From positions 62,001 to 126,000 of IMG/VR virus record IMGVR_UViG_3300047445_000186: 64,000 nt of DNA. One strand, written 5' to 3'. Position numbers and translations under genes: made by a program. Each line of letters starts with the position of its first letter. Positions within the stretch are counted from its first letter, which is position 1. Positions 1-64,000 of this stretch are shown piece after piece. Under the pieces are notes generated by a model that did no database searches, was not told where the DNA came from, and worked only from the letters and a program-made list of their open reading frames with translations.

Positions 1-2
1 GA

Positions 3-209
3 GAGGCGCTCGTACTGAAGCTCGAGAGTTCTGAGCTCCATCACCGCCATCGGGAGTTCATCTCCTATGGCGGGACGCACGACTTTGACGAGTACCGTCC
101 GCACATGACCCTCTGCACGAGAGTCCTGTCGATCGACGAGACGAAGCTCAGTCCGATTACGTTCAGCCTGACGTTCCACAAGGAATACAACGAACCGCTT
201 GACCTGTAA
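3..209 (+). CDS. acb1: Acb1/T4 gp57B-like 2H phosphoesterase, C-terminal part (5' truncated by window)
   Basis: Frame 3 reads EALVLKLESSELHHRHREFISYGGTHDFDEYRPHMTLCTR...HKEYNEPLDL*. The second HxT motif (PHMT) in an HDFDEYxPHxT context and the EYxExLxL tail resemble T4 gp57B/Acb1 as recalled. Not in the ORF track because there is no start codon in the window. Confidence 0.7.
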   Translation, partial: EALVLKLESSELHHRHREFISYGGTHDFDEYRPHMTLCTRVLSIDETKLSPITFSLTFHKEYNEPLDL

Positions 210-243
210 TGTGTTATGATGCTCATCCACAACGGAGAAAACC

Positions 244-402
244 ATGGATGAGTACATCGTGAATTTCAGTATCAAGGTCGACGACAAGGCGACTGCCGAA
301 GAACTGCAGAATCTCGTGAAGCAATTCATCTCTGAGAAAGCGCAGTTCGAACTCGGCCTCGAACTCGATGATCACATGAGTACGTCGATAGTGCGAGTTT
401 AG
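244..402 (+). CDS. small hypothetical protein (52 aa)
   Basis: GGAG SD upstream; MDEYIVNFSIKVDDKAT...STSIVRV, ends TAG. Confidence 0.55.
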   Translation: MDEYIVNFSIKVDDKATAEELQNLVKQFISEKAQFELGLELDDHMSTSIVRV

Positions 403-424
403 AGGCATTAGGTGACAGATAGCG
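401..424 (+). repeat. dispersed 24-bp intergenic motif, copy 1
   Basis: AGAGGCATTAGGTGACAGATAGCG; near-identical copies at 20601-20623 (+) and 50335-50358 (-). Confidence 0.9.
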
Positions 425-447
425 GAGGACCTTAGGGTCCTCTTTTC
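424..447 (+). terminator. rho-independent terminator
   Basis: GGAGGAC-CTTAGG-GTCCTC followed by TTTT. Confidence 0.7.
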
Positions 448-469
448 GTTTCCGGAGCCAGCGCAGCCC

Positions 470-475
470 TAAATA
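470..475 (+). promoter_or_regulatory. T4-like late promoter TAAATA
   Basis: TAAATA 25 nt before the start codon at 500; the same hexamer precedes many other genes (see findings). Confidence 0.6.
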
Positions 476-499
476 TCAGGTTCACACAAGGAGAAAGAT

Positions 500-877
500 A
501 TGGACAAGCTGGCAACTGTAATCGAAGTCTTTGGCTTCAACATCAGCCTGATGAACGCGACGATCTTCATCGTCCTGATCGGCATGCTGATGCTCTTCCG
601 TCGTATTCAAGCATCTGAGAAGCTCGACTTCGCGGACATGATCACCAAGGACGGGCGTGCTGTTTCCCTGACGAAGGTTCTGCAGCTCATTGGTGGTATC
701 ACCGCCACATGGGTGATCGTGAAGCTCACACTTGCAGGTGGTCTGAACGAGGGCCTGTTCGGCGTGTACCTCGCGTACGTAGGCGCGATCGAAGGTTATA
801 GCAAGTTCGTAGCTGCAAAGTACGGCTACACCGAGAAGTCGATCAAGGACGCTGATCAAGCGGCCAAGACAGAGTAA
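500..877 (+). CDS. small membrane protein, possible holin
   Basis: AGGAG SD; about three hydrophobic segments and a charged C-terminus; late-type promoter. Confidence 0.7.
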   Translation: MDKLATVIEVFGFNISLMNATIFIVLIGMLMLFRRIQASEKLDFADMITKDGRAVSLTKVLQLIGGITATWVIVKLTLAGGLNEGLFGVYLAYVGAIEGYSKFVAAKYGYTEKSIKDADQAAKTE

Positions 878-924
878 TCTCTGTACACGCGGCCAGTGCA
901 ATGCTGGCCGCGTTCTGTTACAAG

Positions 925-980
925 TCCGGCGATCGTTACAGATTCGTTTACACGAACCTCGGGATCGATATAGAATTCAC
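925..980 (+). promoter_or_regulatory. sigma70-like early/middle promoter with upstream CGTTACA box
   Basis: CGTTACA...TTTACA-N18-TAGAAT-TCAC; architecture repeated at 14.7, 20.6, 25.4 and 61.4 kb. Confidence 0.65.
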
Positions 981-1009
981 CTATCGACAAACAAACGTAG
1001 GAGCTGAAT

Positions 1010-1699
1010 ATGACCGGATTGTTCGCCAAGGCAAAGACCCTCACCAAGCCTGTTACCGCTGCCAAGAAGCAAGAGCGCCAAGAGATTCCGGTCGCGCAGC
1101 TCCAACAGCTTTGCGAAATCAAGGCGCTCATGCAGACCCTCGAGGGTGTGTACAAGTCGCTCGAAGGCGAAGTCAAGGAAGCCGGTTTCGCCGAGTTCCT
1201 CACGATGACCCAGAACACTGGTGTTCGCCCTGACTCCTTCCGCGGCATCGATGGTATGGCTTCTGCCTCCGTCGAAATGCGCAAGCGCGGTACGAACTCG
1301 GCCCTGAACGAAGACGAGTGCAAGCTCCTCCGCGAGCACAACATCGAGCCGTTCGAACAAGAAGTCCAGAAGCAACTGTTCGCGATCAACCCCGCGTACG
1401 CCGAGCAGGAAAACCTGATGGCGAAGGTCGAAGCCGCGCTGTCCAAGGTGAAGGACCTGCCGGAAGACTTCATCGTCCAACAAGCCGGCGTGACGAAGTT
1501 CGTCGTGACCGACGAGATGATGGACAAGGCGTTCAAGAACGGCGACGGCGAAGTCCTCCGGATCGTGAGCACGATGGCCCTGAAGCCGAAGCTGAACGAA
1601 GAATACCCGATGGCCGAGCTGTTCGACAACGTGAAGAAGATCGTCCAGCCCGAAGTGAAGGCCAAGAAGGCGGTCCTCCCCGGCAAGAAGGCAGCCTAA
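1010..1699 (+). CDS. hypothetical early protein (229 aa)
   Basis: AGGAG SD, strong phage codon bias, directly behind promoter. Confidence 0.85.
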   Translation: MTGLFAKAKTLTKPVTAAKKQERQEIPVAQLQQLCEIKALMQTLEGVYKSLEGEVKEAGFAEFLTMTQNTGVRPDSFRGIDGMASASVEMRKRGTNSALNEDECKLLREHNIEPFEQEVQKQLFAINPAYAEQENLMAKVEAALSKVKDLPEDFIVQQAGVTKFVVTDEMMDKAFKNGDGEVLRIVSTMALKPKLNEEYPMAELFDNVKKIVQPEVKAKKAVLPGKKAA

Positions 1700-1722
1700 G
1701 TCGAGAGATCAAGGAGATCATC

Positions 1723-1923
1723 ATGATGTACCTTGTCTCTCGCACTCCGCGCCACGAGCTCCGCCTCTCGAAGTCCATCCGCGTGACGGTCGTGCACGCA
1801 GCTTCGAAGGCCGAGGCTCTCCGCACGGCAGCCCAGAACGACCCCGCGTTCTCCGATGAGAACGACAGCTTCAACGCGGCGAAAGCCGAGCCCCTGAAGT
1901 CCTCCACCACGTACACGTTCTGA
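1723..1923 (+). CDS. hypothetical protein (66 aa)
   Basis: AAGGAG SD before ATG 1723; 3' part of track ORF 1318..1923. Confidence 0.7.
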   Translation: MMYLVSRTPRHELRLSKSIRVTVVHAASKAEALRTAAQNDPAFSDENDSFNAAKAEPLKSSTTYTF

Positions 1924-1925
1924 TC

Positions 1926-2570
1926 ATGCTCGCTCCACTCGCCACTGGTCTCCGGTACGAAAGCTACTCGTATCTCTGGGCTCCCCGCCCCGAAGTCAAG
2001 ATCGCAAAGTCCCAACTCGCGTTCTACGAGAACAAAGGCTGGTGGGCCCAGAAAAAGAAGAACGGCACTTGCACGCTGATCTTCGCGAAGAAGAACGAGA
2101 TCATCTTCAAGACGCGCCACAAGGACATCGAGGACGGCAATCACCGGATGTGGCGCCCCGAGGGAGATCACAACGCGTTCTTCGCAGGTCGCGCGAAGTG
2201 GAACGTGTTCGTCGCCGAACTCCTGCACTCGAAGGTCACTGGCGGCCCGAAGAACGAGCTGTACATCTTCGATCAGATCGTCCAAGACGGTGTCCAACTC
2301 GTGGGTACCACGTTCGCCGAGCGGCAGCACATTCTGCACGAGCAGTTCAGCGGCACGGACGAAGGCGATCAAGTTCGGATCGCTCCGCGAATCACGCTCG
2401 CGAAGTGCTTCGACGAAGGTTTCATCGAGACTTTCGATCACCTGAAGAAGGAAGACGAAGGTCTCGTTCTCAAGAATCCCGACGCCCCGCTCCTCGCCTG
2501 CATCAAGGCCGGCTCGAACAACGCGTGGCAAGTGAAGTGCCGCATTGGCCACAAGAATTACTCGTTCTAA
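1926..2570 (+). CDS. ATP-dependent ligase-like nucleotidyltransferase (adenylation domain only)
   Basis: Motif I KKNG, motif III YIFD, motif IV EGLVLK, motif V WQVK; no room for an OB domain. Confidence 0.7.
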   Translation: MLAPLATGLRYESYSYLWAPRPEVKIAKSQLAFYENKGWWAQKKKNGTCTLIFAKKNEIIFKTRHKDIEDGNHRMWRPEGDHNAFFAGRAKWNVFVAELLHSKVTGGPKNELYIFDQIVQDGVQLVGTTFAERQHILHEQFSGTDEGDQVRIAPRITLAKCFDEGFIETFDHLKKEDEGLVLKNPDAPLLACIKAGSNNAWQVKCRIGHKNYSF

Positions 2571-2574
2571 AATC

Positions 2575-2886
2575 ATGACCGTTCTCTCTTTCCAATCCAT
2601 GGTCGCTATCCCCTTTCGAGGCGCGAAGAAAGCGGATGTTATCGCGGCGTTCGAGAAAGCCGGCATTCCACTGTACGAAATCGCCGAGCCGAAGGAAGAC
2701 ATGATCATCCTGAAGAAGTTCGTCTTTGATGACTGGCCCGAAGGGCAGATCGAGTTCGTGTTCAAGAAGCTCGGCGTCTGGGACTTCAGCTTCACGGCCT
2801 GGCGGCTTTGGGCATGGGAAGAAAAGTTCGGTGCCGTCGTCGGGGACAGAGAAATCCCCGGTGAAAAGCTCGAATGGACCCTCTGA
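2575..2886 (+). CDS. hypothetical protein
   Basis: ATG 5 nt after the upstream stop; typical codon usage. Confidence 0.7.
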   Translation: MTVLSFQSMVAIPFRGAKKADVIAAFEKAGIPLYEIAEPKEDMIILKKFVFDDWPEGQIEFVFKKLGVWDFSFTAWRLWAWEEKFGAVVGDREIPGEKLEWTL

Positions 2887-2920
2887 GAACACCCCGGTTG
2901 CACCACTTCAGAAAGCTGAT

Positions 2921-3208
2921 ATGTCCTACACCTTCGTCTGTTTCGTGTCCCTGATGTACCTGATGTTGCTCGCAGGCAATCACCTCCTACTGCGGAACAT
3001 CTTCCTGCGGAATGCGCTGATCCTGCCGCTCGTGCTCCTTCGAATTCTGTTCCACGGAGCGTCGTACGTGCTCGATCTGATCTCGGGCTGGGTCTTGAAC
3101 ATCGGCGATTTCCTGCCAGGTTTCTCGCGCTCGTATCAAGATCTCGAGAACGTCGCGACTTCGAAGCGGAACCATCGCCTCACGCAAAAAGACTGGGAAA
3201 GCCTGTGA
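2921..3208 (+). CDS. hydrophobic membrane protein
   Basis: MSYTFVCFVSLMYLMLLAG...; long hydrophobic stretches; stop overlaps the next start. Confidence 0.6.
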   Translation: MSYTFVCFVSLMYLMLLAGNHLLLRNIFLRNALILPLVLLRILFHGASYVLDLISGWVLNIGDFLPGFSRSYQDLENVATSKRNHRLTQKDWESL

Positions 3209-3396
3209 TGGACGACAATGATCCGGAACTCTTGACCGAAGAAGCTCGTCAAGACATGCTCGCCTCGATGCGCAAGCGCCTCGTCCATGAACGCTCGACC
3301 GCTCTCGACATCGTGCTGTTCATGGACGTAGCCGAGCGACTCACGCCCATAAAGCTGGTCGACGCATTCAACACTTTCTGGAACGCGAGAATCTGA
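3205..3396 (+). CDS. hypothetical protein
   Basis: GTGA overlap coupling with the upstream gene; TGATG coupling with the downstream gene. Confidence 0.65.
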   Translation: MMDDNDPELLTEEARQDMLASMRKRLVHERSTALDIVLFMDVAERLTPIKLVDAFNTFWNARI

Positions 3397-3659
3397 TGGA
3401 ACACCTCGTAAGCTGGAGCGGCCTTGGCCTTACTCTGCTGTTCGTGCTTTGCACGATCGTGCTGGTCGCTCTCTGGTACTGGCCTCGAAATTCTGATGGC
3501 ACGATGATGAGCGCCGAGGAACTCGACGAGCTCTTGTCGAAGATGCCGTCGTCTGGAGCGACCTCAGACAAGATGATGTACGCGCTGATTGTGATCGCGC
3601 TTCTCGCAATCGCGCTCACGAGACACAGTGAGAAGAACACTCTCGATATAGACCGGTGA
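3396..3659 (+). CDS. small two-TM membrane protein
   Basis: Two hydrophobic helices; TGATG coupling. Confidence 0.7.
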   Translation: MEHLVSWSGLGLTLLFVLCTIVLVALWYWPRNSDGTMMSAEELDELLSKMPSSGATSDKMMYALIVIALLAIALTRHSEKNTLDIDR

Positions 3660-3781
3660 TCCCGAACCTGATCCCGAATTGTACCGAGACGAAACCGTGA
3701 TGTACTCCCGAACCCAGACGAATAGAATAACCGAACCATGAACACATGTGCGCCCGGTTCTGGGAACGGTAAAATGGTTGA

Positions 3782-4270
3782 ATGTTTGAACTCACCATCA
3801 ATCCAAATCGCATCGAACTCGATGAAGCGTACATGTCCATGGCCGAGATCTGGGCCAAGCGATCGAAAGCAAATCGACTCCAAGTCGGTGCGCTGATCGT
3901 GAAGGATCGCCAGATCATCTCGGACGGCTACAATGGTATGCCGTCAGATTCAAAGGATGATGTATGCGAGATCTACGACAGGGACGGGAACCTAAGAACC
4001 AAAATGGAGGTGCTGCACGCGGAGTCGAACGCACTTCTCAAGATCGCGGAAAATGGTGGAGTTGGAGCGCAAGGTGGAACCTTGTACACCACGTACTCTC
4101 CTTGTCTGGAGTGCGCAAAGCTGATCAAGCAATCGAAGATCCGTCGGGTCGTGTACAGGAACTCATATCGTGTGCAAGACGGCATTCAACTGTTGCGCAA
4201 TTGGGGCGTCGAAGTTTCGCATCTCGCATCCGCGGAATCCGATGCGACATGCGCCGGGCACGGAAGCTGA
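3782..4270 (+). CDS. dCMP deaminase
   Basis: QVGALIVKD, GYNG, HAESNAL, PCLECAK zinc-binding deaminase motifs. Confidence 0.92.
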   Translation: MFELTINPNRIELDEAYMSMAEIWAKRSKANRLQVGALIVKDRQIISDGYNGMPSDSKDDVCEIYDRDGNLRTKMEVLHAESNALLKIAENGGVGAQGGTLYTTYSPCLECAKLIKQSKIRRVVYRNSYRVQDGIQLLRNWGVEVSHLASAESDATCAGHGS

Positions 4271-4430
4271 TGCACCTGCATTCGAAGCACGTTGATCCGA
4301 AGATCAATCCCGTCGACTTCATCGAGAGCGACATGGGAACTCTCCAGTAACTCTCGATCGGCCAAGTGTAACGCTTGCGAAACTCGCGCGCGGTTGGTGT
4401 ACAATTCACCATCATCACTTGGAGATCACC

Positions 4431-4787
4431 ATGTTCAAGCAACGCACTGCTACCGTGAACCGCCAGACCTTCAACCCCAAGAGCACCGCGCACGTGAAGT
4501 CGCTCGAGATCTTCCTGCGGACCGGCACCTGGGGCGATGTCTCGTTCTTCATCGAAGCGCCATTCACGGATGTCCCGACCACGGTGCTCACGAAGTTCGC
4601 GCTCTCGAAGCTGAACGTGACTCCCGAGACCGCGGCCGAGCGCATGGCCCGGTACGCCGCGAAGAACGTGCTCGTGATCGACGACATGGACGACCCGGTC
4701 GTGAACACCCCGGAACTCGTTGCGCAGGCCCTGCCGACCGTGCTCAAGAAGTACGAAGGGCTGGAGCTCGAACCCCTCCCTGCATGA
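4431..4787 (+). CDS. hypothetical early protein
   Basis: TACAATTCAC promoter at 4400, GGAG SD. Confidence 0.8.
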   Translation: MFKQRTATVNRQTFNPKSTAHVKSLEIFLRTGTWGDVSFFIEAPFTDVPTTVLTKFALSKLNVTPETAAERMARYAAKNVLVIDDMDDPVVNTPELVAQALPTVLKKYEGLELEPLPA

Positions 4788-5341
4788 CAGACGAACTGTT
4801 CACTGAACTGAACGACCGCACCTTGCGGTTCGACGGAATCTCGGTGCTCGACCCTGAAATGGTCGAGCACTTTTTGCTGCGTGGCATGAAGCCAAATCAA
4901 ATGCGTGTTCTCGAGCTCACACCAGAGCTCGAGACGTTCAACGAGAACGTTCCACCTGATGAACGGCTCTCGACAGAAATCTTCGAGGAACCTCAGTTCG
5001 AGGTTTCTTGGGAGTTGCCACCGAAGTACCTGGAGCTCGATGTCGAGCAGCACGTGCTGGCGGTGTTCGGTGAGCGTCTGCCTGAACTGGCGTATGACGC
5101 TACACAAACAGAGACGGCGATCACTCGTGTCGCCAGAGAGCTTGAGGAGTATGAGAGGCGAGGATTGACTGACCTGCTCAGGACAATCATTTACACGCTC
5201 GACAGATTCAAAGAGACAAACCAAGTGTTCGGTGTCGGGCGAGGCTCATCATGCGCTTCATTCGTGCTATTTTTGTTAGGACTGCACGTCGTAGATTCCA
5301 TCAAATACGACGTTCCACTGGAGGAATTTTTTCATGACTGA
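4784..5341 (+). CDS. DNA polymerase III alpha (DnaE)-like fragment, N-proximal palm region
   Basis: GVGRGSSCASFVLFLLGLHVVDSIKYDVPLEEFF matches the DnaE GxGRGSAAGSLVxYxLGITxVDP...FERF motif. Confidence 0.8.
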   Translation: MTDELFTELNDRTLRFDGISVLDPEMVEHFLLRGMKPNQMRVLELTPELETFNENVPPDERLSTEIFEEPQFEVSWELPPKYLELDVEQHVLAVFGERLPELAYDATQTETAITRVARELEEYERRGLTDLLRTIIYTLDRFKETNQVFGVGRGSSCASFVLFLLGLHVVDSIKYDVPLEEFFHD

Positions 5342-5615
5342 TCCAACTACCATCATCGAGTTCTATTGGTCGGCCGAGCCGAAGAACGGAAAGATGGCCT
5401 GGTGCGTGAACTGGAAGATGATGACCGAGAAGGGCGAAACGCTCTGCCACGGCGTCGGACACAAGAGTGAACGCGATGCTGCAATGAGTGTTCAGCGAAT
5501 CGCTGATGCGCTCACGCACAATCACCACCATCTGACCACGCATCATCTGGGGCCGAAGCCAACATCCCCACTTGCTGATTACCATGAAGACACAATCATG
5601 GGTATTCCAGTCTAG
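5334..5615 (+). CDS. hypothetical protein
   Basis: ATGA overlap with the upstream gene; ends TAG. Confidence 0.7.
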   Translation: MTDPTTIIEFYWSAEPKNGKMAWCVNWKMMTEKGETLCHGVGHKSERDAAMSVQRIADALTHNHHHLTTHHLGPKPTSPLADYHEDTIMGIPV

Positions 5616-5632
5616 CCAAGACCTGGAAACAG

Positions 5633-5661
5633 AAAAGGGACCTTACGGTCCCTTTATTTTT
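5633..5661. terminator. bidirectional terminator between convergent genes
   Basis: AAAAGGGAC-CTTACG-GTCCCTTT-ATTTTT. Confidence 0.75.
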
Positions 5662-5678
5662 GCTCAGATCCCGGAGGA

Positions 5679-5876
5679 TTAAGCAAGAGCTGCGGTAGCG
5701 ATGAACGCGGTGCCGTTGAACACCTTAATCATGTTCGCAGTCGTGTCAAACACAACAGTGCCTGGCTTAATTGCGTTCACTTCTTGCGTGCCAGTTGGGC
5801 CGAAAGCAGCGACGAGAGCGGTGATTTGAGTAGTCGTGTATGTGCGGAACGAGCCAGCAACGTTACGGAATGCCAT
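5679..5876 (-). CDS. small late protein (65 aa), possible virion decoration protein
   Basis: AGGAG SD and TAAATA on the minus strand; PGTVVFDTTANMIKVFNG resembles the G-x-x-x-FDTT-x-x-x-KxYNG motif of structural proteins. Confidence 0.7.
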   Translation of the reverse strand: MAFRNVAGSFRTYTTTQITALVAAFGPTGTQEVNAIKPGTVVFDTTANMIKVFNGTAFIATAALA

Positions 5877-6014
5877 GTGATTTTCTCCTAAGGGGGAAGG
5901 TAAGAGAAACTCCACACCATGCAGAGTTCCAGCAGCTATTTAGCCCGCTGGCCGGCCGGAGTAAATAAAGAACGCCATTATGGCGTGCCATACCCATCTA
6001 GGAGAAATTGCACC

Positions 6015-6245
6015 ATGTCGAACGCAATTCGCAGCGCCCGCGGCGTCTTTGTTGATTTTGAACTCTTGGCCATCAAGGCCCAACTCGCCGCAGTTCCGGT
6101 CCCAAAGCCAGTCTTGGATCGTCGCGTCGCTATCGAAGAACGCGAAGGGATCAAACCTCTCGCAACCCCTGCTGTCGATGAACTGCTTGCAGTTGCCGCT
6201 GCTGCAGCTGACGCATCCGCTCGCGTAGCTCCAAAGCGGAAGTAA
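6015..6245 (+). CDS. hypothetical late protein
   Basis: TAAATA at 5962, AGGAG SD, ATG 6015. Confidence 0.75.
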   Translation: MSNAIRSARGVFVDFELLAIKAQLAAVPVPKPVLDRRVAIEEREGIKPLATPAVDELLAVAAAAADASARVAPKRK

Positions 6246-6457
6246 TGTTCCATTCGACGAACAATCTGTTCTTCGGGAAGAAGGACGGGAACGTCCGGAT
6301 CCTGAAGCTCAGGACCGCTCCATCAGACTTTCCGAAGTTCGACACGAGTTTCCCTGCGCATGACGTGCTGTTAGACGTTACAATTGATGCTGGTACCTGG
6401 AGTTCGATCGTGTCATTGCAAGACGAGCGCCAGATCGATTATTTCTTTGTGGACTAA
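6245..6457 (+). CDS. hypothetical protein
   Basis: TAATG coupling. Confidence 0.7.
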   Translation: MFHSTNNLFFGKKDGNVRILKLRTAPSDFPKFDTSFPAHDVLLDVTIDAGTWSSIVSLQDERQIDYFFVD

Positions 6458-6458
6458 C

Positions 6459-6779
6459 ATGAGCACTCTTCGCCCTCTCGGGAACACCATCCTTTTCACT
6501 TTCCTCGACGCAACCAGCGGTTCAGCTGGTAAGTTCACCGAACGCACTCGCGGCGGCCTGATCATCCCTCAACTGCAAAGCACCCAGAAGGGCGAGCGCT
6601 GGGGCAAGGTCACGCACATCGGTCCTGATGTCGAAGGCATTGCAGTCGGTGAATTCATCCTGATCGAGCCGATGATGTGGACGACCCACGAAGTCTTCGA
6701 AGGCGAGAAGGTCTGGAAGACGAACGACACGAAGGTCATGGCCGTCACCGATGACGAGTCACTGACAGTCACTTGGTAA
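6459..6779 (+). CDS. groES: GroES-like co-chaperonin
   Basis: LRPLGNTILF, TRGGLIIP, GKVTHIGPDV...VGEFIL match the Cpn10 fold signature. Confidence 0.8.
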   Translation: MSTLRPLGNTILFTFLDATSGSAGKFTERTRGGLIIPQLQSTQKGERWGKVTHIGPDVEGIAVGEFILIEPMMWTTHEVFEGEKVWKTNDTKVMAVTDDESLTVTW

Positions 6780-6801
6780 TGAGACCAATCAAGGAAGTCT
6801 G

Positions 6802-7986
6802 ATGCTGTTCGTCCTAATCACGTTCCTTGCTGCATTCCTGATCGAGGGTCTTGGGACCCTTGTGTCGGTTATCGGCCTGAGCACGTTGTTCGGCGCGAAT
6901 CCAATTATCATCGCGCTCGCGATCTCCCTCGACGTCGGCAAGCTCGTCGTTGTCTCGATGCTGTACAAGTACGGCAAAGAGATGGGGAAGGTCATGAAGA
7001 CGTACGCGTTCATCGCTGCAACGATCACAATGATCATCACCTCGGCTGGAGCCGCTGGTTATCTCTCTGGTGAATTCCAGAAGGCGATCATGGGTACTCA
7101 AGAGGGGAGCCTGAAAGTCTCTGTGCTGAAGGATCAGCAGAAGAAGTACGAAGATCGAAAGCGCCAGATCGATGATCAGATTGCTGCGTTGCCTGAGAAG
7201 ACGACGGTGAATCAGCGATTGAAGCTCATGAACGGCTTCAAGGCCGAGCAAGCTGAACTGCAGAACAAAATCTCTGATATTGACAAGCAGCTGCCTGAAC
7301 TCCAGATCCATCAGATCGGTGTTGAAGCGAAGGCTGGTCCAATTCTTTACATCGCGAAAGCGTTCGACATTCCCGTGGAGTCTGCAGTGAAGTACGTGAT
7401 TTTGATGATCATCTTTGTGTTCGACCCGTTGGCGGTCTATCTGATTCTGGCAGGGAACTTCTTGCTCGATCGGATGCGACGTCTGAAGGAGAAGGCTGGG
7501 ATCGTTCAAGAAGAACCGAAGGAAGCTGAAGACCCACGTCAGTTCCCAGCGAACTACGGCTTCGTTGCTCAAGAGGTCGCTGACGTCTTGCCTGAAGCGG
7601 TCACGAAGGAATACGACGCACAGCAAGCGCTCAGAGTCGTCGATCTGGCTGACTTCGAGCCGATCAATCAGGAACATAACCTGGCTGATGCGCTTCGCGA
7701 ATACGAACCACCGGTGGAGCCAGTCGTCGTTCAGGAGAAAGTACCTGAGCCAGCTCCACCGGTTCCTCAGCCAGTCGTGATTGAAGAGCCCATCATCGAG
7801 GCGGAGCCAGTGCAACCGGCGACACCTGATGAAGCCGAGCGTACGCTCGAGAAGCGAGAAGAGATCACGCTCGACGATCTGATTCCTGCTCGTTCTTCCT
7901 TGAACGACATCAATCTGAACGAACCCGGTTCGAACGTGGTATTCGATTCGACACCACAAGCGGTCACGAGTCGACACTACATCTGA
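6802..7986 (+). CDS. membrane protein with coiled coil and Pro/Glu-rich tail
   Basis: Three N-terminal TM helices, a coiled coil, a fourth TM (IIFVFDPLAV) and an acidic low-complexity C-terminus. Confidence 0.85.
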   Translation: MLFVLITFLAAFLIEGLGTLVSVIGLSTLFGANPIIIALAISLDVGKLVVVSMLYKYGKEMGKVMKTYAFIAATITMIITSAGAAGYLSGEFQKAIMGTQEGSLKVSVLKDQQKKYEDRKRQIDDQIAALPEKTTVNQRLKLMNGFKAEQAELQNKISDIDKQLPELQIHQIGVEAKAGPILYIAKAFDIPVESAVKYVILMIIFVFDPLAVYLILAGNFLLDRMRRLKEKAGIVQEEPKEAEDPRQFPANYGFVAQEVADVLPEAVTKEYDAQQALRVVDLADFEPINQEHNLADALREYEPPVEPVVVQEKVPEPAPPVPQPVVIEEPIIEAEPVQPATPDEAERTLEKREEITLDDLIPARSSLNDINLNEPGSNVVFDSTPQAVTSRHYI

Positions 7987-8005
7987 TCCTGACCCGCTCA
8001 GAAAC

Positions 8006-8029
8006 AAAGGAGGCTTCGGCCTCCTTTTT
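8006..8029 (+). terminator. rho-independent terminator
   Basis: GGAGGC-TTCG-GCCTCC-TTTTT. Confidence 0.8.
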
Positions 8030-8080
8030 CGTTCCCAGTTCCAGGACGCGCTCAAGAGCCCCTCCGTTTACAATACACTT

Positions 8081-8995
8081 ATGGCATTGAACAAACTCTG
8101 GGTGGAAGCTTACCGCCCCAAAACTGTCTCCGACGTCGTGTTCGCGAATCCCGAGGAACGCACGTTCTTCGATAACGTTGTGAAATCGAAGTCACTTCCG
8201 AATCTGCTCTTGGTTGGCGCTCCTGGCACTGGCAAGACCTCATTGAGTGGTGCGCTCTTGAATGACCTTGGCGTTCTGCCTGAGGACGTTCTTCGCGTGA
8301 ACTGCTCGGACGAGAAGATCGACGCGATGCGCGACAAGGTGAAGACCTTTGCGTACACGATGGCTATGGGCGACTTCAAGGTCGTGCAGCTCGAGGAAAT
8401 GGACAATCTGTCGAACGACGCGCAGAAGCTCCTTCGTTCCCTGCTCGAAGAAGTCTCTGGATCGTGTCGCTTCATCGGCACCGGGAACTACCAGAACCGG
8501 ATCATTCCAGCGATGCAGGATCGATTCCAAGTGTTCAACTTCAGCAAGCCAGATCGTGATGACATCGCGCTCCGAGCTGCATGGGTTCTCGAGGTCGAGA
8601 AGATCGAGTTCGAAGCCGAGGATCTGTTGAAGGTCGTCGAAGCTGGGTACCCGAGCGTTCGTCGAGTTCTCAGCCTGCTCGAGAAATCCTCGAAGACCGG
8701 GAAGCTCGTCGTGATCGGCGAAGGCGCGGTCGCAGACTGGAAGCTCCAACTGCTGCCACTACTCGAAGCGTCGGACCTGAAGGGTGCTCGCACTCTTGTC
8801 TGCGCCTCGGCCTCGAAGGACGAACTGCAAGACGTCTATCGGTACTTGTACGACAATCTGCATCGCTCGAAGAAGCTGAACACGGTTGCTGATGAAGCAG
8901 TCGTTCTGATCGCAGACTATCAGCGGTACCACGAAGCCGTGGACGACAAGGAGATCCACATCGCGGCTCTGTTCATCGAGCTCGGAGCCCTGTGA
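8081..8995 (+). CDS. sliding clamp loader AAA+ subunit (T4 gp44/RFC-like)
   Basis: LWVEAYRP RFC box II, GAPGTGKT Walker A, LEEMDNL Walker B-like, RFIGTGNY sensor. Confidence 0.92.
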   Translation: MALNKLWVEAYRPKTVSDVVFANPEERTFFDNVVKSKSLPNLLLVGAPGTGKTSLSGALLNDLGVLPEDVLRVNCSDEKIDAMRDKVKTFAYTMAMGDFKVVQLEEMDNLSNDAQKLLRSLLEEVSGSCRFIGTGNYQNRIIPAMQDRFQVFNFSKPDRDDIALRAAWVLEVEKIEFEAEDLLKVVEAGYPSVRRVLSLLEKSSKTGKLVVIGEGAVADWKLQLLPLLEASDLKGARTLVCASASKDELQDVYRYLYDNLHRSKKLNTVADEAVVLIADYQRYHEAVDDKEIHIAALFIELGAL

Positions 8996-9252
8996 TGCAC
9001 TACCACGTTGATTCACCGAACTGGGAGTACTACGTCGAGGAAGCGAAGCTTCGTGGTCTGCAAGAAGGCGCTTCGCATCTGATCGTTGCAACTTCATGGG
9101 ATGATCCAGATGATTTGACAACTGAGTTCTACTTCGCGTTTGACGATGAAGGTGATTACGACAAGGACTCCGGCGTGATCGAGAAGCGCGTGAACAACGG
9201 TGGCGGGCAAATTCGCGCTGTGATCGAACTTGGCAGCATTACACACGGGTAA
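8992..9252 (+). CDS. hypothetical protein
   Basis: GTGA overlap. Confidence 0.65.
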   Translation: MMHYHVDSPNWEYYVEEAKLRGLQEGASHLIVATSWDDPDDLTTEFYFAFDDEGDYDKDSGVIEKRVNNGGGQIRAVIELGSITHG

Positions 9253-9255
9253 ATT

Positions 9256-9453
9256 ATGTACTACCAACTTAACGAACTGAAACCAGGTGATCGAATCACC
9301 GTGTACATGCGCGGGAACCACGTAGTGTCGAACATAATCTTTGTGTCGTACAGTGGCGCCGAAAGCCTTTTGTCGGCAACTGACAGAGGCTACCAGTTCT
9401 TCATTGACACTCGGTCAATTGTGATGTTCCAGCTGAATAAGCTTCCAGACTGA
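9256..9453 (+). CDS. hypothetical protein
   Basis: Tight packing, SH3-like composition. Confidence 0.6.
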   Translation: MYYQLNELKPGDRITVYMRGNHVVSNIIFVSYSGAESLLSATDRGYQFFIDTRSIVMFQLNKLPD

Positions 9454-9698
9454 TGCAAGAACAAGTCGACCCAATGATCCGCGAGGATTACCTCTCGCAG
9501 ATCCGCGCATATGCTGTGACACTGAACAGTCACTCACCAGCTCGTGATTTGAACCAGGTGATTCACCGACTCGAGGATGCAGTGATGGATCTGTACGAGC
9601 ACTCGATCCTCACCGAGCATGGATCAAGTCTTCACTACGGGGTCGCTGAAGTCTTAGAATGTATTGACTACCTCAAGAATCTAAATGGCGTTCGATAA
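9453..9698 (+). CDS. hypothetical protein
   Basis: TGATG coupling. Confidence 0.65.
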   Translation: MQEQVDPMIREDYLSQIRAYAVTLNSHSPARDLNQVIHRLEDAVMDLYEHSILTEHGSSLHYGVAEVLECIDYLKNLNGVR

Positions 9699-10176
9699 AG
9701 AAAATTTCGATCTGTTCGCGTTCCTCGGACAGCTGAACAAGCGTGACATGCACGCGTACGAGAAGCTCAGTGAAGAGGGCAAGAAAGCGGCGCACCCATT
9801 CGTGATCATGCGCTGGTTGAGCGGCACGAGTGACCAAGCCCAGATCGTTCGACTGAACGCGACTGCGAATCGCTGCATGTTCGCTCTTGGCGAAGAGAAG
9901 GGATTGCTGTTCAAGCTCCTCGCAGCCGCGTGCACAGGGCCGAAGCGGAACCAGTGGATCAAGGGACCAGGTTCATCGAAGTCTCGTCTCGCGACAGAAG
10001 CGATCACGGCCAGGTTCGGCTGCTCGACCCGCGAATCAGAGGAGCATCTCGGGTTGCTGGAGCCCACGGACGTTCTACAATTCGCAGAAGAAGCTGGTTG
10101 GGAAAAGGACCAGTTGAAGAAGCTCCAGGTTGAACTGGGTATCGAAACCGTAAAAGTGAAACCAAAGAAGAAGTAA
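9685..10176 (+). CDS. possible clamp loader small subunit (gp62-like)
   Basis: HPFVIMRWLS segment, size and proximity to the gp44-like gene; the function is inference. Confidence 0.55.
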   Translation: MAFDKENFDLFAFLGQLNKRDMHAYEKLSEEGKKAAHPFVIMRWLSGTSDQAQIVRLNATANRCMFALGEEKGLLFKLLAAACTGPKRNQWIKGPGSSKSRLATEAITARFGCSTRESEEHLGLLEPTDVLQFAEEAGWEKDQLKKLQVELGIETVKVKPKKK

Positions 10177-10913
10177 TGGACCGTGAAGCATTGCGACTAG
10201 CAGCAGCAAGCCGTAGGAACGAAGCAGGTTACCAGCCTGTCCGAGCCACGTGGCCTTGCGAATTCTGCCTGCGCGACTTCCAGACCGAGAACGGTTTCAT
10301 GAATCACCACTGCCCTGAACGAGCGAAGCTCGAGGAGATGCGTTCACCTCGTGGCCAAGCAGCTTATGCGTACTACGCAGAGTGGATGCGTCTTCAAAAG
10401 CGCTCCGTTCCTGATGCAGAACGGTTCATGAACTCGCGACAGTGGAACTACTTCTTGAAGTTCACGGATTGGTCTGAGAAGACCGCGGTTCCGAGACCGA
10501 ATCAGTTCATCAAGCTGATGGTTGAGACGGCCACGCAACCAGTGCTGTGGTGTCGTGACAACACGTACGCAATGTACCTCCAGTGGTACGACAACGTGTA
10601 CCCACCGACACAGCAGTTCATTGAGACGTACGACGCACTCGCCTCGTACGCTCGAGATCTGGAAGTGCCAATCTCTGGAGTGTACCCCGCGATCGGAGCA
10701 ATGGAGATCGCGCGACTCGTTCGTCGCCGGAAACTCTCGCCTTGGTTGCTCGTCGTCTCTCAGAACTTCCTGAACTGGGTGCGAGCTCTGCCTCCAATGG
10801 AGCGTGATGTCCTCTCTGAAGCGATCAACTTCAGCGCGTACGCCCAGAAGCTGAAGCAGAACCCTGAACTGGCGCGTGAATTCGCGTCTGCATGTGAACT
10901 TGAAAATGTCTAA
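10176..10913 (+). CDS. conserved hypothetical protein with N-terminal zinc finger
   Basis: CEFC-x12-HHC; TAATG coupling. Confidence 0.8.
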   Translation: MDREALRLAAASRRNEAGYQPVRATWPCEFCLRDFQTENGFMNHHCPERAKLEEMRSPRGQAAYAYYAEWMRLQKRSVPDAERFMNSRQWNYFLKFTDWSEKTAVPRPNQFIKLMVETATQPVLWCRDNTYAMYLQWYDNVYPPTQQFIETYDALASYARDLEVPISGVYPAIGAMEIARLVRRRKLSPWLLVVSQNFLNWVRALPPMERDVLSEAINFSAYAQKLKQNPELAREFASACELENV

Positions 10914-11106
10914 TTTCGTTGGCTACCCTGAGAGCACTCGTCGTTTCTACGCCGAGCTGATTTACGCTTCGCTCTTGAACATCGCTGCGGTCCGCCAAGG
11001 ATTGTTCGATGAGTACTTCAGCGCAGACTTGACTGGTGATACCTGGTTCCGCTTTGTCGAGGCTCAGCCAGAAATTCACCATCACATGGTGGTTGGCAGC
11101 GTGTAA
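10906..11106 (+). CDS. hypothetical protein
   Basis: ATG 10906 overlaps the upstream stop; TAATG coupling to the next gene. Confidence 0.6.
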   Translation: MSNFVGYPESTRRFYAELIYASLLNIAAVRQGLFDEYFSADLTGDTWFRFVEAQPEIHHHMVVGSV

Positions 11107-11672
11107 TGGACATTGACGTCGACGTCTCCCCAACATTCGATCGGACGATTTTCCCGTGGGTGCGGGCATCTGTCGTTCGTGATGGACAACTGACTCCACA
11201 TCCTTGCGGCACGTACCCGCAGTCGATGCCGATCGATCCTGTCACGAAGCTCGCAGCGATTCCGTACGACGTTGCCGAAGAGCTCGGGTACTTCAAGATC
11301 GACTTCCTGAATCTGAACGTGTACCAACACTTCAAGACCCGAGGCGAGATTGAGGCGCTCCTGAAAATCGAGCCTGACTGGACGCTTCTGCAATTACAAT
11401 CGAATCATCACAAGCTCTTTCAGCTTGCGAACCACGGTGAACTGCTCTTGAAGCTGAAGCCGAAGTCGGTTCTCGAGCTTGCAGACGTGATGGCACTGAT
11501 CAGACCAGGCAAGCGACAGCTCGTGCCGCTGTACATGAAGGATCGGAACATGGCGCGTCAAGTGCTATGGTCTCGGAACGACGAAGGGTATGCGTTCAAA
11601 CGCTCACACGCACTTGGGTACTCGATGGTACTCGTGCTGCAACTACATTTGATTGAACAGGGAAGACTCTGA
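11106..11672 (+). CDS. DNA polymerase III alpha (DnaE)-like fragment, catalytic palm/finger region
   Basis: MDIDVD (PDIDxD catalytic motif), PHPCG, GYFKIDFLNL, QLFQ-like KLFQL, ALIRPG, YAFKRSHALGY are all DnaE signatures. Confidence 0.85.
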   Translation: MDIDVDVSPTFDRTIFPWVRASVVRDGQLTPHPCGTYPQSMPIDPVTKLAAIPYDVAEELGYFKIDFLNLNVYQHFKTRGEIEALLKIEPDWTLLQLQSNHHKLFQLANHGELLLKLKPKSVLELADVMALIRPGKRQLVPLYMKDRNMARQVLWSRNDEGYAFKRSHALGYSMVLVLQLHLIEQGRL

Positions 11673-11869
11673 TGGCGAAAAAGAAACAAGGCGAGATCGA
11701 TTACGAGGCATTCTTGAGTGAGCTCTCTGCACTCACCCTGAAATATCGCGTGTCGATCGGTGGTTGCGGTTGCTGCGGTAGCCCGCATCTGACCGAGCTC
11801 GAGAAGAAAGTGACTGCTGGCTCGTACACGGTTTCAGACTCATACGACGACTTGACATTCCGGACGTAA
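11672..11869 (+). CDS. hypothetical protein
   Basis: IGGCGCCGSP motif; TGATG coupling. Confidence 0.75.
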   Translation: MAKKKQGEIDYEAFLSELSALTLKYRVSIGGCGCCGSPHLTELEKKVTAGSYTVSDSYDDLTFRT

Positions 11870-11879
11870 GGGGAAATTT

Positions 11880-12101
11880 ATGGATCTGTTTCTTTCGTGG
11901 ACTGGGTTCGTCATCTCGGTCATCGCTGTTGCTGCTTTCATCTACAGCGGCTGCACATTCGCGACGATGGCTGTTTCAATCTGGCGCAATGCTGGACAGC
12001 AGAGTGATCGTTGGTATGCGGCTGGTCTCGGCGTGACGACCGCGGTCTGCGCAGTCGGCGCGACTTTCTTCCTTCACATTGCATCGGTGGTCGTACGATG
12101 A
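11880..12101 (+). CDS. two-TM membrane protein
   Basis: Two hydrophobic helices; GGGGA SD. Confidence 0.7.
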   Translation: MDLFLSWTGFVISVIAVAAFIYSGCTFATMAVSIWRNAGQQSDRWYAAGLGVTTAVCAVGATFFLHIASVVVR

Positions 12102-12268
12102 AACCGAAGAACCGCGAAAACGCGCTTGCGAACTTGCAAGCGCTCATCGAAGGGACACTCGACAAGAGCACCCTGACCCTCAAAGAAGCGAAGCACATGG
12201 AGGAGATCGTGTTCGAGACGATCGTCACAAAGCTCGCAACGGTCGATGAACCATGGGAAGTCCAATGA
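12098..12268 (+). CDS. hypothetical protein (56 aa)
   Basis: ATGA overlaps on both sides. Confidence 0.65.
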   Translation: MKPKNRENALANLQALIEGTLDKSTLTLKEAKHMEEIVFETIVTKLATVDEPWEVQ

Positions 12269-12474
12269 GCGATTACGATCGTCTTCATGATGTGCTCTGG
12301 GAAGCGCTCGACATCGAGCTCTCTGACGGGCAGATTGACAAGGTCTTGGAACTTGTGCCTAGCCAGCTCGTCGCTGAAGGTGATGAGTGGGGTTGGGACA
12401 CGGTCACGAGCGATGAGCTGTTCCGCTGGGCTAAGAAGAACTTCAATCAGCTCGTGTTCATGTTCGCTTATTAA
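12265..12474 (+). CDS. hypothetical protein
   Basis: ATGA overlap; acidic. Confidence 0.7.
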   Translation: MSDYDRLHDVLWEALDIELSDGQIDKVLELVPSQLVAEGDEWGWDTVTSDELFRWAKKNFNQLVFMFAY

Positions 12475-12544
12475 CAGTCTGTAAAACCTGAGTCTGATCT
12501 GAACAATCAGACTTACAATGATCTTCTTGTGATAGGAGATCGAA

Positions 12545-12994
12545 ATGTATAAACACCCAGACATTGTTCCAGTCGAGGACAATCAATTCGACAAGAGGGT
12601 CATCCCCCTTACATGTTTTGAGAAGCATGGGAAGGTCATGGATCACACGTCGAAGGGGAAGGTCGTAATCGGCGATCTTTGCGTGACTGGGTACTTCGAT
12701 GTGTACGAACATGGGGTCGCGATTCCCCATGAGTTCATCGAGGTCACGATGTTGGGTGGCTCAGTCGTTCCTTGTTTCCGGCGAAAGTCGCACAAGGACG
12801 ATTGGGTGATCTGCCAGAACTTCCAGTTCCACGGCGTGTACGCACCTGAGCCTGAACCCGTGCCTGCACGTAAGCGAGCAGCGAAGACGGCTGCGGCCGT
12901 CGCAACCGCGAAGAAGCTCACGAAGATCACGACAGTGAAGCGGAAGGCGCCAGTGAAGAAACACCCGCCACCGGTGATGCACGCCCATCACTGA
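12545..12994 (+). CDS. hypothetical protein
   Basis: AGGAG SD; basic C-terminal tail. Confidence 0.75.
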   Translation: MYKHPDIVPVEDNQFDKRVIPLTCFEKHGKVMDHTSKGKVVIGDLCVTGYFDVYEHGVAIPHEFIEVTMLGGSVVPCFRRKSHKDDWVICQNFQFHGVYAPEPEPVPARKRAAKTAAAVATAKKLTKITTVKRKAPVKKHPPPVMHAHH

Positions 12995-13063
12995 ACCCAG
13001 GAATGCGTGAGCGTGCGTTCTTGAACATGTGACAATAGAAGGAAACCACATGTTAAGAATTTC

Positions 13064-14146
13064 ATGCTCTACGATCCTCCAGTCCGGAATCTGCTCTGCG
13101 CGCTCACGTACGGTTCGCACCTGTACGGGACGAACACCCCAACGTCCGATCACGACTTCAAGGCCGTGTACCTCCCAGAGCTGCGTGACCTGATCCTCAC
13201 GAAGACGCCAAAGGTCCTGCGCTTTCGCTTTGACGCGAATGGAGACCCTGTGGGTGGTGACAAGCCGATGCCAGACAATGGGTACGAGGCTGAGCACGTC
13301 CCCGTGCAAAAGTTCGTGCAAGACTGGCTGAGCGGTCAAGCGTACGCGGTTGAGGCCGTATTCGCAGTCCTGCATGGCGCGCACGAGCTGCATCAGCCAG
13401 CGTCTTGTTTCACTCTCGAGACACGTCGCTGGAACGAGTTCGCGCGTCTGTGCCGGATCCTAGCGACTCGGTACGTGCACAAGAACGTGCAAGGTATGGT
13501 CGGCTTCGCCGTGAAGCAGACGTTCGATTACGTTCGGCGCGGTGAGCGGCTGAACCAAGCTCTGAAGGTCATCGAGGTCACGAAGAACCTCACGACGTTC
13601 GGCGTTCCGAATACGCGCCTGGATTCGCCTACTTCGTACTACAGCAACGACGGCGTGGTTGATGGAGAGATCAAGAAGGCGATCACGTACATCGCACTCC
13701 AGACGGGTCTCGAGCTTGGTGAAGCGATCCAGCATGATCGGAAGATCTTGACGCTGAAGCTGAACGGGCGTGAGTACCTCGAGACGACTTCGCTCGAGAA
13801 CTTCCTGACAGCGGTTCAAAAGCTGGCTGATCAGTACGGTGAACGCTCAACGAACGCGTCGAAGACCGACGTTGACTGGAAGTCGCTGATGCATGCGGTT
13901 CGCGTGTACCAACAGGTTCTCGAGCTCTTGAACACCGGAACGATCTCGTTCCCTCGCGAGAACTCTGATTACCTACTGCAGATCCGTCGTGGAGAGCTCA
14001 CGCTCGACGAGGTGAAGGACAATCTGCGGAAGCTGGATGATCTCGTGAACGCGACTCTCGCTACCACGAACCTTCCAGAGGTCACGGAGTCCTTCAAGGA
14101 CGAAGTCGAAGATGTGCTACACGCCTGGCTGAAGGCGCTGTACTGA
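13064..14146 (+). CDS. DNA polymerase beta-superfamily nucleotidyltransferase
   Basis: YGSHLYGTNTPTSDHDFKAVY is the hG[S]x9DhD motif; C-terminal KSLMHAVRV helix bundle. Confidence 0.85.
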   Translation: MLYDPPVRNLLCALTYGSHLYGTNTPTSDHDFKAVYLPELRDLILTKTPKVLRFRFDANGDPVGGDKPMPDNGYEAEHVPVQKFVQDWLSGQAYAVEAVFAVLHGAHELHQPASCFTLETRRWNEFARLCRILATRYVHKNVQGMVGFAVKQTFDYVRRGERLNQALKVIEVTKNLTTFGVPNTRLDSPTSYYSNDGVVDGEIKKAITYIALQTGLELGEAIQHDRKILTLKLNGREYLETTSLENFLTAVQKLADQYGERSTNASKTDVDWKSLMHAVRVYQQVLELLNTGTISFPRENSDYLLQIRRGELTLDEVKDNLRKLDDLVNATLATTNLPEVTESFKDEVEDVLHAWLKALY

Positions 14147-14150
14147 ACGA

Positions 14151-14176
14151 ATAAGAGCTCCCTAGGGAGCTCTTAT
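14151..14176. terminator. hairpin between convergent genes
   Basis: ATAAGAGCTCC-CTAG-GGAGCTCTTAT perfect stem. Confidence 0.75.
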
Positions 14177-14192
14177 GTTTTGCGATGGCTCT

Positions 14193-14645
14193 TTAGAGAG
14201 CTGCTGCGAAAGCGATCACCGAACTCTTCGGTTTGATCTCGACGCCTGCTGGAACGTACGGTGCGCGTCGACGACGAACTCGAGCTGGTGTGGTCAAGTC
14301 GTACTGGAATGGTTTGCCTACAAGGCGGGTCACGTACGCGATGTCGAACGTCTTGTAGATCTTCCGTGTCACACTCGTCAAGCCTAGACGAGAGAGCTCG
14401 AACGAAAGCGGGTACTCAGCGTTCGTGCCAGCCAACCAGCCTTCAGCTACTTCGATGAAGGTCTGAAGATCGATCCCTTCCTGCTGGGCATGATCTAGCA
14501 CGTACGCCGTGATGCTATCGTCGTTGATGTTATCGACGATCACGAGATAGTGCTCGCGCCGATGCTCAAGCATACTGAGCAGATGCAGATTGCCGTTGTC
14601 CGAAACCGGCTCTACGATCAGCGTGGGGATTTTGCGTTTTGACAT
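14193..14645 (-). CDS. conserved hypothetical late protein
   Basis: Minus-strand TAAATA at 14672-14677; plausible codon usage. Confidence 0.8.
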   Translation of the reverse strand: MSKRKIPTLIVEPVSDNGNLHLLSMLEHRREHYLVIVDNINDDSITAYVLDHAQQEGIDLQTFIEVAEGWLAGTNAEYPLSFELSRLGLTSVTRKIYKTFDIAYVTRLVGKPFQYDLTTPARVRRRRAPYVPAGVEIKPKSSVIAFAAAL

Positions 14646-14711
14646 TCGTTATGTTCTTATCTGGTTCAGGATATTTATTTCGACCGGCGAGCGCGTCGTT
14701 ACGAGTTCGGC

Positions 14712-14762
14712 CGCCGTTACAGATTAGTTTACACGCGTTTCCAGGTTGTTGTACAATTCACC
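14712..14762 (+). promoter_or_regulatory. early/middle promoter with CGTTACA box
   Basis: CCGCCGTTACAGATTAG-TTTACA-N18-TACAAT-TCAC. Confidence 0.7.
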
Positions 14763-14783
14763 CATCGACAAACAAACTGAGGA

Positions 14784-15170
14784 ATGAAGATGCTGACCAA
14801 AGACAAAGTTTCCACCATCCAGTCCGATCTGCAAGCTGCCCTGGCCGAAGTCGCCAAGAAGCACGGTCTCTCGATGAGCGGCACTCGCATCGTCTTCGGC
14901 TCCACGGACTTCAAGCTCACCTGCCAATTCGCCGACAAGAGCGCGACCGGCGGCGAAGAGATCGACCCCACCCTGATCGCGAACCTCCGCCGGAACGGCC
15001 CGCTGTACGGCTTCACGATGGCCGATGTGAATCGCGAATTCCAGATCCCGGGCAAGGGCACTGCGAAGTTCCTCGGCCTCCGTGGTCGCTTCGCGATCAT
15101 CCAGTTGAATGGCAAGAACTGGAAGTACGACGTGAACATGATCGCCGCGATGGTCAAGGCTGCACGATAA
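14784..15170 (+). CDS. hypothetical early protein
   Basis: GAGGA SD, strong codon bias. Confidence 0.85.
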   Translation: MKMLTKDKVSTIQSDLQAALAEVAKKHGLSMSGTRIVFGSTDFKLTCQFADKSATGGEEIDPTLIANLRRNGPLYGFTMADVNREFQIPGKGTAKFLGLRGRFAIIQLNGKNWKYDVNMIAAMVKAAR

Positions 15171-15463
15171 TGAGCGAACTGAAAGGCAGCACCCGCCGCG
15201 GGTATTTCGCCGGTGAAATTCTTCGAAGGAAAAGCAAGATGCCTGTCCCTCAGCACCAGCACGACTGCGATTGCTGCACGTTCCTCGGAAATGCCGGCAC
15301 CGCTGATCTGTACTTCTGCCCGCAAGGCGGATTCCCGACCGTGATTGCGCGGTACGGCGAAGCCGGGAACTACGCGAGCGGCCTGTTCGCCCACGACGTG
15401 AATCCCGATCTGCGTGAAGCGAAGCGTCGCGCGCAGCTCCTCGGCCTCCTCCCCAAGGACTGA
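15170..15463 (+). CDS. hypothetical protein
   Basis: TAATG coupling; HDCDCC...DLYFC...TVIARYG. Confidence 0.75.
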   Translation: MSELKGSTRRGYFAGEILRRKSKMPVPQHQHDCDCCTFLGNAGTADLYFCPQGGFPTVIARYGEAGNYASGLFAHDVNPDLREAKRRAQLLGLLPKD

Positions 15464-15468
15464 TCACC

Positions 15469-16056
15469 ATGAAGGACAATCCCCGCGCCCTGCTCACTCC
15501 GCGCCTGATGAAGCGCGTCGAGGACAAGCTCCTCGAGTGCATCGAGATCGCGAAGCAGAAATTCCCGAAGCACGAGTGGCCGATGCCGGAAGTCCGGTAC
15601 GACGTGAAGAACACGGTCGGCGGCTTCGCGTACGGGCAGCAGTGGCTGATTCGCCTGAATCTGATCCTCTGCTTCGAGAACGAGGACCACTTCGTGAACC
15701 ACACGGTGCCGCACGAGTTCGCACACTTGATGCAGCGCCGAGTGCACGGATTCACGAAGGAAGTCAAGGAGTCGAGCGGCGAGATCAAGATCAAGAAGAT
15801 CATGGCGCACGGCAAGGAGTGGAAGGAGATGATGGGACACCTCGATCAAGTCCCTCGGAAGTACCACAACTACGACACGACCTCGATTGCGAAGCGTCAT
15901 CGCTCGAGTCGAGGCGCCGTGATCACGGGAACCCAGACCGCGCTGATGCTGAAGCGCCTCGAGAACGGCGTGAAGCGCCTCCAACCGGCAGCGAAGAAGG
16001 ACTTCCTGCTCTGGCTCGAGCAGCACATCGAAGAACTGCCGGAGAACGAGCAATGA
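15469..16056 (+). CDS. SprT-like zinc metalloprotease
   Basis: TVPHEFAHL (HExxH), GGFAY, HGKEWKEMM are SprT signatures. Confidence 0.88.
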   Translation: MKDNPRALLTPRLMKRVEDKLLECIEIAKQKFPKHEWPMPEVRYDVKNTVGGFAYGQQWLIRLNLILCFENEDHFVNHTVPHEFAHLMQRRVHGFTKEVKESSGEIKIKKIMAHGKEWKEMMGHLDQVPRKYHNYDTTSIAKRHRSSRGAVITGTQTALMLKRLENGVKRLQPAAKKDFLLWLEQHIEELPENEQ

Positions 16057-16226
16057 TCACCGCATGGATTCTCGTCGGGTACCTTGCGACGATGAACAGG
16101 CAACCGACCCCTCCTTCGCCCGCGACCTTCGCAGATGAAGCATCCTGCGACATCGTGAAACGCGCTTCCATCGATGTCGCACGCGAGTCCTCGCTGCGAT
16201 GCGTCAAAGTCAATCTGGTAAAGTAA
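16053..16226 (+). CDS. small secreted/membrane protein
   Basis: MITAWILVGYL...CDIVK...LRCVKV; ATGA overlap. Confidence 0.65.
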   Translation: MITAWILVGYLATMNRQPTPPSPATFADEASCDIVKRASIDVARESSLRCVKVNLVK

Positions 16227-16228
16227 AA

Positions 16229-16888
16229 ATGGCACACATGAAAGATCTGATGATGGTCTCGTACGTCCACCCGAAGGACTTGAAGACTCGCTATCGCCAG
16301 TCCGCGTACGACGTGCTGCCTCCCTGGGCGTTCGCAGTCCAAGACGAGATACCGACGGCCGATGAGATCGTGCTCCTCCAAGCGAATCAAGCGAAGGAAA
16401 CCGAGCCAGTCGGCGAAATAGTCGTCACCAAGGATTCGAGCGGCGAGATCGTTGCCGTGACTCGTCAAGACGAGGAAGGTCGCGTCTTGAAAGTGATCGC
16501 CACGACCTCGCGAGGTGCGCAACGCCGGATGTACATCCCCGAGATCGGTGACCACGTCAAGCTCGCCGAGCCTTGGGCCTTCCGCCTGTTCGACGAGTAC
16601 CGGAACGCCTCGATGTTCGAGCACCTCGCGCTTCCCGACCCTCGCGCCAGTAAGAAGCCTCGCGATTTCGCTGAAGTCGAGCTCCCCGCCGGCACCGAGC
16701 TCGGCGTCGATCGCGTGTACATCCGTCGAGGGAATGCCGAGTTCTCGTCGATCACGTTCAACTTGATCGGGTACAAGAAACCCAAGGGCAGTGGTCTCCC
16801 CAGTCGTGTGCGGTTCTGGGCGAAACTCGAGGACGTGAACCGCATGGTCTTCTTCTCAGCGACCGAGTCGCAAAAACTGGAGTTATGA
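16229..16888 (+). CDS. hypothetical protein
   Basis: Packed ORF, typical codon usage. Confidence 0.8.
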   Translation: MAHMKDLMMVSYVHPKDLKTRYRQSAYDVLPPWAFAVQDEIPTADEIVLLQANQAKETEPVGEIVVTKDSSGEIVAVTRQDEEGRVLKVIATTSRGAQRRMYIPEIGDHVKLAEPWAFRLFDEYRNASMFEHLALPDPRASKKPRDFAEVELPAGTELGVDRVYIRRGNAEFSSITFNLIGYKKPKGSGLPSRVRFWAKLEDVNRMVFFSATESQKLEL

Positions 16889-16889
16889 A

Positions 16890-17402
16890 ATGACACAAGA
16901 ACAGCGTGGTGCAGTTCCGCCGAAATCGGGACTTGGAATTTCGACTTGGCTTTGGCTCGTGTTCGGCGCGTTGTTCGTGCTGGCCAAGATCCACAAGTAT
17001 TTTCCAACCGCGTCTGTTCGCTCGTCGCTCGTACTCGTGATCTTCGGCGCACTGATCTTCTTGATCACGATTTGCAGGAAGTGGCCGCTCTGGAAGTACA
17101 TGATGTTCATGTTGATGCCGGCGATCGGGTACGCTGCATTCGAAGGTGGCGGTCGCCCGAACGGCGAGTTCTTGAACCTGCACTGGCTCGTGTGGATCTT
17201 CATCGGAGCATTCACGTTCACATTCACCGCGATGGCGAAGTGCATTCACGAAGACGCGATCTTGAAAGCGCAGAACCCCGAGTACGTGACGACGATGGAG
17301 ATCTTCCTGCCGATCGTTGCAGTCGTCGCGATCCTGAAAATTCCCACAATAATCGCGATCATTTTCGCCGTGATCGTCGTGATCGGTCAATCTGGTGTAT
17401 AA
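16890..17402 (+). CDS. multi-pass membrane protein
   Basis: About five hydrophobic helices. Confidence 0.8.
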   Translation: MTQEQRGAVPPKSGLGISTWLWLVFGALFVLAKIHKYFPTASVRSSLVLVIFGALIFLITICRKWPLWKYMMFMLMPAIGYAAFEGGGRPNGEFLNLHWLVWIFIGAFTFTFTAMAKCIHEDAILKAQNPEYVTTMEIFLPIVAVVAILKIPTIIAIIFAVIVVIGQSGV

Positions 17403-17432
17403 TTCATCAACACAAATCCTGGAGCATCCCGA

Positions 17433-18854
17433 ATGACCATCGCCACCTTCGTCCAAGCCCTCAAAACCTGTGAATCCGCGAGCGGTGCAGGCAAGAAGGC
17501 AGTGATTCAGACCGCGCTGAAGGGTCTGAGCGCCGACGGCCGGGTCCTGATGTTCTACGCGATGAATCCGTACTTCACGTACGGCGTGAAGAAGTACGTC
17601 CGCCCGACCGAGTACGCGGATCAAGACGCCCCGCTGAGCACGATCACCGACGTGCTCGATCAACTTCGCGCTCGCGAGCTGACTGGCACCGCAGCGAAGA
17701 ACATTGTGACGATGTTGCTTGGCGCGTTCACGAAAGAAACCTCGCACTACCTCGAGCGAATCCTCGACAAGGACCTGAAGGCCGGGTTCTCGCCAGAGAC
17801 GTACAACAAGGTCTGGCCAGGCGAGCCAGTCCCGACGTTCTCGGTGATGCTCGCCGACAAGTGTGCCGATGCCGACGAGTTCGAGCAGTACGTCACGTTC
17901 CCATGCCAAGGCGATGTGAAGTACGACGGTGAACGGAACATCGCGATCGTGAAGTCCGTGCACGGCAAGGTCGAGGTCTCGAACATCTCGCGCTCTGGTC
18001 TCGAAGCGTTCCACATGAATGGCCTGTTCGATTCCGAGCTCGCAGAAATCCATGCGTATGTGAAGGAAAAGTTCGGTTGGGACGACTTCATTCTCGATGG
18101 TGAGCGGTTCGCGAACGACTGGACCGACACGATGAACGCGAAGAAGAGCGGCCTCGAAGGTGAAGACGCGAAGTCGCGAATGTTCATCCGCGCGTTCTTC
18201 ATGATGCCGCTCAAAGACTGGTTGGCGCAGAAGACCTTGATCACGATGCGCCAGAACCGCGTGAACATCGAGCAAATCCTGAGCGATCTGCCGCACATCA
18301 CGCGAATCACTCTCAGCACCGGTCGCGAAGTCAAGGACTACCAAGACATGACGGCGTTCTGCGACGAAGTCACGACTCCTGGTTATGACGGCCAAGCCAA
18401 GGGTCACGAAGGTCTGATTCTCAAGGAATGGGAAGCCACGTACTCGTGGGATCGCTCGATGGCCTGGTGCAAAGTGAAGAAGTTCTACGATGTCGACATG
18501 AAGATCGTCGGCTTCCTGCCTGGCCGTCCGAAGTCGAAGTTCGAGAAGACGCTCGGGAAGCTCACGGTCATTGGTGTGATCGAGGAAGGTTCGATGAAGG
18601 GCACTTTCATCAAGTGCAACGTCGGCTCTGGTATCAAGACCTTGAAGCCGAAGGACGATGACAGCGTTCCGACTCGTGACGAAATCTGGAACAGCCAAGC
18701 GAAGTTCCTTGGTGGCACTGTCGTGGTGAAGTACCAAGAGATCACGCTCGCCAAGGGCAAGACGGTTCACAGCCTCCGGTTCGGCACGGTCTCTCGCTTC
18801 CGCGATGACAAGATCATCGAAGTCGAAGATATCACCGAAGGTGCAGACGCGTAA
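17433..18854 (+). CDS. lig: ATP-dependent DNA ligase
   Basis: DVKYDGER motif I, ILDGE, EGLILK, WCKVKK, C-terminal OB (VKYQE...SLRF). Confidence 0.95.
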   Translation: MTIATFVQALKTCESASGAGKKAVIQTALKGLSADGRVLMFYAMNPYFTYGVKKYVRPTEYADQDAPLSTITDVLDQLRARELTGTAAKNIVTMLLGAFTKETSHYLERILDKDLKAGFSPETYNKVWPGEPVPTFSVMLADKCADADEFEQYVTFPCQGDVKYDGERNIAIVKSVHGKVEVSNISRSGLEAFHMNGLFDSELAEIHAYVKEKFGWDDFILDGERFANDWTDTMNAKKSGLEGEDAKSRMFIRAFFMMPLKDWLAQKTLITMRQNRVNIEQILSDLPHITRITLSTGREVKDYQDMTAFCDEVTTPGYDGQAKGHEGLILKEWEATYSWDRSMAWCKVKKFYDVDMKIVGFLPGRPKSKFEKTLGKLTVIGVIEEGSMKGTFIKCNVGSGIKTLKPKDDDSVPTRDEIWNSQAKFLGGTVVVKYQEITLAKGKTVHSLRFGTVSRFRDDKIIEVEDITEGADA

Positions 18855-19018
18855 TGTTGAACGTTTTCAAAACCGTGGTCTTGCTGGCCGTATTCATCGC
18901 TCTCGGCGAGATCCTCGTTCGAATCGCTTTTCTCGGCGCAGTCCTGTCCACGACTGCGTTCCTCGTGTTCTGCTGCTTCCTAGCTTGGATTGCTCGAGGT
19001 CTCCTATGGCGTAGCTAG
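18854..19018 (+). CDS. small two-TM membrane protein (54 aa)
   Basis: Not in track; TAATG coupling; MLNVFKTVVLLAVFIALGEILVRIAFLGAVLSTTAFLVFCCFLAWIARGLLWRS, ends TAG. Confidence 0.65.
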   Translation: MLNVFKTVVLLAVFIALGEILVRIAFLGAVLSTTAFLVFCCFLAWIARGLLWRS

Positions 19019-19034
19019 CCTCCTGCTAGCCCTC

Positions 19035-19069
19035 AGGGCCTACACTTCGTGAGAGGTGTAGGCCCTTTC
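19035..19069 (+). terminator. terminator hairpin
   Basis: AGGGCCTACAC...GTGTAGGCCCT-TTC. Confidence 0.7.
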
Positions 19070-19155
19070 AGCTTTCCGGATTCGATGCAACCGGCGACCC
19101 CTCGTGTAGCCAGATCGCCTAAATACAGCTGAAGCAGCCAGCACAGGAGCAGGCC

Positions 19156-19329
19156 GTGAAGTTGTATGATTTTTCCGTGTACGCTAAAAAGCGTGAAGTT
19201 CAGCTCAGTGCTGCACGGGTCCTTGCGCTCAAGGAACGACTGCACGAACCTGGGATCGTGCTTGAACTCAAACGCGAGGTTCAAGACTGGCTAGTCCTCC
19301 ACCAAGAGGTCTCGCACAAGGCGTCCTAG
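19156..19329 (+). CDS. small late protein, MKLxD/E-type N-terminus (57 aa)
   Basis: Not in track; TAAATA 19120, AGGAG SD, GTG start, MKLYDFSVYAKKREVQL... Confidence 0.55.
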   Translation: MKLYDFSVYAKKREVQLSAARVLALKERLHEPGIVLELKREVQDWLVLHQEVSHKAS

Positions 19330-19371
19330 TTCCTGGATTCAGTTGCGAGGCTGAGCAACTAGAATCTAGAG

Positions 19372-20175
19372 ATGAGTACCAAATACATCCGTGTCGCAAG
19401 CGACCTGCACCTTGAGGGGTTCATGGGTCGAAACATCGAGACCCTGCAAATCGACATGCTTCCAAAGCATGAGAACGACGCCGAGTCAATTCTTGTTCTC
19501 GCTGGCGACATCAGCTCCAGCCCCACGCAGCTCTGCCAGTTCCTGAAGGTAATCGAGAATCGATTCCGTCGCGTCGTGTACGTGCCAGGAAATCACGAGT
19601 ACTACAACAACGACTTCTCGACTTGGACTCCAGCAGTCCGTGACGCGCTCGAACAGAACTGTCCGAATACCTCGGCTGCTCTGAGCGAAGTGAAGATCGA
19701 AATCATCGACGGAATTCGGTTCATCTTCGGCACGCTTTGGGCCGATGGTGGCGACAGTCTGCACTCCCAAGCGAAGGTTGGCGCTGGTCTCTGGGACTTC
19801 AGCATCATCCGCGACAAGGGAATGCGGTTCACGGTTCAAGACATGCAGCAAGTCCACAAGGCGCAGAAGTCGCAGATCAAGCAAGCTCTTGCGATGCCGT
19901 TCGAAGGGAAGACGATCGTCGTGTCCCATCACATGCCTTCGTACCGTCTGTGCCATCCGCGTTTCGGTACCGAGATAAACGGTGGATTCGCTTCGAACTG
20001 TGACGCGATTTTGGCAGGTGACGATCACCCAGACATCTGGATTCACGGTCATACGCACGACACGATCGACACTGAGCTGTTCGAGACTCGAATTGTCTGC
20101 AATCCACGCGGATACCAACGCGAGGCGAACAAGTCCGAGTTCAACACGTTCGCGCCGAAGTTCATCGATGTCTAA
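19372..20175 (+). CDS. calcineurin-like metallophosphoesterase
   Basis: SDLH, LAGD, GNHEY, SHH, HGHTH motifs. Confidence 0.93.
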   Translation: MSTKYIRVASDLHLEGFMGRNIETLQIDMLPKHENDAESILVLAGDISSSPTQLCQFLKVIENRFRRVVYVPGNHEYYNNDFSTWTPAVRDALEQNCPNTSAALSEVKIEIIDGIRFIFGTLWADGGDSLHSQAKVGAGLWDFSIIRDKGMRFTVQDMQQVHKAQKSQIKQALAMPFEGKTIVVSHHMPSYRLCHPRFGTEINGGFASNCDAILAGDDHPDIWIHGHTHDTIDTELFETRIVCNPRGYQREANKSEFNTFAPKFIDV

Positions 20176-20602
20176 CGTTGTTGACTTCACTGCGAGGCGG
20201 CAAGCGAAAGTTTCGCCGCCTCCGAAAATTCCTACGATTTTCGAGATCAACGTCGAGCAAGTCGATGCGCTGATTGGCGACTGGGAGAAGATGGTTCGAG
20301 CGAATCGCTTGAATGACTACTTCAAGACGGCCTTGCCAAACGTGATCGGCTTCGACAGCACCGTGAACTACATGGCGGATCTGAACGAGATCGCTCGAGT
20401 CGAGATCAAGCTTGGGATCGGTCCTGTCGTGTTCTTCCCTGGGAACTCGGAGAAGAACAAGCTCGGCTGGATCTGCGAGTACAAGATCGGGAACGACTTC
20501 ATCGCGACCCCGGAGCTCATGAGCGAGTGCTACGCTCGGACGTTCGGGATTCTGCTGTACTTGAAAGTGAAGAGAGCAGCCCTGCAAAGCGGCGCGATTT
20601 AG
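20168..20602 (+). CDS. hypothetical protein
   Basis: MSNVVDFTARRQ start overlapping the upstream stop; ends TAG. Confidence 0.75.
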   Translation: MSNVVDFTARRQAKVSPPPKIPTIFEINVEQVDALIGDWEKMVRANRLNDYFKTALPNVIGFDSTVNYMADLNEIARVEIKLGIGPVVFFPGNSEKNKLGWICEYKIGNDFIATPELMSECYARTFGILLYLKVKRAALQSGAI

Positions 20603-20623
20603 AGGCATTAGGTGGCAGATAGC
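20601..20623 (+). repeat. dispersed intergenic motif, copy 2
   Basis: AGAGGCATTAGGTGGCAGATAGC, one mismatch to copy 1. Confidence 0.9.
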
Positions 20624-20675
20624 CGCCGTTACAATCGTTACAGATTGGACCTGCAGGATGTAGTACAATTCATCC

Positions 20676-21086
20676 ATGCACAAACAACCTCTCACTCCTG
20701 AACAAGAACAGTTCGTTCGCGAACTTGAAGGTGCCAAGGCGATCGCTGAAGCCGCTGACAAGCGCCTGAGCGATGTTCGCAAGAAGTGCAAGCACTTGTT
20801 CACGAGCTTGACCGACGAGATGCGCGGAGAGCTGAGGACGCTCTCGCAGAAGTCGTGGAAGTACGACAGCGCTGATTGCCTGCTCTGCCAGCGCTCGTTC
20901 GGATACCGCTGCCCCGACAGCCCCGACACAGTGTGTCACTACTACACGGAATCCGTGCCGTTCACTGCGCAGAACGGTGTGCGACTGGTCACCGGCGAAT
21001 TCGTGGACTACCCCGAAGGCCACGACGTCGAGAACGAAACCGATGATCAGTGCATCTTCTGCGGCCAACCCGAGGAGCGCAAGTAA
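20676..21086 (+). CDS. Cys-rich hypothetical protein
   Basis: Behind the TACAATTCA promoter at 20664; CxxC, CPDSP...CHY and CIFCG motifs. Confidence 0.8.
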   Translation: MHKQPLTPEQEQFVRELEGAKAIAEAADKRLSDVRKKCKHLFTSLTDEMRGELRTLSQKSWKYDSADCLLCQRSFGYRCPDSPDTVCHYYTESVPFTAQNGVRLVTGEFVDYPEGHDVENETDDQCIFCGQPEERK

Positions 21087-21202
21087 TGGACTTCCACGAC
21101 GCGTTCAGCGAAGCGGCTCTCGACGAGTTCAACCTGTACTGGAACCACGGGTACTCGATCTGGGATTTCGGACCAATGTTCTGCATGGGAGGCGAACTGT
21201 GA
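21086..21202 (+). CDS. small hypothetical protein (38 aa)
   Basis: TAATG and GTGA coupling on both sides. Confidence 0.5.
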   Translation: MDFHDAFSEAALDEFNLYWNHGYSIWDFGPMFCMGGEL

Positions 21203-21519
21203 AGCACATCGACGGTTACATTTTCATTCCGTACGGCGGCCAACGTCGATTCGGTCTGAAGACGCACGATCGCCTTGACGGCCAGGTGGTGATGTTCGTG
21301 GATCCTCGCCCCGAGCTGAACATGATGTTCCCACATCAAACGGCCCCGACCTGCCGTGCACTCACGTGCGATCGTGAAGACGAAGAAATCATGGGCCTCG
21401 TGATGGACAAAACCGCGGACGCCGCGCTGAAGCTCGGTGCCGGCAAGAACACGTACATCAAGTTGGAGAATGGCGTGCACATCATTCTCGTCAATCCTGG
21501 AAAGGTCACCAATGTCTGA
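21199..21519 (+). CDS. hypothetical protein
   Basis: GTG start overlapping the upstream stop. Confidence 0.65.
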   Translation: MKHIDGYIFIPYGGQRRFGLKTHDRLDGQVVMFVDPRPELNMMFPHQTAPTCRALTCDREDEEIMGLVMDKTADAALKLGAGKNTYIKLENGVHIILVNPGKVTNV

Positions 21520-23215
21520 AGTCGCTGAATCCCGCACCGAGTTCGTTTCCTTCCGCGTCGACGGCGGCTGGCTCGCGGATTTCGCTCGCACCCGTCTCGA
21601 AGAAGGCGCGTGGGACCGAGCTCTCTCGCTCTTGACCGACTCGCTCGATGGCCTGACGACCGATCAAGCGGTCGCGATCTTGAAGGGTGAAGCCACCCTC
21701 ACTGGCGACTCGAGCGACAAGGAAGGGATCGGGTACAAGGTTCTCCCGAAGACCGGCAAGCTCGCGAAGAAGATGCAAGATCGCTTGGACTACATGTACG
21801 GGAACATCTTCCGTCGTGGTGACGAGCTCTGGAAACCGTACGCCCTCGTGTCGGGCTGGGACAAGGAGGACTGGCACTTCGCGAACAGCTTCAAGGGCAC
21901 GTACCGCATGGAAGGCGTCCGCGACGACAAGTACCTCGCGGGTCTGCGTTCCCTGTACTACGCGAACGATCCGAACAAGGACATGCTTCTGCGAATCGCC
22001 GAGCGCTGGGTCGGTGATCAAGTGATCGCGGATGTCCTGTGCGAACGCGTGAAGGGCATGCCACCGTTCTGGTACAAGGTCAGTACGAACGATCCGAAGA
22101 AGTTCATCGAGGAACGACTGAACAAGCGTGGACTTCCGATCCGTGGCGCCGTGTTTGGCAGCAAGGGCGAGATCACGAAGTACAGCAATCAAGATCTGAA
22201 GCCTGAAGACATCACGGCGCTCGAAGCCGCGCGATCAATCGAAGAGAAGGCCGACACGATCGCCCCACCCACGCTCTTGAGCGACAAGGGCGAAGACGCG
22301 ATGAACGACATGGCGGCCAAGGACCTGTTCGCCGAGCTCCTCGCGACCACGACTTCGTACCTCGTGTCCGCACCGACCGACTACGCGGAACTTCGCGAGA
22401 TGGATCGCGTGTTCGAGAAAGGCGTTGACACCCTGCACCGTCATGCCACGGGCGATCAGTGGGAGATGATCGACGAGCTTCGCAAGAAGTTCAGCACCGA
22501 GCGAGAACGCATCCTTGGCGATCAAGTCCGCGCACAAGCCGACGAACATGGTGGTTGGCTCGAACTTCCGCTGATGTATAAGGGGAAGCCGTACACGAAG
22601 CAGCGCACATTGCGAGTGCCGAAGAATCCGTTCCTGTACTGGTCGCTTCGGTACTTCAACTTCGAAGATCATGGTCACGCGAAGCCGCACTGGGACTTCG
22701 TCGCCGGCTCTGGCCACAAGATGATGAACGACGATCCGTACCACACGGACTGGATGCTCGGTGCTGGTGTTCCGCTTGACGAGGCGTACAGCCACGAAGA
22801 CGGCAGCTTCGGTGAGATCGTTCGCTCGAGCTCGTACGAGTTGAAGAACAAGCTTGTTCGAGAGTACACGGGCCATGCGTTCACGACGCTGACCAAGGGC
22901 GACAAGACGTACATCTCCGGTGAGGTCGTATTCCCGAAGCCGAACGAACGAGTTCCGACTGGTTCAATCGCGATCGTGCCGCATGCCGGCCCAGAGTACC
23001 AGCTCGCCATGGAGTCTGCGAACATGGAAAGCCTCGAAGGATATCGTGGCTGCATCATCTGCGAAACTGGCGGAAAGCTCGCGCATCTCGTGGTCGTCGG
23101 TCGAGAGTTCAAGTGCACCGTGTTGATGATGCCAGGCGCAACGAAGATGTACCGCAAGGGTGATCGGGTCTCGATCGACCTGAATGAAGGTACGATCACG
23201 AATCAGATTTTCTGA
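21512..23215 (+). CDS. large protein with C-terminal phosphohistidine swivel (PEP-utiliser mobile)-like domain
   Basis: C-terminal IICETGGKLAHLVVVGREFKCTVLMMPGAT...GDRVSIDLNEGTI matches T-x-x-GG-x-x-x-H-x-x-x-V-x-RE-x-G-x-P...G-x-x-V-x-VDG-x-x-G. Confidence 0.75.
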   Translation: MSEVAESRTEFVSFRVDGGWLADFARTRLEEGAWDRALSLLTDSLDGLTTDQAVAILKGEATLTGDSSDKEGIGYKVLPKTGKLAKKMQDRLDYMYGNIFRRGDELWKPYALVSGWDKEDWHFANSFKGTYRMEGVRDDKYLAGLRSLYYANDPNKDMLLRIAERWVGDQVIADVLCERVKGMPPFWYKVSTNDPKKFIEERLNKRGLPIRGAVFGSKGEITKYSNQDLKPEDITALEAARSIEEKADTIAPPTLLSDKGEDAMNDMAAKDLFAELLATTTSYLVSAPTDYAELREMDRVFEKGVDTLHRHATGDQWEMIDELRKKFSTERERILGDQVRAQADEHGGWLELPLMYKGKPYTKQRTLRVPKNPFLYWSLRYFNFEDHGHAKPHWDFVAGSGHKMMNDDPYHTDWMLGAGVPLDEAYSHEDGSFGEIVRSSSYELKNKLVREYTGHAFTTLTKGDKTYISGEVVFPKPNERVPTGSIAIVPHAGPEYQLAMESANMESLEGYRGCIICETGGKLAHLVVVGREFKCTVLMMPGATKMYRKGDRVSIDLNEGTITNQIF

Positions 23216-23228
23216 TACAATACGGGCT

Positions 23229-23432
23229 ATGAAGCCCGTTAACAAACCGAATCTTGGCCGCCAGCCGCTTGGTCCTCTGATCAAGTCGTCACTGGCGGCC
23301 TTCGTGCAAAAGCGCGAACCAGACGAGCTCGTGATCGTGCATCACTACACTGACACTCGCACGAAGCTCCAACTCGAAGTCGAGCGTCGCTCCAGCACAC
23401 TGGGGCTCTCATTCGAACGAATTGTTCTCTGA
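23229..23432 (+). CDS. hypothetical protein
   Basis: Packed ORF; TGATG coupling to the next gene. Confidence 0.55.
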   Translation: MKPVNKPNLGRQPLGPLIKSSLAAFVQKREPDELVIVHHYTDTRTKLQLEVERRSSTLGLSFERIVL

Positions 23433-23980
23433 TGGCGCAGCAAGTCTTTCACAAGGAGCTCACGCTCCGCGAGGGCTTCCTTGTATCTGAACTTCCAAAG
23501 CGCTCGCGTCTGATCAATGGTCGAGAGGTTGGCCTCTGTTCTGGCATCAAGCTATTCACCGCAATGCAAGGTCGGCCGATCAAGTGCTGGAAGTGCGAAG
23601 CGGTCGCTGATCGCTGGATTCTCGGCAAGGGTAAGAACGACAAGCTCAGTTCGCCAACGCTGAATCTGTACGCGACTCGCACTGTGAAGCGGAAAATGTT
23701 CGGCAAGAAGCGAGTTCTGCAAGAGCTCGTGATGATGACACGCGATCACATCATTCCAAAGAGTCTCGGCGGCGTGGACTTGAACGAGAATCTCCGCCCT
23801 GGTTGCGAAGACTGCAACTCTGATCGTGGCCATGCAATGGATGAAGCTGATCTGCTGTTCATGGCGAATCATCCCCATCTGATTGACGAAGAGCGTCGAC
23901 TTCAGGGTCTTGAGAACCAGCGTCGGGCTGAGCTTCGACGACAAGAGCAAGCTCGAGCTCGAGACGCCGCTCTAACCTGA
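23432..23980 (+). CDS. HNH endonuclease-domain protein
   Basis: CWKC...MTRDHIIPKSLGGVDLNENLRPGCEDCNSDRG. Confidence 0.85.
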   Translation: MAQQVFHKELTLREGFLVSELPKRSRLINGREVGLCSGIKLFTAMQGRPIKCWKCEAVADRWILGKGKNDKLSSPTLNLYATRTVKRKMFGKKRVLQELVMMTRDHIIPKSLGGVDLNENLRPGCEDCNSDRGHAMDEADLLFMANHPHLIDEERRLQGLENQRRAELRRQEQARARDAALT

Positions 23981-24049
23981 TCCAAATCTGCACCCCCTGA
24001 TCTTTCCTTGTCCGCGTACAATGAGGTACGCAATAAACAAGGAAAGAAA

Positions 24050-25321
24050 ATGGTTGCAGAACTCAAAGAACACGTCAACAAGCGCTCGCTTGTCACAGCC
24101 CGTACAATCGACGGTCTGTTCCCAATTGAAGGCGCTGACGCAATCGAAGTAGCGCAAGTCGATGGCTGGAAAGTCGTCGTGAAGAAGGGCGAGTTCAACG
24201 TGAACGACCCCTGCCTGTACTTCGAAATCGACAGCTTCCTGCCTGAAGGAAATCCCGCTTGGCAGTTCCTCGTGGACAAGCAACCGAAGGTGTTCAACGG
24301 CGTGCGTGGTCACAAGCTCAGAACGATCAAGCTCCGCGGTCAGATCAGCCAAGGGTTCGTAGTTCCGTACAAGGCGTTCCCAATCGTTGTCGCGGCCGTG
24401 ACGAACGACACGACGTTCCCAGTCCCTGAAGAACTGCGCGCTGAGTTCGACAATCTCGTGTTCGGTATGCACGAGCACGAAGCTCAGCTCGACGCTCGAG
24501 ACATGGACTTCAGCGATCTGCTTGGCGTGACGAAGTGGGAAGTCCAGCTTGCGGCGAATCTGCAAGGTCAAGCCGAAGGTCTGTTCCCGTCGTTCATCCA
24601 GAAGACGGACCAAGAGCGTTGCCAGAATCTGAAGAACGAAATCTTTGGGTACGAGGACCTCGTGATTCCGGCTAATGAGCACCGTCCAGAAATCGTTCGG
24701 AGGGCCCTGGCGTCGCCTGATGACGCGTACGAGATCACGGTCAAGCTTGATGGCTCGTCGATGACGGCGTTCGGTCGTGGCGTCATTGAGCAGGACGGCG
24801 AACAGTCGCACCTGAACATCGATGTCGGCGTATGCTCGCGTAACCTGCAGCTCAAGGTCAACGAAGCGAACGCAGAAAACTCGTTCATCAAAACGTCGAC
24901 AGACTCTGGATTGCTGCAAGCGATCATGTTCTACGTGCGTGAAACTGGTGAATCGATTGCCGTTCAAGGTGAGCTCATGGGCCCGAACATCCAAGGCAAC
25001 CGTGAACAACTCACGAAGGCGGCGTTCTATCTGTTCGACGTGTACCTCATCAATGAGGGTCGGTACGCCACGCCGATCGAGCGCGGTGAAGTGTTCCGCA
25101 GGCTCGTCGAGCTTGGTGCGAAGATCGAGCACACGCCGATCAAGCACGCGAAGACAACGCTCATTGAGCTCGGCCTGAAGACGATCGACGATCTGTTGAA
25201 GTTCGCTGAAGGTCCGTCGATCAAGCACCCGATCCGCGAAGGTCTCGTGTTCAAGCGACTGGACGGCAAGTTCAGCTTCAAGGCGATCTCGAACAAGTAC
25301 CTCGAAAAAGAGAAGGACTGA
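24050..25321 (+). CDS. RNA ligase, Rnl2/DRB0094-like with N-terminal OB domain
   Basis: IEGADAIE...GWKVVVKKGEF...YFEIDSFLP...LRGQISQG N-domain; VKLDGSS, QGELMGP, FYLFDV, REGLVFK, FKAISNKYL. Confidence 0.92.
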   Translation: MVAELKEHVNKRSLVTARTIDGLFPIEGADAIEVAQVDGWKVVVKKGEFNVNDPCLYFEIDSFLPEGNPAWQFLVDKQPKVFNGVRGHKLRTIKLRGQISQGFVVPYKAFPIVVAAVTNDTTFPVPEELRAEFDNLVFGMHEHEAQLDARDMDFSDLLGVTKWEVQLAANLQGQAEGLFPSFIQKTDQERCQNLKNEIFGYEDLVIPANEHRPEIVRRALASPDDAYEITVKLDGSSMTAFGRGVIEQDGEQSHLNIDVGVCSRNLQLKVNEANAENSFIKTSTDSGLLQAIMFYVRETGESIAVQGELMGPNIQGNREQLTKAAFYLFDVYLINEGRYATPIERGEVFRRLVELGAKIEHTPIKHAKTTLIELGLKTIDDLLKFAEGPSIKHPIREGLVFKRLDGKFSFKAISNKYLEKEKD

Positions 25322-25415
25322 TCATCCCGACGCGAACTCGAACCCTCGTTACACTCGTTACGAATTCGGGTTCGCGGATGTAGTACAATCACTCATCGAC
25401 AAAACGAGGATGACC

Positions 25416-25562
25416 ATGAAGCAAGCCACTCTCGACGCCGCTTTCGCAGCGCTCCAGACCGAAATCAAGAACGGGACCGAGTACCCGGACGCGATCTGGA
25501 AGATCAGCCAACGCTTCAAGGTCGATCACGAGATCATCGAAGCAATGTACGACAACCTGTGA
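25416..25562 (+). CDS. small early protein (48 aa)
   Basis: Not in track; TACAAT promoter 25384, GAGGA SD; MKQATLDAAFAALQTEIKNGTEYPDAIWKISQRF... Confidence 0.7.
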   Translation: MKQATLDAAFAALQTEIKNGTEYPDAIWKISQRFKVDHEIIEAMYDNL

Positions 25563-25570
25563 GCACGACC

Positions 25571-26071
25571 ATGGCACAAATCCTCTCCCGCGCTCGCCCC
25601 AACACCGCTGCGAACGACGCTGCGATGTACACCCCCACGCAGCAAAAGTACGACATCCGCGACAAGCTCACGGTCGATCAGTCGTGCAACGTCGAGTACG
25701 AGCGGAAGATGATCGTCCGCGAGCTGAAGATGTCGCTCTCGCGCGAAGAGCTACTCGCGATCAAGACGGCCAAGCGCTGGAATCTCTGGAGCGCACATTC
25801 GGCCCTGACCCGCTGCATCGTGGCCGAGTACGAGCTGAACATCGACGGGCATCACATCACGCAAATCTGGCGCGATGCCGAAGCACGGTACCCGCTCGTG
25901 AACATCGCCCGCACCGCCTGCGAATTCCACCCGTGCGAACCGACGAACTTCGCGCTCTCATGCATCAAGCGACTCTGGGAGAACCTGCAAGTCGCGGAAT
26001 TCATCGACACCCATCCTGCCATGACGCGGTATGCCGAAGCGCTTGACAGCTTCGCCGCCAGAAAGATCTGA
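25571..26071 (+). CDS. hypothetical protein
   Basis: Typical codon usage. Confidence 0.75.
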   Translation: MAQILSRARPNTAANDAAMYTPTQQKYDIRDKLTVDQSCNVEYERKMIVRELKMSLSREELLAIKTAKRWNLWSAHSALTRCIVAEYELNIDGHHITQIWRDAEARYPLVNIARTACEFHPCEPTNFALSCIKRLWENLQVAEFIDTHPAMTRYAEALDSFAARKI

Positions 26072-26072
26072 A

Positions 26073-26564
26073 ATGAACTGCTCACCCACCCTGACTCCCG
26101 AAGAATTCTCGGACGTGCACAACGGGAAGTGCAAGCTGTGCTCGGTGATTGAACGCCTGAGCAACGTGGTCGCCCCAGCGGTTCTTGCAGAACTGCAAGC
26201 AGCAGTGGACCTGTTGAACAAGGGTCTGCAGCGAGCGTACGATCTCGACGACGCGGAATGGGAGCGCAAGCACTCGATTGCAAAGGCAATCGGCGAGGCG
26301 AATGGCTTCAAGTCGGCCTGGAGCATCTCCGAAGTTGACAATTTCACGGCTGTTCCATTCCCGACCGCGACGCAAGTTACGTACATCGACCACTGGGGTC
26401 CACACGAGGTCTTGGTGAAGATCAAGCTGAACAGCACGTGGGAAGATCTCTGGCGCGCTGCAGATACCGCGATCGCGCTCAGCACGGATCAGCACCACAT
26501 TTTCATCGAGCGCTTCAAACTCGCCGACGACGGTTTCACCCTGATTCTCTCCACTGGAAGCTAA
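26073..26564 (+). CDS. hypothetical protein
   Basis: Packed ORF; WEDLWRAADTAI...DQHHIFIERF C-terminus. Confidence 0.8.
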   Translation: MNCSPTLTPEEFSDVHNGKCKLCSVIERLSNVVAPAVLAELQAAVDLLNKGLQRAYDLDDAEWERKHSIAKAIGEANGFKSAWSISEVDNFTAVPFPTATQVTYIDHWGPHEVLVKIKLNSTWEDLWRAADTAIALSTDQHHIFIERFKLADDGFTLILSTGS

Positions 26565-27719
26565 ATGAATCTGACTCTGATTTGGTTCTTGGTCTTGCCG
26601 ATCATCGGCGGCGCCACGATCTGGCACTTCAATCGAAACACGAGCGCTGGGGTTTTCCTCGCGCCGATCGCTTTCGTCCCTGGCGCGATCCTGATCGGTC
26701 TCGTGTTCCTGATCTCGTACGGCTCGGCCGTGATCGACACAGAGATTTGGAGCGGCCAGGTCGTTTCGAAGACTCGAAAACACGACACGTACGAGGAATC
26801 GTACGAGTGCAATTGCAAGAACGTCTCGCGAACAGTGGGCTCTGGCAAGGATGCTCGGACCGTGACCGATCGCGTTTGCGACACGTGCTACCGAACGCAC
26901 TACACCGTGGACTGGGATTGCCAGACGACCGTTGGCTCGTTCCGGATCGACCGCAAGGACAGCACATGGCGCTCAGTGTACGACTCGGCAGATCCTGCGC
27001 GGTACACGTCAATCCAGAAGGGTGACCCTGCGGCGAAGACAGCGAAGTACACGAACTACGTGCAAGCCGTACCGAACTCTCTGTTTGCTGCAGTTGGAGA
27101 GACCACAAAGGCGCGATTCGCTGGAAAGCTCCCCGCGTATCCAGATCAGATCTACGACTTCTACCGAATCAATCGGTTCCTGTCCCCTGGGTTCTCGTTC
27201 CTCGACGCTGGAAAGTGGAACGAAGACATCTCGAACATCCTTCGTGATCTCGGCCCGGCAAAGCAGGTGAATGTGATCGTGGTTGTCGCGAAGACGGACG
27301 ATCGAGCGTACACCGCTGCACTGCGTGATCACTGGGAAGGCGCGAACAAGAACGACGTTGTGCTCGTGATTGGCTCCCTCGACGGCACGAAGATCGAGTT
27401 CGCCGAGGTCATGAGCTGGACGAAGAGCGAGATCTTCAAGATTGAGCTGCAAGACCGAGTGCAAGACATTGGCGTGATCGAGCGGAATCAGATCATGAGC
27501 GCCGTGCAACAGCAGATCGTGAAGAACTTCCAACGTCGCCATATGCGAGAGTTCGAGTACCTGAAGGGCGCGATTGATCCGCCGATGTGGCTCCTTGTCA
27601 CCCTGTTGATCACGCTCGTCGCTGGTTATGGTATTGCTGCAGCAGCCCTGACGGGTGCTCTCGATCGCTTCAGTGGTCGCAATCGCCGTGGAATTTACGG
27701 TCGCCGAGTTTTTCGTTAG
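26565..27719 (+). CDS. membrane protein with large periplasmic domain
   Basis: Two N-terminal TMs, CxC...CxxC, a C-terminal TM and a basic tail; ends TAG. Confidence 0.88.
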   Translation: MNLTLIWFLVLPIIGGATIWHFNRNTSAGVFLAPIAFVPGAILIGLVFLISYGSAVIDTEIWSGQVVSKTRKHDTYEESYECNCKNVSRTVGSGKDARTVTDRVCDTCYRTHYTVDWDCQTTVGSFRIDRKDSTWRSVYDSADPARYTSIQKGDPAAKTAKYTNYVQAVPNSLFAAVGETTKARFAGKLPAYPDQIYDFYRINRFLSPGFSFLDAGKWNEDISNILRDLGPAKQVNVIVVVAKTDDRAYTAALRDHWEGANKNDVVLVIGSLDGTKIEFAEVMSWTKSEIFKIELQDRVQDIGVIERNQIMSAVQQQIVKNFQRRHMREFEYLKGAIDPPMWLLVTLLITLVAGYGIAAAALTGALDRFSGRNRRGIYGRRVFR

Positions 27720-27725
27720 GACATC

Positions 27726-27983
27726 ATGTTTCGCTTTCTGTTCAATTGCTTTCGCAAGACGCCCGTGACCCCGCTCGCTGAAGACCAAGCGACCCTCGAA
27801 GGACTGGAGAAGATCGTGCACGACTTCGGTATGCGAGTTCACGAGTACATCACGCACCCTCTTGCCGACAAGGTCCAAGCTCGCAAACTCGAGGATGTGC
27901 TGCAGTACCACGAGGAACTTGTTCACTGCGCTCGCGCGAACATCTCAACCCGAAAACTCTGGAACACACTCGGCTACAACTGA
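27726..27983 (+). CDS. hypothetical protein
   Basis: AGGA SD. Confidence 0.7.
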   Translation: MFRFLFNCFRKTPVTPLAEDQATLEGLEKIVHDFGMRVHEYITHPLADKVQARKLEDVLQYHEELVHCARANISTRKLWNTLGYN

Positions 27984-28024
27984 GCTAGAATTCAACTCTC
28001 ATCAAACCACTGGAGAAGATCATC

Positions 28025-28612
28025 ATGAAGAAACAAGTTGGAATGGCTCTGTCGAGCCTCCTGGTCCTGATCGGCACGATCGCCCTGATCGCGCTGCTCG
28101 TGATCCCCTCGTACATCTCGGCCGCGAACTACGGGAACAAGGTCGAGAACACGCTGAACGCGAAGATCGAAGACAACGAGAACATCTACGCCCAAGGCAC
28201 CCAAGCGGTCATGGAAATCGCGCAGGTTCCGACGATGATGAAGAACGATCTTCTCGAGCTCGTGAAAGCCGAAATCCAGGGGAAGTACGGCAAGGACGGC
28301 TCGCAAGCTACCGTGCAGTTCCTTCGTGATCGCAATATCCCAATCGACGCCTCGATGTACAAGGCGATCCAACAGCAGATCCTCGCGTTCCGGAACAAGT
28401 TCGAAGTCGCTCAACGTGAAATGCTCGATCAGCGGAACACGTACCAAATCGCGCTCGGCACCGTCTGGCAAGGCATGTGGCTGAAGTTCGCCGGCTATCC
28501 GAAGATCGATCTGAAGAAGTTCACGATCGTGACGACCGAAAAGGCTCGTGCAACGTTCGAAACGAAGCGTGACAGCGGCATCAATCTCGGTGGCCTTCGC
28601 CCCGCTCAGTAA
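28025..28612 (+). CDS. membrane-anchored helical protein (LemA-like, tentative)
   Basis: TAGAATTCA promoter 27986; N-terminal TM then YISAANYGN and amphipathic helices ending ...FAGYP. Confidence 0.8.
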   Translation: MKKQVGMALSSLLVLIGTIALIALLVIPSYISAANYGNKVENTLNAKIEDNENIYAQGTQAVMEIAQVPTMMKNDLLELVKAEIQGKYGKDGSQATVQFLRDRNIPIDASMYKAIQQQILAFRNKFEVAQREMLDQRNTYQIALGTVWQGMWLKFAGYPKIDLKKFTIVTTEKARATFETKRDSGINLGGLRPAQ

Positions 28613-28623
28613 GGACTACGGCC

Positions 28624-29274
28624 ATGTGGAAGACTCTCAAGAATCTCGTCGTTGAAGACGACTCCAGCGGCCAGTCCGCTGCTCCGAAGACCACGACGAC
28701 CGCAGCCACCCCGCTCGGTCACGCAGCTCCGGCCTCGACCGCAGTTGCAGCAGACAACAAGTTCGTTCAAGCACTGCGCGGTGCAATCAAGAACCGCGCC
28801 ACAGCGTTCACCTCGCTGCTCGCAGCCGCAGACAAGCTCGTGACGATCATCCCCGATCCCACGACTCGACTGAAGGCCGCGTTCGCGACGGTTGCTGGCG
28901 AAGGTCGCGGCGTGAAGGAAGTTCTGGGCGCTCTCGAGATCCATGCGTCTGACTTGGAGGGACAACGCCTGCAGTTCCAACGTGCGGCCGAGGAGGCCAA
29001 GAACATCGCTGTTGGTGGACTCCAAAGGGAGCTCGACACGATTCAACCGAGTGTCGCTGGTGCACAAAGCCAGATCACCTCGATGCAGACGCAGATTCAG
29101 TCTCTGAACGAGCTGATCGCGCAGAAGTCAGCACGTGGTGCTGAGCTCACGGCGCAGATCTCGACCGAGAACCAACGTCTCACGACGTCGCAGCAAGAAT
29201 TCGAAACCGCGCTCACGATCGTGAAGAGCGAGCTGGATGGCCAGAAGGCGATCATCCTGACCGCACTGTCCTAA
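28624..29274 (+). CDS. coiled-coil protein
   Basis: Long heptad-rich C-terminal half. Confidence 0.85.
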   Translation: MWKTLKNLVVEDDSSGQSAAPKTTTTAATPLGHAAPASTAVAADNKFVQALRGAIKNRATAFTSLLAAADKLVTIIPDPTTRLKAAFATVAGEGRGVKEVLGALEIHASDLEGQRLQFQRAAEEAKNIAVGGLQRELDTIQPSVAGAQSQITSMQTQIQSLNELIAQKSARGAELTAQISTENQRLTTSQQEFETALTIVKSELDGQKAIILTALS

Positions 29275-29297
29275 TCAACGAAACTGGAAAGAAAAAG

Positions 29298-30314
29298 ATG
29301 GAAGATTCCGCAAAGACCAAGTCGTTCTGGGCCCGACCTGAAGGCACCACGGGTATGCTTGCGCTGGCAGCCGCCGGTGTTGGTCTGTACATCGCAGCTC
29401 CCGCGCTCCTCGGCTTCATGACGATGCTCACGGCCCTGCTCGGCCAAACGATCGCGGCAGTCTCGCTCGCTGCAGTGCTCGGCGCTCTGCTGTTCATCAT
29501 CAGCGACAAGAAGTTCCGCACCCTCGGCGCGTACATGTTCAAGAGCGTGATGCGCAAGATCACTGGCGTTTTCGTCGAGATCGATCCAATTGGGATCATG
29601 AAGTCGTACATCGAGTCGCTGATTGGCAAGCGCGAAGTGATGGAAGTCTCGCGTGACAAGCTCAGCGGGCAGATCACGGTCTTGAAGAAGCAGATCAATC
29701 AGAACTCGTCTGAGTACGACAAGTCGATGTCGATGGCCGCGCTTGCTCACCAGAAGGGGAACAACTCGGTGTTCAGCGTACAAAGCCGCCAAGCTGGCCG
29801 TCTCGAGAAGCTGAACAGGGACTCGCTCGGCCCACTGCTCTTGCAGATGGAAGTGCACCTTCGCGCAATCAACAAGTACCACGAAGTCACTGGCACTGTG
29901 ATTGACGACTTGAAGAACGAAGTCTCGGCCCGCAAGATCGAACGCGACATGATCTTGGCTTCGCATACGGCAATGAAGGCAGCCAAGCGAATCCTGAACG
30001 GTGGCGGCGATGCGAAGGAGCTGTTCGATCAAGCGATGGAATTCGTGGTTGAAGACTTCGGCATGAAGATGGGCGAGATCGATAGCTTCATCGAGAACTC
30101 GAAGGGCTTCGTCGAAGGTCTGGACATGCAGAACGGTGTGTACGAAGCCGATGCGCTGAAGAAGCTCCAAGCCTGGGAGAACAAGGCCGACAGCATCCTG
30201 CTCGGGAACTCGAAGGCCCAGCTCCTGGACAGCTCGACCCTGACGAGCTCGCTGAATGTGAACATCGGTGTGCCGGCTGCGACGGTCGTCGATTACTCGA
30301 AGCTGATCAAGTGA
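29298..30314 (+). CDS. membrane-anchored PspA/ESCRT-III-like coiled-coil protein
   Basis: Two TMs then VEIDPIGIMKSYIESL and long helices, resembling the PspA DP-x-x-I-L motif. Confidence 0.7.
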   Translation: MEDSAKTKSFWARPEGTTGMLALAAAGVGLYIAAPALLGFMTMLTALLGQTIAAVSLAAVLGALLFIISDKKFRTLGAYMFKSVMRKITGVFVEIDPIGIMKSYIESLIGKREVMEVSRDKLSGQITVLKKQINQNSSEYDKSMSMAALAHQKGNNSVFSVQSRQAGRLEKLNRDSLGPLLLQMEVHLRAINKYHEVTGTVIDDLKNEVSARKIERDMILASHTAMKAAKRILNGGGDAKELFDQAMEFVVEDFGMKMGEIDSFIENSKGFVEGLDMQNGVYEADALKKLQAWENKADSILLGNSKAQLLDSSTLTSSLNVNIGVPAATVVDYSKLIK

Positions 30315-30391
30315 TCAACCTGGGCGAGCTCTGACACAAAAGTGCTCGCCCAGAATAGAATTCACTTCTCATCAAACCCCTGGAAAAAAGA

Positions 30392-32116
30392 ATGAAACTC
30401 AAAGTTGTTCCGAAGATGCTGCTCATCGGCCTCGTGGTCGGTGGTGCTTACTTCGGTATCCAAGCTGCGCTGAACAGCGGCTACCTGAAGCCGAAGGCCA
30501 CGGTCGCGGTCTCGGTTCCCGACAAGATCGACTTCGGCACCGCCGCTCCGGTCGTCATTCCCGCCGCAACGAGCGCGATCACCGCCTCGGCGAGCACGAA
30601 GGAAACGATCCGCATCAAGTCCATTCCCTGGAACGGCACCACTGGTCTGCAGTACGCGAAGGCCGCTGGTCTGTTCAAGCAACGCGGTCTGAACGTCGAT
30701 GTGCAACGTGAAGACGACTACGCGAAGCTGATCGCCGACATGGCATCGTTCGCGAAGGATCCGAACACCGGTTCGCACTTCACGATCATCATGGGCGATG
30801 GTCTCCCAGCGTACATCATCGGCCTGAACGAAGCACTGAAGCCGTTCAACCAGTCCGCAGCGATGATCGCCGGCATCGGGTACTCGCGTGGTGAAGACAA
30901 GTGCATCATCGACGGGAACGCTGATCCTCGCGGTTCCCTGATCGCTGGCTACCTCGGCGATGGCGACATCAACATCTGCATCAAGTACGCGGCCGACAAC
31001 GGTATCCCCGTGAACTCCGATCCGAAGACGTTCGATCCGAACGCGATGAACTTCCTCGGCACCGGCTCTTTCGTCGAAGCTGACGAAAAGTTCATCGCCA
31101 GCGCGAAGTCGAACTACACGTCGGGCGGTTCCTGCGAAGATCGCAAGGTCGTTGGCGGCGGTACCAAGAAGGTCTGCGTGAACGGCACCGCCACTTGGAC
31201 TCCTGGTGATACCAAGGTCTTCGGTGAACTGAAGAAGCTCGGGAAGTCGATCAAGGTCATCGGTTCCACGAAGGAATACGCCTGGCAAATGCCGACTGCT
31301 GTGATCGGCAACAAGCAGTGGATGGCCAAGAACCCCGAAGTCGTGAAGGCCATGCTTGCAGCGATCTTCGAAGGTGGTGAAAAGGTTCGCTCGAACAGCG
31401 ACGCCCTGATGATCGCCGCAGCTGAACAAGCTCGAGTGAACAACGAAGGTGATGCAGCGTACTGGAGCACGATGTTCAAGGGTACCACTGAAGTCGGCCC
31501 GAACGGCAAGGCGATCAGCCTCGGTGGTTCCACGACGAATGGTGTGTCTGACGCAGCCTTCCTGTTCGGTCTGAACGGCAACGACAATCTGTACAAGAAG
31601 GTCTACACGGTGTACGGCAATATCGCAGTGAAGTACTTCCCTGATGTGATGCCTGGTGGTCTGGTTCCTTACGAGCAAGCTGTCGACAGTTCGTACGTTC
31701 AAGCTCTCCTCGGTCAGTCGACGAACGTAGCTCCTGCTGCCGTGCCGACCTACACCGCTGGTACCGAAACGTTCGCATCGAAGTCGTACGCAATCGAGTT
31801 CGAAACTGGCAAGGCAACGTTCACGCCGAAGGCTGTCGCTGTTCTGAATGACCTGCTCGATCAAGCTGCTGTGACGTCGCTCTCCGTGCAGATCAATGGC
31901 CACACCGACAACGTCGGCAATCCAGCCACGAACCTCTCGCTGAGCAAGGCACGAGCTGACTCGGTGAAGAACTTCCTGTCGCAGAACGCGCCGAAGAACT
32001 TCCCTGACGAACGAGTCGTTGCACGAGGTTTCGGCGATACGCAGCCAGCCGCCGATAACGCGACTCCCGCTGGCAAAGCGAAGAACCGCCGAGTCGAAGT
32101 GATCTTGAAGAAGTAA
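30392..32116 (+). CDS. NMT1/THI5-like substrate-binding domain fused to OmpA-like peptidoglycan-binding domain
   Basis: N-terminal anchor; PWNG...GLNVDV...GYSRGEDK periplasmic binding fold; C-terminal INGHTDNVG...NLSLSKARA...GFGDTQP...NRRVEV. Confidence 0.9.
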   Translation: MKLKVVPKMLLIGLVVGGAYFGIQAALNSGYLKPKATVAVSVPDKIDFGTAAPVVIPAATSAITASASTKETIRIKSIPWNGTTGLQYAKAAGLFKQRGLNVDVQREDDYAKLIADMASFAKDPNTGSHFTIIMGDGLPAYIIGLNEALKPFNQSAAMIAGIGYSRGEDKCIIDGNADPRGSLIAGYLGDGDINICIKYAADNGIPVNSDPKTFDPNAMNFLGTGSFVEADEKFIASAKSNYTSGGSCEDRKVVGGGTKKVCVNGTATWTPGDTKVFGELKKLGKSIKVIGSTKEYAWQMPTAVIGNKQWMAKNPEVVKAMLAAIFEGGEKVRSNSDALMIAAAEQARVNNEGDAAYWSTMFKGTTEVGPNGKAISLGGSTTNGVSDAAFLFGLNGNDNLYKKVYTVYGNIAVKYFPDVMPGGLVPYEQAVDSSYVQALLGQSTNVAPAAVPTYTAGTETFASKSYAIEFETGKATFTPKAVAVLNDLLDQAAVTSLSVQINGHTDNVGNPATNLSLSKARADSVKNFLSQNAPKNFPDERVVARGFGDTQPAADNATPAGKAKNRRVEVILKK

Positions 32117-32134
32117 TCCTTCATTCCTGATCCC

Positions 32135-32165
32135 AAGGGCAGAGTCGAAAGGCTCTGCCCTTTCT
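32135..32165. terminator. bidirectional terminator
   Basis: AAGGGCAGAG-TCGAAAGG-CTCTGCCCTTTTC. Confidence 0.75.
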
Positions 32166-32569
32166 TACTTGTACTTGTCAGCACTCAGATCGTGTGCGAT
32201 CACGCTGACCTTCACGGTGCCTTGCTTTGAAATGATCGCGTGCTCTGCGCGATGATGACCATCGAACAGGTGCACCAAACCATCAGGGGTCTTGATCCCT
32301 GTTGGCGCTCCAGGTGATGCAGATTTCGGAGTCCACGAATCAGCAATCCAGTCCTGCGTTGCTCGCAGATTCTGAACTGGAATCTCTTCCAATGAGAAGT
32401 CAGCTCGCTTGTGATCGAACACGATTCGACCAACGTGCTCGTACGTGAACTTCGACATCGGAATCGTGATCTTGCGATGCGGAAACCCGAGCTCACCGTT
32501 CTCGTCATCGAAGTCCTCGTCCTCGTAGTCTTCGTCGTCCTCGACCTGATGAATCTCATGCAGCTTCAT
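32165..32569 (-). CDS. ParB/sulfiredoxin-like domain protein with MKLHEI N-terminus
   Basis: IPVQNLRATQ and LFDGHHRA motifs; minus-strand TAAATA 32601-32606. Confidence 0.75.
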   Translation of the reverse strand: MKLHEIHQVEDDEDYEDEDFDDENGELGFPHRKITIPMSKFTYEHVGRIVFDHKRADFSLEEIPVQNLRATQDWIADSWTPKSASPGAPTGIKTPDGLVHLFDGHHRAEHAIISKQGTVKVSVIAHDLSADKYK

Positions 32570-32587
32570 GGTACTAAAATTTCAGTT

Positions 32588-33373
32588 ATGATCTCAGCTC
32601 TATTTACTCCGTACGCCTTGGGCCGAAAGCTCTCGGTAAAGTTCCTGGCCGGTGTCTCTCTGGCGACACTGATGGTGTTCTGGGCACTCGCTCCAGCTTC
32701 GACAGGTATCCCTACACAGCTCTCGATCGTTCACTCCTGGAACACCCTGGCCCTCGAGCAAGGCCTTCTGCTTGAGCTGTTCCAGTCGACGATCGTGATT
32801 TGGAAAGCTCTGTTCCTAAGTGCATTCATCGCTGGTGGGATCGCAGCTCTAGTCACGGCCGACATCTTCAAGCCCGTTGGCACGTTCATCGCGTCGATGC
32901 GCTTCCTTGGTTTCGCTGGCTTGACGTTCCTGTTCACGATCTGGACGAGTGATGGGTCACAGTTGAAACTCGCGCTCCTCACGTTCGGCATGACGGTCTT
33001 TTTGACGCGCTCAACGATCGACATGGTCAAGAGCATTCCACAATCCGACATCGATTACGCGCGCTCGCTTGGTCTCAAGGGTTGGGGCTTGACATGGGAG
33101 CTCGTTGTTCGTGGCCGCTCCGCTGACATGCTCGACTTGGTTCGTCAGAACGCAGCCGTTGGGTGGACTCTGCTCTCCATGGTCGAAGGCCTGGTCAGAT
33201 CTGAAGGCGGGATCGGTGCTCTGCTCTTGAACCAGAACAAGTATTTCAATTTGAGTGCAGTGTTCGCGATTCAACTTACGATTCTAGGGTACGGCATCAT
33301 TCAAGACTTCGGTCTTAGCTACCTTCGTAGCGTGCTTTGTCCTTGGACCAAACTTAATCGGAGCGATAAGTGA
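32588..33373 (+). CDS. ABC transporter permease (NitT/TauT type)
   Basis: Six TM-like helices; EAA-loop IDYARSLGLKGWGLTWELVV; MVEGLVRSEGGIG. Confidence 0.9.
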   Translation: MISALFTPYALGRKLSVKFLAGVSLATLMVFWALAPASTGIPTQLSIVHSWNTLALEQGLLLELFQSTIVIWKALFLSAFIAGGIAALVTADIFKPVGTFIASMRFLGFAGLTFLFTIWTSDGSQLKLALLTFGMTVFLTRSTIDMVKSIPQSDIDYARSLGLKGWGLTWELVVRGRSADMLDLVRQNAAVGWTLLSMVEGLVRSEGGIGALLLNQNKYFNLSAVFAIQLTILGYGIIQDFGLSYLRSVLCPWTKLNRSDK

Positions 33374-33696
33374 CCAAACCATTCAGTCCCGCGGAAGCCC
33401 GCAAAGCCAAGCAACAATCGATCCCACCGGAAGTGATCGAGGTTGTGAACACCATCCTTGCTCGGGAATGCTCCCAATCTGGGTACGCAACCATGCTCGA
33501 GGAAGACGTGATCACTGCGATTCTCGAGGCGATCCCCGCCGCGACCCGCTCGCAAATCTACAAGGACCACTGGCTCGATTTCGAAGAAGCCTATCGTGCT
33601 CAAGGATGGAGCGTCGACTATGACGCGCCTGGGTACAACGAGAGCTACAAGGCGAGCTACACCTTCCGCCCGAAGCGTGGAGGTGACCGTGACTAA
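33370..33696 (+). CDS. hypothetical protein
   Basis: GTGA overlap; WLDFEEAYRAQGWSVDYDAPGYNESY. Confidence 0.8.
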   Translation: MTKPFSPAEARKAKQQSIPPEVIEVVNTILARECSQSGYATMLEEDVITAILEAIPAATRSQIYKDHWLDFEEAYRAQGWSVDYDAPGYNESYKASYTFRPKRGGDRD

Positions 33697-33901
33697 GCTC
33701 ATTCAAGTTTCCCTGTACACGAACGACAAGAACGATGGGACGGTGCTTCATCTCCCAGTGCTTCCTCCAGTTGGCGCATTCTTGAACTACGGTCAACGTG
33801 CGTACACCGTGATCCGCGTGATCTTCGATCTCGAGATCAGCGATCGGTACAGCGATGTGCGGAACACTACGAAGATCAAACTCCTGCTTGAAGAACGATG
33901 A
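33689..33901 (+). CDS. hypothetical protein
   Basis: GGAGG SD before GTG 33689. Confidence 0.65.
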   Translation: MTKLIQVSLYTNDKNDGTVLHLPVLPPVGAFLNYGQRAYTVIRVIFDLEISDRYSDVRNTTKIKLLLEER

Positions 33902-34689
33902 GCTACGAAAAGAAAGAGCGACTGCTCACGATCGAGAACGTGAACTTGCAGTACGGCGAGAAGGTCATTCTGCGCGATGTGAATCTGCACGTTGACAACA
34001 TTGTTCGGCCGGGGATGCAGCAAGGTCAAGTGGTCGCGCTGCTCGGTCTGTCGGGCTCTGGAAAGACTCAACTGTTCCGATGCATTGCAGGTCTCCAAGC
34101 TCCGACCGGTGGTGTCGTAAAGCTCATGAGCGACACTCAGGTGAAAGCGGGCGACGTCGGTGTGGTGCAACAAGCATACCCGCTTCTCAATCACCGGACG
34201 ATCTGGTCGAACCTGATGCTGGCTGCGCACGGCAAGAAGGAGAACAAGGAAAAGGCGGAGAGCCTCCTTGCGCACTTCAAGCTGAGCGACAAGAAGAACT
34301 CGTACCCACTCGAGCTCAGTGGTGGTCAACGACAGCGTGTGGCGATCATCCAACAGCTCCTGTGCTCATCGCACTTCTTGCTGATGGACGAACCGTTCAG
34401 CGGTCTCGATGTGATGGCGAAGCGGCGTGTGTTCGACACGATCAACACCGTAGCGACAACCGACGAGTTGAACACGGTGATCTTCACCACGCACGATCTG
34501 GAAGCAGCGGTCACTTTGGCCGACACGATCTGGATCATTGGCCACAAGGAAGGCGATCCTCCTGGCGCGACCGTGTTGAAGCAGCTCGATCTCGCGGCGA
34601 TCGGCCTGGCCTGGACGCCTGACATCCAGCGCCACCCTTTGTACTTCCAAACCGTACTCGAGCTGAAAGAGCTCTTCGCATCACTGTGA
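33898..34689 (+). CDS. ABC transporter ATP-binding protein
   Basis: GLSGSGKT Walker A, VVQQ Q-loop, LSGGQRQR signature, LLMDEPFSGLD Walker B/D-loop, TTHD H-loop. Confidence 0.96.
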   Translation: MSYEKKERLLTIENVNLQYGEKVILRDVNLHVDNIVRPGMQQGQVVALLGLSGSGKTQLFRCIAGLQAPTGGVVKLMSDTQVKAGDVGVVQQAYPLLNHRTIWSNLMLAAHGKKENKEKAESLLAHFKLSDKKNSYPLELSGGQRQRVAIIQQLLCSSHFLLMDEPFSGLDVMAKRRVFDTINTVATTDELNTVIFTTHDLEAAVTLADTIWIIGHKEGDPPGATVLKQLDLAAIGLAWTPDIQRHPLYFQTVLELKELFASL

Positions 34690-34782
34690 TTTGCAAGTGA
34701 ACCCGAATTCACTTTAGCCGTTCATGCTGAGTGCACGATAGAATTCACCTGTCAACAACATCATCTGACTGGAGTATTTCAA

Positions 34783-35079
34783 ATGGCACTCAAGCCCGTT
34801 CCCAAGCTCATCCTGATCGCCGTCATCGTTGGCGGTGTCGGCTACGGAGCCACGAAGTTCATGCCCGCTTCCGCTCCTGCTCAAGCAGCAGCACCGATCG
34901 AAGCACCCACTGTGGTTGCACCGCCCACTGCGCAAGTCCAAGAAGCACGCGCAGTTCCGGCTCCGGCCCCAGCACCTGTGAGCGAGCCCGTTCAGCAAGC
35001 GCCGGAACGCACCTTCCAAGCCGCTCCCGCGCAGAACGACGCCGGCATGAACGCCCTGCTCGGTCTGAAGAAGAAGTAA
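34783..35079 (+). CDS. membrane-anchored Pro/Ala-rich protein
   Basis: TAGAATTCAC promoter 34739; N-terminus MALKPVPKLILIAVIVGGVGYG parallels that of the OmpA fusion (MKLKVVPKMLLIGLVVGGAYFG). Confidence 0.8.
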   Translation: MALKPVPKLILIAVIVGGVGYGATKFMPASAPAQAAAPIEAPTVVAPPTAQVQEARAVPAPAPAPVSEPVQQAPERTFQAAPAQNDAGMNALLGLKKK

Positions 35080-35104
35080 ATCGATCATCAACTGGAGTAA
35101 CGAA

Positions 35105-36019
35105 ATGAACAAGAACTACCGCGGCTTCGCATTCGCCGCCTTGGCGCTGGCCTCTTGCGCTGCACTCGCAGCTCCCGTCGGGATCGCCTCTGGCCAACCC
35201 ACCGGCACGAACTACCCGATGGTCGAGGACATCAAGAAGGTCTGCTCGGCACCGGGCTCGCCGATCAACAACAACGTCAGCGACGGTTCGCTCGACAACC
35301 TGTTCAAGATTTACGGCGACAAGAACTCGCAGTACGCCGTGGTCCAAGCCGACGCGCTGGTCTACCAGCAAGGCCAGGACAAGAAGATGATGGACCGCAT
35401 TCTGACGGTCTTCCCGTTCTTCTCGACCGAGATCCACCTGGTCGCCAAGGACGGTTCCCCGATCAATTCCCTGGCCGATCTGCAGGGCAAGCGTGTGGTC
35501 GAAGGCCCTGAAGGTTCCGGCACCTGGGTCACGGTCCAAGTGATCAAGGCCCTGACCGGCGTGACGTGGCAGCCATTCTTCGCGTCCCAACAAGACGGCT
35601 TCAATGCCGTGATGAGCAACCAAGCTGACGCCGAGTTCATCGTCGCTGGCAAGCCGATCGGCATGCTCACGAAGGCGAGCGGCTTCAAGCTCGTGCCGCT
35701 CAAGAATCCGAAGCTCGACGAGTTCAAGCTGTACACGAAGACGATGATCTCGACCGGCTCGTACGCCTCGCAGAAGACCGCGGTGCAGACGTACAAGGTC
35801 GACAATGTGCTCGCAACGTACGCGTTCAAGAACCAGTACCAGAAGGAAATCGGCGATCTGGTCACGTGCATCACGAAGAACATCGGCCGCCTGCAGACCG
35901 AGCCTGGCTTCCACGAGAAGTGGAAGGACGTCGATCCTCTCGACATCCAGCGCATCGACTGGCCCACGCACCCCGCCGCGCTGAGCGCCATTCAACGTGA
36001 AGCGAAGGCACGCAAGTGA
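35105..36019 (+). CDS. TAXI-family TRAP solute-binding receptor
   Basis: Signal peptide; IASGQPTGTNY, SDGSLDNL, AVVQADAL, STEIHLVA, INSLADLQGKRVVEGPEGSGT. Confidence 0.88.
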   Translation: MNKNYRGFAFAALALASCAALAAPVGIASGQPTGTNYPMVEDIKKVCSAPGSPINNNVSDGSLDNLFKIYGDKNSQYAVVQADALVYQQGQDKKMMDRILTVFPFFSTEIHLVAKDGSPINSLADLQGKRVVEGPEGSGTWVTVQVIKALTGVTWQPFFASQQDGFNAVMSNQADAEFIVAGKPIGMLTKASGFKLVPLKNPKLDEFKLYTKTMISTGSYASQKTAVQTYKVDNVLATYAFKNQYQKEIGDLVTCITKNIGRLQTEPGFHEKWKDVDPLDIQRIDWPTHPAALSAIQREAKARK

Positions 36020-36336
36020 TCGATCACAACCCAGACCATCTGGATTTCGCGATCACGCCAGAGCGACAGGCCATTCGACAATTCCTGTCGAAGCCCGCAC
36101 CAATGCCTCAAGCCTGCGGTTGCATGGGGCCGCAGGCGATCGACGGAAGTTCCTGGGACCCCAGCTCTGGCACGAAATACGAGGACATCAAGCGGTACCC
36201 TTCCTGTCCTTGCGCGATGCAGTGGCATGAAGAAATCGACGGTCAGTTCTACGTGATCGACGAGAACAGATCACCTGATGGGATCACGCACACGGCCACT
36301 CTGGTCGGACCGGTCGGAGGACCGTACAAGAAGTAA
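36016..36336 (+). CDS. Cys-containing hypothetical protein
   Basis: GTGA overlap; ACGCMGP...CPCAM. Confidence 0.75.
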   Translation: MIDHNPDHLDFAITPERQAIRQFLSKPAPMPQACGCMGPQAIDGSSWDPSSGTKYEDIKRYPSCPCAMQWHEEIDGQFYVIDENRSPDGITHTATLVGPVGGPYKK

Positions 36337-36710
36337 GTTGTTGGTTGGTTGTTTTCTTAGGTTGATCTCGCCAGAGTGATGACCTGGCGAGCGAAGGGCA
36401 GAAGAGGTACGGGTACTCCAGCCGTATTCCTTCTGCCCTTCTTCTTTGCTCGGGTCCGGGGTGACCTCCGGACAGTGTATAATTACCATGTTAAGCGATG
36501 TTTCAATGACCCGGTCAGACCGGCCGGGAAATGAAACCTTTAGTTTACTTTTTGAAACCTGATCACTTTTAAAGGCGGAACCCGAGTAAATTTGGTGATA
36601 CATCCGGAAACGTCCTTCGGTTAGAGTACAATACATCTACAGCGTCGAGTAATAAGAGACAAGAACGCTGCAATAAAACTACATTTTTTGGACGAGGTTT
36701 TTTGAAAATT

Positions 36711-37421
36711 ATGGCAAAGATTCTGTTCGTGTCGTCTTCCGTGCAAGCTGCTCTCATGACGCAAGTGTTCATTCCCGAGCTGATCGATGGTTTCTGGAAG
36801 AACCATCGCCCCGCTGGTCATGGTGAAGTTTGGAAGGACGTCGACGTTCAAGTTACCGTGGATGGCACGCTCGGTCCGGTTGGATTCGATGCGCCGCGGA
36901 ACTACAACTTCCTCAACCTGGATTTCGCTCTGCCGAACGAAGCTCGTCTGGTTGCAGTTGCACAAGGTGCGAAGGCAAGCTCGAACTTCAAGTCGGTCAA
37001 GAAGGAACTGATCGAACTCGGTCGCATCGTTGGTTCGCGTCTCGCTTCGCGTGATGCAAACCCTCTGAAGCTGTTCCGTGGTAATCACAAGCCTGGTACG
37101 CAGACGGTTTCGTCCGCTCGAGCTCGTGCTGCCGCGAACGCCATGGGTTCGGCCGGTACTCAAGCCCTCGGCCTGGTCAGCGTGCAAGCCCCATCTGCAA
37201 TCGTCGTGACTCCTGAAGTCGCAGGCGCTCGCAAGATGACCGGTCCGAAGCGGACCGTGACGAAGGTGAAGAGCACCCTCCCAGCGCGCTCTCCCGAGCA
37301 AGTCGCAGCAACGAAGGCGAAGCTCGCCGAGCTGCACGAGACCGTGACCACGACCTCGCAAGGTGCCACGGTCCGCCGTGTCCCCGCAGTGATCGAAGCA
37401 TCGACCCCTGCTGCCGAGTAA
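36711..37421 (+). CDS. hypothetical protein with basic Ala-rich C-terminus
   Basis: TACAAT promoter about 36627, GAGG SD; strong codon bias. Confidence 0.85.
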   Translation: MAKILFVSSSVQAALMTQVFIPELIDGFWKNHRPAGHGEVWKDVDVQVTVDGTLGPVGFDAPRNYNFLNLDFALPNEARLVAVAQGAKASSNFKSVKKELIELGRIVGSRLASRDANPLKLFRGNHKPGTQTVSSARARAAANAMGSAGTQALGLVSVQAPSAIVVTPEVAGARKMTGPKRTVTKVKSTLPARSPEQVAATKAKLAELHETVTTTSQGATVRRVPAVIEASTPAAE

Positions 37422-37435
37422 TCCTCGGCAAGAAG

Positions 37436-37462
37436 AAGGCCTGGTAACCCCAGGCCTTTTTT
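37436..37462 (+). terminator. rho-independent terminator
   Basis: AAGGCCTGG-TAACC-CCAGGCCTT-TTTT. Confidence 0.8.
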
Positions 37463-37488
37463 GTCACCAAAATTTGGACGTTACAATT

Positions 37489-37662
37489 ATGATCATGTTC
37501 CTGAAGCGAGTCGGCGAAGACCACCCTGGATTCCGGTACGGAACTCCTGACGAGACGCGAGTGCCTCCCTGCTTTCGAATGGAGAAAGCAGAACTCGGAG
37601 CGCAGCGCGACGAGTGGATCAAGAATTTCGGTCGCGAGTACGTGATCGTCGAGCAGCCCTGA
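37489..37662 (+). CDS. small hypothetical protein
   Basis: Typical codon usage. Confidence 0.55.
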   Translation: MIMFLKRVGEDHPGFRYGTPDETRVPPCFRMEKAELGAQRDEWIKNFGREYVIVEQP

Positions 37663-37716
37663 TCCCTGTCTCAGGACGACGGCGCCGCGCTAGATAAATA
37701 CAATTACCCTAAGCTA

Positions 37717-37762
37717 GAGCGATAGACGCTCTCAGCATCAACAGCCAAACGAGGAGCTCGCC
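37717..37762 (+). promoter_or_regulatory. conserved leader motif of NAD salvage genes, copy 1
   Basis: GAGCG-ATAGA-CGCTC hairpin, then CGAG-GAG-CTCG over the SD; shared with 42833-42875. Confidence 0.65.
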
Positions 37763-38932
37763 ATGGCATCGAAAACAGACGTCACCGTCTACATCGGAAG
37801 GTTCACGCCTTTCCACTTGGGTCACGCGCATGTTCTGCGCCAAGCCCTGAACAACTCCAAGCTCGTCATCGTTCTGCTCGGTTCGGCTTATCTGGCGCGA
37901 TCACTGAAGAACCCCTTCACGTTCATCGAACGTCGCAGGATCATCGAAAGCTGGGTCTCGGCCGAGATCATGGCCGGCACGATTCCGCACGACGCCGAAA
38001 TCCACTTCGCTCCGCTCCGCGACTTCACGTACAACAACGCTCTCTGGATCCGCAATGTCCAGGAGAAGGTGAAGACGATCGTTCGCGATGTGGCACTCCG
38101 TACGAATCAAATCCTGACCGACATCCGTGTCACTGGTTCGGATCGCGATGAATCGACCTGGTACCTGAACGCGTTCCCGCAATGGAAGAAGGCGCTGGTC
38201 GAAACGTTCCGTCACGACGGTACCGGCGATCTGAGTGCGACCGAAGTTCGTGAACTCCTGTTCTCCGGCCGGGCCATGGAGCCGGGCGTTGCTGAACGCC
38301 TGATCGCGATGCTCCCACGTACGACCTATGAATGGCTAGTCAAGTTCGCCGACTCACCAGAACACTTCCGGTTGGCACGGTGGTACGAACAGAACAGAGC
38401 CTATAAGGAAGCCTGGTCGGTTGCACCGTACGCCCCGATCTTCACCACGGTCGATGCCGTGATCGTTCAGTCCGGTCACATTCTCGTCGTCGAGCGCGGA
38501 GCTGAACCGGGCATGGGGCTCTGGGCTCTGCCTGGCGGATTCCTGAACACGAATGAACGGCTGCGTGATGGCGTTGTCCGTGAAGTTCTGGAAGAAACTG
38601 GGCTGCGCCTCGCTGACGGCAAGAAGGCGAAGGAGATCACGGAAGACATTCTGAAGAATTGCATTCGTGAACAGGAAGTGTTCGACGCTCCTGATCGCTC
38701 GATGCGTGGTCGAACCATCACGCACGCGTTCTTCATTCGTCTCGATGACACGAAGCCGCTCCCCAAGGTGAAGGGACAGAACGCGCCACTGCACGAAACT
38801 GGTGGTGTCGCCGAAGTCGAGACTGCGAAGGCGTTCTGGCTGCCAATCAACGAAGCTCTGAGCCGCTCGGAGATGTGGTTCGAAGATCACCACGCAATCA
38901 TCGAGACGATGATTGGCGGAAAGGACCTGTAA
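37763..38932 (+). CDS. nadM: bifunctional NMN adenylyltransferase / ADP-ribose pyrophosphatase (NadM-NUDIX)
   Basis: IGRFTPFHLGH (HxGH), SLKNPFT, SATEVR; Nudix box LPGGFLNTNERLRDGVVREVLEETGL; FEDHH. Confidence 0.95.
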   Translation: MASKTDVTVYIGRFTPFHLGHAHVLRQALNNSKLVIVLLGSAYLARSLKNPFTFIERRRIIESWVSAEIMAGTIPHDAEIHFAPLRDFTYNNALWIRNVQEKVKTIVRDVALRTNQILTDIRVTGSDRDESTWYLNAFPQWKKALVETFRHDGTGDLSATEVRELLFSGRAMEPGVAERLIAMLPRTTYEWLVKFADSPEHFRLARWYEQNRAYKEAWSVAPYAPIFTTVDAVIVQSGHILVVERGAEPGMGLWALPGGFLNTNERLRDGVVREVLEETGLRLADGKKAKEITEDILKNCIREQEVFDAPDRSMRGRTITHAFFIRLDDTKPLPKVKGQNAPLHETGGVAEVETAKAFWLPINEALSRSEMWFEDHHAIIETMIGGKDL

Positions 38933-39264
38933 TGCTGATCTACCTCGCTGCTCCGTACAGCAACGTCGAAGACAAGGACGAGCTGATGAAGAAGATCATG
39001 ACGTACTCAGGTGCGTACATGCTCGAGAACAAGGGCTCGCACATCGTGTCGCCGTTGTTCAATCACTACTCGCTCGAGCATGTGCCTGAGCTCGGTGGAA
39101 CGTACGAGTTCTGGGAAGCGTACTCGGCTGAACTGCTGGGTGTCTGCAGAAAGATGATCGTGCTCACTCTGCCTGGCTGGACGAAGAGCAAAGGCGTGCA
39201 GTCCGAGATGATGATCGCGAAGTCGCGTTCCATCCCGGTTGAGTTCGTCGAACTGTGTATCTAA
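38932..39264 (+). CDS. DUF1937-like / nucleoside 2-deoxyribosyltransferase-fold protein
   Basis: IYLAAPYS...SPL...LPGWTKSKGVQSEM. Confidence 0.75.
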   Translation: MLIYLAAPYSNVEDKDELMKKIMTYSGAYMLENKGSHIVSPLFNHYSLEHVPELGGTYEFWEAYSAELLGVCRKMIVLTLPGWTKSKGVQSEMMIAKSRSIPVEFVELCI

Positions 39265-39312
39265 AAGGTAAGATTCGGACCTTCCTAATCGAATCAAAAC
39301 TGAAAGAAGAAA

Positions 39313-39987
39313 ATGAACTTTCCTGGTGGCAACAAATTCATGGACCGTATGTTCCGCAAGGCTGATGGCGTTGTGTGGGACCTGATGAGCGGCAAGATCG
39401 GCGTGCAAACGTCGGAAGGTATCGCAACGATCGCCGGTGAAGGCGACGACGCGCAGATCACGCTGAACGTGATGGACGAATTCGGCCTGGCTCTGCCAGC
39501 GTTCGCCCAAAGCACGCCAGTCGCGTCGATCAACGTCGGCGACATCATCTACCGCGGCAAGCGCGACAACGTCTCGTTCGTGATCGGCAAGACCGACAAT
39601 GGCAAGTTCAAGGTGATGAGCACCGATGGTGTGACCTCCACCTGGACTCCTCCGAAGGTCGCGATGCTCGGCTTCGAAACTGGCGTGATGGTTCTCCGCT
39701 CGCTGGCCACGATGCTGCCGAACGGCGACAAGGGTCTGGGCGCAATGCAGAACATGCTCCTCCCAATGATGATGATGGGTGGCGGCGAACTGGGCGGCGA
39801 CATGGAAAGCATGCTCCCCCTGATGCTGATGTCCCAAACCAATGGCGGCGACGCTGGTGGCATGGGGAACATGATGCAGACCATGATGATGATGAAGATG
39901 ATGAAGGGCGACGGCGGTTCCCTGTTCGGCGGCAGCTCGAAGAAGTCGACTTCTGAAAGTGGCCGCACCCCTTTCTACAAGGGCTGA
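39313..39987 (+). CDS. hypothetical protein with Met/Gly-rich C-terminus
   Basis: Strong codon bias; MLPMMMMGG repeats. Confidence 0.85.
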   Translation: MNFPGGNKFMDRMFRKADGVVWDLMSGKIGVQTSEGIATIAGEGDDAQITLNVMDEFGLALPAFAQSTPVASINVGDIIYRGKRDNVSFVIGKTDNGKFKVMSTDGVTSTWTPPKVAMLGFETGVMVLRSLATMLPNGDKGLGAMQNMLLPMMMMGGGELGGDMESMLPLMLMSQTNGGDAGGMGNMMQTMMMMKMMKGDGGSLFGGSSKKSTSESGRTPFYKG

Positions 39988-40082
39988 CCGAAGACAGCAG
40001 CGCTAGCGAGAAGTACCACACAGGTCTCCGATCGCTAAGCGCTGCGGAAAGCCAAGCACTGTCAGACATCAGGATTGTAGGC

Positions 40083-40484
40083 ATGCGGTTCTATCCAGGA
40101 TCGTTTGATTCTCTGATCCGAGCATCGCGCTCTCCTGACACCATGATGACCCGGTTATACTTGGTCTCGGAAGTGAACAACAAGTATGATCAACATGCTG
40201 TGATGGTTCACGATGGTGAAAGAAAGATCGCAAGTGTTTGCGCAGAAGATGCACCGAAGGTTCGAGCACTGCTTGAAGCATGGCGAACCGAAAGTTCATC
40301 GGATGATGTGCTGGTTTGCTCGATTGAATATGTCTCTGAAGCGTTCAACGCGGAGAAGTTGTTCAGAAACCGCGGTACTTTGAAAATCCGCGGTCGTCAT
40401 CGAGTGAATGAGCGCCTTGCTCGCAAATACGTCAAAGAGCGTGGTAATCGGATCGATCCGAAAACGTTCGAACTAGTTAACTGA
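40083..40484 (+). CDS. hypothetical protein, possible HIRAN-like
   Basis: YLVSEVNNKYDQHAVMV...IASV resembles the HIRAN EPxNxYDxxAVxV motif. Confidence 0.65.
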   Translation: MRFYPGSFDSLIRASRSPDTMMTRLYLVSEVNNKYDQHAVMVHDGERKIASVCAEDAPKVRALLEAWRTESSSDDVLVCSIEYVSEAFNAEKLFRNRGTLKIRGRHRVNERLARKYVKERGNRIDPKTFELVN

Positions 40485-40494
40485 AGGAAGAAAA

Positions 40495-41400
40495 ATGGGA
40501 AACGCACGTTGGGATGACAGAGCGTACAAGTCGTACGCTGATACCACGAACTACCGCAGTGCAAGCATCGACAAGGTGTTCTCGCACAAGGTGAATGAAA
40601 AGCTCGATCCGCGGAACGTGAAGGTCGGCAAGGGCGATCGCAAGGGTCTGCAGCTTCGCGAGTCGATCATCAGCGAAGAAAATCCGAATCCGACCCCGAT
40701 CATTCTCGGTCTGGACGTCACTGGTTCGATGGGCCAGGTCGCTGAGCAAATCGCGAAGGACGAGCTGCCGACGCTGATGACGAAGATCCATGAAACTGGC
40801 GTCGTGACTGATCCGCACGTGATGTTCATGGGGATCGACGACGTGTTCGCTCAAGGTCATGGTGCTCTGCAAGTCTCGTACTTCGAGCCTGATCTGCGGA
40901 TCGTCGAGCAGCTGCGGAACATGTGGCTCGTCAAGAACGGTGGCGGGAACGGTTCCGAGTCGTACGACTTGGCCTGGTACTTCGCTGGTCGGTACACCTA
41001 CCTCGAAGGCTTCGAGAAGCAAGATCGCAAGGGCTTCTTGTTCACGTTCGGTGATGAGCCTGCACCGTTCCAAACTGTCAGCCCCGGTCATCTGGAGCAA
41101 ATCTTCGGCCCTGGCGACTACGAATCAACTGCACCTGCAGTGAGCCTGAAGTCGGCACAAGCGAAGTACCAAGTGTTCCACATCGTGGTTGAACGCAGCT
41201 CCAGCAGCCGCTCCCTGCGCAAGAGCTGGACGGATCTGCTCGGCAATAACGCGATCTTCCTGCGCGAAGTGGAGTTCCTGACTCCTGTCGTTCTTGCAAC
41301 GATGGCAATCGCGAACGGCGCGAACATCCAAGACGTGATCGCTGAAAGTGAATGCCCTGCTGAACTGCGGCACGCATTCGCGAACGTGCTGGGTGAATGA
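40495..41400 (+). CDS. vWA domain protein
   Basis: MIDAS-type GLDVTGSMG, MGIDD, GGGNGSESY, FTFGDEP. Confidence 0.88.
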   Translation: MGNARWDDRAYKSYADTTNYRSASIDKVFSHKVNEKLDPRNVKVGKGDRKGLQLRESIISEENPNPTPIILGLDVTGSMGQVAEQIAKDELPTLMTKIHETGVVTDPHVMFMGIDDVFAQGHGALQVSYFEPDLRIVEQLRNMWLVKNGGGNGSESYDLAWYFAGRYTYLEGFEKQDRKGFLFTFGDEPAPFQTVSPGHLEQIFGPGDYESTAPAVSLKSAQAKYQVFHIVVERSSSSRSLRKSWTDLLGNNAIFLREVEFLTPVVLATMAIANGANIQDVIAESECPAELRHAFANVLGE

Positions 41401-41555
41401 TGCTCGAGTACAAGATCGCTGCGGGTACCAGCATTCGTGAGCTGGAAATAGCGGTCCAATTCTGGCTCGATCTCGGATGGTCACTGCAAGGTGGTGTCGG
41501 AGTTGGGCCGTACTTGTACCAAGCTCTCGTTAAAACCAAAACTGAAGAAGTGTAA
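41397..41555 (+). CDS. small DUF1737-like protein (52 aa)
   Basis: Not in track; YKI...LEIAVQFWLDLGWSLQGGV...YQALVK; ATGA and TAAATG coupling. Confidence 0.7.
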   Translation: MMLEYKIAAGTSIRELEIAVQFWLDLGWSLQGGVGVGPYLYQALVKTKTEEV

Positions 41556-42782
41556 ATGTCTGGCTCTACTGTTGCAGTTATCGGTGCGAATTTTGGTGAT
41601 GAAGGCAAGGGCCTGATCACTGACTTCGAAACCCGTCGTCTGAATGCGAAGCTTGTCGCGCGCATGAATGGTGGAGCTCAGGCAGGACACACGGTAGTCA
41701 CCACCGAAGGAGACCGGCATGTGTTCGGTCACTTCGGTGCTGGCACCTTTGCAGGTGCTGACACGTACCTGCCAGCCACCTTCCTTGTGAACCCTCTCGT
41801 TCACGAAAAGGAAAAGAATACCCTTGGCGCGAGAGCTACAAGAACGTTCGTACATCCACATGCACCTGTCTCGACGATCTGGGACATGGCATTGAATGCG
41901 ATCGTTGAGCTCTCGCGCGATAAGCCACATGGCTCTTGCGGCCTTGGCATCAATGAGACCGTGACTCGCACTATTGCTGGGCACGGTATTCTGTTCAACA
42001 TGCTGAAGACTCAGACGGTCGAGCACGTTGCTGGTGTGATGAGCCTGATTCGTCGTGACTGGATTCCAGAACGGATCAAGAGCTTCGGCATCGATTTCAA
42101 TTCGCATAGTGATCAGCTGCGTGCAAAGCTTGAGCCGATGCTGAACGTGCTGAATGACCTCGACTTCATGCGACACGCCCAGCGGCTTGTCGATGCAGCC
42201 GCTGGTCTTGAACTCGGTCAGCCGACGATTGAAGGCAATCTTGTGATTGAAGGTGCGCAAGGCTTGCAGCTCGATCAAGACCTCGGAATCTTTCCGCACG
42301 TGACTCGTTCGATGACGGGCCTCGGATCGGCGATCGTGACTGCGAATGAACTTGGCCGCAAGAGTGTTCAGCCCGTGTACATCACGCGTTGCTACCTGAC
42401 TCGCCATGGTGCAGGGCCACTCGAGCACGAGAAGATTCGATTCACTGAGCAGAAATTGTTCGATCAGACTAATCAACCGAATCAATGGCAAGGTACGCTT
42501 CGGTACGCACCACTGAATCTCGTGCAGCTTGAAGACTTCATTCGCCGCGACTGTGTGCGTGGTGCTGAATTCGCCAGCCGCATGAAGATCGAACTGGAGC
42601 AGCCAACGATCGCGGTCACGTGCCTCGATCAGGTCGGCTCTGAGATCTCGATGTTCGGCGCAGATCAAGAATTAGTCACGATCCCGACAGAGAATGCAGC
42701 TAGCTACATTGCAGACACGTTGAAACTCAGGTTGAGCCACTCGTCCCGCGGCCCATCTGCTGCTGACGTGCAGTTCATGTAA
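41556..42782 (+). CDS. purA: adenylosuccinate synthetase-like protein (divergent PurA)
   Basis: GANFGDEGKG, NGGAQAGHT, EGAQGLQLD, PHVTRS, YLTRHGAGP. Confidence 0.88.
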   Translation: MSGSTVAVIGANFGDEGKGLITDFETRRLNAKLVARMNGGAQAGHTVVTTEGDRHVFGHFGAGTFAGADTYLPATFLVNPLVHEKEKNTLGARATRTFVHPHAPVSTIWDMALNAIVELSRDKPHGSCGLGINETVTRTIAGHGILFNMLKTQTVEHVAGVMSLIRRDWIPERIKSFGIDFNSHSDQLRAKLEPMLNVLNDLDFMRHAQRLVDAAAGLELGQPTIEGNLVIEGAQGLQLDQDLGIFPHVTRSMTGLGSAIVTANELGRKSVQPVYITRCYLTRHGAGPLEHEKIRFTEQKLFDQTNQPNQWQGTLRYAPLNLVQLEDFIRRDCVRGAEFASRMKIELEQPTIAVTCLDQVGSEISMFGADQELVTIPTENAASYIADTLKLRLSHSSRGPSAADVQFM

Positions 42783-42797
42783 AATTGATCTATTGAA

Positions 42798-42875
42798 GAG
42801 GTGTGCCGAAGACCTCAATGAACTTCGGCAGTGAGCGATAGACGCGAGCTAAGAAAAGTAGAGGAGCTCTACCAA
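42798..42875 (+). promoter_or_regulatory. structured leader of NAMPT gene, leader motif copy 2
   Basis: GAGGT/ACCTC and TGCCGAAG/CTTCGGCA overlapping pairings; GAGCGATAGACGC; GTAGAG-GAG-CTCTAC hairpin covering the SD. Confidence 0.65.
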
Positions 42876-44342
42876 ATGTCACAAAGAACCGCAGCAGAAT
42901 TCCTGGCCCCGAAGGCCACGGACATCAAGTACACGCACGACGATCAGCTGATCATCAGCCTGATCTGCCGTACCGACTCGTACAAGTTCGGTCACCCGTT
43001 CGCATACCCCGAAGAAGTGAAGGGGATGTCCTCGTACGGCGAAGCCCGTGTCGATCGGAAGACCACGATCATTCCGTTCGGAATGCAGATCCTCGTGAAG
43101 AAGTTCCTCACGCAACGGATCACCATGGCGCACATCGACGCTGCTGAAGCATTCGCGCTCGCTCACTTCGGCCGCCCTCTGTTCGCTCGCGCTGCCTGGG
43201 AAAAGGTCGTGCAAGTGTACGACGGCTACCTGCCCCTGATCATCCGCGCAGTTCGCGAAGGTACGAAGATCACCGGTGGCCTGCCGATCTACAGCGTGAC
43301 CTGCCTCGACGAAGACCTGTTCTGGATGTCGAGCGGTATCGAAACGCTGATCCTTCGCGGTATCTGGTACCCGACGTCGATCGCGACGATGGACAACTCG
43401 ATCAAGCGCGAAATCAAGCACTACTACGAAATCACCGGCGCAGACATGAATCTGCTCCCGTTCTCGCTGCACGACTTCGGTGGTCGCGGTGTGACGAGCT
43501 CGGAGCAAGCTGAAATCGGTGGTGCAGCGCACACCGTGAACTTCATGGGTTCCGACACGGTCGAAGGCGTCCTTGCGGCGAACTTCTACTACAAGCACGC
43601 AATGACTGCGTTCTCGGTGTTCGCAACCGAGCACAGCATCGAATGTTCGTTCGGTGGTGGTCGTGAAGACGCACTGCGGTACATCCGCCAAGTGCTGAAG
43701 AACGCGCTCCCTGGCTCGATCGTTTCGTTCGTGCTTGACGGGTACGACGTGTACCGTGAAGCCGAGCTGGCCTGCACCGTGCTGCACGACGAAATCCTGG
43801 CGACGAACGCGAAGGTCGTGTTCCGCCCTGACAGCGGCGACATGATGGAAGTCGTTCCCCGCATCCTGCTCCTGCAAGCGAAGTGCTTCGGCACTGTGAA
43901 GAACTCGAAGGGTTTCCTGAAGGTGAACACCGTCGGCATTCTGCAAGGCGATGGCGTTGATCACCTTGCGATCACCTCGCTGCTTGGCAAGCTCCTGACC
44001 ATGGGGTTCTCTGCTGACAACGTCGTGTTCGGCTCGGGTGGTGCTCTCCTGCAGAAGGTCAATCGCGACACATTCAAGTTCGCACAGAAGGCCTCCGCTG
44101 TTCTCGTGAATGGCGTGTGGAAGGGTATCGCGAAGGATCCGATCACCGACCCTGGCAAGAAGTCGAAGGAAGGCATCCTCACTACCGTGCGTTCGCGCAT
44201 GACTGGTGAACTGATGGCTGCTCGCCTCGATCTGGCGCCGCTGAACGAAGAATTCGAGGACCTCCATGTCCTGGTTTACTACTACGGTCAGCTGTACAAC
44301 GAGACCACGATGGACGAAGTCCGCGAACGCGCAGCAGTCTGA
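42876..44342 (+). CDS. nadV: nicotinamide phosphoribosyltransferase
   Basis: TDSYKFGH, LHDFGGRG, ATEHS, SFVLDGYD, VFRPDSGD, LQGDG, FGSGGALLQKVNRDTFKFAQK, KDPITDPGKKSK. Confidence 0.96.
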   Translation: MSQRTAAEFLAPKATDIKYTHDDQLIISLICRTDSYKFGHPFAYPEEVKGMSSYGEARVDRKTTIIPFGMQILVKKFLTQRITMAHIDAAEAFALAHFGRPLFARAAWEKVVQVYDGYLPLIIRAVREGTKITGGLPIYSVTCLDEDLFWMSSGIETLILRGIWYPTSIATMDNSIKREIKHYYEITGADMNLLPFSLHDFGGRGVTSSEQAEIGGAAHTVNFMGSDTVEGVLAANFYYKHAMTAFSVFATEHSIECSFGGGREDALRYIRQVLKNALPGSIVSFVLDGYDVYREAELACTVLHDEILATNAKVVFRPDSGDMMEVVPRILLLQAKCFGTVKNSKGFLKVNTVGILQGDGVDHLAITSLLGKLLTMGFSADNVVFGSGGALLQKVNRDTFKFAQKASAVLVNGVWKGIAKDPITDPGKKSKEGILTTVRSRMTGELMAARLDLAPLNEEFEDLHVLVYYYGQLYNETTMDEVRERAAV

Positions 44343-44344
44343 TC

Positions 44345-44569
44345 ATGCAGAAGTACGACCTGACCGTTCTCACGAAGTTTGAACCTCAAGCTCGTGAGAT
44401 GTGCAAGAACCTTGGAGTCAACCCTGACGAACAGGTCCATGCCGGTGAGTACGGTTGGATTCAACCTGCATGGTTCGCCGAAGCCGAGAGGCTGGCAGTT
44501 CTGTTCGATCGCCTGGTGCTCCTAGGGGTGATCGAACAGAAAGCTGTACAGCTTATCACCCTCCCTTAA
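44345..44569 (+). CDS. hypothetical protein
   Basis: TGATCATG coupling. Confidence 0.7.
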   Translation: MQKYDLTVLTKFEPQAREMCKNLGVNPDEQVHAGEYGWIQPAWFAEAERLAVLFDRLVLLGVIEQKAVQLITLP

Positions 44570-44605
44570 ACGGTGTCCCTGAACACCACCTGATCACTCC
44601 GGAAT

Positions 44606-44923
44606 ATGAACGTCGACATCGCGATCTTTGATGACCAGACCCAAGACCCGAACGCATCTGTTCGGAATGCCGTGCACTGCCTCGCATGGGTGCAGGTCGA
44701 AACCCAACCGTCGGTGCAGAATCCGAAAGTCCCTGATCTACTGATCATCGCAAGCGGTGGCAAGCAGTACCGCTTCACGAATCCCGCGTTGGTCTCGATC
44801 GGTCATGGCCGCACTGTGCTCCGCGTGTTCGAAGCACGTGACAGCGGTTCCGTTGGTGGTGTCGTCGAGCGCATGATCGTGATCATGGTTGCTGGCGCCC
44901 TTGGCGAAGCACTGCACGACTGA
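44606..44923 (+). CDS. hypothetical protein
   Basis: Typical codon usage. Confidence 0.7.
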   Translation: MNVDIAIFDDQTQDPNASVRNAVHCLAWVQVETQPSVQNPKVPDLLIIASGGKQYRFTNPALVSIGHGRTVLRVFEARDSGSVGGVVERMIVIMVAGALGEALHD

Positions 44924-44925
44924 TC

Positions 44926-45258
44926 ATGAAAAATCTGATCATCGCAGCTCTGCTGCTCGCATCGTCTACTGTGTTCGCGCATGGTAGCTCCCATCCAAAG
45001 AAGGAAGACCCGCCTCCGCCGCCAGAAGTTGTCGCGACTGGAAAGCCTTGTTGGATCCAGGTGAACGACGAGCCGACGTACATGAACGCGAAGTTGATCA
45101 CGCAGATCAGCAAGACGCGTGTATGGAACAAGAAAACTTCCGAGTACGACCTTCCGGCGGTGTTTTATCAAGCAGGTAAACAGACAGCCGTGGCTGCAAC
45201 CCCGAATCCTGAAGCGGTCATGAAAGACTTCATGGCGCAAACCGACAAATGCAAATGA
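44926..45258 (+). CDS. secreted protein
   Basis: Signal peptide MKNLIIAALLLASSTVFA; two Cys. Confidence 0.8.
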   Translation: MKNLIIAALLLASSTVFAHGSSHPKKEDPPPPPEVVATGKPCWIQVNDEPTYMNAKLITQISKTRVWNKKTSEYDLPAVFYQAGKQTAVAATPNPEAVMKDFMAQTDKCK

Positions 45259-45265
45259 GATCACC

Positions 45266-45664
45266 ATGCGCTGGGCCCAATACCACTCCAAAGGATATGA
45301 GTGCTCTTCGCGAGGCGATAAGCGCTTCAGCGCTCTGTTCGCTCGCCTTGCTGATGGAAGAACTATCGAAGAAGGGTATCAGCTGGACGTCAAGGGATAC
45401 CGACAGCATTCGAATGAGTGGCGAGCCGGCAAAGGTAAGCCTCCACTTAACGGCAAAACAAAGGCCGAACTCTGGGCTGAGTATCTCGTACTCTGGGAAA
45501 CCTGGGCAAGCGAGAATCCCGAGCTGATCGTTGAACTAGAATTGAAATCTCGCGATAAAGTTCTAACCGATATGTTCGCGACGACAGACGTAAACCAAGC
45601 GCACGCACTGAGCGTGATCATTCGAAACATGCGTGAGAACGCGAGAACAGGATTCACTTTTTAA
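45266..45664 (+). CDS. NADAR-like ADP-ribose hydrolase (tentative)
   Basis: YECSSRGDKRFSALFA...TIEEGYQ...K; C-terminal WASENPELIVEL...VLTDMFA...NQAHAL parallels the NADAR QNPxL...L-x-E...N-x-L pattern; the function is inference. Confidence 0.5.
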   Translation: MRWAQYHSKGYECSSRGDKRFSALFARLADGRTIEEGYQLDVKGYRQHSNEWRAGKGKPPLNGKTKAELWAEYLVLWETWASENPELIVELELKSRDKVLTDMFATTDVNQAHALSVIIRNMRENARTGFTF

Positions 45665-45666
45665 TC

Positions 45667-45885
45667 ATGCCGAACATCCATCGCCAAGTCACCGTCGTCA
45701 TTTCGCCCGACGAAGTGATGAACATTCTCCGCCAGCATGGTCAAGTTCCTGAGAACGCCGTCGCAAAGTTCTCGCACCGCGTTGGTGACAGCCGTGGGAG
45801 CGCATGCTCGGCGCATGCTCCGCACGTTTCGTTCACGTACACCGAAGGCCTGACGCCGACCAGCACCTACGGTGGTCCGGGCTAA
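45667..45885 (+). CDS. hypothetical protein
   Basis: TAATCATG coupling. Confidence 0.7.
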   Translation: MPNIHRQVTVVISPDEVMNILRQHGQVPENAVAKFSHRVGDSRGSACSAHAPHVSFTYTEGLTPTSTYGGPG

Positions 45886-45937
45886 CTATGTACGGGTCCG
45901 TCGATCTATGATATAAAGGTTCCTGAAAGGAACCCGT

Positions 45938-46288
45938 ATGATTCTGAATCGACGGAAGCTGATAAGCAGCAGAGAAGCAGTTGAGGCAAAGTGTCAGCAC
46001 GACAAGCCTTGTTCTGATTGTCCATGGGCTCGTGATTCACTTCACGGCTGGTTAGGTGGATTTTCACCTGACACGTGGACAGCGGCTGCGCACGGCGAAG
46101 AGGTAATTTGGTGTCACATGCTAATCGGCGCGCAATGCGCCGGTGCTGCGATCTACCGCGCGAATGTTGCGAAGAACACCAGATCCGATCAGACTCTTCG
46201 TCTCCCAAAAGATCCAAAGATGGTGTTCAACACGCCGTTCGAGTTCTGGGATCACCATACGATCGCGCCCAGGAAGGACAAGAAATGA
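45938..46288 (+). CDS. Cys/His-rich hypothetical protein
   Basis: KPCSDCPW...WCH...CAGA. Confidence 0.8.
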   Translation: MILNRRKLISSREAVEAKCQHDKPCSDCPWARDSLHGWLGGFSPDTWTAAAHGEEVIWCHMLIGAQCAGAAIYRANVAKNTRSDQTLRLPKDPKMVFNTPFEFWDHHTIAPRKDKK

Positions 46289-46527
46289 TCCAGCTTCTCT
46301 TGACATTCACGACACCTGTGTCGTACACCGCGCAAGAGCTCACTGCCGTGATAAATGGTCGTGGACCGAGGCGGTGGCAAGCAAAAACCGTTCGCGTTTC
46401 GCAGATGCTGAAGATGGCCGCGGGATCACGGCGGCTCACGGTTGACCGGAAGATCATCGTGAACAAGCTCATTGTCACGTACTCAGGTCCAGAAAGCGTA
46501 TTCGAAGAGATCATGAAACGGGCGTAG
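46285..46527 (+). CDS. hypothetical protein
   Basis: AGGA SD, ATGA overlap; ends TAG. Confidence 0.6.
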   Translation: MIQLLLTFTTPVSYTAQELTAVINGRGPRRWQAKTVRVSQMLKMAAGSRRLTVDRKIIVNKLIVTYSGPESVFEEIMKRA

Positions 46528-46561
46528 AATCCTTAAATAGAAGGAACTACCTGCCCTGAAC

Positions 46562-47005
46562 ATGAAACTGTTTGAACTGAAATCCCACCGTCCGCGCGTG
46601 CACACACCGGACACGATGGATCTGTACCTTGATCTGTCCGAGTACGGCATGAGCGACGAAGTCGACGTTCAAGTCGAATACGAATACGAAGGTGAGTCGC
46701 ACACCGATCATCCTTACGGTTCCGGCACCGCTCGTGAACATCACCCAGCTCGCCTGACCGTCGGTGAAGTGAAGACGATCCGTGACGAGCCAACGTACGA
46801 TCAAGACGGGAACGAGAACGGAACTCCGCTGCCAAAGGGCACCGTGATTTCGAATCTCGAGTGGTACAAGCATGCGGACAGCCTGCACGACTGGATCGAA
46901 GAGAAGGTTCAGAGCAAGCTCGCAGACATGGCCGACGAGAACTTCGAAGAGCCAGATCGCGATGATTACTACGACGCGTACTCTGATTACGACGGCCCTA
47001 ACTGA
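46562..47005 (+). CDS. acidic late protein, MKLFEL N-terminus
   Basis: TAAATA 46534; very acidic. Confidence 0.85.
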   Translation: MKLFELKSHRPRVHTPDTMDLYLDLSEYGMSDEVDVQVEYEYEGESHTDHPYGSGTAREHHPARLTVGEVKTIRDEPTYDQDGNENGTPLPKGTVISNLEWYKHADSLHDWIEEKVQSKLADMADENFEEPDRDDYYDAYSDYDGPN

Positions 47006-47013
47006 GAACCACT

Positions 47014-47361
47014 ATGAATCTGACTGAAATCCGCGGCGCAAAGCCGCACAAATTCGCCATTGTCTATGAAGGATCATGGGAAGGCGAAGACGAGAACCAC
47101 ACTGAGTACTCGATGCTTGATGTGTTCGAAGTCTCTGCTGCCGATCTGAAGAAGTTCGCTGCCGCGAATGACTGGCCTGTCGGCGAGTTTATTGATGGCG
47201 CCGACGGTAGCGCTGAAGCAGCCACTGTTCTTGCGAAAGCACTGGAAGCTGGACAGCTCGGCAAGAAGACCGGAAAAGTTAAGGTGTTCGGTTCTGATGT
47301 CGGCGTCGAGAACGTCGAATCTGCAGATAGCAGCGTCAATCTGTTGTTCCCTGAGCTGTAA
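47014..47361 (+). CDS. acidic late protein, MNLTEI N-terminus
   Basis: Same transcription unit. Confidence 0.8.
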   Translation: MNLTEIRGAKPHKFAIVYEGSWEGEDENHTEYSMLDVFEVSAADLKKFAAANDWPVGEFIDGADGSAEAATVLAKALEAGQLGKKTGKVKVFGSDVGVENVESADSSVNLLFPEL

Positions 47362-47714
47362 TGAAACTCCAAGAACTCCACGAAGCAGCTGAAGGATCGG
47401 GCAAGACGATCATCAGCGATGCGTCAAAGACCTTGCGTGGGATCGCTGCAAAGCATGGGCTCGTGCTGAAGACGAACCCACGCGAAAACAAGACATCCTT
47501 TGTTTGGGACCTCGGTTTCGAACCAAACGCGGCGAACTACCACAAGATGCATTCGGGTGAAAGCGGCGTGAACAAGCTGTTCACTGATGCGATCGACAAG
47601 TTCTGGCAAGATGTCGCGAAGCTTCCAGGTGAAAAGTTCTCGAATGGTGTTAAGCTCGAGCCAGGCGTGAAACCACGTCACGGCTTCGGCCACTCGCTGA
47701 AGATCATGAAGTGA
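47361..47714 (+). CDS. late protein, MKLQEL N-terminus
   Basis: TAATG coupling. Confidence 0.8.
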   Translation: MKLQELHEAAEGSGKTIISDASKTLRGIAAKHGLVLKTNPRENKTSFVWDLGFEPNAANYHKMHSGESGVNKLFTDAIDKFWQDVAKLPGEKFSNGVKLEPGVKPRHGFGHSLKIMK

Positions 47715-47764
47715 TCCCGAAGATCAAGGTTCTCGAACAGACGATCTTGATCTACAATAGAAGT

Positions 47765-48040
47765 ACTGCAGCAATGCAGTGATTGCCGTAATTCGGACTG
47801 ACTTGATGGATTTTGGACGGGGGTTCGACTCCCCCCACCTCCACCAAAAGAAGCTTGATCGCAGGATTCTTCTGATGGGGGTGCCATGGTTTCGACAAGG
47901 TTACTGAGATGACGTACGCGGCAGGAGAGACGACCGACCTAATCGGCGTAAATGAAGTAAATGCTAACTCTGATAGCTTCCGTCTCGTCGCCTAAACAAC
48001 GACCCCGGTGAGGTCAGCCGCCTTATAAAGAAACGGTTAG
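47765..48040 (+). ncRNA. ssrA: circularly permuted (two-piece) tmRNA
   Basis: Acceptor piece first: GGACGGGGGTTCGACTCCCCC-CACCTCC-A-CCA ending 47846. A 30-nt spacer follows, then the coding piece GGGGGTG-CCATGGTTTCGAC from 47877. The acceptor helix pairs fully with G3-U70. Resume context GTAAAT-GCT; tag ANSDSFRLVA* at 47963-47995. TACAAT at 47753. Outer ends are approximate. Confidence 0.9.
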
Positions 48041-48090
48041 AAAATAGAAAGTTGATCAAGCCTCGGCCGAAGTCCTTTTGATTTTTCGCT

Positions 48091-48120
48091 ACAAGGACCT
48101 TCGGGTCCTTGTTTGTTTTC
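48091..48120 (+). terminator. terminator after tmRNA
   Basis: ACAAGGACC-TTCG-GGTCCTTGT-TTGTTTT. Confidence 0.8.
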
Positions 48121-48160
48121 TGGGCCTGTAAATACCGGTTTCATACACAGAGACAGAATC

Positions 48161-48385
48161 ATGGAACCAGCTCGCATAGAAGATTACTTCTTCAAGTCCG
48201 TAGCAGCGATCGGCGACACAGGCGACACCGACGTGCATCATTTCCAGACCGATGATGAGGACTACTTCTTCTCGCCCGGTGCGAACGAGTGGCCCGATTT
48301 CTTCACTGACGGGGTTGAAGACGAGAATCCGGCGCAAGGAAAAATTCCTGCAGAAAAACCGCGCAAAATTTTCTCGTCACGCTGA
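48161..48385 (+). CDS. small acidic late protein
   Basis: TAAATA 48129; ATG 48161. Confidence 0.65.
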   Translation: MEPARIEDYFFKSVAAIGDTGDTDVHHFQTDDEDYFFSPGANEWPDFFTDGVEDENPAQGKIPAEKPRKIFSSR

Positions 48386-48405
48386 ACCCGCCCTAAATAA
48401 GCCGT

Positions 48406-49086
48406 ATGATCCTCTCTGAACTCCATGGCGGCTTTGAAGGCCAAACACTCGAACAGGTCGTGAAGGCCTTGGTCACCAAGAACAAGCTCGGATCGGCTGA
48501 TGGTTCGAACGCGATCGTTCTATACGCGCCTTCCAAGAGCTACGTTTACCGCGTGTGGGTAGACGATGCTGGGTACGAAGAGTGGCTGAAGTACGCGGTT
48601 CAGAATCAATCGAATCCGCACGTGTTGAAGGTCCTCTCAAAGGTTCGCACTGTGCAGCCGAAGCTGGCCGGAATTCCTGACGGAAAGACCGTGAAGTTCG
48701 TGAAGCTTGAAAAGCTCGGCGATCTGACGATGGAACTCGCGAACACGATCACGACCGCGTTCCAAGCGGCTGGTGAGCTTGGTGAAGCCGAACTCAGAGA
48801 GATGGAGTACGACGGCTTCGTTGAGACGATGAAAGAAACGGCCGAGATGTACACCGATGACGGTGAAGGCGATCACATCGTAAAGACCATGAAGAAGTAC
48901 GATTCGTTCTTCAAGTTCTACTATGAGCTTTCGGTCGAGAAGGGGTACCGCGACATGCACGCTGAGAACTGCATGATGCGTGGCTCTGTTCCTGTGATCA
49001 TCGACCCATTGCATCTCGATGAGAACATCATCTCGGCCTCTGACATGGTCGGTGCCCTTGACCTCGGCGGGCGCGGTCCTCGCTAA
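48406..49086 (+). CDS. protein kinase-like fold enzyme with MILSEL N-terminus
   Basis: KLGSADGSNAIV glycine-rich-loop-like, LEKL hinge, YRDMHAENCMM catalytic loop, VIIDP; TAAATA 48394. Confidence 0.7.
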   Translation: MILSELHGGFEGQTLEQVVKALVTKNKLGSADGSNAIVLYAPSKSYVYRVWVDDAGYEEWLKYAVQNQSNPHVLKVLSKVRTVQPKLAGIPDGKTVKFVKLEKLGDLTMELANTITTAFQAAGELGEAELREMEYDGFVETMKETAEMYTDDGEGDHIVKTMKKYDSFFKFYYELSVEKGYRDMHAENCMMRGSVPVIIDPLHLDENIISASDMVGALDLGGRGPR

Positions 49087-49146
49087 CCCGAACTATTTTC
49101 GGAAACGGATTGTACAGGTCTCCGGGTCTGTGTATAATTCACTCAT

Positions 49147-49221
49147 GCGCCTGTAGCTCAACGTCGGAGCAGTGGATTCTAAATCTGAAGGTCGTGGGGT
49201 AGGCACCCACCAGGCGCACCA
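49147..49221 (+). tRNA. amber-decoding tRNA (anticodon CUA) with non-canonical D and T loops
   Basis: GCGCCTG/CAGGCGC acceptor, GCTC/GAGC D stem, GTGGA-TTCTAAA-TCTGA anticodon arm (CTA at 49179-49181 by canonical spacing), AGGTC variable, GTGGG-GTAGGCA-CCCAC T arm, A73, CCA; own promoter TATAATTCAC at 49133. Confidence 0.78.
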
Positions 49222-49237
49222 AATTCTGGAGTAGGAA

Positions 49238-49348
49238 ATGAGTAGACGCAAACAGCAGGGCGATGCGCTTTTCTTGGCCATTCTTGCCGTGGTTGTCACC
49301 CTTGTGGTGATCGCCTGGATTGTGCAGACACAGTCCACCTCTTTCTAG
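49238..49348 (+). CDS. small single-TM protein (36 aa)
   Basis: Not in track; AGGA SD; MSRRKQQGDALFLAILAVVVTLVVIAWIVQTQSTSF, ends TAG. Confidence 0.55.
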   Translation: MSRRKQQGDALFLAILAVVVTLVVIAWIVQTQSTSF

Positions 49349-49382
49349 TCGTAAATAGTTTCACCAACCAAAGGAGTATTCC

Positions 49383-49727
49383 ATGAAGCTGTAGAACCTC
49401 AAGTCGTACCTTTACACGATTTCTCGCCGCGATCTCCCCCTCGCGCAACAGGCCGTTCAAGCTGCCCACGCTGGCATCGAGCACGCCTATCAATTTGGTC
49501 GCCCTGCCGATCACCATCCCTCGTACATTCACCTGACGATTCGCGACAAGCATCAGCTTGAGCAACTCCGTGCGCGTCTCCACAGCGCAGGCATCGGCAC
49601 GTCCGAATTTCACGAGCCTTACCAAGACTGGGGTCTCACGGCAATCGCTTGCTGTCTGACCGAAGACAATCGCAATCTGCTCAAGGGCCTTCAGCTCTGG
49701 CGCCTTCCAACTCAGGAGATGACATGA
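49383..49727 (+). CDS. Pth2-like peptidyl-tRNA hydrolase with in-frame TAG at codon 4
   Basis: Not in track. TAAATA 49352, AAGGAG SD, ATG AAG CTG TAG, then 110 open codons: NLKSYLYTISRRDLPLAQQAVQAAHAGIEH...EFHEPYQDWGLTAIACCLTEDNRNLLKGLQLW. This matches the Pth2 V-x-R-x-DL...AQ-x-x-HA and G-x-x-T-x-x-A...L-x-L patterns. No in-frame ATG/GTG/TTG lies between the TAG and the conserved N-terminal motif. Confidence 0.8.
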
Positions 49728-50332
49728 AAATCACGTACAACGAAAATCCAATGGCCGCAACGATCGAGCTCGATGAGCATGAGAAGCGCGAGCTCCGCAA
49801 TCGAATCGAGATCAAGGAGCTGAAGGAGCTCTTGTACGACACGCACTTCCATCTGGTCGACGAGTACGACGGGAAGTACTTCGATCTGGCGAAGGCCCGA
49901 GAGAATGTGGAGCCTTCGTACTATTACGCGGACGACACCCCGACCTGCGGTCTCGAGAAGCGAGTCGAAGAACTCTACCAGTACGCGCTCAGTGAACAGA
50001 CGAGCTCCCACGCCGGTGATTGCACGTGCTTCGCCTGCTCCTGCACGAAGTGCTGGTTCGAAGGGATGCTCGGCATTGATACGATCAAGGGACTTGGGAA
50101 GCACGAAGGTCACAAGATCTACGCAGCTTTCAGCAGGGAAGGTATGACGGTCGATCGCTTGATCGCTGAGTGGGAAGCTGCTCCTCCTATCGTCGCAACC
50201 AAGGACTGGCATGAGGGTCACACTGACCGTTGGAATGCTGAACGAGCTAAGGCGCTCGCCTGGTTGAAGGAGTACCGGACGTTGGTAGGAACCACGACGG
50301 TCACCCCGGTTGGTGTCGATCGGACTCTGTGA
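49724..50332 (+). CDS. hypothetical protein with Cys cluster
   Basis: AGGAG SD, ATGA overlap with the Pth-like gene; HAGDCTCFACSCTKC. Confidence 0.85.
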   Translation: MKITYNENPMAATIELDEHEKRELRNRIEIKELKELLYDTHFHLVDEYDGKYFDLAKARENVEPSYYYADDTPTCGLEKRVEELYQYALSEQTSSHAGDCTCFACSCTKCWFEGMLGIDTIKGLGKHEGHKIYAAFSREGMTVDRLIAEWEAAPPIVATKDWHEGHTDRWNAERAKALAWLKEYRTLVGTTTVTPVGVDRTL

Positions 50333-50334
50333 AA

Positions 50335-50358
50335 CGCTATCTGTCACCTAATGCCTCT
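50335..50358 (-). repeat. dispersed 24-bp intergenic motif, copy 3 (inverted)
   Basis: CGCTATCTGTCACCTAATGCCTCT is the exact reverse complement of 401-424. Confidence 0.9.
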
Positions 50359-50388
50359 TAATTCACGCCTCACCCTAAAGGACTTCAC

Positions 50389-50997
50389 ATGACGTAGGTT
50401 TACCCCACTTCCTTCGACGAGCTCAAAGCAGCGATGCAATCAGGCACGCAAACGAGAGGGATCAGCTTCTGGGAGCATGGTTCACTTGTCTCACGCCGGT
50501 TCTGCGATCTCATGAACCCGAACCCGCAGATGATCTGGCGACTGCCTGCTTGGTTCACTGAGCACGCGGATTGGATTCGCGAGACGCTGATGCCTCACTT
50601 CGAGAACATCGCGATCTACCACCAATGGCACGATTGCGGTAAGCCGTACTGCAAGACGATCGACGAAGACGGCAAGGTCCATTATCCAGATCACGCTGAA
50701 ACGTCTGCAAAGATCTGGAATTCGCTCACTCAAGGACAAACTGACCCTTGGGCGAAGGACAATCGTTGGATTGGTTGCCTGATCCGCGATGACATGCTTT
50801 GTCATCAACTCCGTCCAGCCGATGCAGAGGCTTTCGCCTTGAACCCGAACGCTGTCACGCTTCTCACGACCGCATTGTGCGAGCTGCATGCGAACGCCTC
50901 CATGTTCGGAGGTCTCGAATCCGACTCTTTCAAGATCAAGTACAAGCGTCTTGATAAGTGCGGTGCTACTATTCTCAATAAACTCACGAAGGAATAA
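50389..50997 (+). CDS. HD-domain phosphohydrolase with in-frame TAG at codon 3
   Basis: AAGGA SD 6 nt before ATG ACG TAG GTT TAC CCC..., in frame with track ORF 50434..50997; EHG...WHDCGKPYC...DGKVHYPDHAETSAKIW HD motifs. ATG 50434 lacks an obvious SD. Confidence 0.8.
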
Positions 50998-50999
50998 TC

Positions 51000-51260
51000 A
51001 TGGAATTCAATTCACGCTCTACCTATCTCGCCGCCGTCAAGGACTGGCAATTCAAATACTTCTCGAAGATCGCCGAGATCCGAGCGATCAAGCTGAAGTT
51101 CAAGGACGTTCATCGTGAACAGGCGAAAGGAAAGTTCGCGCACGTGTACGGTCTTCGCAGCGAACTGCACGACGCGCAGAATGATCTTGTGAAGCTTGTC
51201 GTTCAGCGAGAAGAAGGCCGACGAGAAGCACATCGTCAGTACATCGCCGCGCACTCCTGA
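51000..51260 (+). CDS. helical hypothetical protein
   Basis: AAGGA SD, TAATCATG coupling. Confidence 0.8.
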   Translation: MEFNSRSTYLAAVKDWQFKYFSKIAEIRAIKLKFKDVHREQAKGKFAHVYGLRSELHDAQNDLVKLVVQREEGRREAHRQYIAAHS

Positions 51261-51326
51261 ACCAGAGTTTGTACGTCAGCTCGAGCTGGGTTGACGTACA
51301 ATGTGGTTACTCGCTAACACTAACTA

Positions 51327-51635
51327 ATGGCGAGAATGAATACAGAACGAGTTTGGTACAAGGCGAAGCTGCTCCCAGCAGCCCAGTCAATTTTTACAGA
51401 AGGTTTCTACCCGGAACCGAAGGCTAGAACTGGGTCCCAGTACGTGTACTTCACTCAGGTGGACTCTGCTCCTACGAATTCGAAGGTGCTGATTGCATCT
51501 CGACTCGCGGAGAACTCTTTCCGTATGTTGACGTTGGAACTGGCGAAGCATTGTCTTGAACCAGGCGATAAGGCAACGCGCGCTGAGATGAGTGAGCTGA
51601 ATCGTTTAAGCGCGCATCTCGAAAAGCACGTATGA
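51327..51635 (+). CDS. hypothetical protein
   Basis: TACAAT upstream at 51297; overlap with the next gene. Confidence 0.6.
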   Translation: MARMNTERVWYKAKLLPAAQSIFTEGFYPEPKARTGSQYVYFTQVDSAPTNSKVLIASRLAENSFRMLTLELAKHCLEPGDKATRAEMSELNRLSAHLEKHV

Positions 51636-52123
51636 CCCGCAATCTCTGGCTTGATCTCGAAGACACGATCATCGCTCCTGTGACGAACGGCTGGCCTCAG
51701 ACGTCGCTCGTGAACGAGGAGAAGATCTTGGCGTTCATCGAGGAATACAAGCCAGACCACGTGCACATCTTCTCGTTCGCAATCTGGAACCAGTTCGAAT
51801 TCCGCGCGTTCCAGTTGTTCACACAGCCGATGATCGAGCGCGTGCTGATGATCAAGCTTGACGTGATTCCAACAGTCGATGATCACATCATCAAGGCCTG
51901 TTGCCGCGTTATGAAGATGGCGCACGAGTACGTTGACTTCGAGGAGATGAGCAACTTCTGGGGAAAGCACGAAGCATTCCGCCTGTTCCTCCGCGATCGG
52001 TACAAGTCAGGATCGGTCGAGACTGATCACGTTCTGCTCGATGACGCCGTGTTCAACGAAGAATTCGTGTGGCCTGATCTGAAGATCAAGGGCCGCGTCC
52101 TGAATATTGATCAAATGAAATGA
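51632..52123 (+). CDS. HAD-superfamily hydrolase
   Basis: LWLDLEDTII motif I, VHIFS motif II, KHE, VLLDD motif IV. Confidence 0.75.
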   Translation: MTRNLWLDLEDTIIAPVTNGWPQTSLVNEEKILAFIEEYKPDHVHIFSFAIWNQFEFRAFQLFTQPMIERVLMIKLDVIPTVDDHIIKACCRVMKMAHEYVDFEEMSNFWGKHEAFRLFLRDRYKSGSVETDHVLLDDAVFNEEFVWPDLKIKGRVLNIDQMK

Positions 52124-52230
52124 CGTTCCTTTCATCATTCACTGCGCTCCCAGCAATCGGTCCAGAGAACCGAGTACAGCAGTGGGATCGAATCACTGAC
52201 GTGAGAATAACAATTCCAAGGAGAGAACCA

Positions 52231-52578
52231 ATGGCCCAGAACCCTGTATTTGAAACCTTCGATGAAGACGCGATCGTGACTCGTGAAGGACTGATCCGCG
52301 CACTTCAAGCCGGTAAAGTTCGAGTAGCATTCACGACAGCAGACGGCTCGCCGCGCGACATGGAATGCACGCTGAACGAAAGCCTGATTCCTACTGAGCA
52401 GCGTCCTGTGAAGGCGCCAATCACTACTCTGCAAGACATCGCGTACGCACCTGATCCGAGAACGATCGCCGAAGCTACCAAGGTCCAAGACCCGAATTTG
52501 ATCAAAGTGTACGCGCTTGACCGTCAAGGCTGGCGTTCGTTCCGCTTTGAACGACTACTTTCCCACTCAAACCCCTGA
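52231..52578 (+). CDS. WYL_2/Sm-like beta-barrel protein (T4 61.1-like)
   Basis: AAGGAG SD before ATG 52231; VRVAFTTADGSPRDMECTL...IKVYALDRQGWRSFRFERL. Confidence 0.8.
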   Translation: MAQNPVFETFDEDAIVTREGLIRALQAGKVRVAFTTADGSPRDMECTLNESLIPTEQRPVKAPITTLQDIAYAPDPRTIAEATKVQDPNLIKVYALDRQGWRSFRFERLLSHSNP

Positions 52579-52584
52579 AAGAAC

Positions 52585-52905
52585 ATGGAAGTTAAATCAT
52601 TCCTCCTGCAAACTGGTCAAGAGATCATTGCTGAAATCGTCGCGCACTCGTCTTCGGATGAGAAGTGGACAATCCACAATCCACTGGCCGTGCACATCAT
52701 GCAAGGTCCAGACGGCAAGCCACAGCTCGGCTTCGCACCGATCTCGATGATCCACAAGACTGACGTCGACATCGTCGTGCACCGCACTTCGCTGTTGCTC
52801 GAACCTGTCGAAGTCGAAGAAGCGGTCGCGTCCTCGTACATCCAACAACAGACTGGCCTGATCGTCGCTCCAACGGCGCTGGGCAAGCAAATCCTGCACA
52901 GCTAA
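52585..52905 (+). CDS. Sm-like fold hypothetical protein
   Basis: VKSFLLQTGQEIIAEI...IHNP...FAP. Confidence 0.75.
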   Translation: MEVKSFLLQTGQEIIAEIVAHSSSDEKWTIHNPLAVHIMQGPDGKPQLGFAPISMIHKTDVDIVVHRTSLLLEPVEVEEAVASSYIQQQTGLIVAPTALGKQILHS

Positions 52906-52906
52906 G

Positions 52907-53056
52907 ATGCTAGACCTCTTGAAGAAATACGGCGTGAAAGCCGGCCTCGCAGCAGCGATTGTGGTTGCACTCACCGTGATCCCGCTGTACTTCCAATACA
53001 AGACGACCGTTGATTTCGATGCTAGAATCACGGCTCTCGAAAAGGCTGCAAAGTGA
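52907..53056 (+). CDS. small single-TM protein (49 aa)
   Basis: Not in track; MLDLLKKYGVKAGLAAAIVVALTVIPLYFQY...; GTGA overlap with the next gene. Confidence 0.6.
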   Translation: MLDLLKKYGVKAGLAAAIVVALTVIPLYFQYKTTVDFDARITALEKAAK

Positions 53057-53304
53057 ACGCAACTGAACAATTCCGGCAACTGGTCGAGCAGCTCGCATAC
53101 TACGATCACGAGAACGACACGGACGTGGTCTCGCAGACCGTGATCCTGGTGAACGACCTCGTTGCAGAACAAGCGACGCAGGCCGAAGCAATCGATGCAT
53201 TCACCGGGTACGCTGAGGCTCTGGCTGAAATTCTGGATGATGCCGAGCAACGCACGCTCGTTCAGTCCGTGTTCAAACAGATTCCGACTCTGCTGTTCCT
53301 GTAA
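53053..53304 (+). CDS. hypothetical helical protein
   Basis: GTG start overlapping the upstream stop. Confidence 0.7.
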   Translation: MNATEQFRQLVEQLAYYDHENDTDVVSQTVILVNDLVAEQATQAEAIDAFTGYAEALAEILDDAEQRTLVQSVFKQIPTLLFL

Positions 53305-53324
53305 GGTCTGTCCTGGAGTAAAAT

Positions 53325-53348
53325 AGCACCCATCACGGGTGCTTTTTC
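53325..53348 (+). terminator. rho-independent terminator
   Basis: AGCACCC-ATCAC-GGGTGCT-TTTT. Confidence 0.75.
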
Positions 53349-53405
53349 GCATCCAGCCTAGCCGATCCTGTAAATAAAGACGAACTAAATCATTAGGAAT
53401 TTCGT

Positions 53406-54080
53406 ATGAAGATGCTGCAAGAACTGCTCACGCTCCGTGAAGCTTTTGAAAAGATTGAGCTGAAGGACCTGATCACTCACTTCCCAAAGTTCCACGGTAA
53501 GGCTCTCGAAAAGCTGTGGGGCGGCTCACGTCTCGTTTGGAACGGCGACGCGTTCTTCACCGACAGTCAATGGGGTCCTGCGTACAAGAAGTCTGTCGCT
53601 GCTTGCGAAGCGTACGCGAAAGACGGGTACAACACTGACGCAACGATCTCGCTCGACACGGGTGGTATCGGTGAATCGCACCACGGTGGTGACTTCACGT
53701 TCGACATCGAATTCAAGGATGCCGATATGCAGGAAGTCTATTGCGGTTACCGCACTGAAGACGACACGCTGTTCATCGGGTTCGACACCTGGGTCTCGGA
53801 AGACGCTTTCAACGAAGCTTGGGACAAGGAATTCCAGAACGAAACCGGCGAAGAATTCGATCACGAGAACGATCAGCACCGCGAAGTGTTCGACAAGGCA
53901 TGGGCTGAGTACCAGCGCGAAGGCCTCGGCATGTGGGGTGTTCTGTACTCGATCACGCACGGCGACGATGCATACACGGCTGAAGCAACTGATGCTCAAC
54001 CAGGCGGCTTCTACCGCGGGATCTACAAGAAGATGAAGGCTGATCAGGGTAACGAGATCATCGATCTTCGTCTGGACTGA
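53406..54080 (+). CDS. acidic late protein, MKMLQEL N-terminus
   Basis: TAAATA 53371, AGGA SD. Confidence 0.85.
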   Translation: MKMLQELLTLREAFEKIELKDLITHFPKFHGKALEKLWGGSRLVWNGDAFFTDSQWGPAYKKSVAACEAYAKDGYNTDATISLDTGGIGESHHGGDFTFDIEFKDADMQEVYCGYRTEDDTLFIGFDTWVSEDAFNEAWDKEFQNETGEEFDHENDQHREVFDKAWAEYQREGLGMWGVLYSITHGDDAYTAEATDAQPGGFYRGIYKKMKADQGNEIIDLRLD

Positions 54081-54082
54081 TC

Positions 54083-54529
54083 ATGAAATTCGGTCTGATC
54101 GTGGAGATCAACGAACTCCTGAGCGAAGGTGCTGCAGAAGGTTTTGATCCAAGCGGCAAATTTGTAGGCTGGTCACTGCGACTGCTGGCGACTGCCTCTG
54201 GCCACAAGGTCTCTCCAGGTCTTGGGGCCATTCATGGTGACGTGATCTTCTTCAAGAACGAATTAGAAGCCCGTGCAGCGGTCAAGAAAGCTGGCATGGA
54301 CGGATTCCGGTTCGCGACTCCAGCAGAATTCAAGCTCCTGAAGGCGAATGGATTCGGTATTCGTCTGAAGGAAGAAGTAGTCGTGCACGACATGGGCGAC
54401 GGCCTGAAGGCTTACTCGATCTTGAAGGACAGCTCCTGGCACAAGAACGCCTACAAGGAAGTTCCGAAGGACGCCTGGTCGATCGGTAAGTTCGTGACCC
54501 TGCACAGACAAGATCGTCGTCAAGACTGA
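54083..54529 (+). CDS. late protein (MK...ELLSEG N-terminus)
   Basis: TGATCATG coupling. Confidence 0.8.
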   Translation: MKFGLIVEINELLSEGAAEGFDPSGKFVGWSLRLLATASGHKVSPGLGAIHGDVIFFKNELEARAAVKKAGMDGFRFATPAEFKLLKANGFGIRLKEEVVVHDMGDGLKAYSILKDSSWHKNAYKEVPKDAWSIGKFVTLHRQDRRQD

Positions 54530-54535
54530 TCCCGA

Positions 54536-54567
54536 GCGAGATCCCGTGTGAGAACGCCGGATCTCGC
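54536..54567 (+). terminator. hairpin ending the late unit
   Basis: GCGAGATCC...GGATCTCGC followed by an AT-rich tract. Confidence 0.6.
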
Positions 54568-54577
54568 TATATAGATT

Positions 54578-54590
54578 TATAATTCATTCA
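54578..54590 (+). promoter_or_regulatory. promoter of the tRNA array leader
   Basis: TATAAT-TCATTCATGCGC, nearly identical to TATAAT-TCACTCATGCGC before the CUA tRNA at 49133. Confidence 0.65.
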
Positions 54591-55018
54591 TGCGCTGCTG
54601 CAAAGCAACGTAGACAACCGGATAGAGTAACTTCAAATGTACGCAACGTCAGTAACAGTCGGATATACATCAAGCCCAGTGCTTGGTGGTACCTCGCCTG
54701 CGCTCGCCTTGCCACTGGAGTTGACCCTCAGCTAAAGTTCTAACGAACCAAACGCAACGAGGGTCTAGACGAAAGTCGAGACCCTCGAGTGGTATCTGGA
54801 AGTTGATAAACGGTCATCCTGATAACTGATGAGTCAGTGATGATTAAGAAGATTACAATAACTCATCGACGCTGATTGAACATCGTTTCAACAGCAGCAA
54901 ATCTGAAAAGATCTGCAGTTCATTAAAAATTTAGAACACCAATCAAGCGCGCAGCTTGATGATCTGATCCGGTCTCGCAGATGCGACAAAGGTGAAAGAG
55001 AATTACTGCGCAGCTTTT

Positions 55019-55094
55019 ACCCGGTTAGCTCAGTTGGTAGAGCGGCGTCATGACATGGCGTAGGTCGTTGGTTCAAACCCAACACCGGGTACCA
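55019..55094 (+). tRNA. tRNA-Val(GAC)
   Basis: ACCCGGT/ACCGGGT acceptor; loop ATGACAT; TTCAAAC T loop; CCA. Confidence 0.85.
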
Positions 55095-55303
55095 TTGGAA
55101 ATCGCTCTTGTGACATCTTCTAACATGGAAAGATTCGCGGTGAGTATCGTAAAAATGCTGGTTTCGAGATCCAGCTGTCATTCGAGTGATTCCCAATGGT
55201 AAGAAAATCCTTGTTGTGAGGGTGGAAAGCGGAACACTGGCCATTTCGGTAAATCCTTTTGGTTGCACGCAGTTTTGAGTACATTCAACAGTCAATGAGG
55301 TAT

Positions 55304-55392
55304 GGGCCCGCTGTCCTTGGAGAGATAAGCTCGCTGTAAACGAGTGGCACGCAAATAAGTCTGAACTGGTTCGATTCCAGTCGGTCCCACCA
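55304..55392 (+). tRNA. tRNA-Tyr(GTA)
   Basis: GCTCG-CTGTAAA-CGAGT; long variable arm; CCA. Confidence 0.8.
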
Positions 55393-55400
55393 AATAACTT

Positions 55401-55483
55401 TCGCTTCAACCGTTGTGGTAACGGCCCGACTTTGAATCGGTGGTCACGAAAACTGATGAGGTTCGATTCCTCGTAGCGATCCA
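55401..55483 (+). tRNA. atypical tRNA-Gln(TTG)
   Basis: CCCGA-CTTTGAA-TCGGT; extended variable region; TTCGATT T loop; CCA. Confidence 0.65.
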
Positions 55484-55499
55484 AATTGAAGAACACCTT

Positions 55500-55586
55500 G
55501 CCCAGGTGGCGGAATTGGTAGACGCGCAGCGTTGAGGTCGCTGTGTCCGAAAGGACGTGGAGGTTCGAGTCCTCTCCTGGGCACCA
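55500..55586 (+). tRNA. tRNA-Leu(GAG)
   Basis: CAGCG-TTGAGGT-CGCTG; canonical long variable arm; CCA. Confidence 0.95.
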
Positions 55587-55681
55587 TGAAAATAAGAACA
55601 AAAACAAACACGGAACGATGTTGTCCTCGCAACATCGGGAATGTGAGGTCGCAGAAGCGATCTAAAACCGAGGCGTACTAA

Positions 55682-55774
55682 CCGTACTGATGAGCTGGTG
55701 AAACTCCAGCGAAACGCACTGAGAAAAGTTCATCGAGGTAAGAACTCTGAACGTAGTACCAGTAGCGTATACGG
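55682..55774 (+). ncRNA. type I hammerhead ribozyme
   Basis: Stem I CCGTA/TACGG; core CTGATGA; stem II GCTGG/CCAGC; GAAA; stem III ACGC/GCGT; GUA cleavage triplet with the cut after 55769. Confidence 0.85.
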
Positions 55775-55889
55775 GACAATGTGGTGAAGTTAAATGCAGT
55801 GAGTGCACTTACTGTATGATGCACCTTTGGTCAGCTTACATGCTGGTCAAGTTCAAGATCGGACCTTGATCGTTGCACCCGACCAATTT

Positions 55890-55965
55890 GGGCTTAAGCA
55901 TTGGGGTTGCGGGAACGCCTTGCAAGTGTTCTGTCAGTGGAGTTCGATTCTCCCTAGGTCCACCA
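55890..55965 (+). tRNA. tRNA-Cys(GCA)
   Basis: AACGC-CTTGCAA-GTGTT; CCA. Confidence 0.8.
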
Positions 55966-56024
55966 GAATGTTTCTCATTGTAGACAATGTACACAATGAG
56001 AAACAGTTTAAGAATGCACTTTGT

Positions 56025-56098
56025 CAGAGTGTGGTGACAAGTGGACGTCGACCGGGTTTGGAACCTGGAATATGCCGGTTCGAGGCCGGCCACTCTGA
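56025..56098 (+). tRNA. tRNA-Pro(TGG)-like, no encoded CCA, inside a 20-bp inverted repeat
   Basis: CCGGG-TTTGGAA-CCTGG; flanks 56012-56031 and 56091-56110 are perfect complements. Confidence 0.6.
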
Positions 56099-56113
56099 CA
56101 AAGTGCATTCGAT

Positions 56114-56190
56114 CGGAGATTAGCGCAGTCTGGTAGCGCATCTGCTTTGGGAGCAGAGGGTCAGAGGTTCGAATCCTCTATCTCCGACCA
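56114..56190 (+). tRNA. tRNA-Pro(TGG)
   Basis: Canonical CGGAGAT acceptor; TCTGC-TTTGGGA-GCAGA; CCA. Confidence 0.95.
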
Positions 56191-56340
56191 AATATCTCTC
56201 CATGACACGGGGAGTACAATGTGATAAGTTCCGTGTCCTTAGTCGGTGAAAGTTCGCGATAGCGCCGGAAACGGTTTGACTCGAGCAAGATGAAGATCGC
56301 TAGATCTTGCCGGGAAGCACTTGGTTATGCTTCAGCTATT

Positions 56341-56414
56341 TTGGTAGTAGCATGTGTGGGATATGCAGCCCTTTGGTGGGAAGATCACAGGTTCAAATCC
56401 TGTCTACTGATCCA
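56341..56414 (+). tRNA. degenerate tRNA-like gene (Pro TGG-like anticodon region)
   Basis: Acceptor, D and T arms and CCA present; anticodon stem poorly paired. Confidence 0.45.
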
Positions 56415-56531
56415 GGTAAGTCTCAGTCCTTCTAATGACTGAGTGGTGGAACGTCGCGTTGAAACCAATGCGGCCCCAGAACGTGAAATTGAATGTGGTC
56501 TGAACATCATTTGTTTACCACAGGAGAAATC

Positions 56532-56810
56532 ATGTTCAAAGTTCAATACGATGTCAATGTTCCAGGCGCATGGCGCGGTGCTCGGACTCTGTCCCCAGGC
56601 GATCTCGGCGAAAACCCTTCGGGGTGGACGATCACGGGTGTTGTCCATGAGGATTATTTCGAGTGGGTGAATTACTTTGAAGCGAAGCATCCTACCTTCG
56701 GGTGGGTACGTGGAGACTTCGAGTCGGAAATCCAGGCAAAATCTAAGAAAGCGTTCGCGCACTTCTTAGAGAATCATCCGCCAAATGAGTGGGATTACGG
56801 CGATATCTGA
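56532..56810 (+). CDS. conserved hypothetical protein in tRNA array
   Basis: AGGAG SD; GWTITG...EDYFEWVN...GDFE...WDYGDI. Confidence 0.8.
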   Translation: MFKVQYDVNVPGAWRGARTLSPGDLGENPSGWTITGVVHEDYFEWVNYFEAKHPTFGWVRGDFESEIQAKSKKAFAHFLENHPPNEWDYGDI

Positions 56811-56852
56811 AAGAACTCTCCTCGGTATGAGATAAAAAGGCCGTGAAATTCT

Positions 56853-56928
56853 GGGGGATTAGCTCATCTGGGAGAGCGGCAGCTTTGCAAGCTGTAGGTG
56901 ATCGGTTCGAGTCCGATATCCTCCACCA
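56853..56928 (+). tRNA. tRNA-Ala(TGC)
   Basis: G3-U70; GCAGC-TTTGCAA-GCTGT; CCA. Confidence 0.95.
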
Positions 56929-57146
56929 AATTTGATCCTAACGGCGCTAATAACCGAGATAACGCCGTGAAGAACATGAACTGCTGGCAAAGTCGATAAA
57001 TTCCTTCTCAGGATGTGCAGTTGTTCAGGGTCAATTCGTTTATTGGTTGTAGGTGCTGCCCCACGTAAAGTACAGAACCTTCAGAATTCCGTGATCAGAT
57101 ACGGCCGCCTAACAAGCGGCAAGAGTCCTCTGATCGCGATCCAATT

Positions 57147-57220
57147 TCGACGCTAGTGTAGTAGATGCACGCCGTCCATGAGTGGCGGAAGGAAAGGTGC
57201 AAATCCTTTGTGTTGATCCA
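57147..57220 (+). tRNA. atypical tRNA-like gene (anticodon position TGA, short variable loop)
   Basis: Full cloverleaf spacing and CCA, but A33 and T loop TGCAAAT. Confidence 0.5.
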
Positions 57221-57225
57221 TCTTT

Positions 57226-57297
57226 GCGGGTGGTTTGTGGAATACGTTTAGCCTTCCAAGCTGAAAGATGCAGGTTCGAACCCTGTCGCCCGCTCCA
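57226..57297 (+). tRNA. tRNA-Gly(TCC)
   Basis: TTAGC-CTTCCAA-GCTGA; U73; CCA. Confidence 0.9.
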
Positions 57298-57384
57298 TAT
57301 CTGAACGCTCTTGCGGTAAAGAGTGCAGCGCCTGCAGCGTGTCTTCTCCCTCGAGGACAAGTGCATTCGAGAGCGTTCAGATAT

Positions 57385-57470
57385 GGGTATTCGTCAGAGC
57401 TGGAGAGCTGAAGCGGGCTGTAACCCCGTTCCTTATAGGTGAGCAGGTTCGATTCCTGCAGTACCCACCA
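57385..57470 (+). tRNA. tRNA-Tyr(GTA), second copy
   Basis: GCGGG-CTGTAAC-CCCGT; variable arm; CCA. Confidence 0.88.
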
Positions 57471-57488
57471 GAATTTTAGGAGTTCAAA

Positions 57489-57752
57489 TTGCGTTGTAAA
57501 CCAGGTATCCTCGCCGAGATTATCGGCGGTGTAGATGGTCTGAACAAAGGAAAGATCGTTGAAGTCGTTGCGTTCGCAGGAATGCACGTTGAATTCGGTC
57601 CAATCTGGGAAATCAGGTCACGCACTCTCGATCTCGTTTCTGAGTACGGTGGAATGTCTAAGGACGCGCACTGTGCTGACATTTGGTTGAAGCCGATTCC
57701 AACGGATCCGCTCCCACCAAAGGTGAAGACAAAAGACCTCGAGCTCGTATGA
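57489..57752 (+). CDS. hypothetical protein
   Basis: AGGAG SD with TTG start; WLKPI motif; ATGA overlap. Confidence 0.7.
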   Translation: MRCKPGILAEIIGGVDGLNKGKIVEVVAFAGMHVEFGPIWEIRSRTLDLVSEYGGMSKDAHCADIWLKPIPTDPLPPKVKTKDLELV

Positions 57753-57979
57753 TCGTGTGTCTCTGCTACCGAGTCTCTTCGAATGAGATTCGCGACGCAG
57801 CGAAGTTCTTGAACGCGAAGACCATTGAGGAACTCCAATGTGGTCTCGAAGTCTGCCAGAATTGTGAAGTGTGCAAGCCGTACATTGAAGCGATTCTGCA
57901 GGAAACGGTTCCTTCCGTATCGCATGGGTTAAGCGATGGTGATCACGATACCACAATCGAGACGCGGCTACTGTGTTAA
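57749..57979 (+). CDS. bfd: Bfd-like [2Fe-2S] protein
   Basis: MIVCLCYRVSSNEIRDA...VCQNCEVCKPYIEAIL, the Bfd CxC...CxxC pattern. Confidence 0.75.
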   Translation: MIVCLCYRVSSNEIRDAAKFLNAKTIEELQCGLEVCQNCEVCKPYIEAILQETVPSVSHGLSDGDHDTTIETRLLC

Positions 57980-58140
57980 TGTGGTGAGATGTACTCTAGA
58001 GTCTCGGCCATGAACGTTCCTGTTCATTGGAGATACGAATATTCCCTGAGTTGGTTTATGAGAAAGTTCACGTTAACAACTGCTCAAAGCTGGTAGGTAA
58101 GCTACAAGTCGTAATGTTGGGAAACGTCGCGCAGATATAT

Positions 58141-58216
58141 GCCCTTGTAGCTCAGTGGTAGAGCACCCGCCTTGTAAGCGGTAGGTCGCGAGTTCAATTC
58201 TCCGCCAGGGGCACCA
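58141..58216 (+). tRNA. tRNA-Thr(TGT)
   Basis: CCCGC-CTTGTAA-GCGGT; CCA. Confidence 0.9.
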
Positions 58217-58224
58217 TGAATTAT

Positions 58225-58304
58225 TGCGGGGTAGGGGAGTCTGGTCGTCCCCGCCAGTCTCATAAGCTGGAGATCGTGCGGTTCAAATCCCACCCCCGCA
58301 ACCA
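58225..58304 (+). tRNA. tRNA-Met(CAT), initiator-like acceptor
   Basis: GCGGGG acceptor; loop CTCATAA; CCA. Confidence 0.8.
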
Positions 58305-58349
58305 ATTCCCTGAGTTGATGTTGAACTCTAATACAAGAAATCATCACCT

Positions 58350-58426
58350 GCCCTGTTACGCTAATTGGTAGTGCGGACAGTTTCAAACACTGTTGGTTCT
58401 CGGTTCGAATCCGAGATGGGGCACCA
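58350..58426 (+). tRNA. tRNA-Leu(CAA) with short variable loop
   Basis: ACAGT-TTCAAAC-ACTGT; 5-nt variable loop; A73; CCA. Confidence 0.78.
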
Positions 58427-58431
58427 GATTT

Positions 58432-58508
58432 GCGGTCGTGGTGTAATTGGTAAACGCCTCCGGTTCAGAACCGTAGTCCTGTGGGTTCGAGTCCCACCGA
58501 CCGCACCA
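58432..58508 (+). tRNA. tRNA-Leu(CAG) with short variable loop
   Basis: TCCGG-TTCAGAA-CCGTA; short variable loop; A73; CCA. Confidence 0.8.
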
Positions 58509-58642
58509 GAACGAAACGTGCAGCAATGCACCGATATCGCCGAACGTGGTAGGCGTAGAGCATGGGCTAAATCGATGATGCAGCATGCCGCTAAGTAACA
58601 ACCAACTCTTGTTGATTATCAGACTAAATCATCAGAATTCAT

Positions 58643-58752
58643 GCGCGTGTTGCGGAACGGCACACGCTGTCGGTAAAGAGCCGACGACCCAGACGTTCGA
58701 CTCGTCTTAAACTATGGAGGGGATGTAGGTTCGAATCCTACCGCGCGCACCA
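58643..58752 (+). ncRNA. Leu-like tRNA with an extra T-arm-like hairpin
   Basis: GCGCGTG/CGCGCGC acceptor, Leu-type D arm, GTCGG-TAAAGAG-CCGAC, extra AGACG-TTCGACT-CGTCT, then GTAGG-TTCGAAT-CCTAC, A, CCA. Confidence 0.6.
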
Positions 58753-58874
58753 GGTTTTGATCGATGCCTTAATTGGGTATCTGTGTTCCAGACGGATTGT
58801 TCTTCGGTCTGGACGTGAAGTACTCGCTCCCACAGAGTAAGAGAACATGAGGGGAGTCTCGATCAAATTAGTTT

Positions 58875-59005
58875 GGAGTCGTGGTGTAATGGTAGCACAC
58901 GTACAAACTCGATTTCTCCATTTTGTCGCTTCGGCGACCGCACTGAAATTGATTATCTCCCGTAACGAGCGGGGACCGCGGTTCGAATCCCGGTAGACTC
59001 CACCA
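58875..59005 (+). ncRNA. tRNA-like RNA with large insertion replacing the anticodon arm
   Basis: GGAGTC/GACTCC acceptor, GGTGTAATGGTAGCAC D arm, GGTTCGAATCC T arm, ACCA; 131 nt total. Confidence 0.65.
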
Positions 59006-59010
59006 AATAT

Positions 59011-59086
59011 AGGCATGACGCTGAAATGGTTTCAGGCCGCGGTCACATCGCGGATTTAGGGAGTTCGATTCTCCACTTGCCCACCA
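59011..59086 (+). tRNA. tRNA-Val(CAC)
   Basis: CCGCG-GTCACAT-CGCGG; imperfect acceptor; CCA. Confidence 0.7.
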
Positions 59087-59096
59087 TTGTTTTGAG

Positions 59097-59244
59097 AATG
59101 TTTATCAGAAAGTCTAACCGCTGACAGTTGGTTATCTACTTTTACTGCTTAAAAAATCCGGAGATGGTTCAATTCCTCTCATGGTCTGCTGGTGCCGGAG
59201 ACCAATGCCCAACTTCACTTTTGTTCGGCGTTCTGATAAACATT
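59097..59244 (+). ncRNA. candidate structured RNA closed by a 14-bp inverted repeat
   Basis: AATGTTTATCAGAA/TTCTGATAAACATT; internal hairpins, including a GGTTCAATTCC T-loop-like element. Confidence 0.45.
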
Positions 59245-59257
59245 TTGAAAGAGTATC

Positions 59258-59491
59258 ATGAAAATGGTAACCCGCGACGATTATCCTAATTTGGATCCGG
59301 AAGTTTCAGTGCACAATTGCACTGCAGAAAATCCGATGCCTCCAGAGGTTGGAGATCGCGCTCAAGAGCTGAAGCAGCTTTGGGTACATCATGATACTGA
59401 AGAAATTTGGGAGAGCGATTCAGGCCGCTTTATGCGCGTTCGCTGTCTGCACTGCAAGTACGAGTACACAATCGACTTCGGTGATGATTGA
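59258..59491 (+). CDS. small zinc-ribbon-like protein
   Basis: HNC...WVH...RCLHCKY. Confidence 0.65.
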   Translation: MKMVTRDDYPNLDPEVSVHNCTAENPMPPEVGDRAQELKQLWVHHDTEEIWESDSGRFMRVRCLHCKYEYTIDFGDD

Positions 59492-59496
59492 GATTT

Positions 59497-59571
59497 GGGT
59501 CCTTAGCACAGCGGTAGTGCGGCTCCTTTACACGGAGTAGGTCGTAGGTTCGATCCCTACAGGACCCACCA
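59497..59571 (+). tRNA. tRNA-Val(TAC)
   Basis: GCTCC-TTTACAC-GGAGT; CCA. Confidence 0.93.
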
Positions 59572-59628
59572 AGTTTTGTCACCCTACCCAAGGGGTCCAT
59601 GAGAGTGGTTGGAAGCATCATGGCAAGT

Positions 59629-59703
59629 GTTTACGTAGCTCAGTGGAAAGAGCGCCATCCATCGCGTGGTGGAGACGCAGGTTCGAATCCTGTCGTAGTT
59701 CCG
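59629..59703 (+). tRNA. degenerate tRNA (anticodon position ATC), no CCA
   Basis: Canonical D and T arms; loop CCATCGC; weak acceptor. Confidence 0.45.
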
Positions 59704-59809
59704 TGACAAATTATTTTGCTGCTTGGTAAGACAAGCTAACGGAGGATGGGAAGTACGTCGCCATGAAGGCGATACGGCGGATACCCCACCGGCCTTGCAG
59801 CTCCAATTT

Positions 59810-59901
59810 GGAAGATGATACCTGATGGTGACGGTGGCTCCCTGCTAAGGAGTTCGTCCGGTGATGAACCGGATTCGGTTCGATTCCGACCTCTTCCTCC
59901 A
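59810..59901 (+). tRNA. tRNA-Ser(GCT)
   Basis: GCTCC-CTGCTAA-GGAGT; long variable arm; CCA. Confidence 0.9.
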
Positions 59902-59905
59902 ATAT

Positions 59906-60015
59906 GGCGCATTGACCTGTAGTAGCGCTTAAATGCAGGGCGATATGGTATCAAGCACGAAGGCTGCTCGAGCAGCTAGAGGCAATGAGGTTCGAATCCT
60001 CCCAGTGCGCCGCCA
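59906..60015 (+). ncRNA. tRNA-like RNA with 9-bp acceptor stem
   Basis: GGCGCATTG/CAGTGCGCC, G, CCA; GAGG-TTCGAAT-CCTC T arm; CCTGTA/TGCAGG and GCTGC-TCGA-GCAGC arms. Confidence 0.6.
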
Positions 60016-60032
60016 ATTTAGTGGAGTGAGAC

Positions 60033-60338
60033 ATGAAACTGCGAAACATCATCCTCGCTCTGAAGGACCAACTGCCGCTCAGACGGCTGATCAGAAATCT
60101 TTGGAACGGTCGTGTGACTGGTCTGACGCATCCAAGAACGCACTTGAATGCGAACGGCAAACCAAAGATCATGTACAACACAAAAGCGACTGCAGTGAAA
60201 GCTGCAGCTGCGATGGCCGCGAAGCGTGGCGTACCGTTCGGAAATTGGAAATGCATGCATTGCGATGGTTTCCACATCGGCAAGAACCGATCGTACGACA
60301 ACTTCAAGGCAAATCAGAACATGGAAGAGTCTCCCTGA
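60033..60338 (+). CDS. basic hypothetical protein with CxxC
   Basis: GGAG SD; WKCMHCDGFHIG; 3' end overlaps the tRNA-Ser gene. Confidence 0.75.
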   Translation: MKLRNIILALKDQLPLRRLIRNLWNGRVTGLTHPRTHLNANGKPKIMYNTKATAVKAAAAMAAKRGVPFGNWKCMHCDGFHIGKNRSYDNFKANQNMEESP

Positions 60339-60413
60339 TGGTGATGGGGTCCGCCTCGAAAGCGGTTCTGTCCACGCGAGTGGGCAACGGTTCGATTCCG
60401 TACTCTTCCTCCA
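60323..60413 (+). tRNA. tRNA-Ser(CGA)
   Basis: TCCGC-CTCGAAA-GCGGT; long variable arm; CCA. Confidence 0.9.
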
Positions 60414-60420
60414 GAACAGT

Positions 60421-60475
60421 GGGTGGGTTTGTGGCAAACCCGGGAATGCAGGTTCGAGTCCTGTCCCATCCACCA
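60421..60475 (+). ncRNA. 55-nt anticodon-less mini-tRNA with alanine identity elements
   Basis: GGGTGGG/CCCATCC acceptor with G3-U70, A73, CCA; GCAGG-TTCGAGT-CCTGT T arm; only 20 nt between acceptor and T arm. Confidence 0.75.
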
Positions 60476-60701
60476 ATAGTTGAGGGCCTTCGATCGCATC
60501 GAGGGCGTGGTTAGACTGCGCAGTCGGACGAAGATCGTGGCCACGGTCAATGTCCTAAAAGTTGTTTGGTATGTGAGGTTCAACTCCTCACCAACTTTAA
60601 CCACCTCATTCAATTTAAGCGGGACCGCTGGGTCAACAAGTCTGCATAAGCCGGAGGTGCTTGCACCGAAGAGAGATACAGCCCAGGTTAAAACCGCTTT
60701 T

Positions 60702-60790
60702 GGAGAGTTGTCCCTGATGGTGATGGGCACCGCTTGGAAAGCGGTTGCACTGCGAAAGCGGTGACGGTTCGATTCCGTAGCTCTCCTCCA
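60702..60790 (+). tRNA. tRNA-Ser(GGA)
   Basis: ACCGC-TTGGAAA-GCGGT; long variable arm; CCA. Confidence 0.92.
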
Positions 60791-60797
60791 GAATTCC

Positions 60798-60874
60798 GCG
60801 CGAATGGCCGAATCGGTATAGGCAAGAGGCTTAAACCCTCTTTGTTGTCGGTTCGAGTCCGACTTCGCGCACCA
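60798..60874 (+). tRNA. tRNA-Leu(TAA) with short variable loop
   Basis: AGAGG-CTTAAAC-CCTCT; short variable loop; A73; CCA. Confidence 0.82.
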
Positions 60875-60879
60875 AACAT

Positions 60880-60962
60880 GGCCTCGTGGATAGTGCAAAT
60901 CGGTACAGCTACCGGGTTTAGAACCCGGACCATTGTGAGTTCGAGTCTCACCGAGGCTACCA
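60880..60962 (+). tRNA. tRNA-Leu(TAG) with short variable loop
   Basis: CCGGG-TTTAGAA-CCCGG; 6-nt variable loop; enlarged D loop; CCA. Confidence 0.8.
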
Positions 60963-60971
60963 TGAATTTTT

Positions 60972-61047
<76 letters not shown>

Positions 61048-61052
61048 GATAT

Positions 61053-61138
61053 GCGTGAGGTCGTGGGACCTATGGCAAAGCGCGAATCGGCCGAGAACGC
61101 GCCGAAGTCGCTTGGTTCGACTCCAAGCTCCCGCTCCA
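61053..61138 (+). ncRNA. Gly-like tRNA variant with expanded anticodon loop
   Basis: GCG acceptor start, U73, CCA, canonical T arm; GCGCG-AATCGGCCGAGAA-CGCGC arm. Confidence 0.55.
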
Positions 61139-61159
61139 ATATTGGTGTTCTAAATTTAT

Positions 61160-61249
61160 GGAGACGTGGCAGAGTGGCCTATCGCTCCGGCCTTGAAAAC
61201 CGGCGACCCTTAACCGGGTCCGTGAGTTCGAATCTCACCGTCTCCGCCA
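61160..61249 (+). tRNA. tRNA-Ser(TGA)
   Basis: Loop CTTGAAA; long variable arm; G73; CCA. Confidence 0.93.
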
Positions 61250-61254
61250 TCTAT

Positions 61255-61343
61255 GTTCAGTGTGGTGAGCAATTGTCGAATTGGTACAGCCCCTTGCGTT
61301 TAGCGAGGCCACTTTGCGGGTTCGAATCCCGTCACTGAACTCC
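61255..61343 (+). ncRNA. degenerate tRNA-like gene with 8-bp acceptor
   Basis: GTTCAGTG/CACTGAAC; GCGGG-TTCGAAT-CCCGT; CCTTG-CGTTTAG-CGAGG; no CCA. Confidence 0.45.
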
Positions 61344-61344
61344 T

Positions 61345-61392
61345 CCGTTACAGTCGTTACACATTCACGCGCAGGATGTAGTACAATTCACC
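61345..61392 (+). promoter_or_regulatory. early/middle promoter with tandem CGTTACA boxes
   Basis: CCGTTACAGTCGTTACAC-ATTCACG...GGATGTAG-TACAAT-TCAC. Confidence 0.7.
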
Positions 61393-61416
61393 ATCGACAC
61401 TGAAACGGAGATCCTC

Positions 61417-61794
61417 ATGACCGAAAAGACCATCGACGAAAAGAAGCGCGAATTCTACGTCGGCCACGTGAACAGCGGCCTGGAAGGCGCGAAGCGCAAG
61501 ATCGCGAAGTTCGCCGCCGACGTCGTCGAGAACCCCGAGCATGCGATGACCTGGTCTGACGACACGTTCACCACCGCGGCGAAGCACACGATGTACACGC
61601 GGATCGCACAGGGCCTGGGCCGTGAAGAATGCACGCTCCAGATGGTGTACGACACGCTCCAGTCCGAGTTCCTGAGCAAGGCTCGGTACATCAACAATCG
61701 CTCGACTTCGACCGGCTCGAACCGCATGGCTGACTGCACAGTCTCGGTCCTGGCCGAAGAGCTCGAGTTCCTGGGCCGCGGGTTCCTGGGCTGA
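61417..61794 (+). CDS. hypothetical early protein
   Basis: GGAG SD; strong codon bias. Confidence 0.85.
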   Translation: MTEKTIDEKKREFYVGHVNSGLEGAKRKIAKFAADVVENPEHAMTWSDDTFTTAAKHTMYTRIAQGLGREECTLQMVYDTLQSEFLSKARYINNRSTSTGSNRMADCTVSVLAEELEFLGRGFLG

Positions 61795-61798
61795 TCAG

Positions 61799-62164
61799 AT
61801 GAGCACCAAGATCTACCCGATGCAGCTCAGCGAGAGCACCGCGCGGAAACTCGTGTCGAACCACCTCAGGGTTCCGTTCGAACGTGAAATGCGCGCGCGG
61901 TACGGAGACGTCTCGCTCACGTACTACGCCACTCTCCAGGAGAACGGCGAGGTCGATGTGTTCGTGCACTACGTGAGCGAAGGGTTCGGCATCCAATCGG
62001 CCGGCCCGCTCATTCGCGAGAAGATCCGGCCGTACGATGCGGAGCGGATCGCCGAGCTGGAAGAACAGCGGAAGTTCGAGATCGCTCGTGCCGAGTACGA
62101 ACGCCGCCAATCAGTGAAGGCTCTCGCCGAGATCGACAAGATCAAGAAGAAGCTGTTCGCCTGA
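61799..62164 (+). CDS. hypothetical protein
   Basis: Packed ORF. Confidence 0.8.
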   Translation: MSTKIYPMQLSESTARKLVSNHLRVPFEREMRARYGDVSLTYYATLQENGEVDVFVHYVSEGFGIQSAGPLIREKIRPYDAERIAELEEQRKFEIARAEYERRQSVKALAEIDKIKKKLFA

Positions 62165-62170
62165 TCCCAC

Positions 62171-62204
62171 CCGACGCCGAACCTTATTTGAGGTTCGGCG
62201 TCGG
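62171..62204 (+). terminator. strong hairpin, probable terminator
   Basis: CCGACGCCGAACCT-TATTTG-AGGTTCGGCGTCGG. Confidence 0.7.
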
Positions 62205-62228
62205 CGTTTCCGGAGCTAGAATCCGGGA

Positions 62229-63170
62229 ATGGCTGAAATCACAGAACAGGTTCGAGCGAAAATTCAAGCAGATGCCACGGCCCGGCTGAAGGAGCTTCGT
62301 GCTCGGAACGTAGGCTCGGAGGAACCAGGGGCCCTCTGTGGCACCGTTCCAACCAAGCCCAATTGGCTAATCATCGGCAGCACGGCGGCGTACCGGTGGT
62401 TCCCGGACATGCGGAAACCGGCCGATCTCGATCTGCTCACGCCAGCAACGATCAAGACCTCGAGCACCCAGCTCTGCTTCGTAGACACGCAGTGGCACGC
62501 AGCAGCCGAGCATGTTCTGTCCGTGAATCGCGACCCAGTGTTCGCGGATCCAGACGTGCTGTACACGCTGAAGGTCTCGCACGCGCACTGGAACATCAAG
62601 TGGCAGAAGACGATGGACGACATCGAAATTCTCCGCCGCAAAGGGTGCAAGCTGAACTTCAAGTTGTACGAACATCTCGTCGAAGTCTGGACAGAGATTC
62701 ACGGCAAGAAGCACGTGAACATGAACCAGTCGATGGACACGTTCTTCAAGGATGCCGTTCAGCGCGAGTACGATCACGAGTACCTCCATGAGCTCGTCGC
62801 GTTCAACGGTCGACCAATGCACGAGCGCCTTCGTCCTGACATCGGTACCGCATGGTGTGACCAGAATCTGTTCAATGCTCTGACCCCTGATGAACAGGCG
62901 CAAACAGTCCTAGAAGAGATAATGGCTACTGCTATCGAGCGTTCCCGTCTGAACAATACGGCCCGTAAGAGCCAGAAGTTCGCGGCGATGAACAGAGCAC
63001 ACTTCCTGCTTTGCACATCCATGACCAAGGGATGGTTCGCGCGGTACCTGATTTTGAATCGATTTAACTTACTTTATGAGCGAAAAGAAGAATGGCTGAC
63101 GATAATGAACAAAGCGCTTTCGGTGATTTCGACAGCACCGACTCGAGCGTGTACACCTCGAAGCAATTGA
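62229..63170 (+). CDS. nucleotidyltransferase-like phage protein
   Basis: IIGSTAAYRWFPDMRKPADLDLL (hGS...DhD), YTLKVSHAHW, YDHEYLHELVA; the true start may lie downstream. Confidence 0.7.
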   Translation: MAEITEQVRAKIQADATARLKELRARNVGSEEPGALCGTVPTKPNWLIIGSTAAYRWFPDMRKPADLDLLTPATIKTSSTQLCFVDTQWHAAAEHVLSVNRDPVFADPDVLYTLKVSHAHWNIKWQKTMDDIEILRRKGCKLNFKLYEHLVEVWTEIHGKKHVNMNQSMDTFFKDAVQREYDHEYLHELVAFNGRPMHERLRPDIGTAWCDQNLFNALTPDEQAQTVLEEIMATAIERSRLNNTARKSQKFAAMNRAHFLLCTSMTKGWFARYLILNRFNLLYERKEEWLTIMNKALSVISTAPTRACTPRSN

Positions 63171-63553
63171 CCCTGCTTGCTCTGACCGATCCTTGCGAGG
63201 CCCTGCAGATTGTGTTCGCTGGTTTGTCTGGCGACGCTGAAAAGGAGGACTTCGATTTGGAACAGTTCTGGAGCGAATGCTATCCCGAGCTTGAAGATTT
63301 CTCGGACGGTAAGGAGCACTACCTCGGCCTGACGTACCAGCTCGTGCATCAAGAAGGCGGCCACGAAGGTGGCGGCGAATCTGTCGATCGCGTGTACGCG
63401 CTGAAGGACTTCGTGAGCGGTGATGTGCACGCATTCATTCGCCAAACTGGTTACTACTACAGCCATAACGGCACAGAGTGGGACGATGGTCTGAACCAGG
63501 TGTATGCCCGCGAAGTAATGATCACGATCTACGAGGATAATCCGCATGTCTGA
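63092..63553 (+). CDS. acidic hypothetical protein
   Basis: VHQEGGHEGGGE...IRQTGYYYSHNGTEWD...V; paralogous to the next gene. Confidence 0.75.
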   Translation: MADDNEQSAFGDFDSTDSSVYTSKQLTLLALTDPCEALQIVFAGLSGDAEKEDFDLEQFWSECYPELEDFSDGKEHYLGLTYQLVHQEGGHEGGGESVDRVYALKDFVSGDVHAFIRQTGYYYSHNGTEWDDGLNQVYAREVMITIYEDNPHV

Positions 63554-63887
63554 AGAACTCACCAAGAAATTCGCGAAGAAGGATCCTGTCGCGTTCGTGA
63601 CGGCGCTGATCCGCTCACTCGGATATTCCACTAACCAGGCCGGTCGGTACAAGTACAAGAGTGATCTTGAACATGACGACTTCACGATGAAGCTCGTAGC
63701 CGAAGACGGTGGTGAGGGCGACGGCGCTCCGATCAGCCTCGTGTTCGAGGTCCAAGAGAACGGAAAGCATGTTCTGTACTTCGAAGTGACGGGAACGTAC
63801 AGCTCGTGGGCCGACACCGAGTACGATAGCGATATCGTGATCGTGAAGCCGAAGCAAGTGAAAGTAACCCAGTGGTTCCCCGTATGA
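63546..63887 (+). CDS. hypothetical protein, paralog of the upstream gene
   Basis: VAEDGGEGDG...FEVTGTYSSWADTEYD...VKPKQVKVT. Confidence 0.8.
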   Translation: MSEELTKKFAKKDPVAFVTALIRSLGYSTNQAGRYKYKSDLEHDDFTMKLVAEDGGEGDGAPISLVFEVQENGKHVLYFEVTGTYSSWADTEYDSDIVIVKPKQVKVTQWFPV

Positions 63888-64000
63888 TGCTCGAGGATTA
63901 TGTCGCGCATCTGAAGGAACTGGCTGAACAGTTCCACACGGAGTGGGTCAAGAGCCGGGTAACCAATCCACGGGAGTGGCCTCTGATGATGAACCAGGCA
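63884..64000 (+). CDS. hypothetical protein, 3' truncated by window
   Basis: ATGA overlap; MMLEDYVAHLKELAEQFH... open to the window end. Confidence 0.55.
   Translation, partial: MMLEDYVAHLKELAEQFHTEWVKSRVTNPREWPLMMNQA

Follow-up and report, generated by a model that had tools for sequence, protein, structure and literature searches.

An alanine-type tRNA-like element of 55 nt, without an anticodon arm, in the tRNA array of a jumbo phage

The alanine minihelix is a synthetic RNA consisting of an acceptor and a T arm. Francklyn and Schimmel reportedly showed in 1989 that it is the minimal substrate that is still alanylated. In nematode and mite mitochondria, the genes for arm-less tRNAs have shrunk to about 45-60 nt. 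To our knowledge, such tRNAs lose D or T arms, always keep the anticodon arm, and decode.

Mycobacteriophage DS6A encodes little beyond the tRNA-like domain (TLD) of tmRNA, and a molecule of this kind strongly inhibits tmRNA, perhaps through titration of SmpB (PMC4131195, PMC11915505). Other TLD-only relatives are plastid forms of ~65 nt and the tag-less mitochondrial tmRNAs of jakobids (PMC4131195, PMC11915505). For tRNA-Ala itself, the conserved set is G1-C72, G2-C71, G3.U70 and A73 (PMC9976931).

The element described here comes from a phage contig of ~331 kb, IMGVR_UViG_3300047445_000186. This contig is the source of the window, which is the whole stretch of 64,000 nucleotides that was analysed. 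The element is 55 nt long and will be called the 55-mer. It reads as a seven-pair acceptor, 20 nt, a T arm, A73 and an encoded CCA. Table 1 lists its parts, and the features around it.

An earlier note on this DNA had given the coordinates, the length, the acceptor and T arm, the encoded CCA and the missing anticodon arm, and all of this is borne out by the sequence. The note also called both arms perfect. All 12 pairs can form, but only if G.T wobbles are counted. The acceptor pairs are G1-C72, G2-C71, G3.T70 and T4-A69, followed by three G-C pairs. The T stem has 5 out of 5 pairs, the closing one being G.T, and the T loop is canonical. There is a T at position -1, which, like the encoded CCA, is also found in most neighbours in the array.

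At the position of the D arm there is a hairpin of four pairs with a TGG loop, or of seven pairs in its extended form. The 20-nt spacer and its TTTG-TGG-CAAA hairpin had been described before, and they are indeed there. What is missing is an anticodon arm with a 7-nt loop, for which the 20 nt between acceptor and T arm leave no room. The earlier statement that the RNA cannot decode holds for any RNA of such a shape. The alanine identity ascribed to it (G3-U70, A73, CCA) is also in place, as the 55-mer has the complete set of G1-C72, G2-C71, G3.U70 and A73.

Table 1 The 55-mer, its parts and related features, in coordinates of the window.
Feature	Position	Strand	Basis
Whole anticodon-less tRNA-like element (55-mer)	60421..60475	+	sequence, motif scans, Rfam tRNA 22.4 bits
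Acceptor 5' strand GGGTGGG (G1, G2, G3, U4...)	60421..60427	+	7/7 pairs with 60465-60471
Side hairpin, vestigial D arm with GG in the loop; minimal form TTTG-TGG-CAAA, extended form GGGTTTG-TGG-CAAACCC (7 pairs)	minimal 60428-60438; extended 60425..60441	+	
GGGAAT: G22-24 are alternative partners of C45-47, AAT is the linker 5' of the T arm	60442..60447	+	ensemble ~0.87
T arm GCAGG-TTCGAGT-CCTGT	60448..60464	+	sequence, motif scan
Acceptor 3' strand CCCATCC (U70 = 60469), discriminator A73 (60472), CCA (60473-60475)	60465..60475	+	
tRNA-Ser(CGA), upstream neighbour, synteny anchor	60323..60413	+	ARAGORN
tRNA-Ser(GGA), downstream anchor; the 288-nt variable segment between the two Ser genes holds the element	60702..60790	+	ARAGORN
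tRNA-Gly(UCC) without D stem, probably the donor or a paralogue of the 55-mer's interior	57226..57297	+	alignment
The phage's own permuted two-piece tmRNA, the other anticodon-less G3.U70 acceptor in this genome	47733..48086	+	Rfam, ARAGORN

ARAGORN does not call the 55-mer, and an Rfam scan of 9.5 kb, with E up to 10, lists no match at its position. If 86 nt are scanned alone, the Rfam tRNA model (RF00005) yields the score given in Table 1, against a gathering threshold of 29 bits, and it aligns the D and anticodon arms as deletions. The 55-mer is tRNA-derived, yet by the usual criteria (ARAGORN, the Rfam threshold) it is no tRNA. This is a caution for annotation, where an element like this goes unreported by the one and stays under the threshold of the other.

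Chance matches were assessed with a pattern of a TTCRANN loop, a 5/5 T stem, a 7/7 acceptor and NCCA, with a total length of 40-65 nt. In the real window, this pattern finds the 55-mer and one alternative register within the tRNA-like gene at 56341-56414. In dinucleotide shuffles there were no matches in 200 for the 64-kb window, and 1 match in 2000 for the 6.35-kb array. Chance does not account for the 55-mer, which is genuinely derived from a tRNA and keeps the spacing of the array.

It could still be argued that there is no RNA gene here: a chance match, a host tRNA or tmRNA fragment that forms the core of an attachment site, or part of a protein-coding gene. There are mechanically called ORFs that overlap the element on both strands, and its fold energy is unremarkable compared to shuffles (z = -0.92). 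These ORFs however span neighbouring tRNA genes and are not credible. An attachment core needs no second acceptor strand, yet both strands are present. An exact match to the 25-nt 3' half of the 55-mer was not found in 185,579 species of bacteria and archaea, at one genome each, which also argues against a host fragment. Together with the shuffles, this largely refutes the non-RNA reading, which we find very hard to believe. Six bacterial matches to a degenerate pattern were rejected, being without acceptor pairing.

The tRNA array is ~6.3 kb long (about 55019-61343), with 24 tRNA calls from ARAGORN. The 55-mer is on the same strand as the rest of the array and starts 7 nt past the CCA of tRNA-Ser(CGA). 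This location, the T at -1 and the encoded CCA support it as a tRNA-derived gene. Downstream there is a structured RNA, at 60508-60614. In a scan for promoters and terminators, no candidate adjoining the 55-mer rose above the background of shuffles, which makes a polycistronic transcript that includes it probable.

Bacterial RNase P recognises an acceptor/T stack, a U at -1 and CCA, and the 55-mer offers all three. The element might then be an RNA-processing signal: a minimal substrate for RNase P and 3'-end processing that separates tRNA-Ser(CGA) from the RNA at 60508-60614, with its own product being discarded. The probably polycistronic transcript would fit, as would a weak resemblance to mascRNA of 13 bits, although this is far under the 42.5-bit threshold. 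But the flanking tRNAs already provide sites 7 nt upstream, relatives manage without the element, and the alanine identity marks would be needless. A role as processing signal seems improbable to us.

This phage has two ordinary tRNA-Ala(UGC) genes plus the tmRNA, which makes a third alanine acceptor redundant. The tmRNA scores 130.9 bits with the Rfam beta_tmRNA model and 125 bits with tmRNA_permuted, and its tag is ANSDSFRLVA according to ARAGORN. No AlaRS, SmpB or aminoacyl-tRNA transferase was found by a Pfam scan that covered 26 of the window proteins. NAD-salvage enzymes are also encoded in the window.

The window also encodes an RNA ligase (24008-25318) and an RlaP-like protein (13064-14143). 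Some toxins used in defence or competition act on the acceptor ends of tRNAs. These include nucleotidyl- and pyrophospho-transferases that modify CCA ends, as well as acceptor-stem tRNases, and some of them prefer tRNA-Ala. A phage with these two proteins, a large tRNA array and a tmRNA might use the 55-mer, which still displays an acceptor end, as a decoy for such toxins. We think this very improbable. The 55-mer is known from a single lineage, and any tRNA of the array would serve equally well as a sponge. For anticodon nucleases, an RNA without an anticodon cannot be bait at all. The alanine donor for non-ribosomal chemistry that the earlier note also proposed would be a conjecture.

At least six more tRNA-like genes in the array are malformed, and ORFs resembling homing endonucleases occur in relatives. 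This fits a high rate of rearrangement.

The structure in the earlier note (a seven-pair acceptor, a four-pair hairpin and the T arm) comes out at -14.9 kcal/mol. The minimum-energy fold is a different one at -20.4 kcal/mol, so thermodynamics does not favour the noted fold. In the minimum-energy fold, positions 5-21 form the extended hairpin of Table 1, while C45-47 pair with G22-24, displacing G5-7. The ensemble gives G22-24:C45-47 a probability of 0.87 and G5-7:C45-47 ~0.1, with pairs 1-4 at ~0.6.

The 12-pair acceptor/T stack is there in both folds: the 3' strand is continuous, and G1-C72, G2-C71, G3.U70 and U4-A69 are intact. In the favoured fold, however, the seven-pair hairpin is predicted to leave the 5' strand after pair 4, which interrupts the acceptor helix. 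Because of this interruption, charging can only be put conditionally: the 55-mer may be alanylated by the host AlaRS, by way of G3.U70 and A73.

Relatives were anchored on the small ORF at 60033-60338, the DUF7275 gene at 62229-63170 and the distinctive tRNA-Ser genes. Exact and degenerate pattern scans over IMG/VR and metagenomes found the 55-nt form only in two IMG/VR contigs. These contigs are 100% identical over 20.9 kb, and therefore hold no information on microdiversity. Of close phage genomes in GenBank, not one covers the site. Only the neighbouring small ORF has matches there (Ralstonia phage RsoM2USA), and the tRNA array of Ralstonia phage RsoM2USA has no mini element. Many other pattern-scan matches were dropped based on acceptor pairing and ARAGORN. 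They were fragments of permuted tmRNAs (L124), or normal tRNA-Ala genes in which the pattern had begun at an internal GGG.

Forms this short are rare. The matches listed for viral contigs include ~115 alanine-type elements that have the T loop TTCGATT and sit next to an upstream CCA-encoding tRNA. Their lengths are 72-79 nt, with four exceptions among those listed, at 50, 55 (the 55-mer), 67 and 68 nt.

Counterparts of tRNA-Ser(CGA), with the same anticodon, are found at L006:7031-7117, on the minus strand of L047 at ~1997-1911, at L170:3678-3764 and at L290:5316-5404. The first of these relatives, L006, is a contig of 336 kb that is identical to L029, and has a small ORF that is 81% identical to that in the window. 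At L006:7127-7202, 9 nt past its tRNA-Ser(CGA), there is a 76-nt gene that reads GGGTCAT...ATGATCC-A-CCA, with G3.T70 and with TT at positions 8-9.

In this 76-mer the D arm is normal, the T loop reads TTCGAGT, and the anticodon stem closes a loop of 6 nt, ATTTGT. ARAGORN lists it as 'tRNA-??? (tt)', and Rfam tRNA gives it 23.5 bits. The minimum-energy fold is a cloverleaf, with the anticodon arm zipped to 6 pairs around a 4-nt UUUG loop. The strain L288/L289, ~96-98% identical to L006, has the same 76-mer at L288:3794-3869. It differs by a substitution in the D loop and by another that turns a U-A of the T stem into U.G, both of them structure-neutral.

Three other relatives have nothing of the kind. 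In L047 there is no alanine-type gene, and tRNA-Ser(CGA) is directly followed by the element that in L006 succeeds the 76-mer. In L170, a contig of 349 kb, the alanine-type element is absent past tRNA-Ser(CGA). In L290/L291 the whole 288-nt segment between the Ser genes is missing, leaving tRNA-Ser(CGA) and tRNA-Ser(GGA) 7 nt apart. Among the compared relatives, it is the Ser tRNAs of L290/L291 that are most similar to those of the window. This means that a non-decoding alanine-type tRNA-like gene occupies this slot of the array in two lineages, at 55 nt and at 76 nt, and is missing in three.

The earlier note had named full tRNA-Ala genes at this site in relatives as something that would speak against its reading. 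The outcome is half of that. A relative does have a 76-nt cloverleaf here, but this copy is without a usable 7-nt anticodon loop, and three relatives are empty. The picture is similarly divided if the 55-mer is looked at as a pseudo-tRNA: it is not conserved among relatives, but there are no disabling stem mismatches, with all 12 pairs intact.

Over the 35 nt that make up the acceptor, the T arm and ACCA, the 55-mer and the 76-mer are identical at 24 positions. The 11 differences are all in stems. Ten of these make up five pairs in which both partners differ, three of them in the acceptor (pairs 5-7) and two in the T stem, and the remaining difference is G.U versus G-C. The compensatory changes were counted by eye; a MAFFT alignment splits the acceptor strand. 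Changes on both sides of a pair mean that the helices were maintained along the path joining the two elements. Ordinary tRNA pairs of the window phage and L006 likewise keep their helices, and are only 69-87% identical. If the 55-mer and the 76-mer are orthologues, the case is made by their position and common features; overall identity does not make it, and a common position is no proof of descent.

The interior of the 55-mer resembles another gene in the array. Its D block TTTGTGGCAAAC agrees with TTTGTGGAATAC of the tRNA-Gly(UCC) at 10 out of 12 positions. For the T block this is 18 out of 21, including 10 out of 10 in the T stem (57270-57286). This unusual tRNA-Gly(UCC), which lacks a D stem, recurs at L296:404-475. 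In an alternative alignment, GGGT/ACCC in the hairpin of the 55-mer falls on GGCT/AGCC, the D stem of the 76-mer, and one of the pairs is compensatory.

These similarities suggest that the 55-mer is a mosaic, like the 76-mer in its acceptor, T loop and TT at 8-9, and like tRNA-Gly(UCC) in its D region and T stem. A single deletion of ~17 nt could have produced it from a body resembling tRNA-Gly(UCC); starting from a body that resembles the 76-mer, two to three deletions would be needed.

The reading we prefer, and to which we give an even chance, is that the 55-mer is a lineage-specific, truncated and non-decoding gene of the tRNA family, probably processed, possibly alanylated, and with no dedicated role. 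Internal deletion, or recombination among array members, would have removed the anticodon arm and most of the D arm from an array tRNA gene with an alanine-type acceptor. The product would be co-transcribed with its neighbours, and RNase P and 3' trimming would release it as a small and stable RNA. Since the 12-pair stack, the canonical T loop, the U at -1 and the CCA have all been kept, such co-transcription and processing are most likely. Charged or not by the host AlaRS on the strength of G3.U70 and A73, this RNA would be of no use in decoding. It would be a lineage-specific by-product of a fast-rearranging array.

Not everything sits easily with a remnant. The intact 12 pairs, T loop and CCA would be unexpected for a long-dead pseudogene. 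The 76-mer, also non-decoding, is yet conserved in two strains. Both points count against the preferred reading, and so do the helices maintained between the 55-mer and the 76-mer. Furthermore, two successive non-decoding forms that both carry the alanine marks hint at selection on the acceptor end.

Such selection would make sense if the 55-mer is a functional non-decoding alanine acceptor, a mimic of tRNA-Ala or tmRNA that is processed, charged by AlaRS and could titrate AlaRS, EF-Tu or SmpB. By analogy with the TLD-only tmRNA of DS6A and with synthetic alanine minihelices, it would then modulate host translation or trans-translation. Alanine minihelices are said to inhibit the growth of E. 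coli, going by work of Hipps and Schimmel from 1995. The stems of the 55-mer are intact, its differences from the 76-mer are compensatory, and the 76-mer, which also has no usable anticodon loop, has been kept in two strains. The full alanine identity set with CCA is present (PMC9976931), and TLD-only phage RNAs that inhibit tmRNA provide a precedent (PMC4131195, PMC11915505).

A further precedent is a separate family of TLD-only RNAs of 63-66 nt, found in AT-rich marine phage-like contigs (L008, L011, L015, L058 and others). They match the Rfam tmRNA model end to end, at 44-49 bits, and they covary: 7 out of 17 pairs have changed on both sides, and 99.1% of cells are paired. Their sequences share the TLD block TGG-TTCGAC and a short P2 stub, and the T stem is preceded by GGAT. 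These RNAs resemble the TLD-only tmRNA of DS6A, which was located at L168:28478-28556.

The earlier note likened the 55-mer to the tmRNA tRNA-like domain, and proposed an mRNA-free tmRNA-like acceptor. The likeness goes as far as an alanine-type acceptor and T arm without an anticodon arm, and for the proposal DS6A is a phage precedent. But the TLD signature is absent. All verified TLD-only RNAs have the block GG-TTCGAC, as does the phage's own tmRNA (GGTTTCGAC); in its place the 55-mer has TTTGTGGCAAAC. At the position of the 55-mer Rfam favours tRNA, with that model above the tmRNA models and tmRNA_permuted at 7.8 bits.

A custom covariance model of the marine TLD-only family does put the 55-mer at 34.9 bits, the top score in the window, but its training set had been collected with a pattern derived from the 55-mer, which makes it circular by ascertainment. 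It is also too narrow, giving DS6A only 10 bits, and its alignment of the 55-mer forces a loopless hairpin. Judged from its sequence, the 55-mer finds no support as a member of the tmRNA-derived class. It may act in a similar way, by analogy.

There is more that weighs against a functional mimic. The 55-mer occurs in one lineage only, and three relatives have nothing in its place. In the favoured fold the acceptor helix is broken after pair 4. An inhibitor of trans-translation would also oppose the full tmRNA that the phage itself encodes. All in all, we consider a functional mimic doubtful.

A more specific version holds that two jumbo-phage lineages keep, by selection, a non-decoding alanine-type mimic, in one as a 76-nt form with a sealed hairpin and in the other as a 55-nt form without the arm. 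These RNAs would be processed and alanylated, and would act through the acceptor end. They could be competitors for AlaRS, EF-Tu or SmpB, or sponges for defence toxins that target acceptor ends, and could form a class apart from the tmRNA-derived TLD-only RNAs. This version, which asks for selection in both lineages, strikes us as quite doubtful. Four things lower both the likely functional weight of the 55-mer and its novelty: it is confined to a single lineage, it looks mosaic, another fold competes, and TLD-only phage RNAs are already known.

If the 55-mer is functional after all, nature would have its own version of the alanine minihelix made in the laboratory. The 55-mer would then also represent a second, tRNA-derived route to a chargeable non-decoding RNA like that of DS6A, one that enters aminoacylation and quality control, and it would help to explain how host AlaRS, EF-Tu or trans-translation are tuned by phages. 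Should it be a remnant, it still captures the way in which jumbo-phage arrays reshuffle their tRNA genes and pare them down, leaving mosaic bodies and missing arms. The 55-mer is real and unusual, and occurs in one phage lineage only. That gene shuffling left it as a by-product is likelier than that it is a new RNA tool.

Among known systems, the TLD-only tmRNA of DS6A is, like the 55-mer, a small phage RNA that has a T arm and a G3.U70/A73 acceptor but neither an anticodon arm nor a reading frame. Both are expected to accept alanine and not to decode. DS6A and the marine forms however have TGG-TTCGAC, the P2 stub helix and, in Rfam, the tmRNA match of 44-49 bits, whereas the 55-mer has no such block and is ranked as a tRNA. 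Unlike the DS6A form, it also lies inside a tRNA array, and shares its genome with a full permuted tmRNA.

The synthetic alanine minihelix has the same 12-pair acceptor/T stack with G3.U70 and A73. The 55-mer differs in having 20 extra nt on the 5' strand, as a side hairpin, and in a favoured fold that re-pairs three acceptor positions. Pair 4-69 of E. coli tRNA-Ala is G4-C69, while that of the 55-mer is U4-A69.

The 76-mer of L006/L029 and L288/L289 shares with the 55-mer the slot after tRNA-Ser(CGA), the frame GGGT...ATCC-ACCA, TT at 8-9 and the loop TTCGAGT. Acceptor pairs 5-7 and the T stem show compensatory differences. The 76-mer has a full D arm and an anticodon hairpin, whereas the copy in the window is 21 nt shorter.

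Like the 55-mer, mascRNA and menRNA (RF01684) are tRNA-like RNAs of ~55-60 nt with a reduced middle. They are excised by tRNA-processing enzymes and are eukaryotic, and at the score given above this is an analogy only. The arm-less mitochondrial tRNAs are shrunken as well, but with the 55-mer the situation is reversed, as here it is the anticodon arm that has been lost.

The tmRNA of the window phage is a permuted, two-piece molecule of betaproteobacterial type, which points to a betaproteobacterial host. Its predicted tag is ANSDSFRLVA.

The isolated tRNA upstream of the phage's tRNA array is found by Rfam, and ARAGORN makes no call at that position. It has an anticodon of the amber-suppressor type, CUA, within a 7-nt anticodon loop (TTCTAAA), and its T loop, GTAGGCA, is non-canonical. 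The 83-nt tRNA with the leucine-type anticodon UAG has a long, atypical D region and is wrongly labelled by ARAGORN, as Gly(ACC) or Ala(AGC); related phages keep it, in L045 as two copies. The tRNA-Gly(UCC) lacks a D stem. It is conserved in the relative L296, which argues that this is probably a working, structurally reduced tRNA.

Features in the window and in related or marine contigs
Feature	Location	Strand	Remark
Permuted tmRNA	window 47733-48086	+	Rfam 130.9 bits
Isolated tRNA	window 49147-49218	+	6 kb upstream of array; Rfam tRNA 43.4 bits
83-nt tRNA (UAG)	window 60880-60962	+	anticodon loop TTTAGAA
Its counterparts	L006:8148-8231; L045:2528-2610, 2708-2790		
tRNA-Gly(UCC)	window 57226-57297; L296:404-475	+	GTTTGTGGAATAC; strand given for the window copy
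Aberrant tRNA-like genes	window 55304-55392, 56341-56414, 58643-58752, 59906-60015, 61053-61138, 61256-61343	+	in array
Cloverleaf-like RNA, ~105 nt	window 60508-60614	+	no CCA
T-arm/CCA element	L006:7203-7270; L047 ~1905-1838; L007:500-585		L047: minus strand
Small ORF, 101 aa	window 60033-60338	+	C-x2-C...H motif
RF-1 domain protein, 153 aa	L290:7521-7982; L291:7516-7977		related phages
RlaP-like nucleotidyltransferase	window 13064-14143	+	
RNA ligase	window 24008-25318	+	PHA02142 OB-fold + RNA_ligase
NMNAT-Nudix fusion	window 37763-38929	+	
Adenylosuccinate synthetase	window 41556-42779	+	
NAMPT	window 42831-44339	+	
TLD-only mini-tmRNAs, 63-66 nt	L008:395-457; L011:632-697; L015:1369-1433; L058:8793-8854	-	Rfam tmRNA

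Six further genes of the array are aberrant. Two are 110-nt forms carrying large inserts, one (Pro UGG-like) has an anticodon loop of 6 nt, and in several the acceptor stem is imperfect or the CCA is missing. Just downstream of the 55-mer, the anticodon-less alanine-type element, lies a cloverleaf-like RNA with an acceptor-like stem (GTGGTTA/TAACCAC) and an extended T-like arm (loop TTCAACT); neither L006 nor L290 has a counterpart at the same place. Three contigs share a conserved T-arm/CCA element, reading TTGACAACCG-TTGATTGATGGTTATC...GGGTTCGA..CCCACCTGGGCAAG-ACCA, in which a 5' acceptor strand is not apparent. After it, L006 and L047 each have a tRNA-like gene that carries an insert of about 170 nt.

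Embedded in the array is also a small ORF that matches no Pfam family. Its homologues fall into 116 protein clusters, many of which lie on contigs 300-520 kb long; gp165 of Ralstonia phage RsoM2USA and gp199 of Caulobacter phage CcrPW are among them. In related phages, a release-factor RF-1 domain protein is encoded beside their own tRNA array. Together, the RNA ligase, RlaP-like, NMNAT-Nudix, NAMPT and adenylosuccinate synthetase genes of the window make up a set for RNA repair and NAD salvage of the sort that jumbo phages typically carry.

AT-rich marine phage-like contigs carry mini-tmRNAs that consist of the tmRNA tRNA-like domain (TLD) only, without a reading frame. They score 44-49 bits in Rfam, and covariation is clear in two helices, the acceptor stem and a short P2 stub. 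Besides the four loci in the table, the family has about 15 more (L012-L041). These RNAs appear to be much more widely distributed than the literature consulted indicates, and they are of the same kind as the TLD-only tmRNA of mycobacteriophage DS6A.
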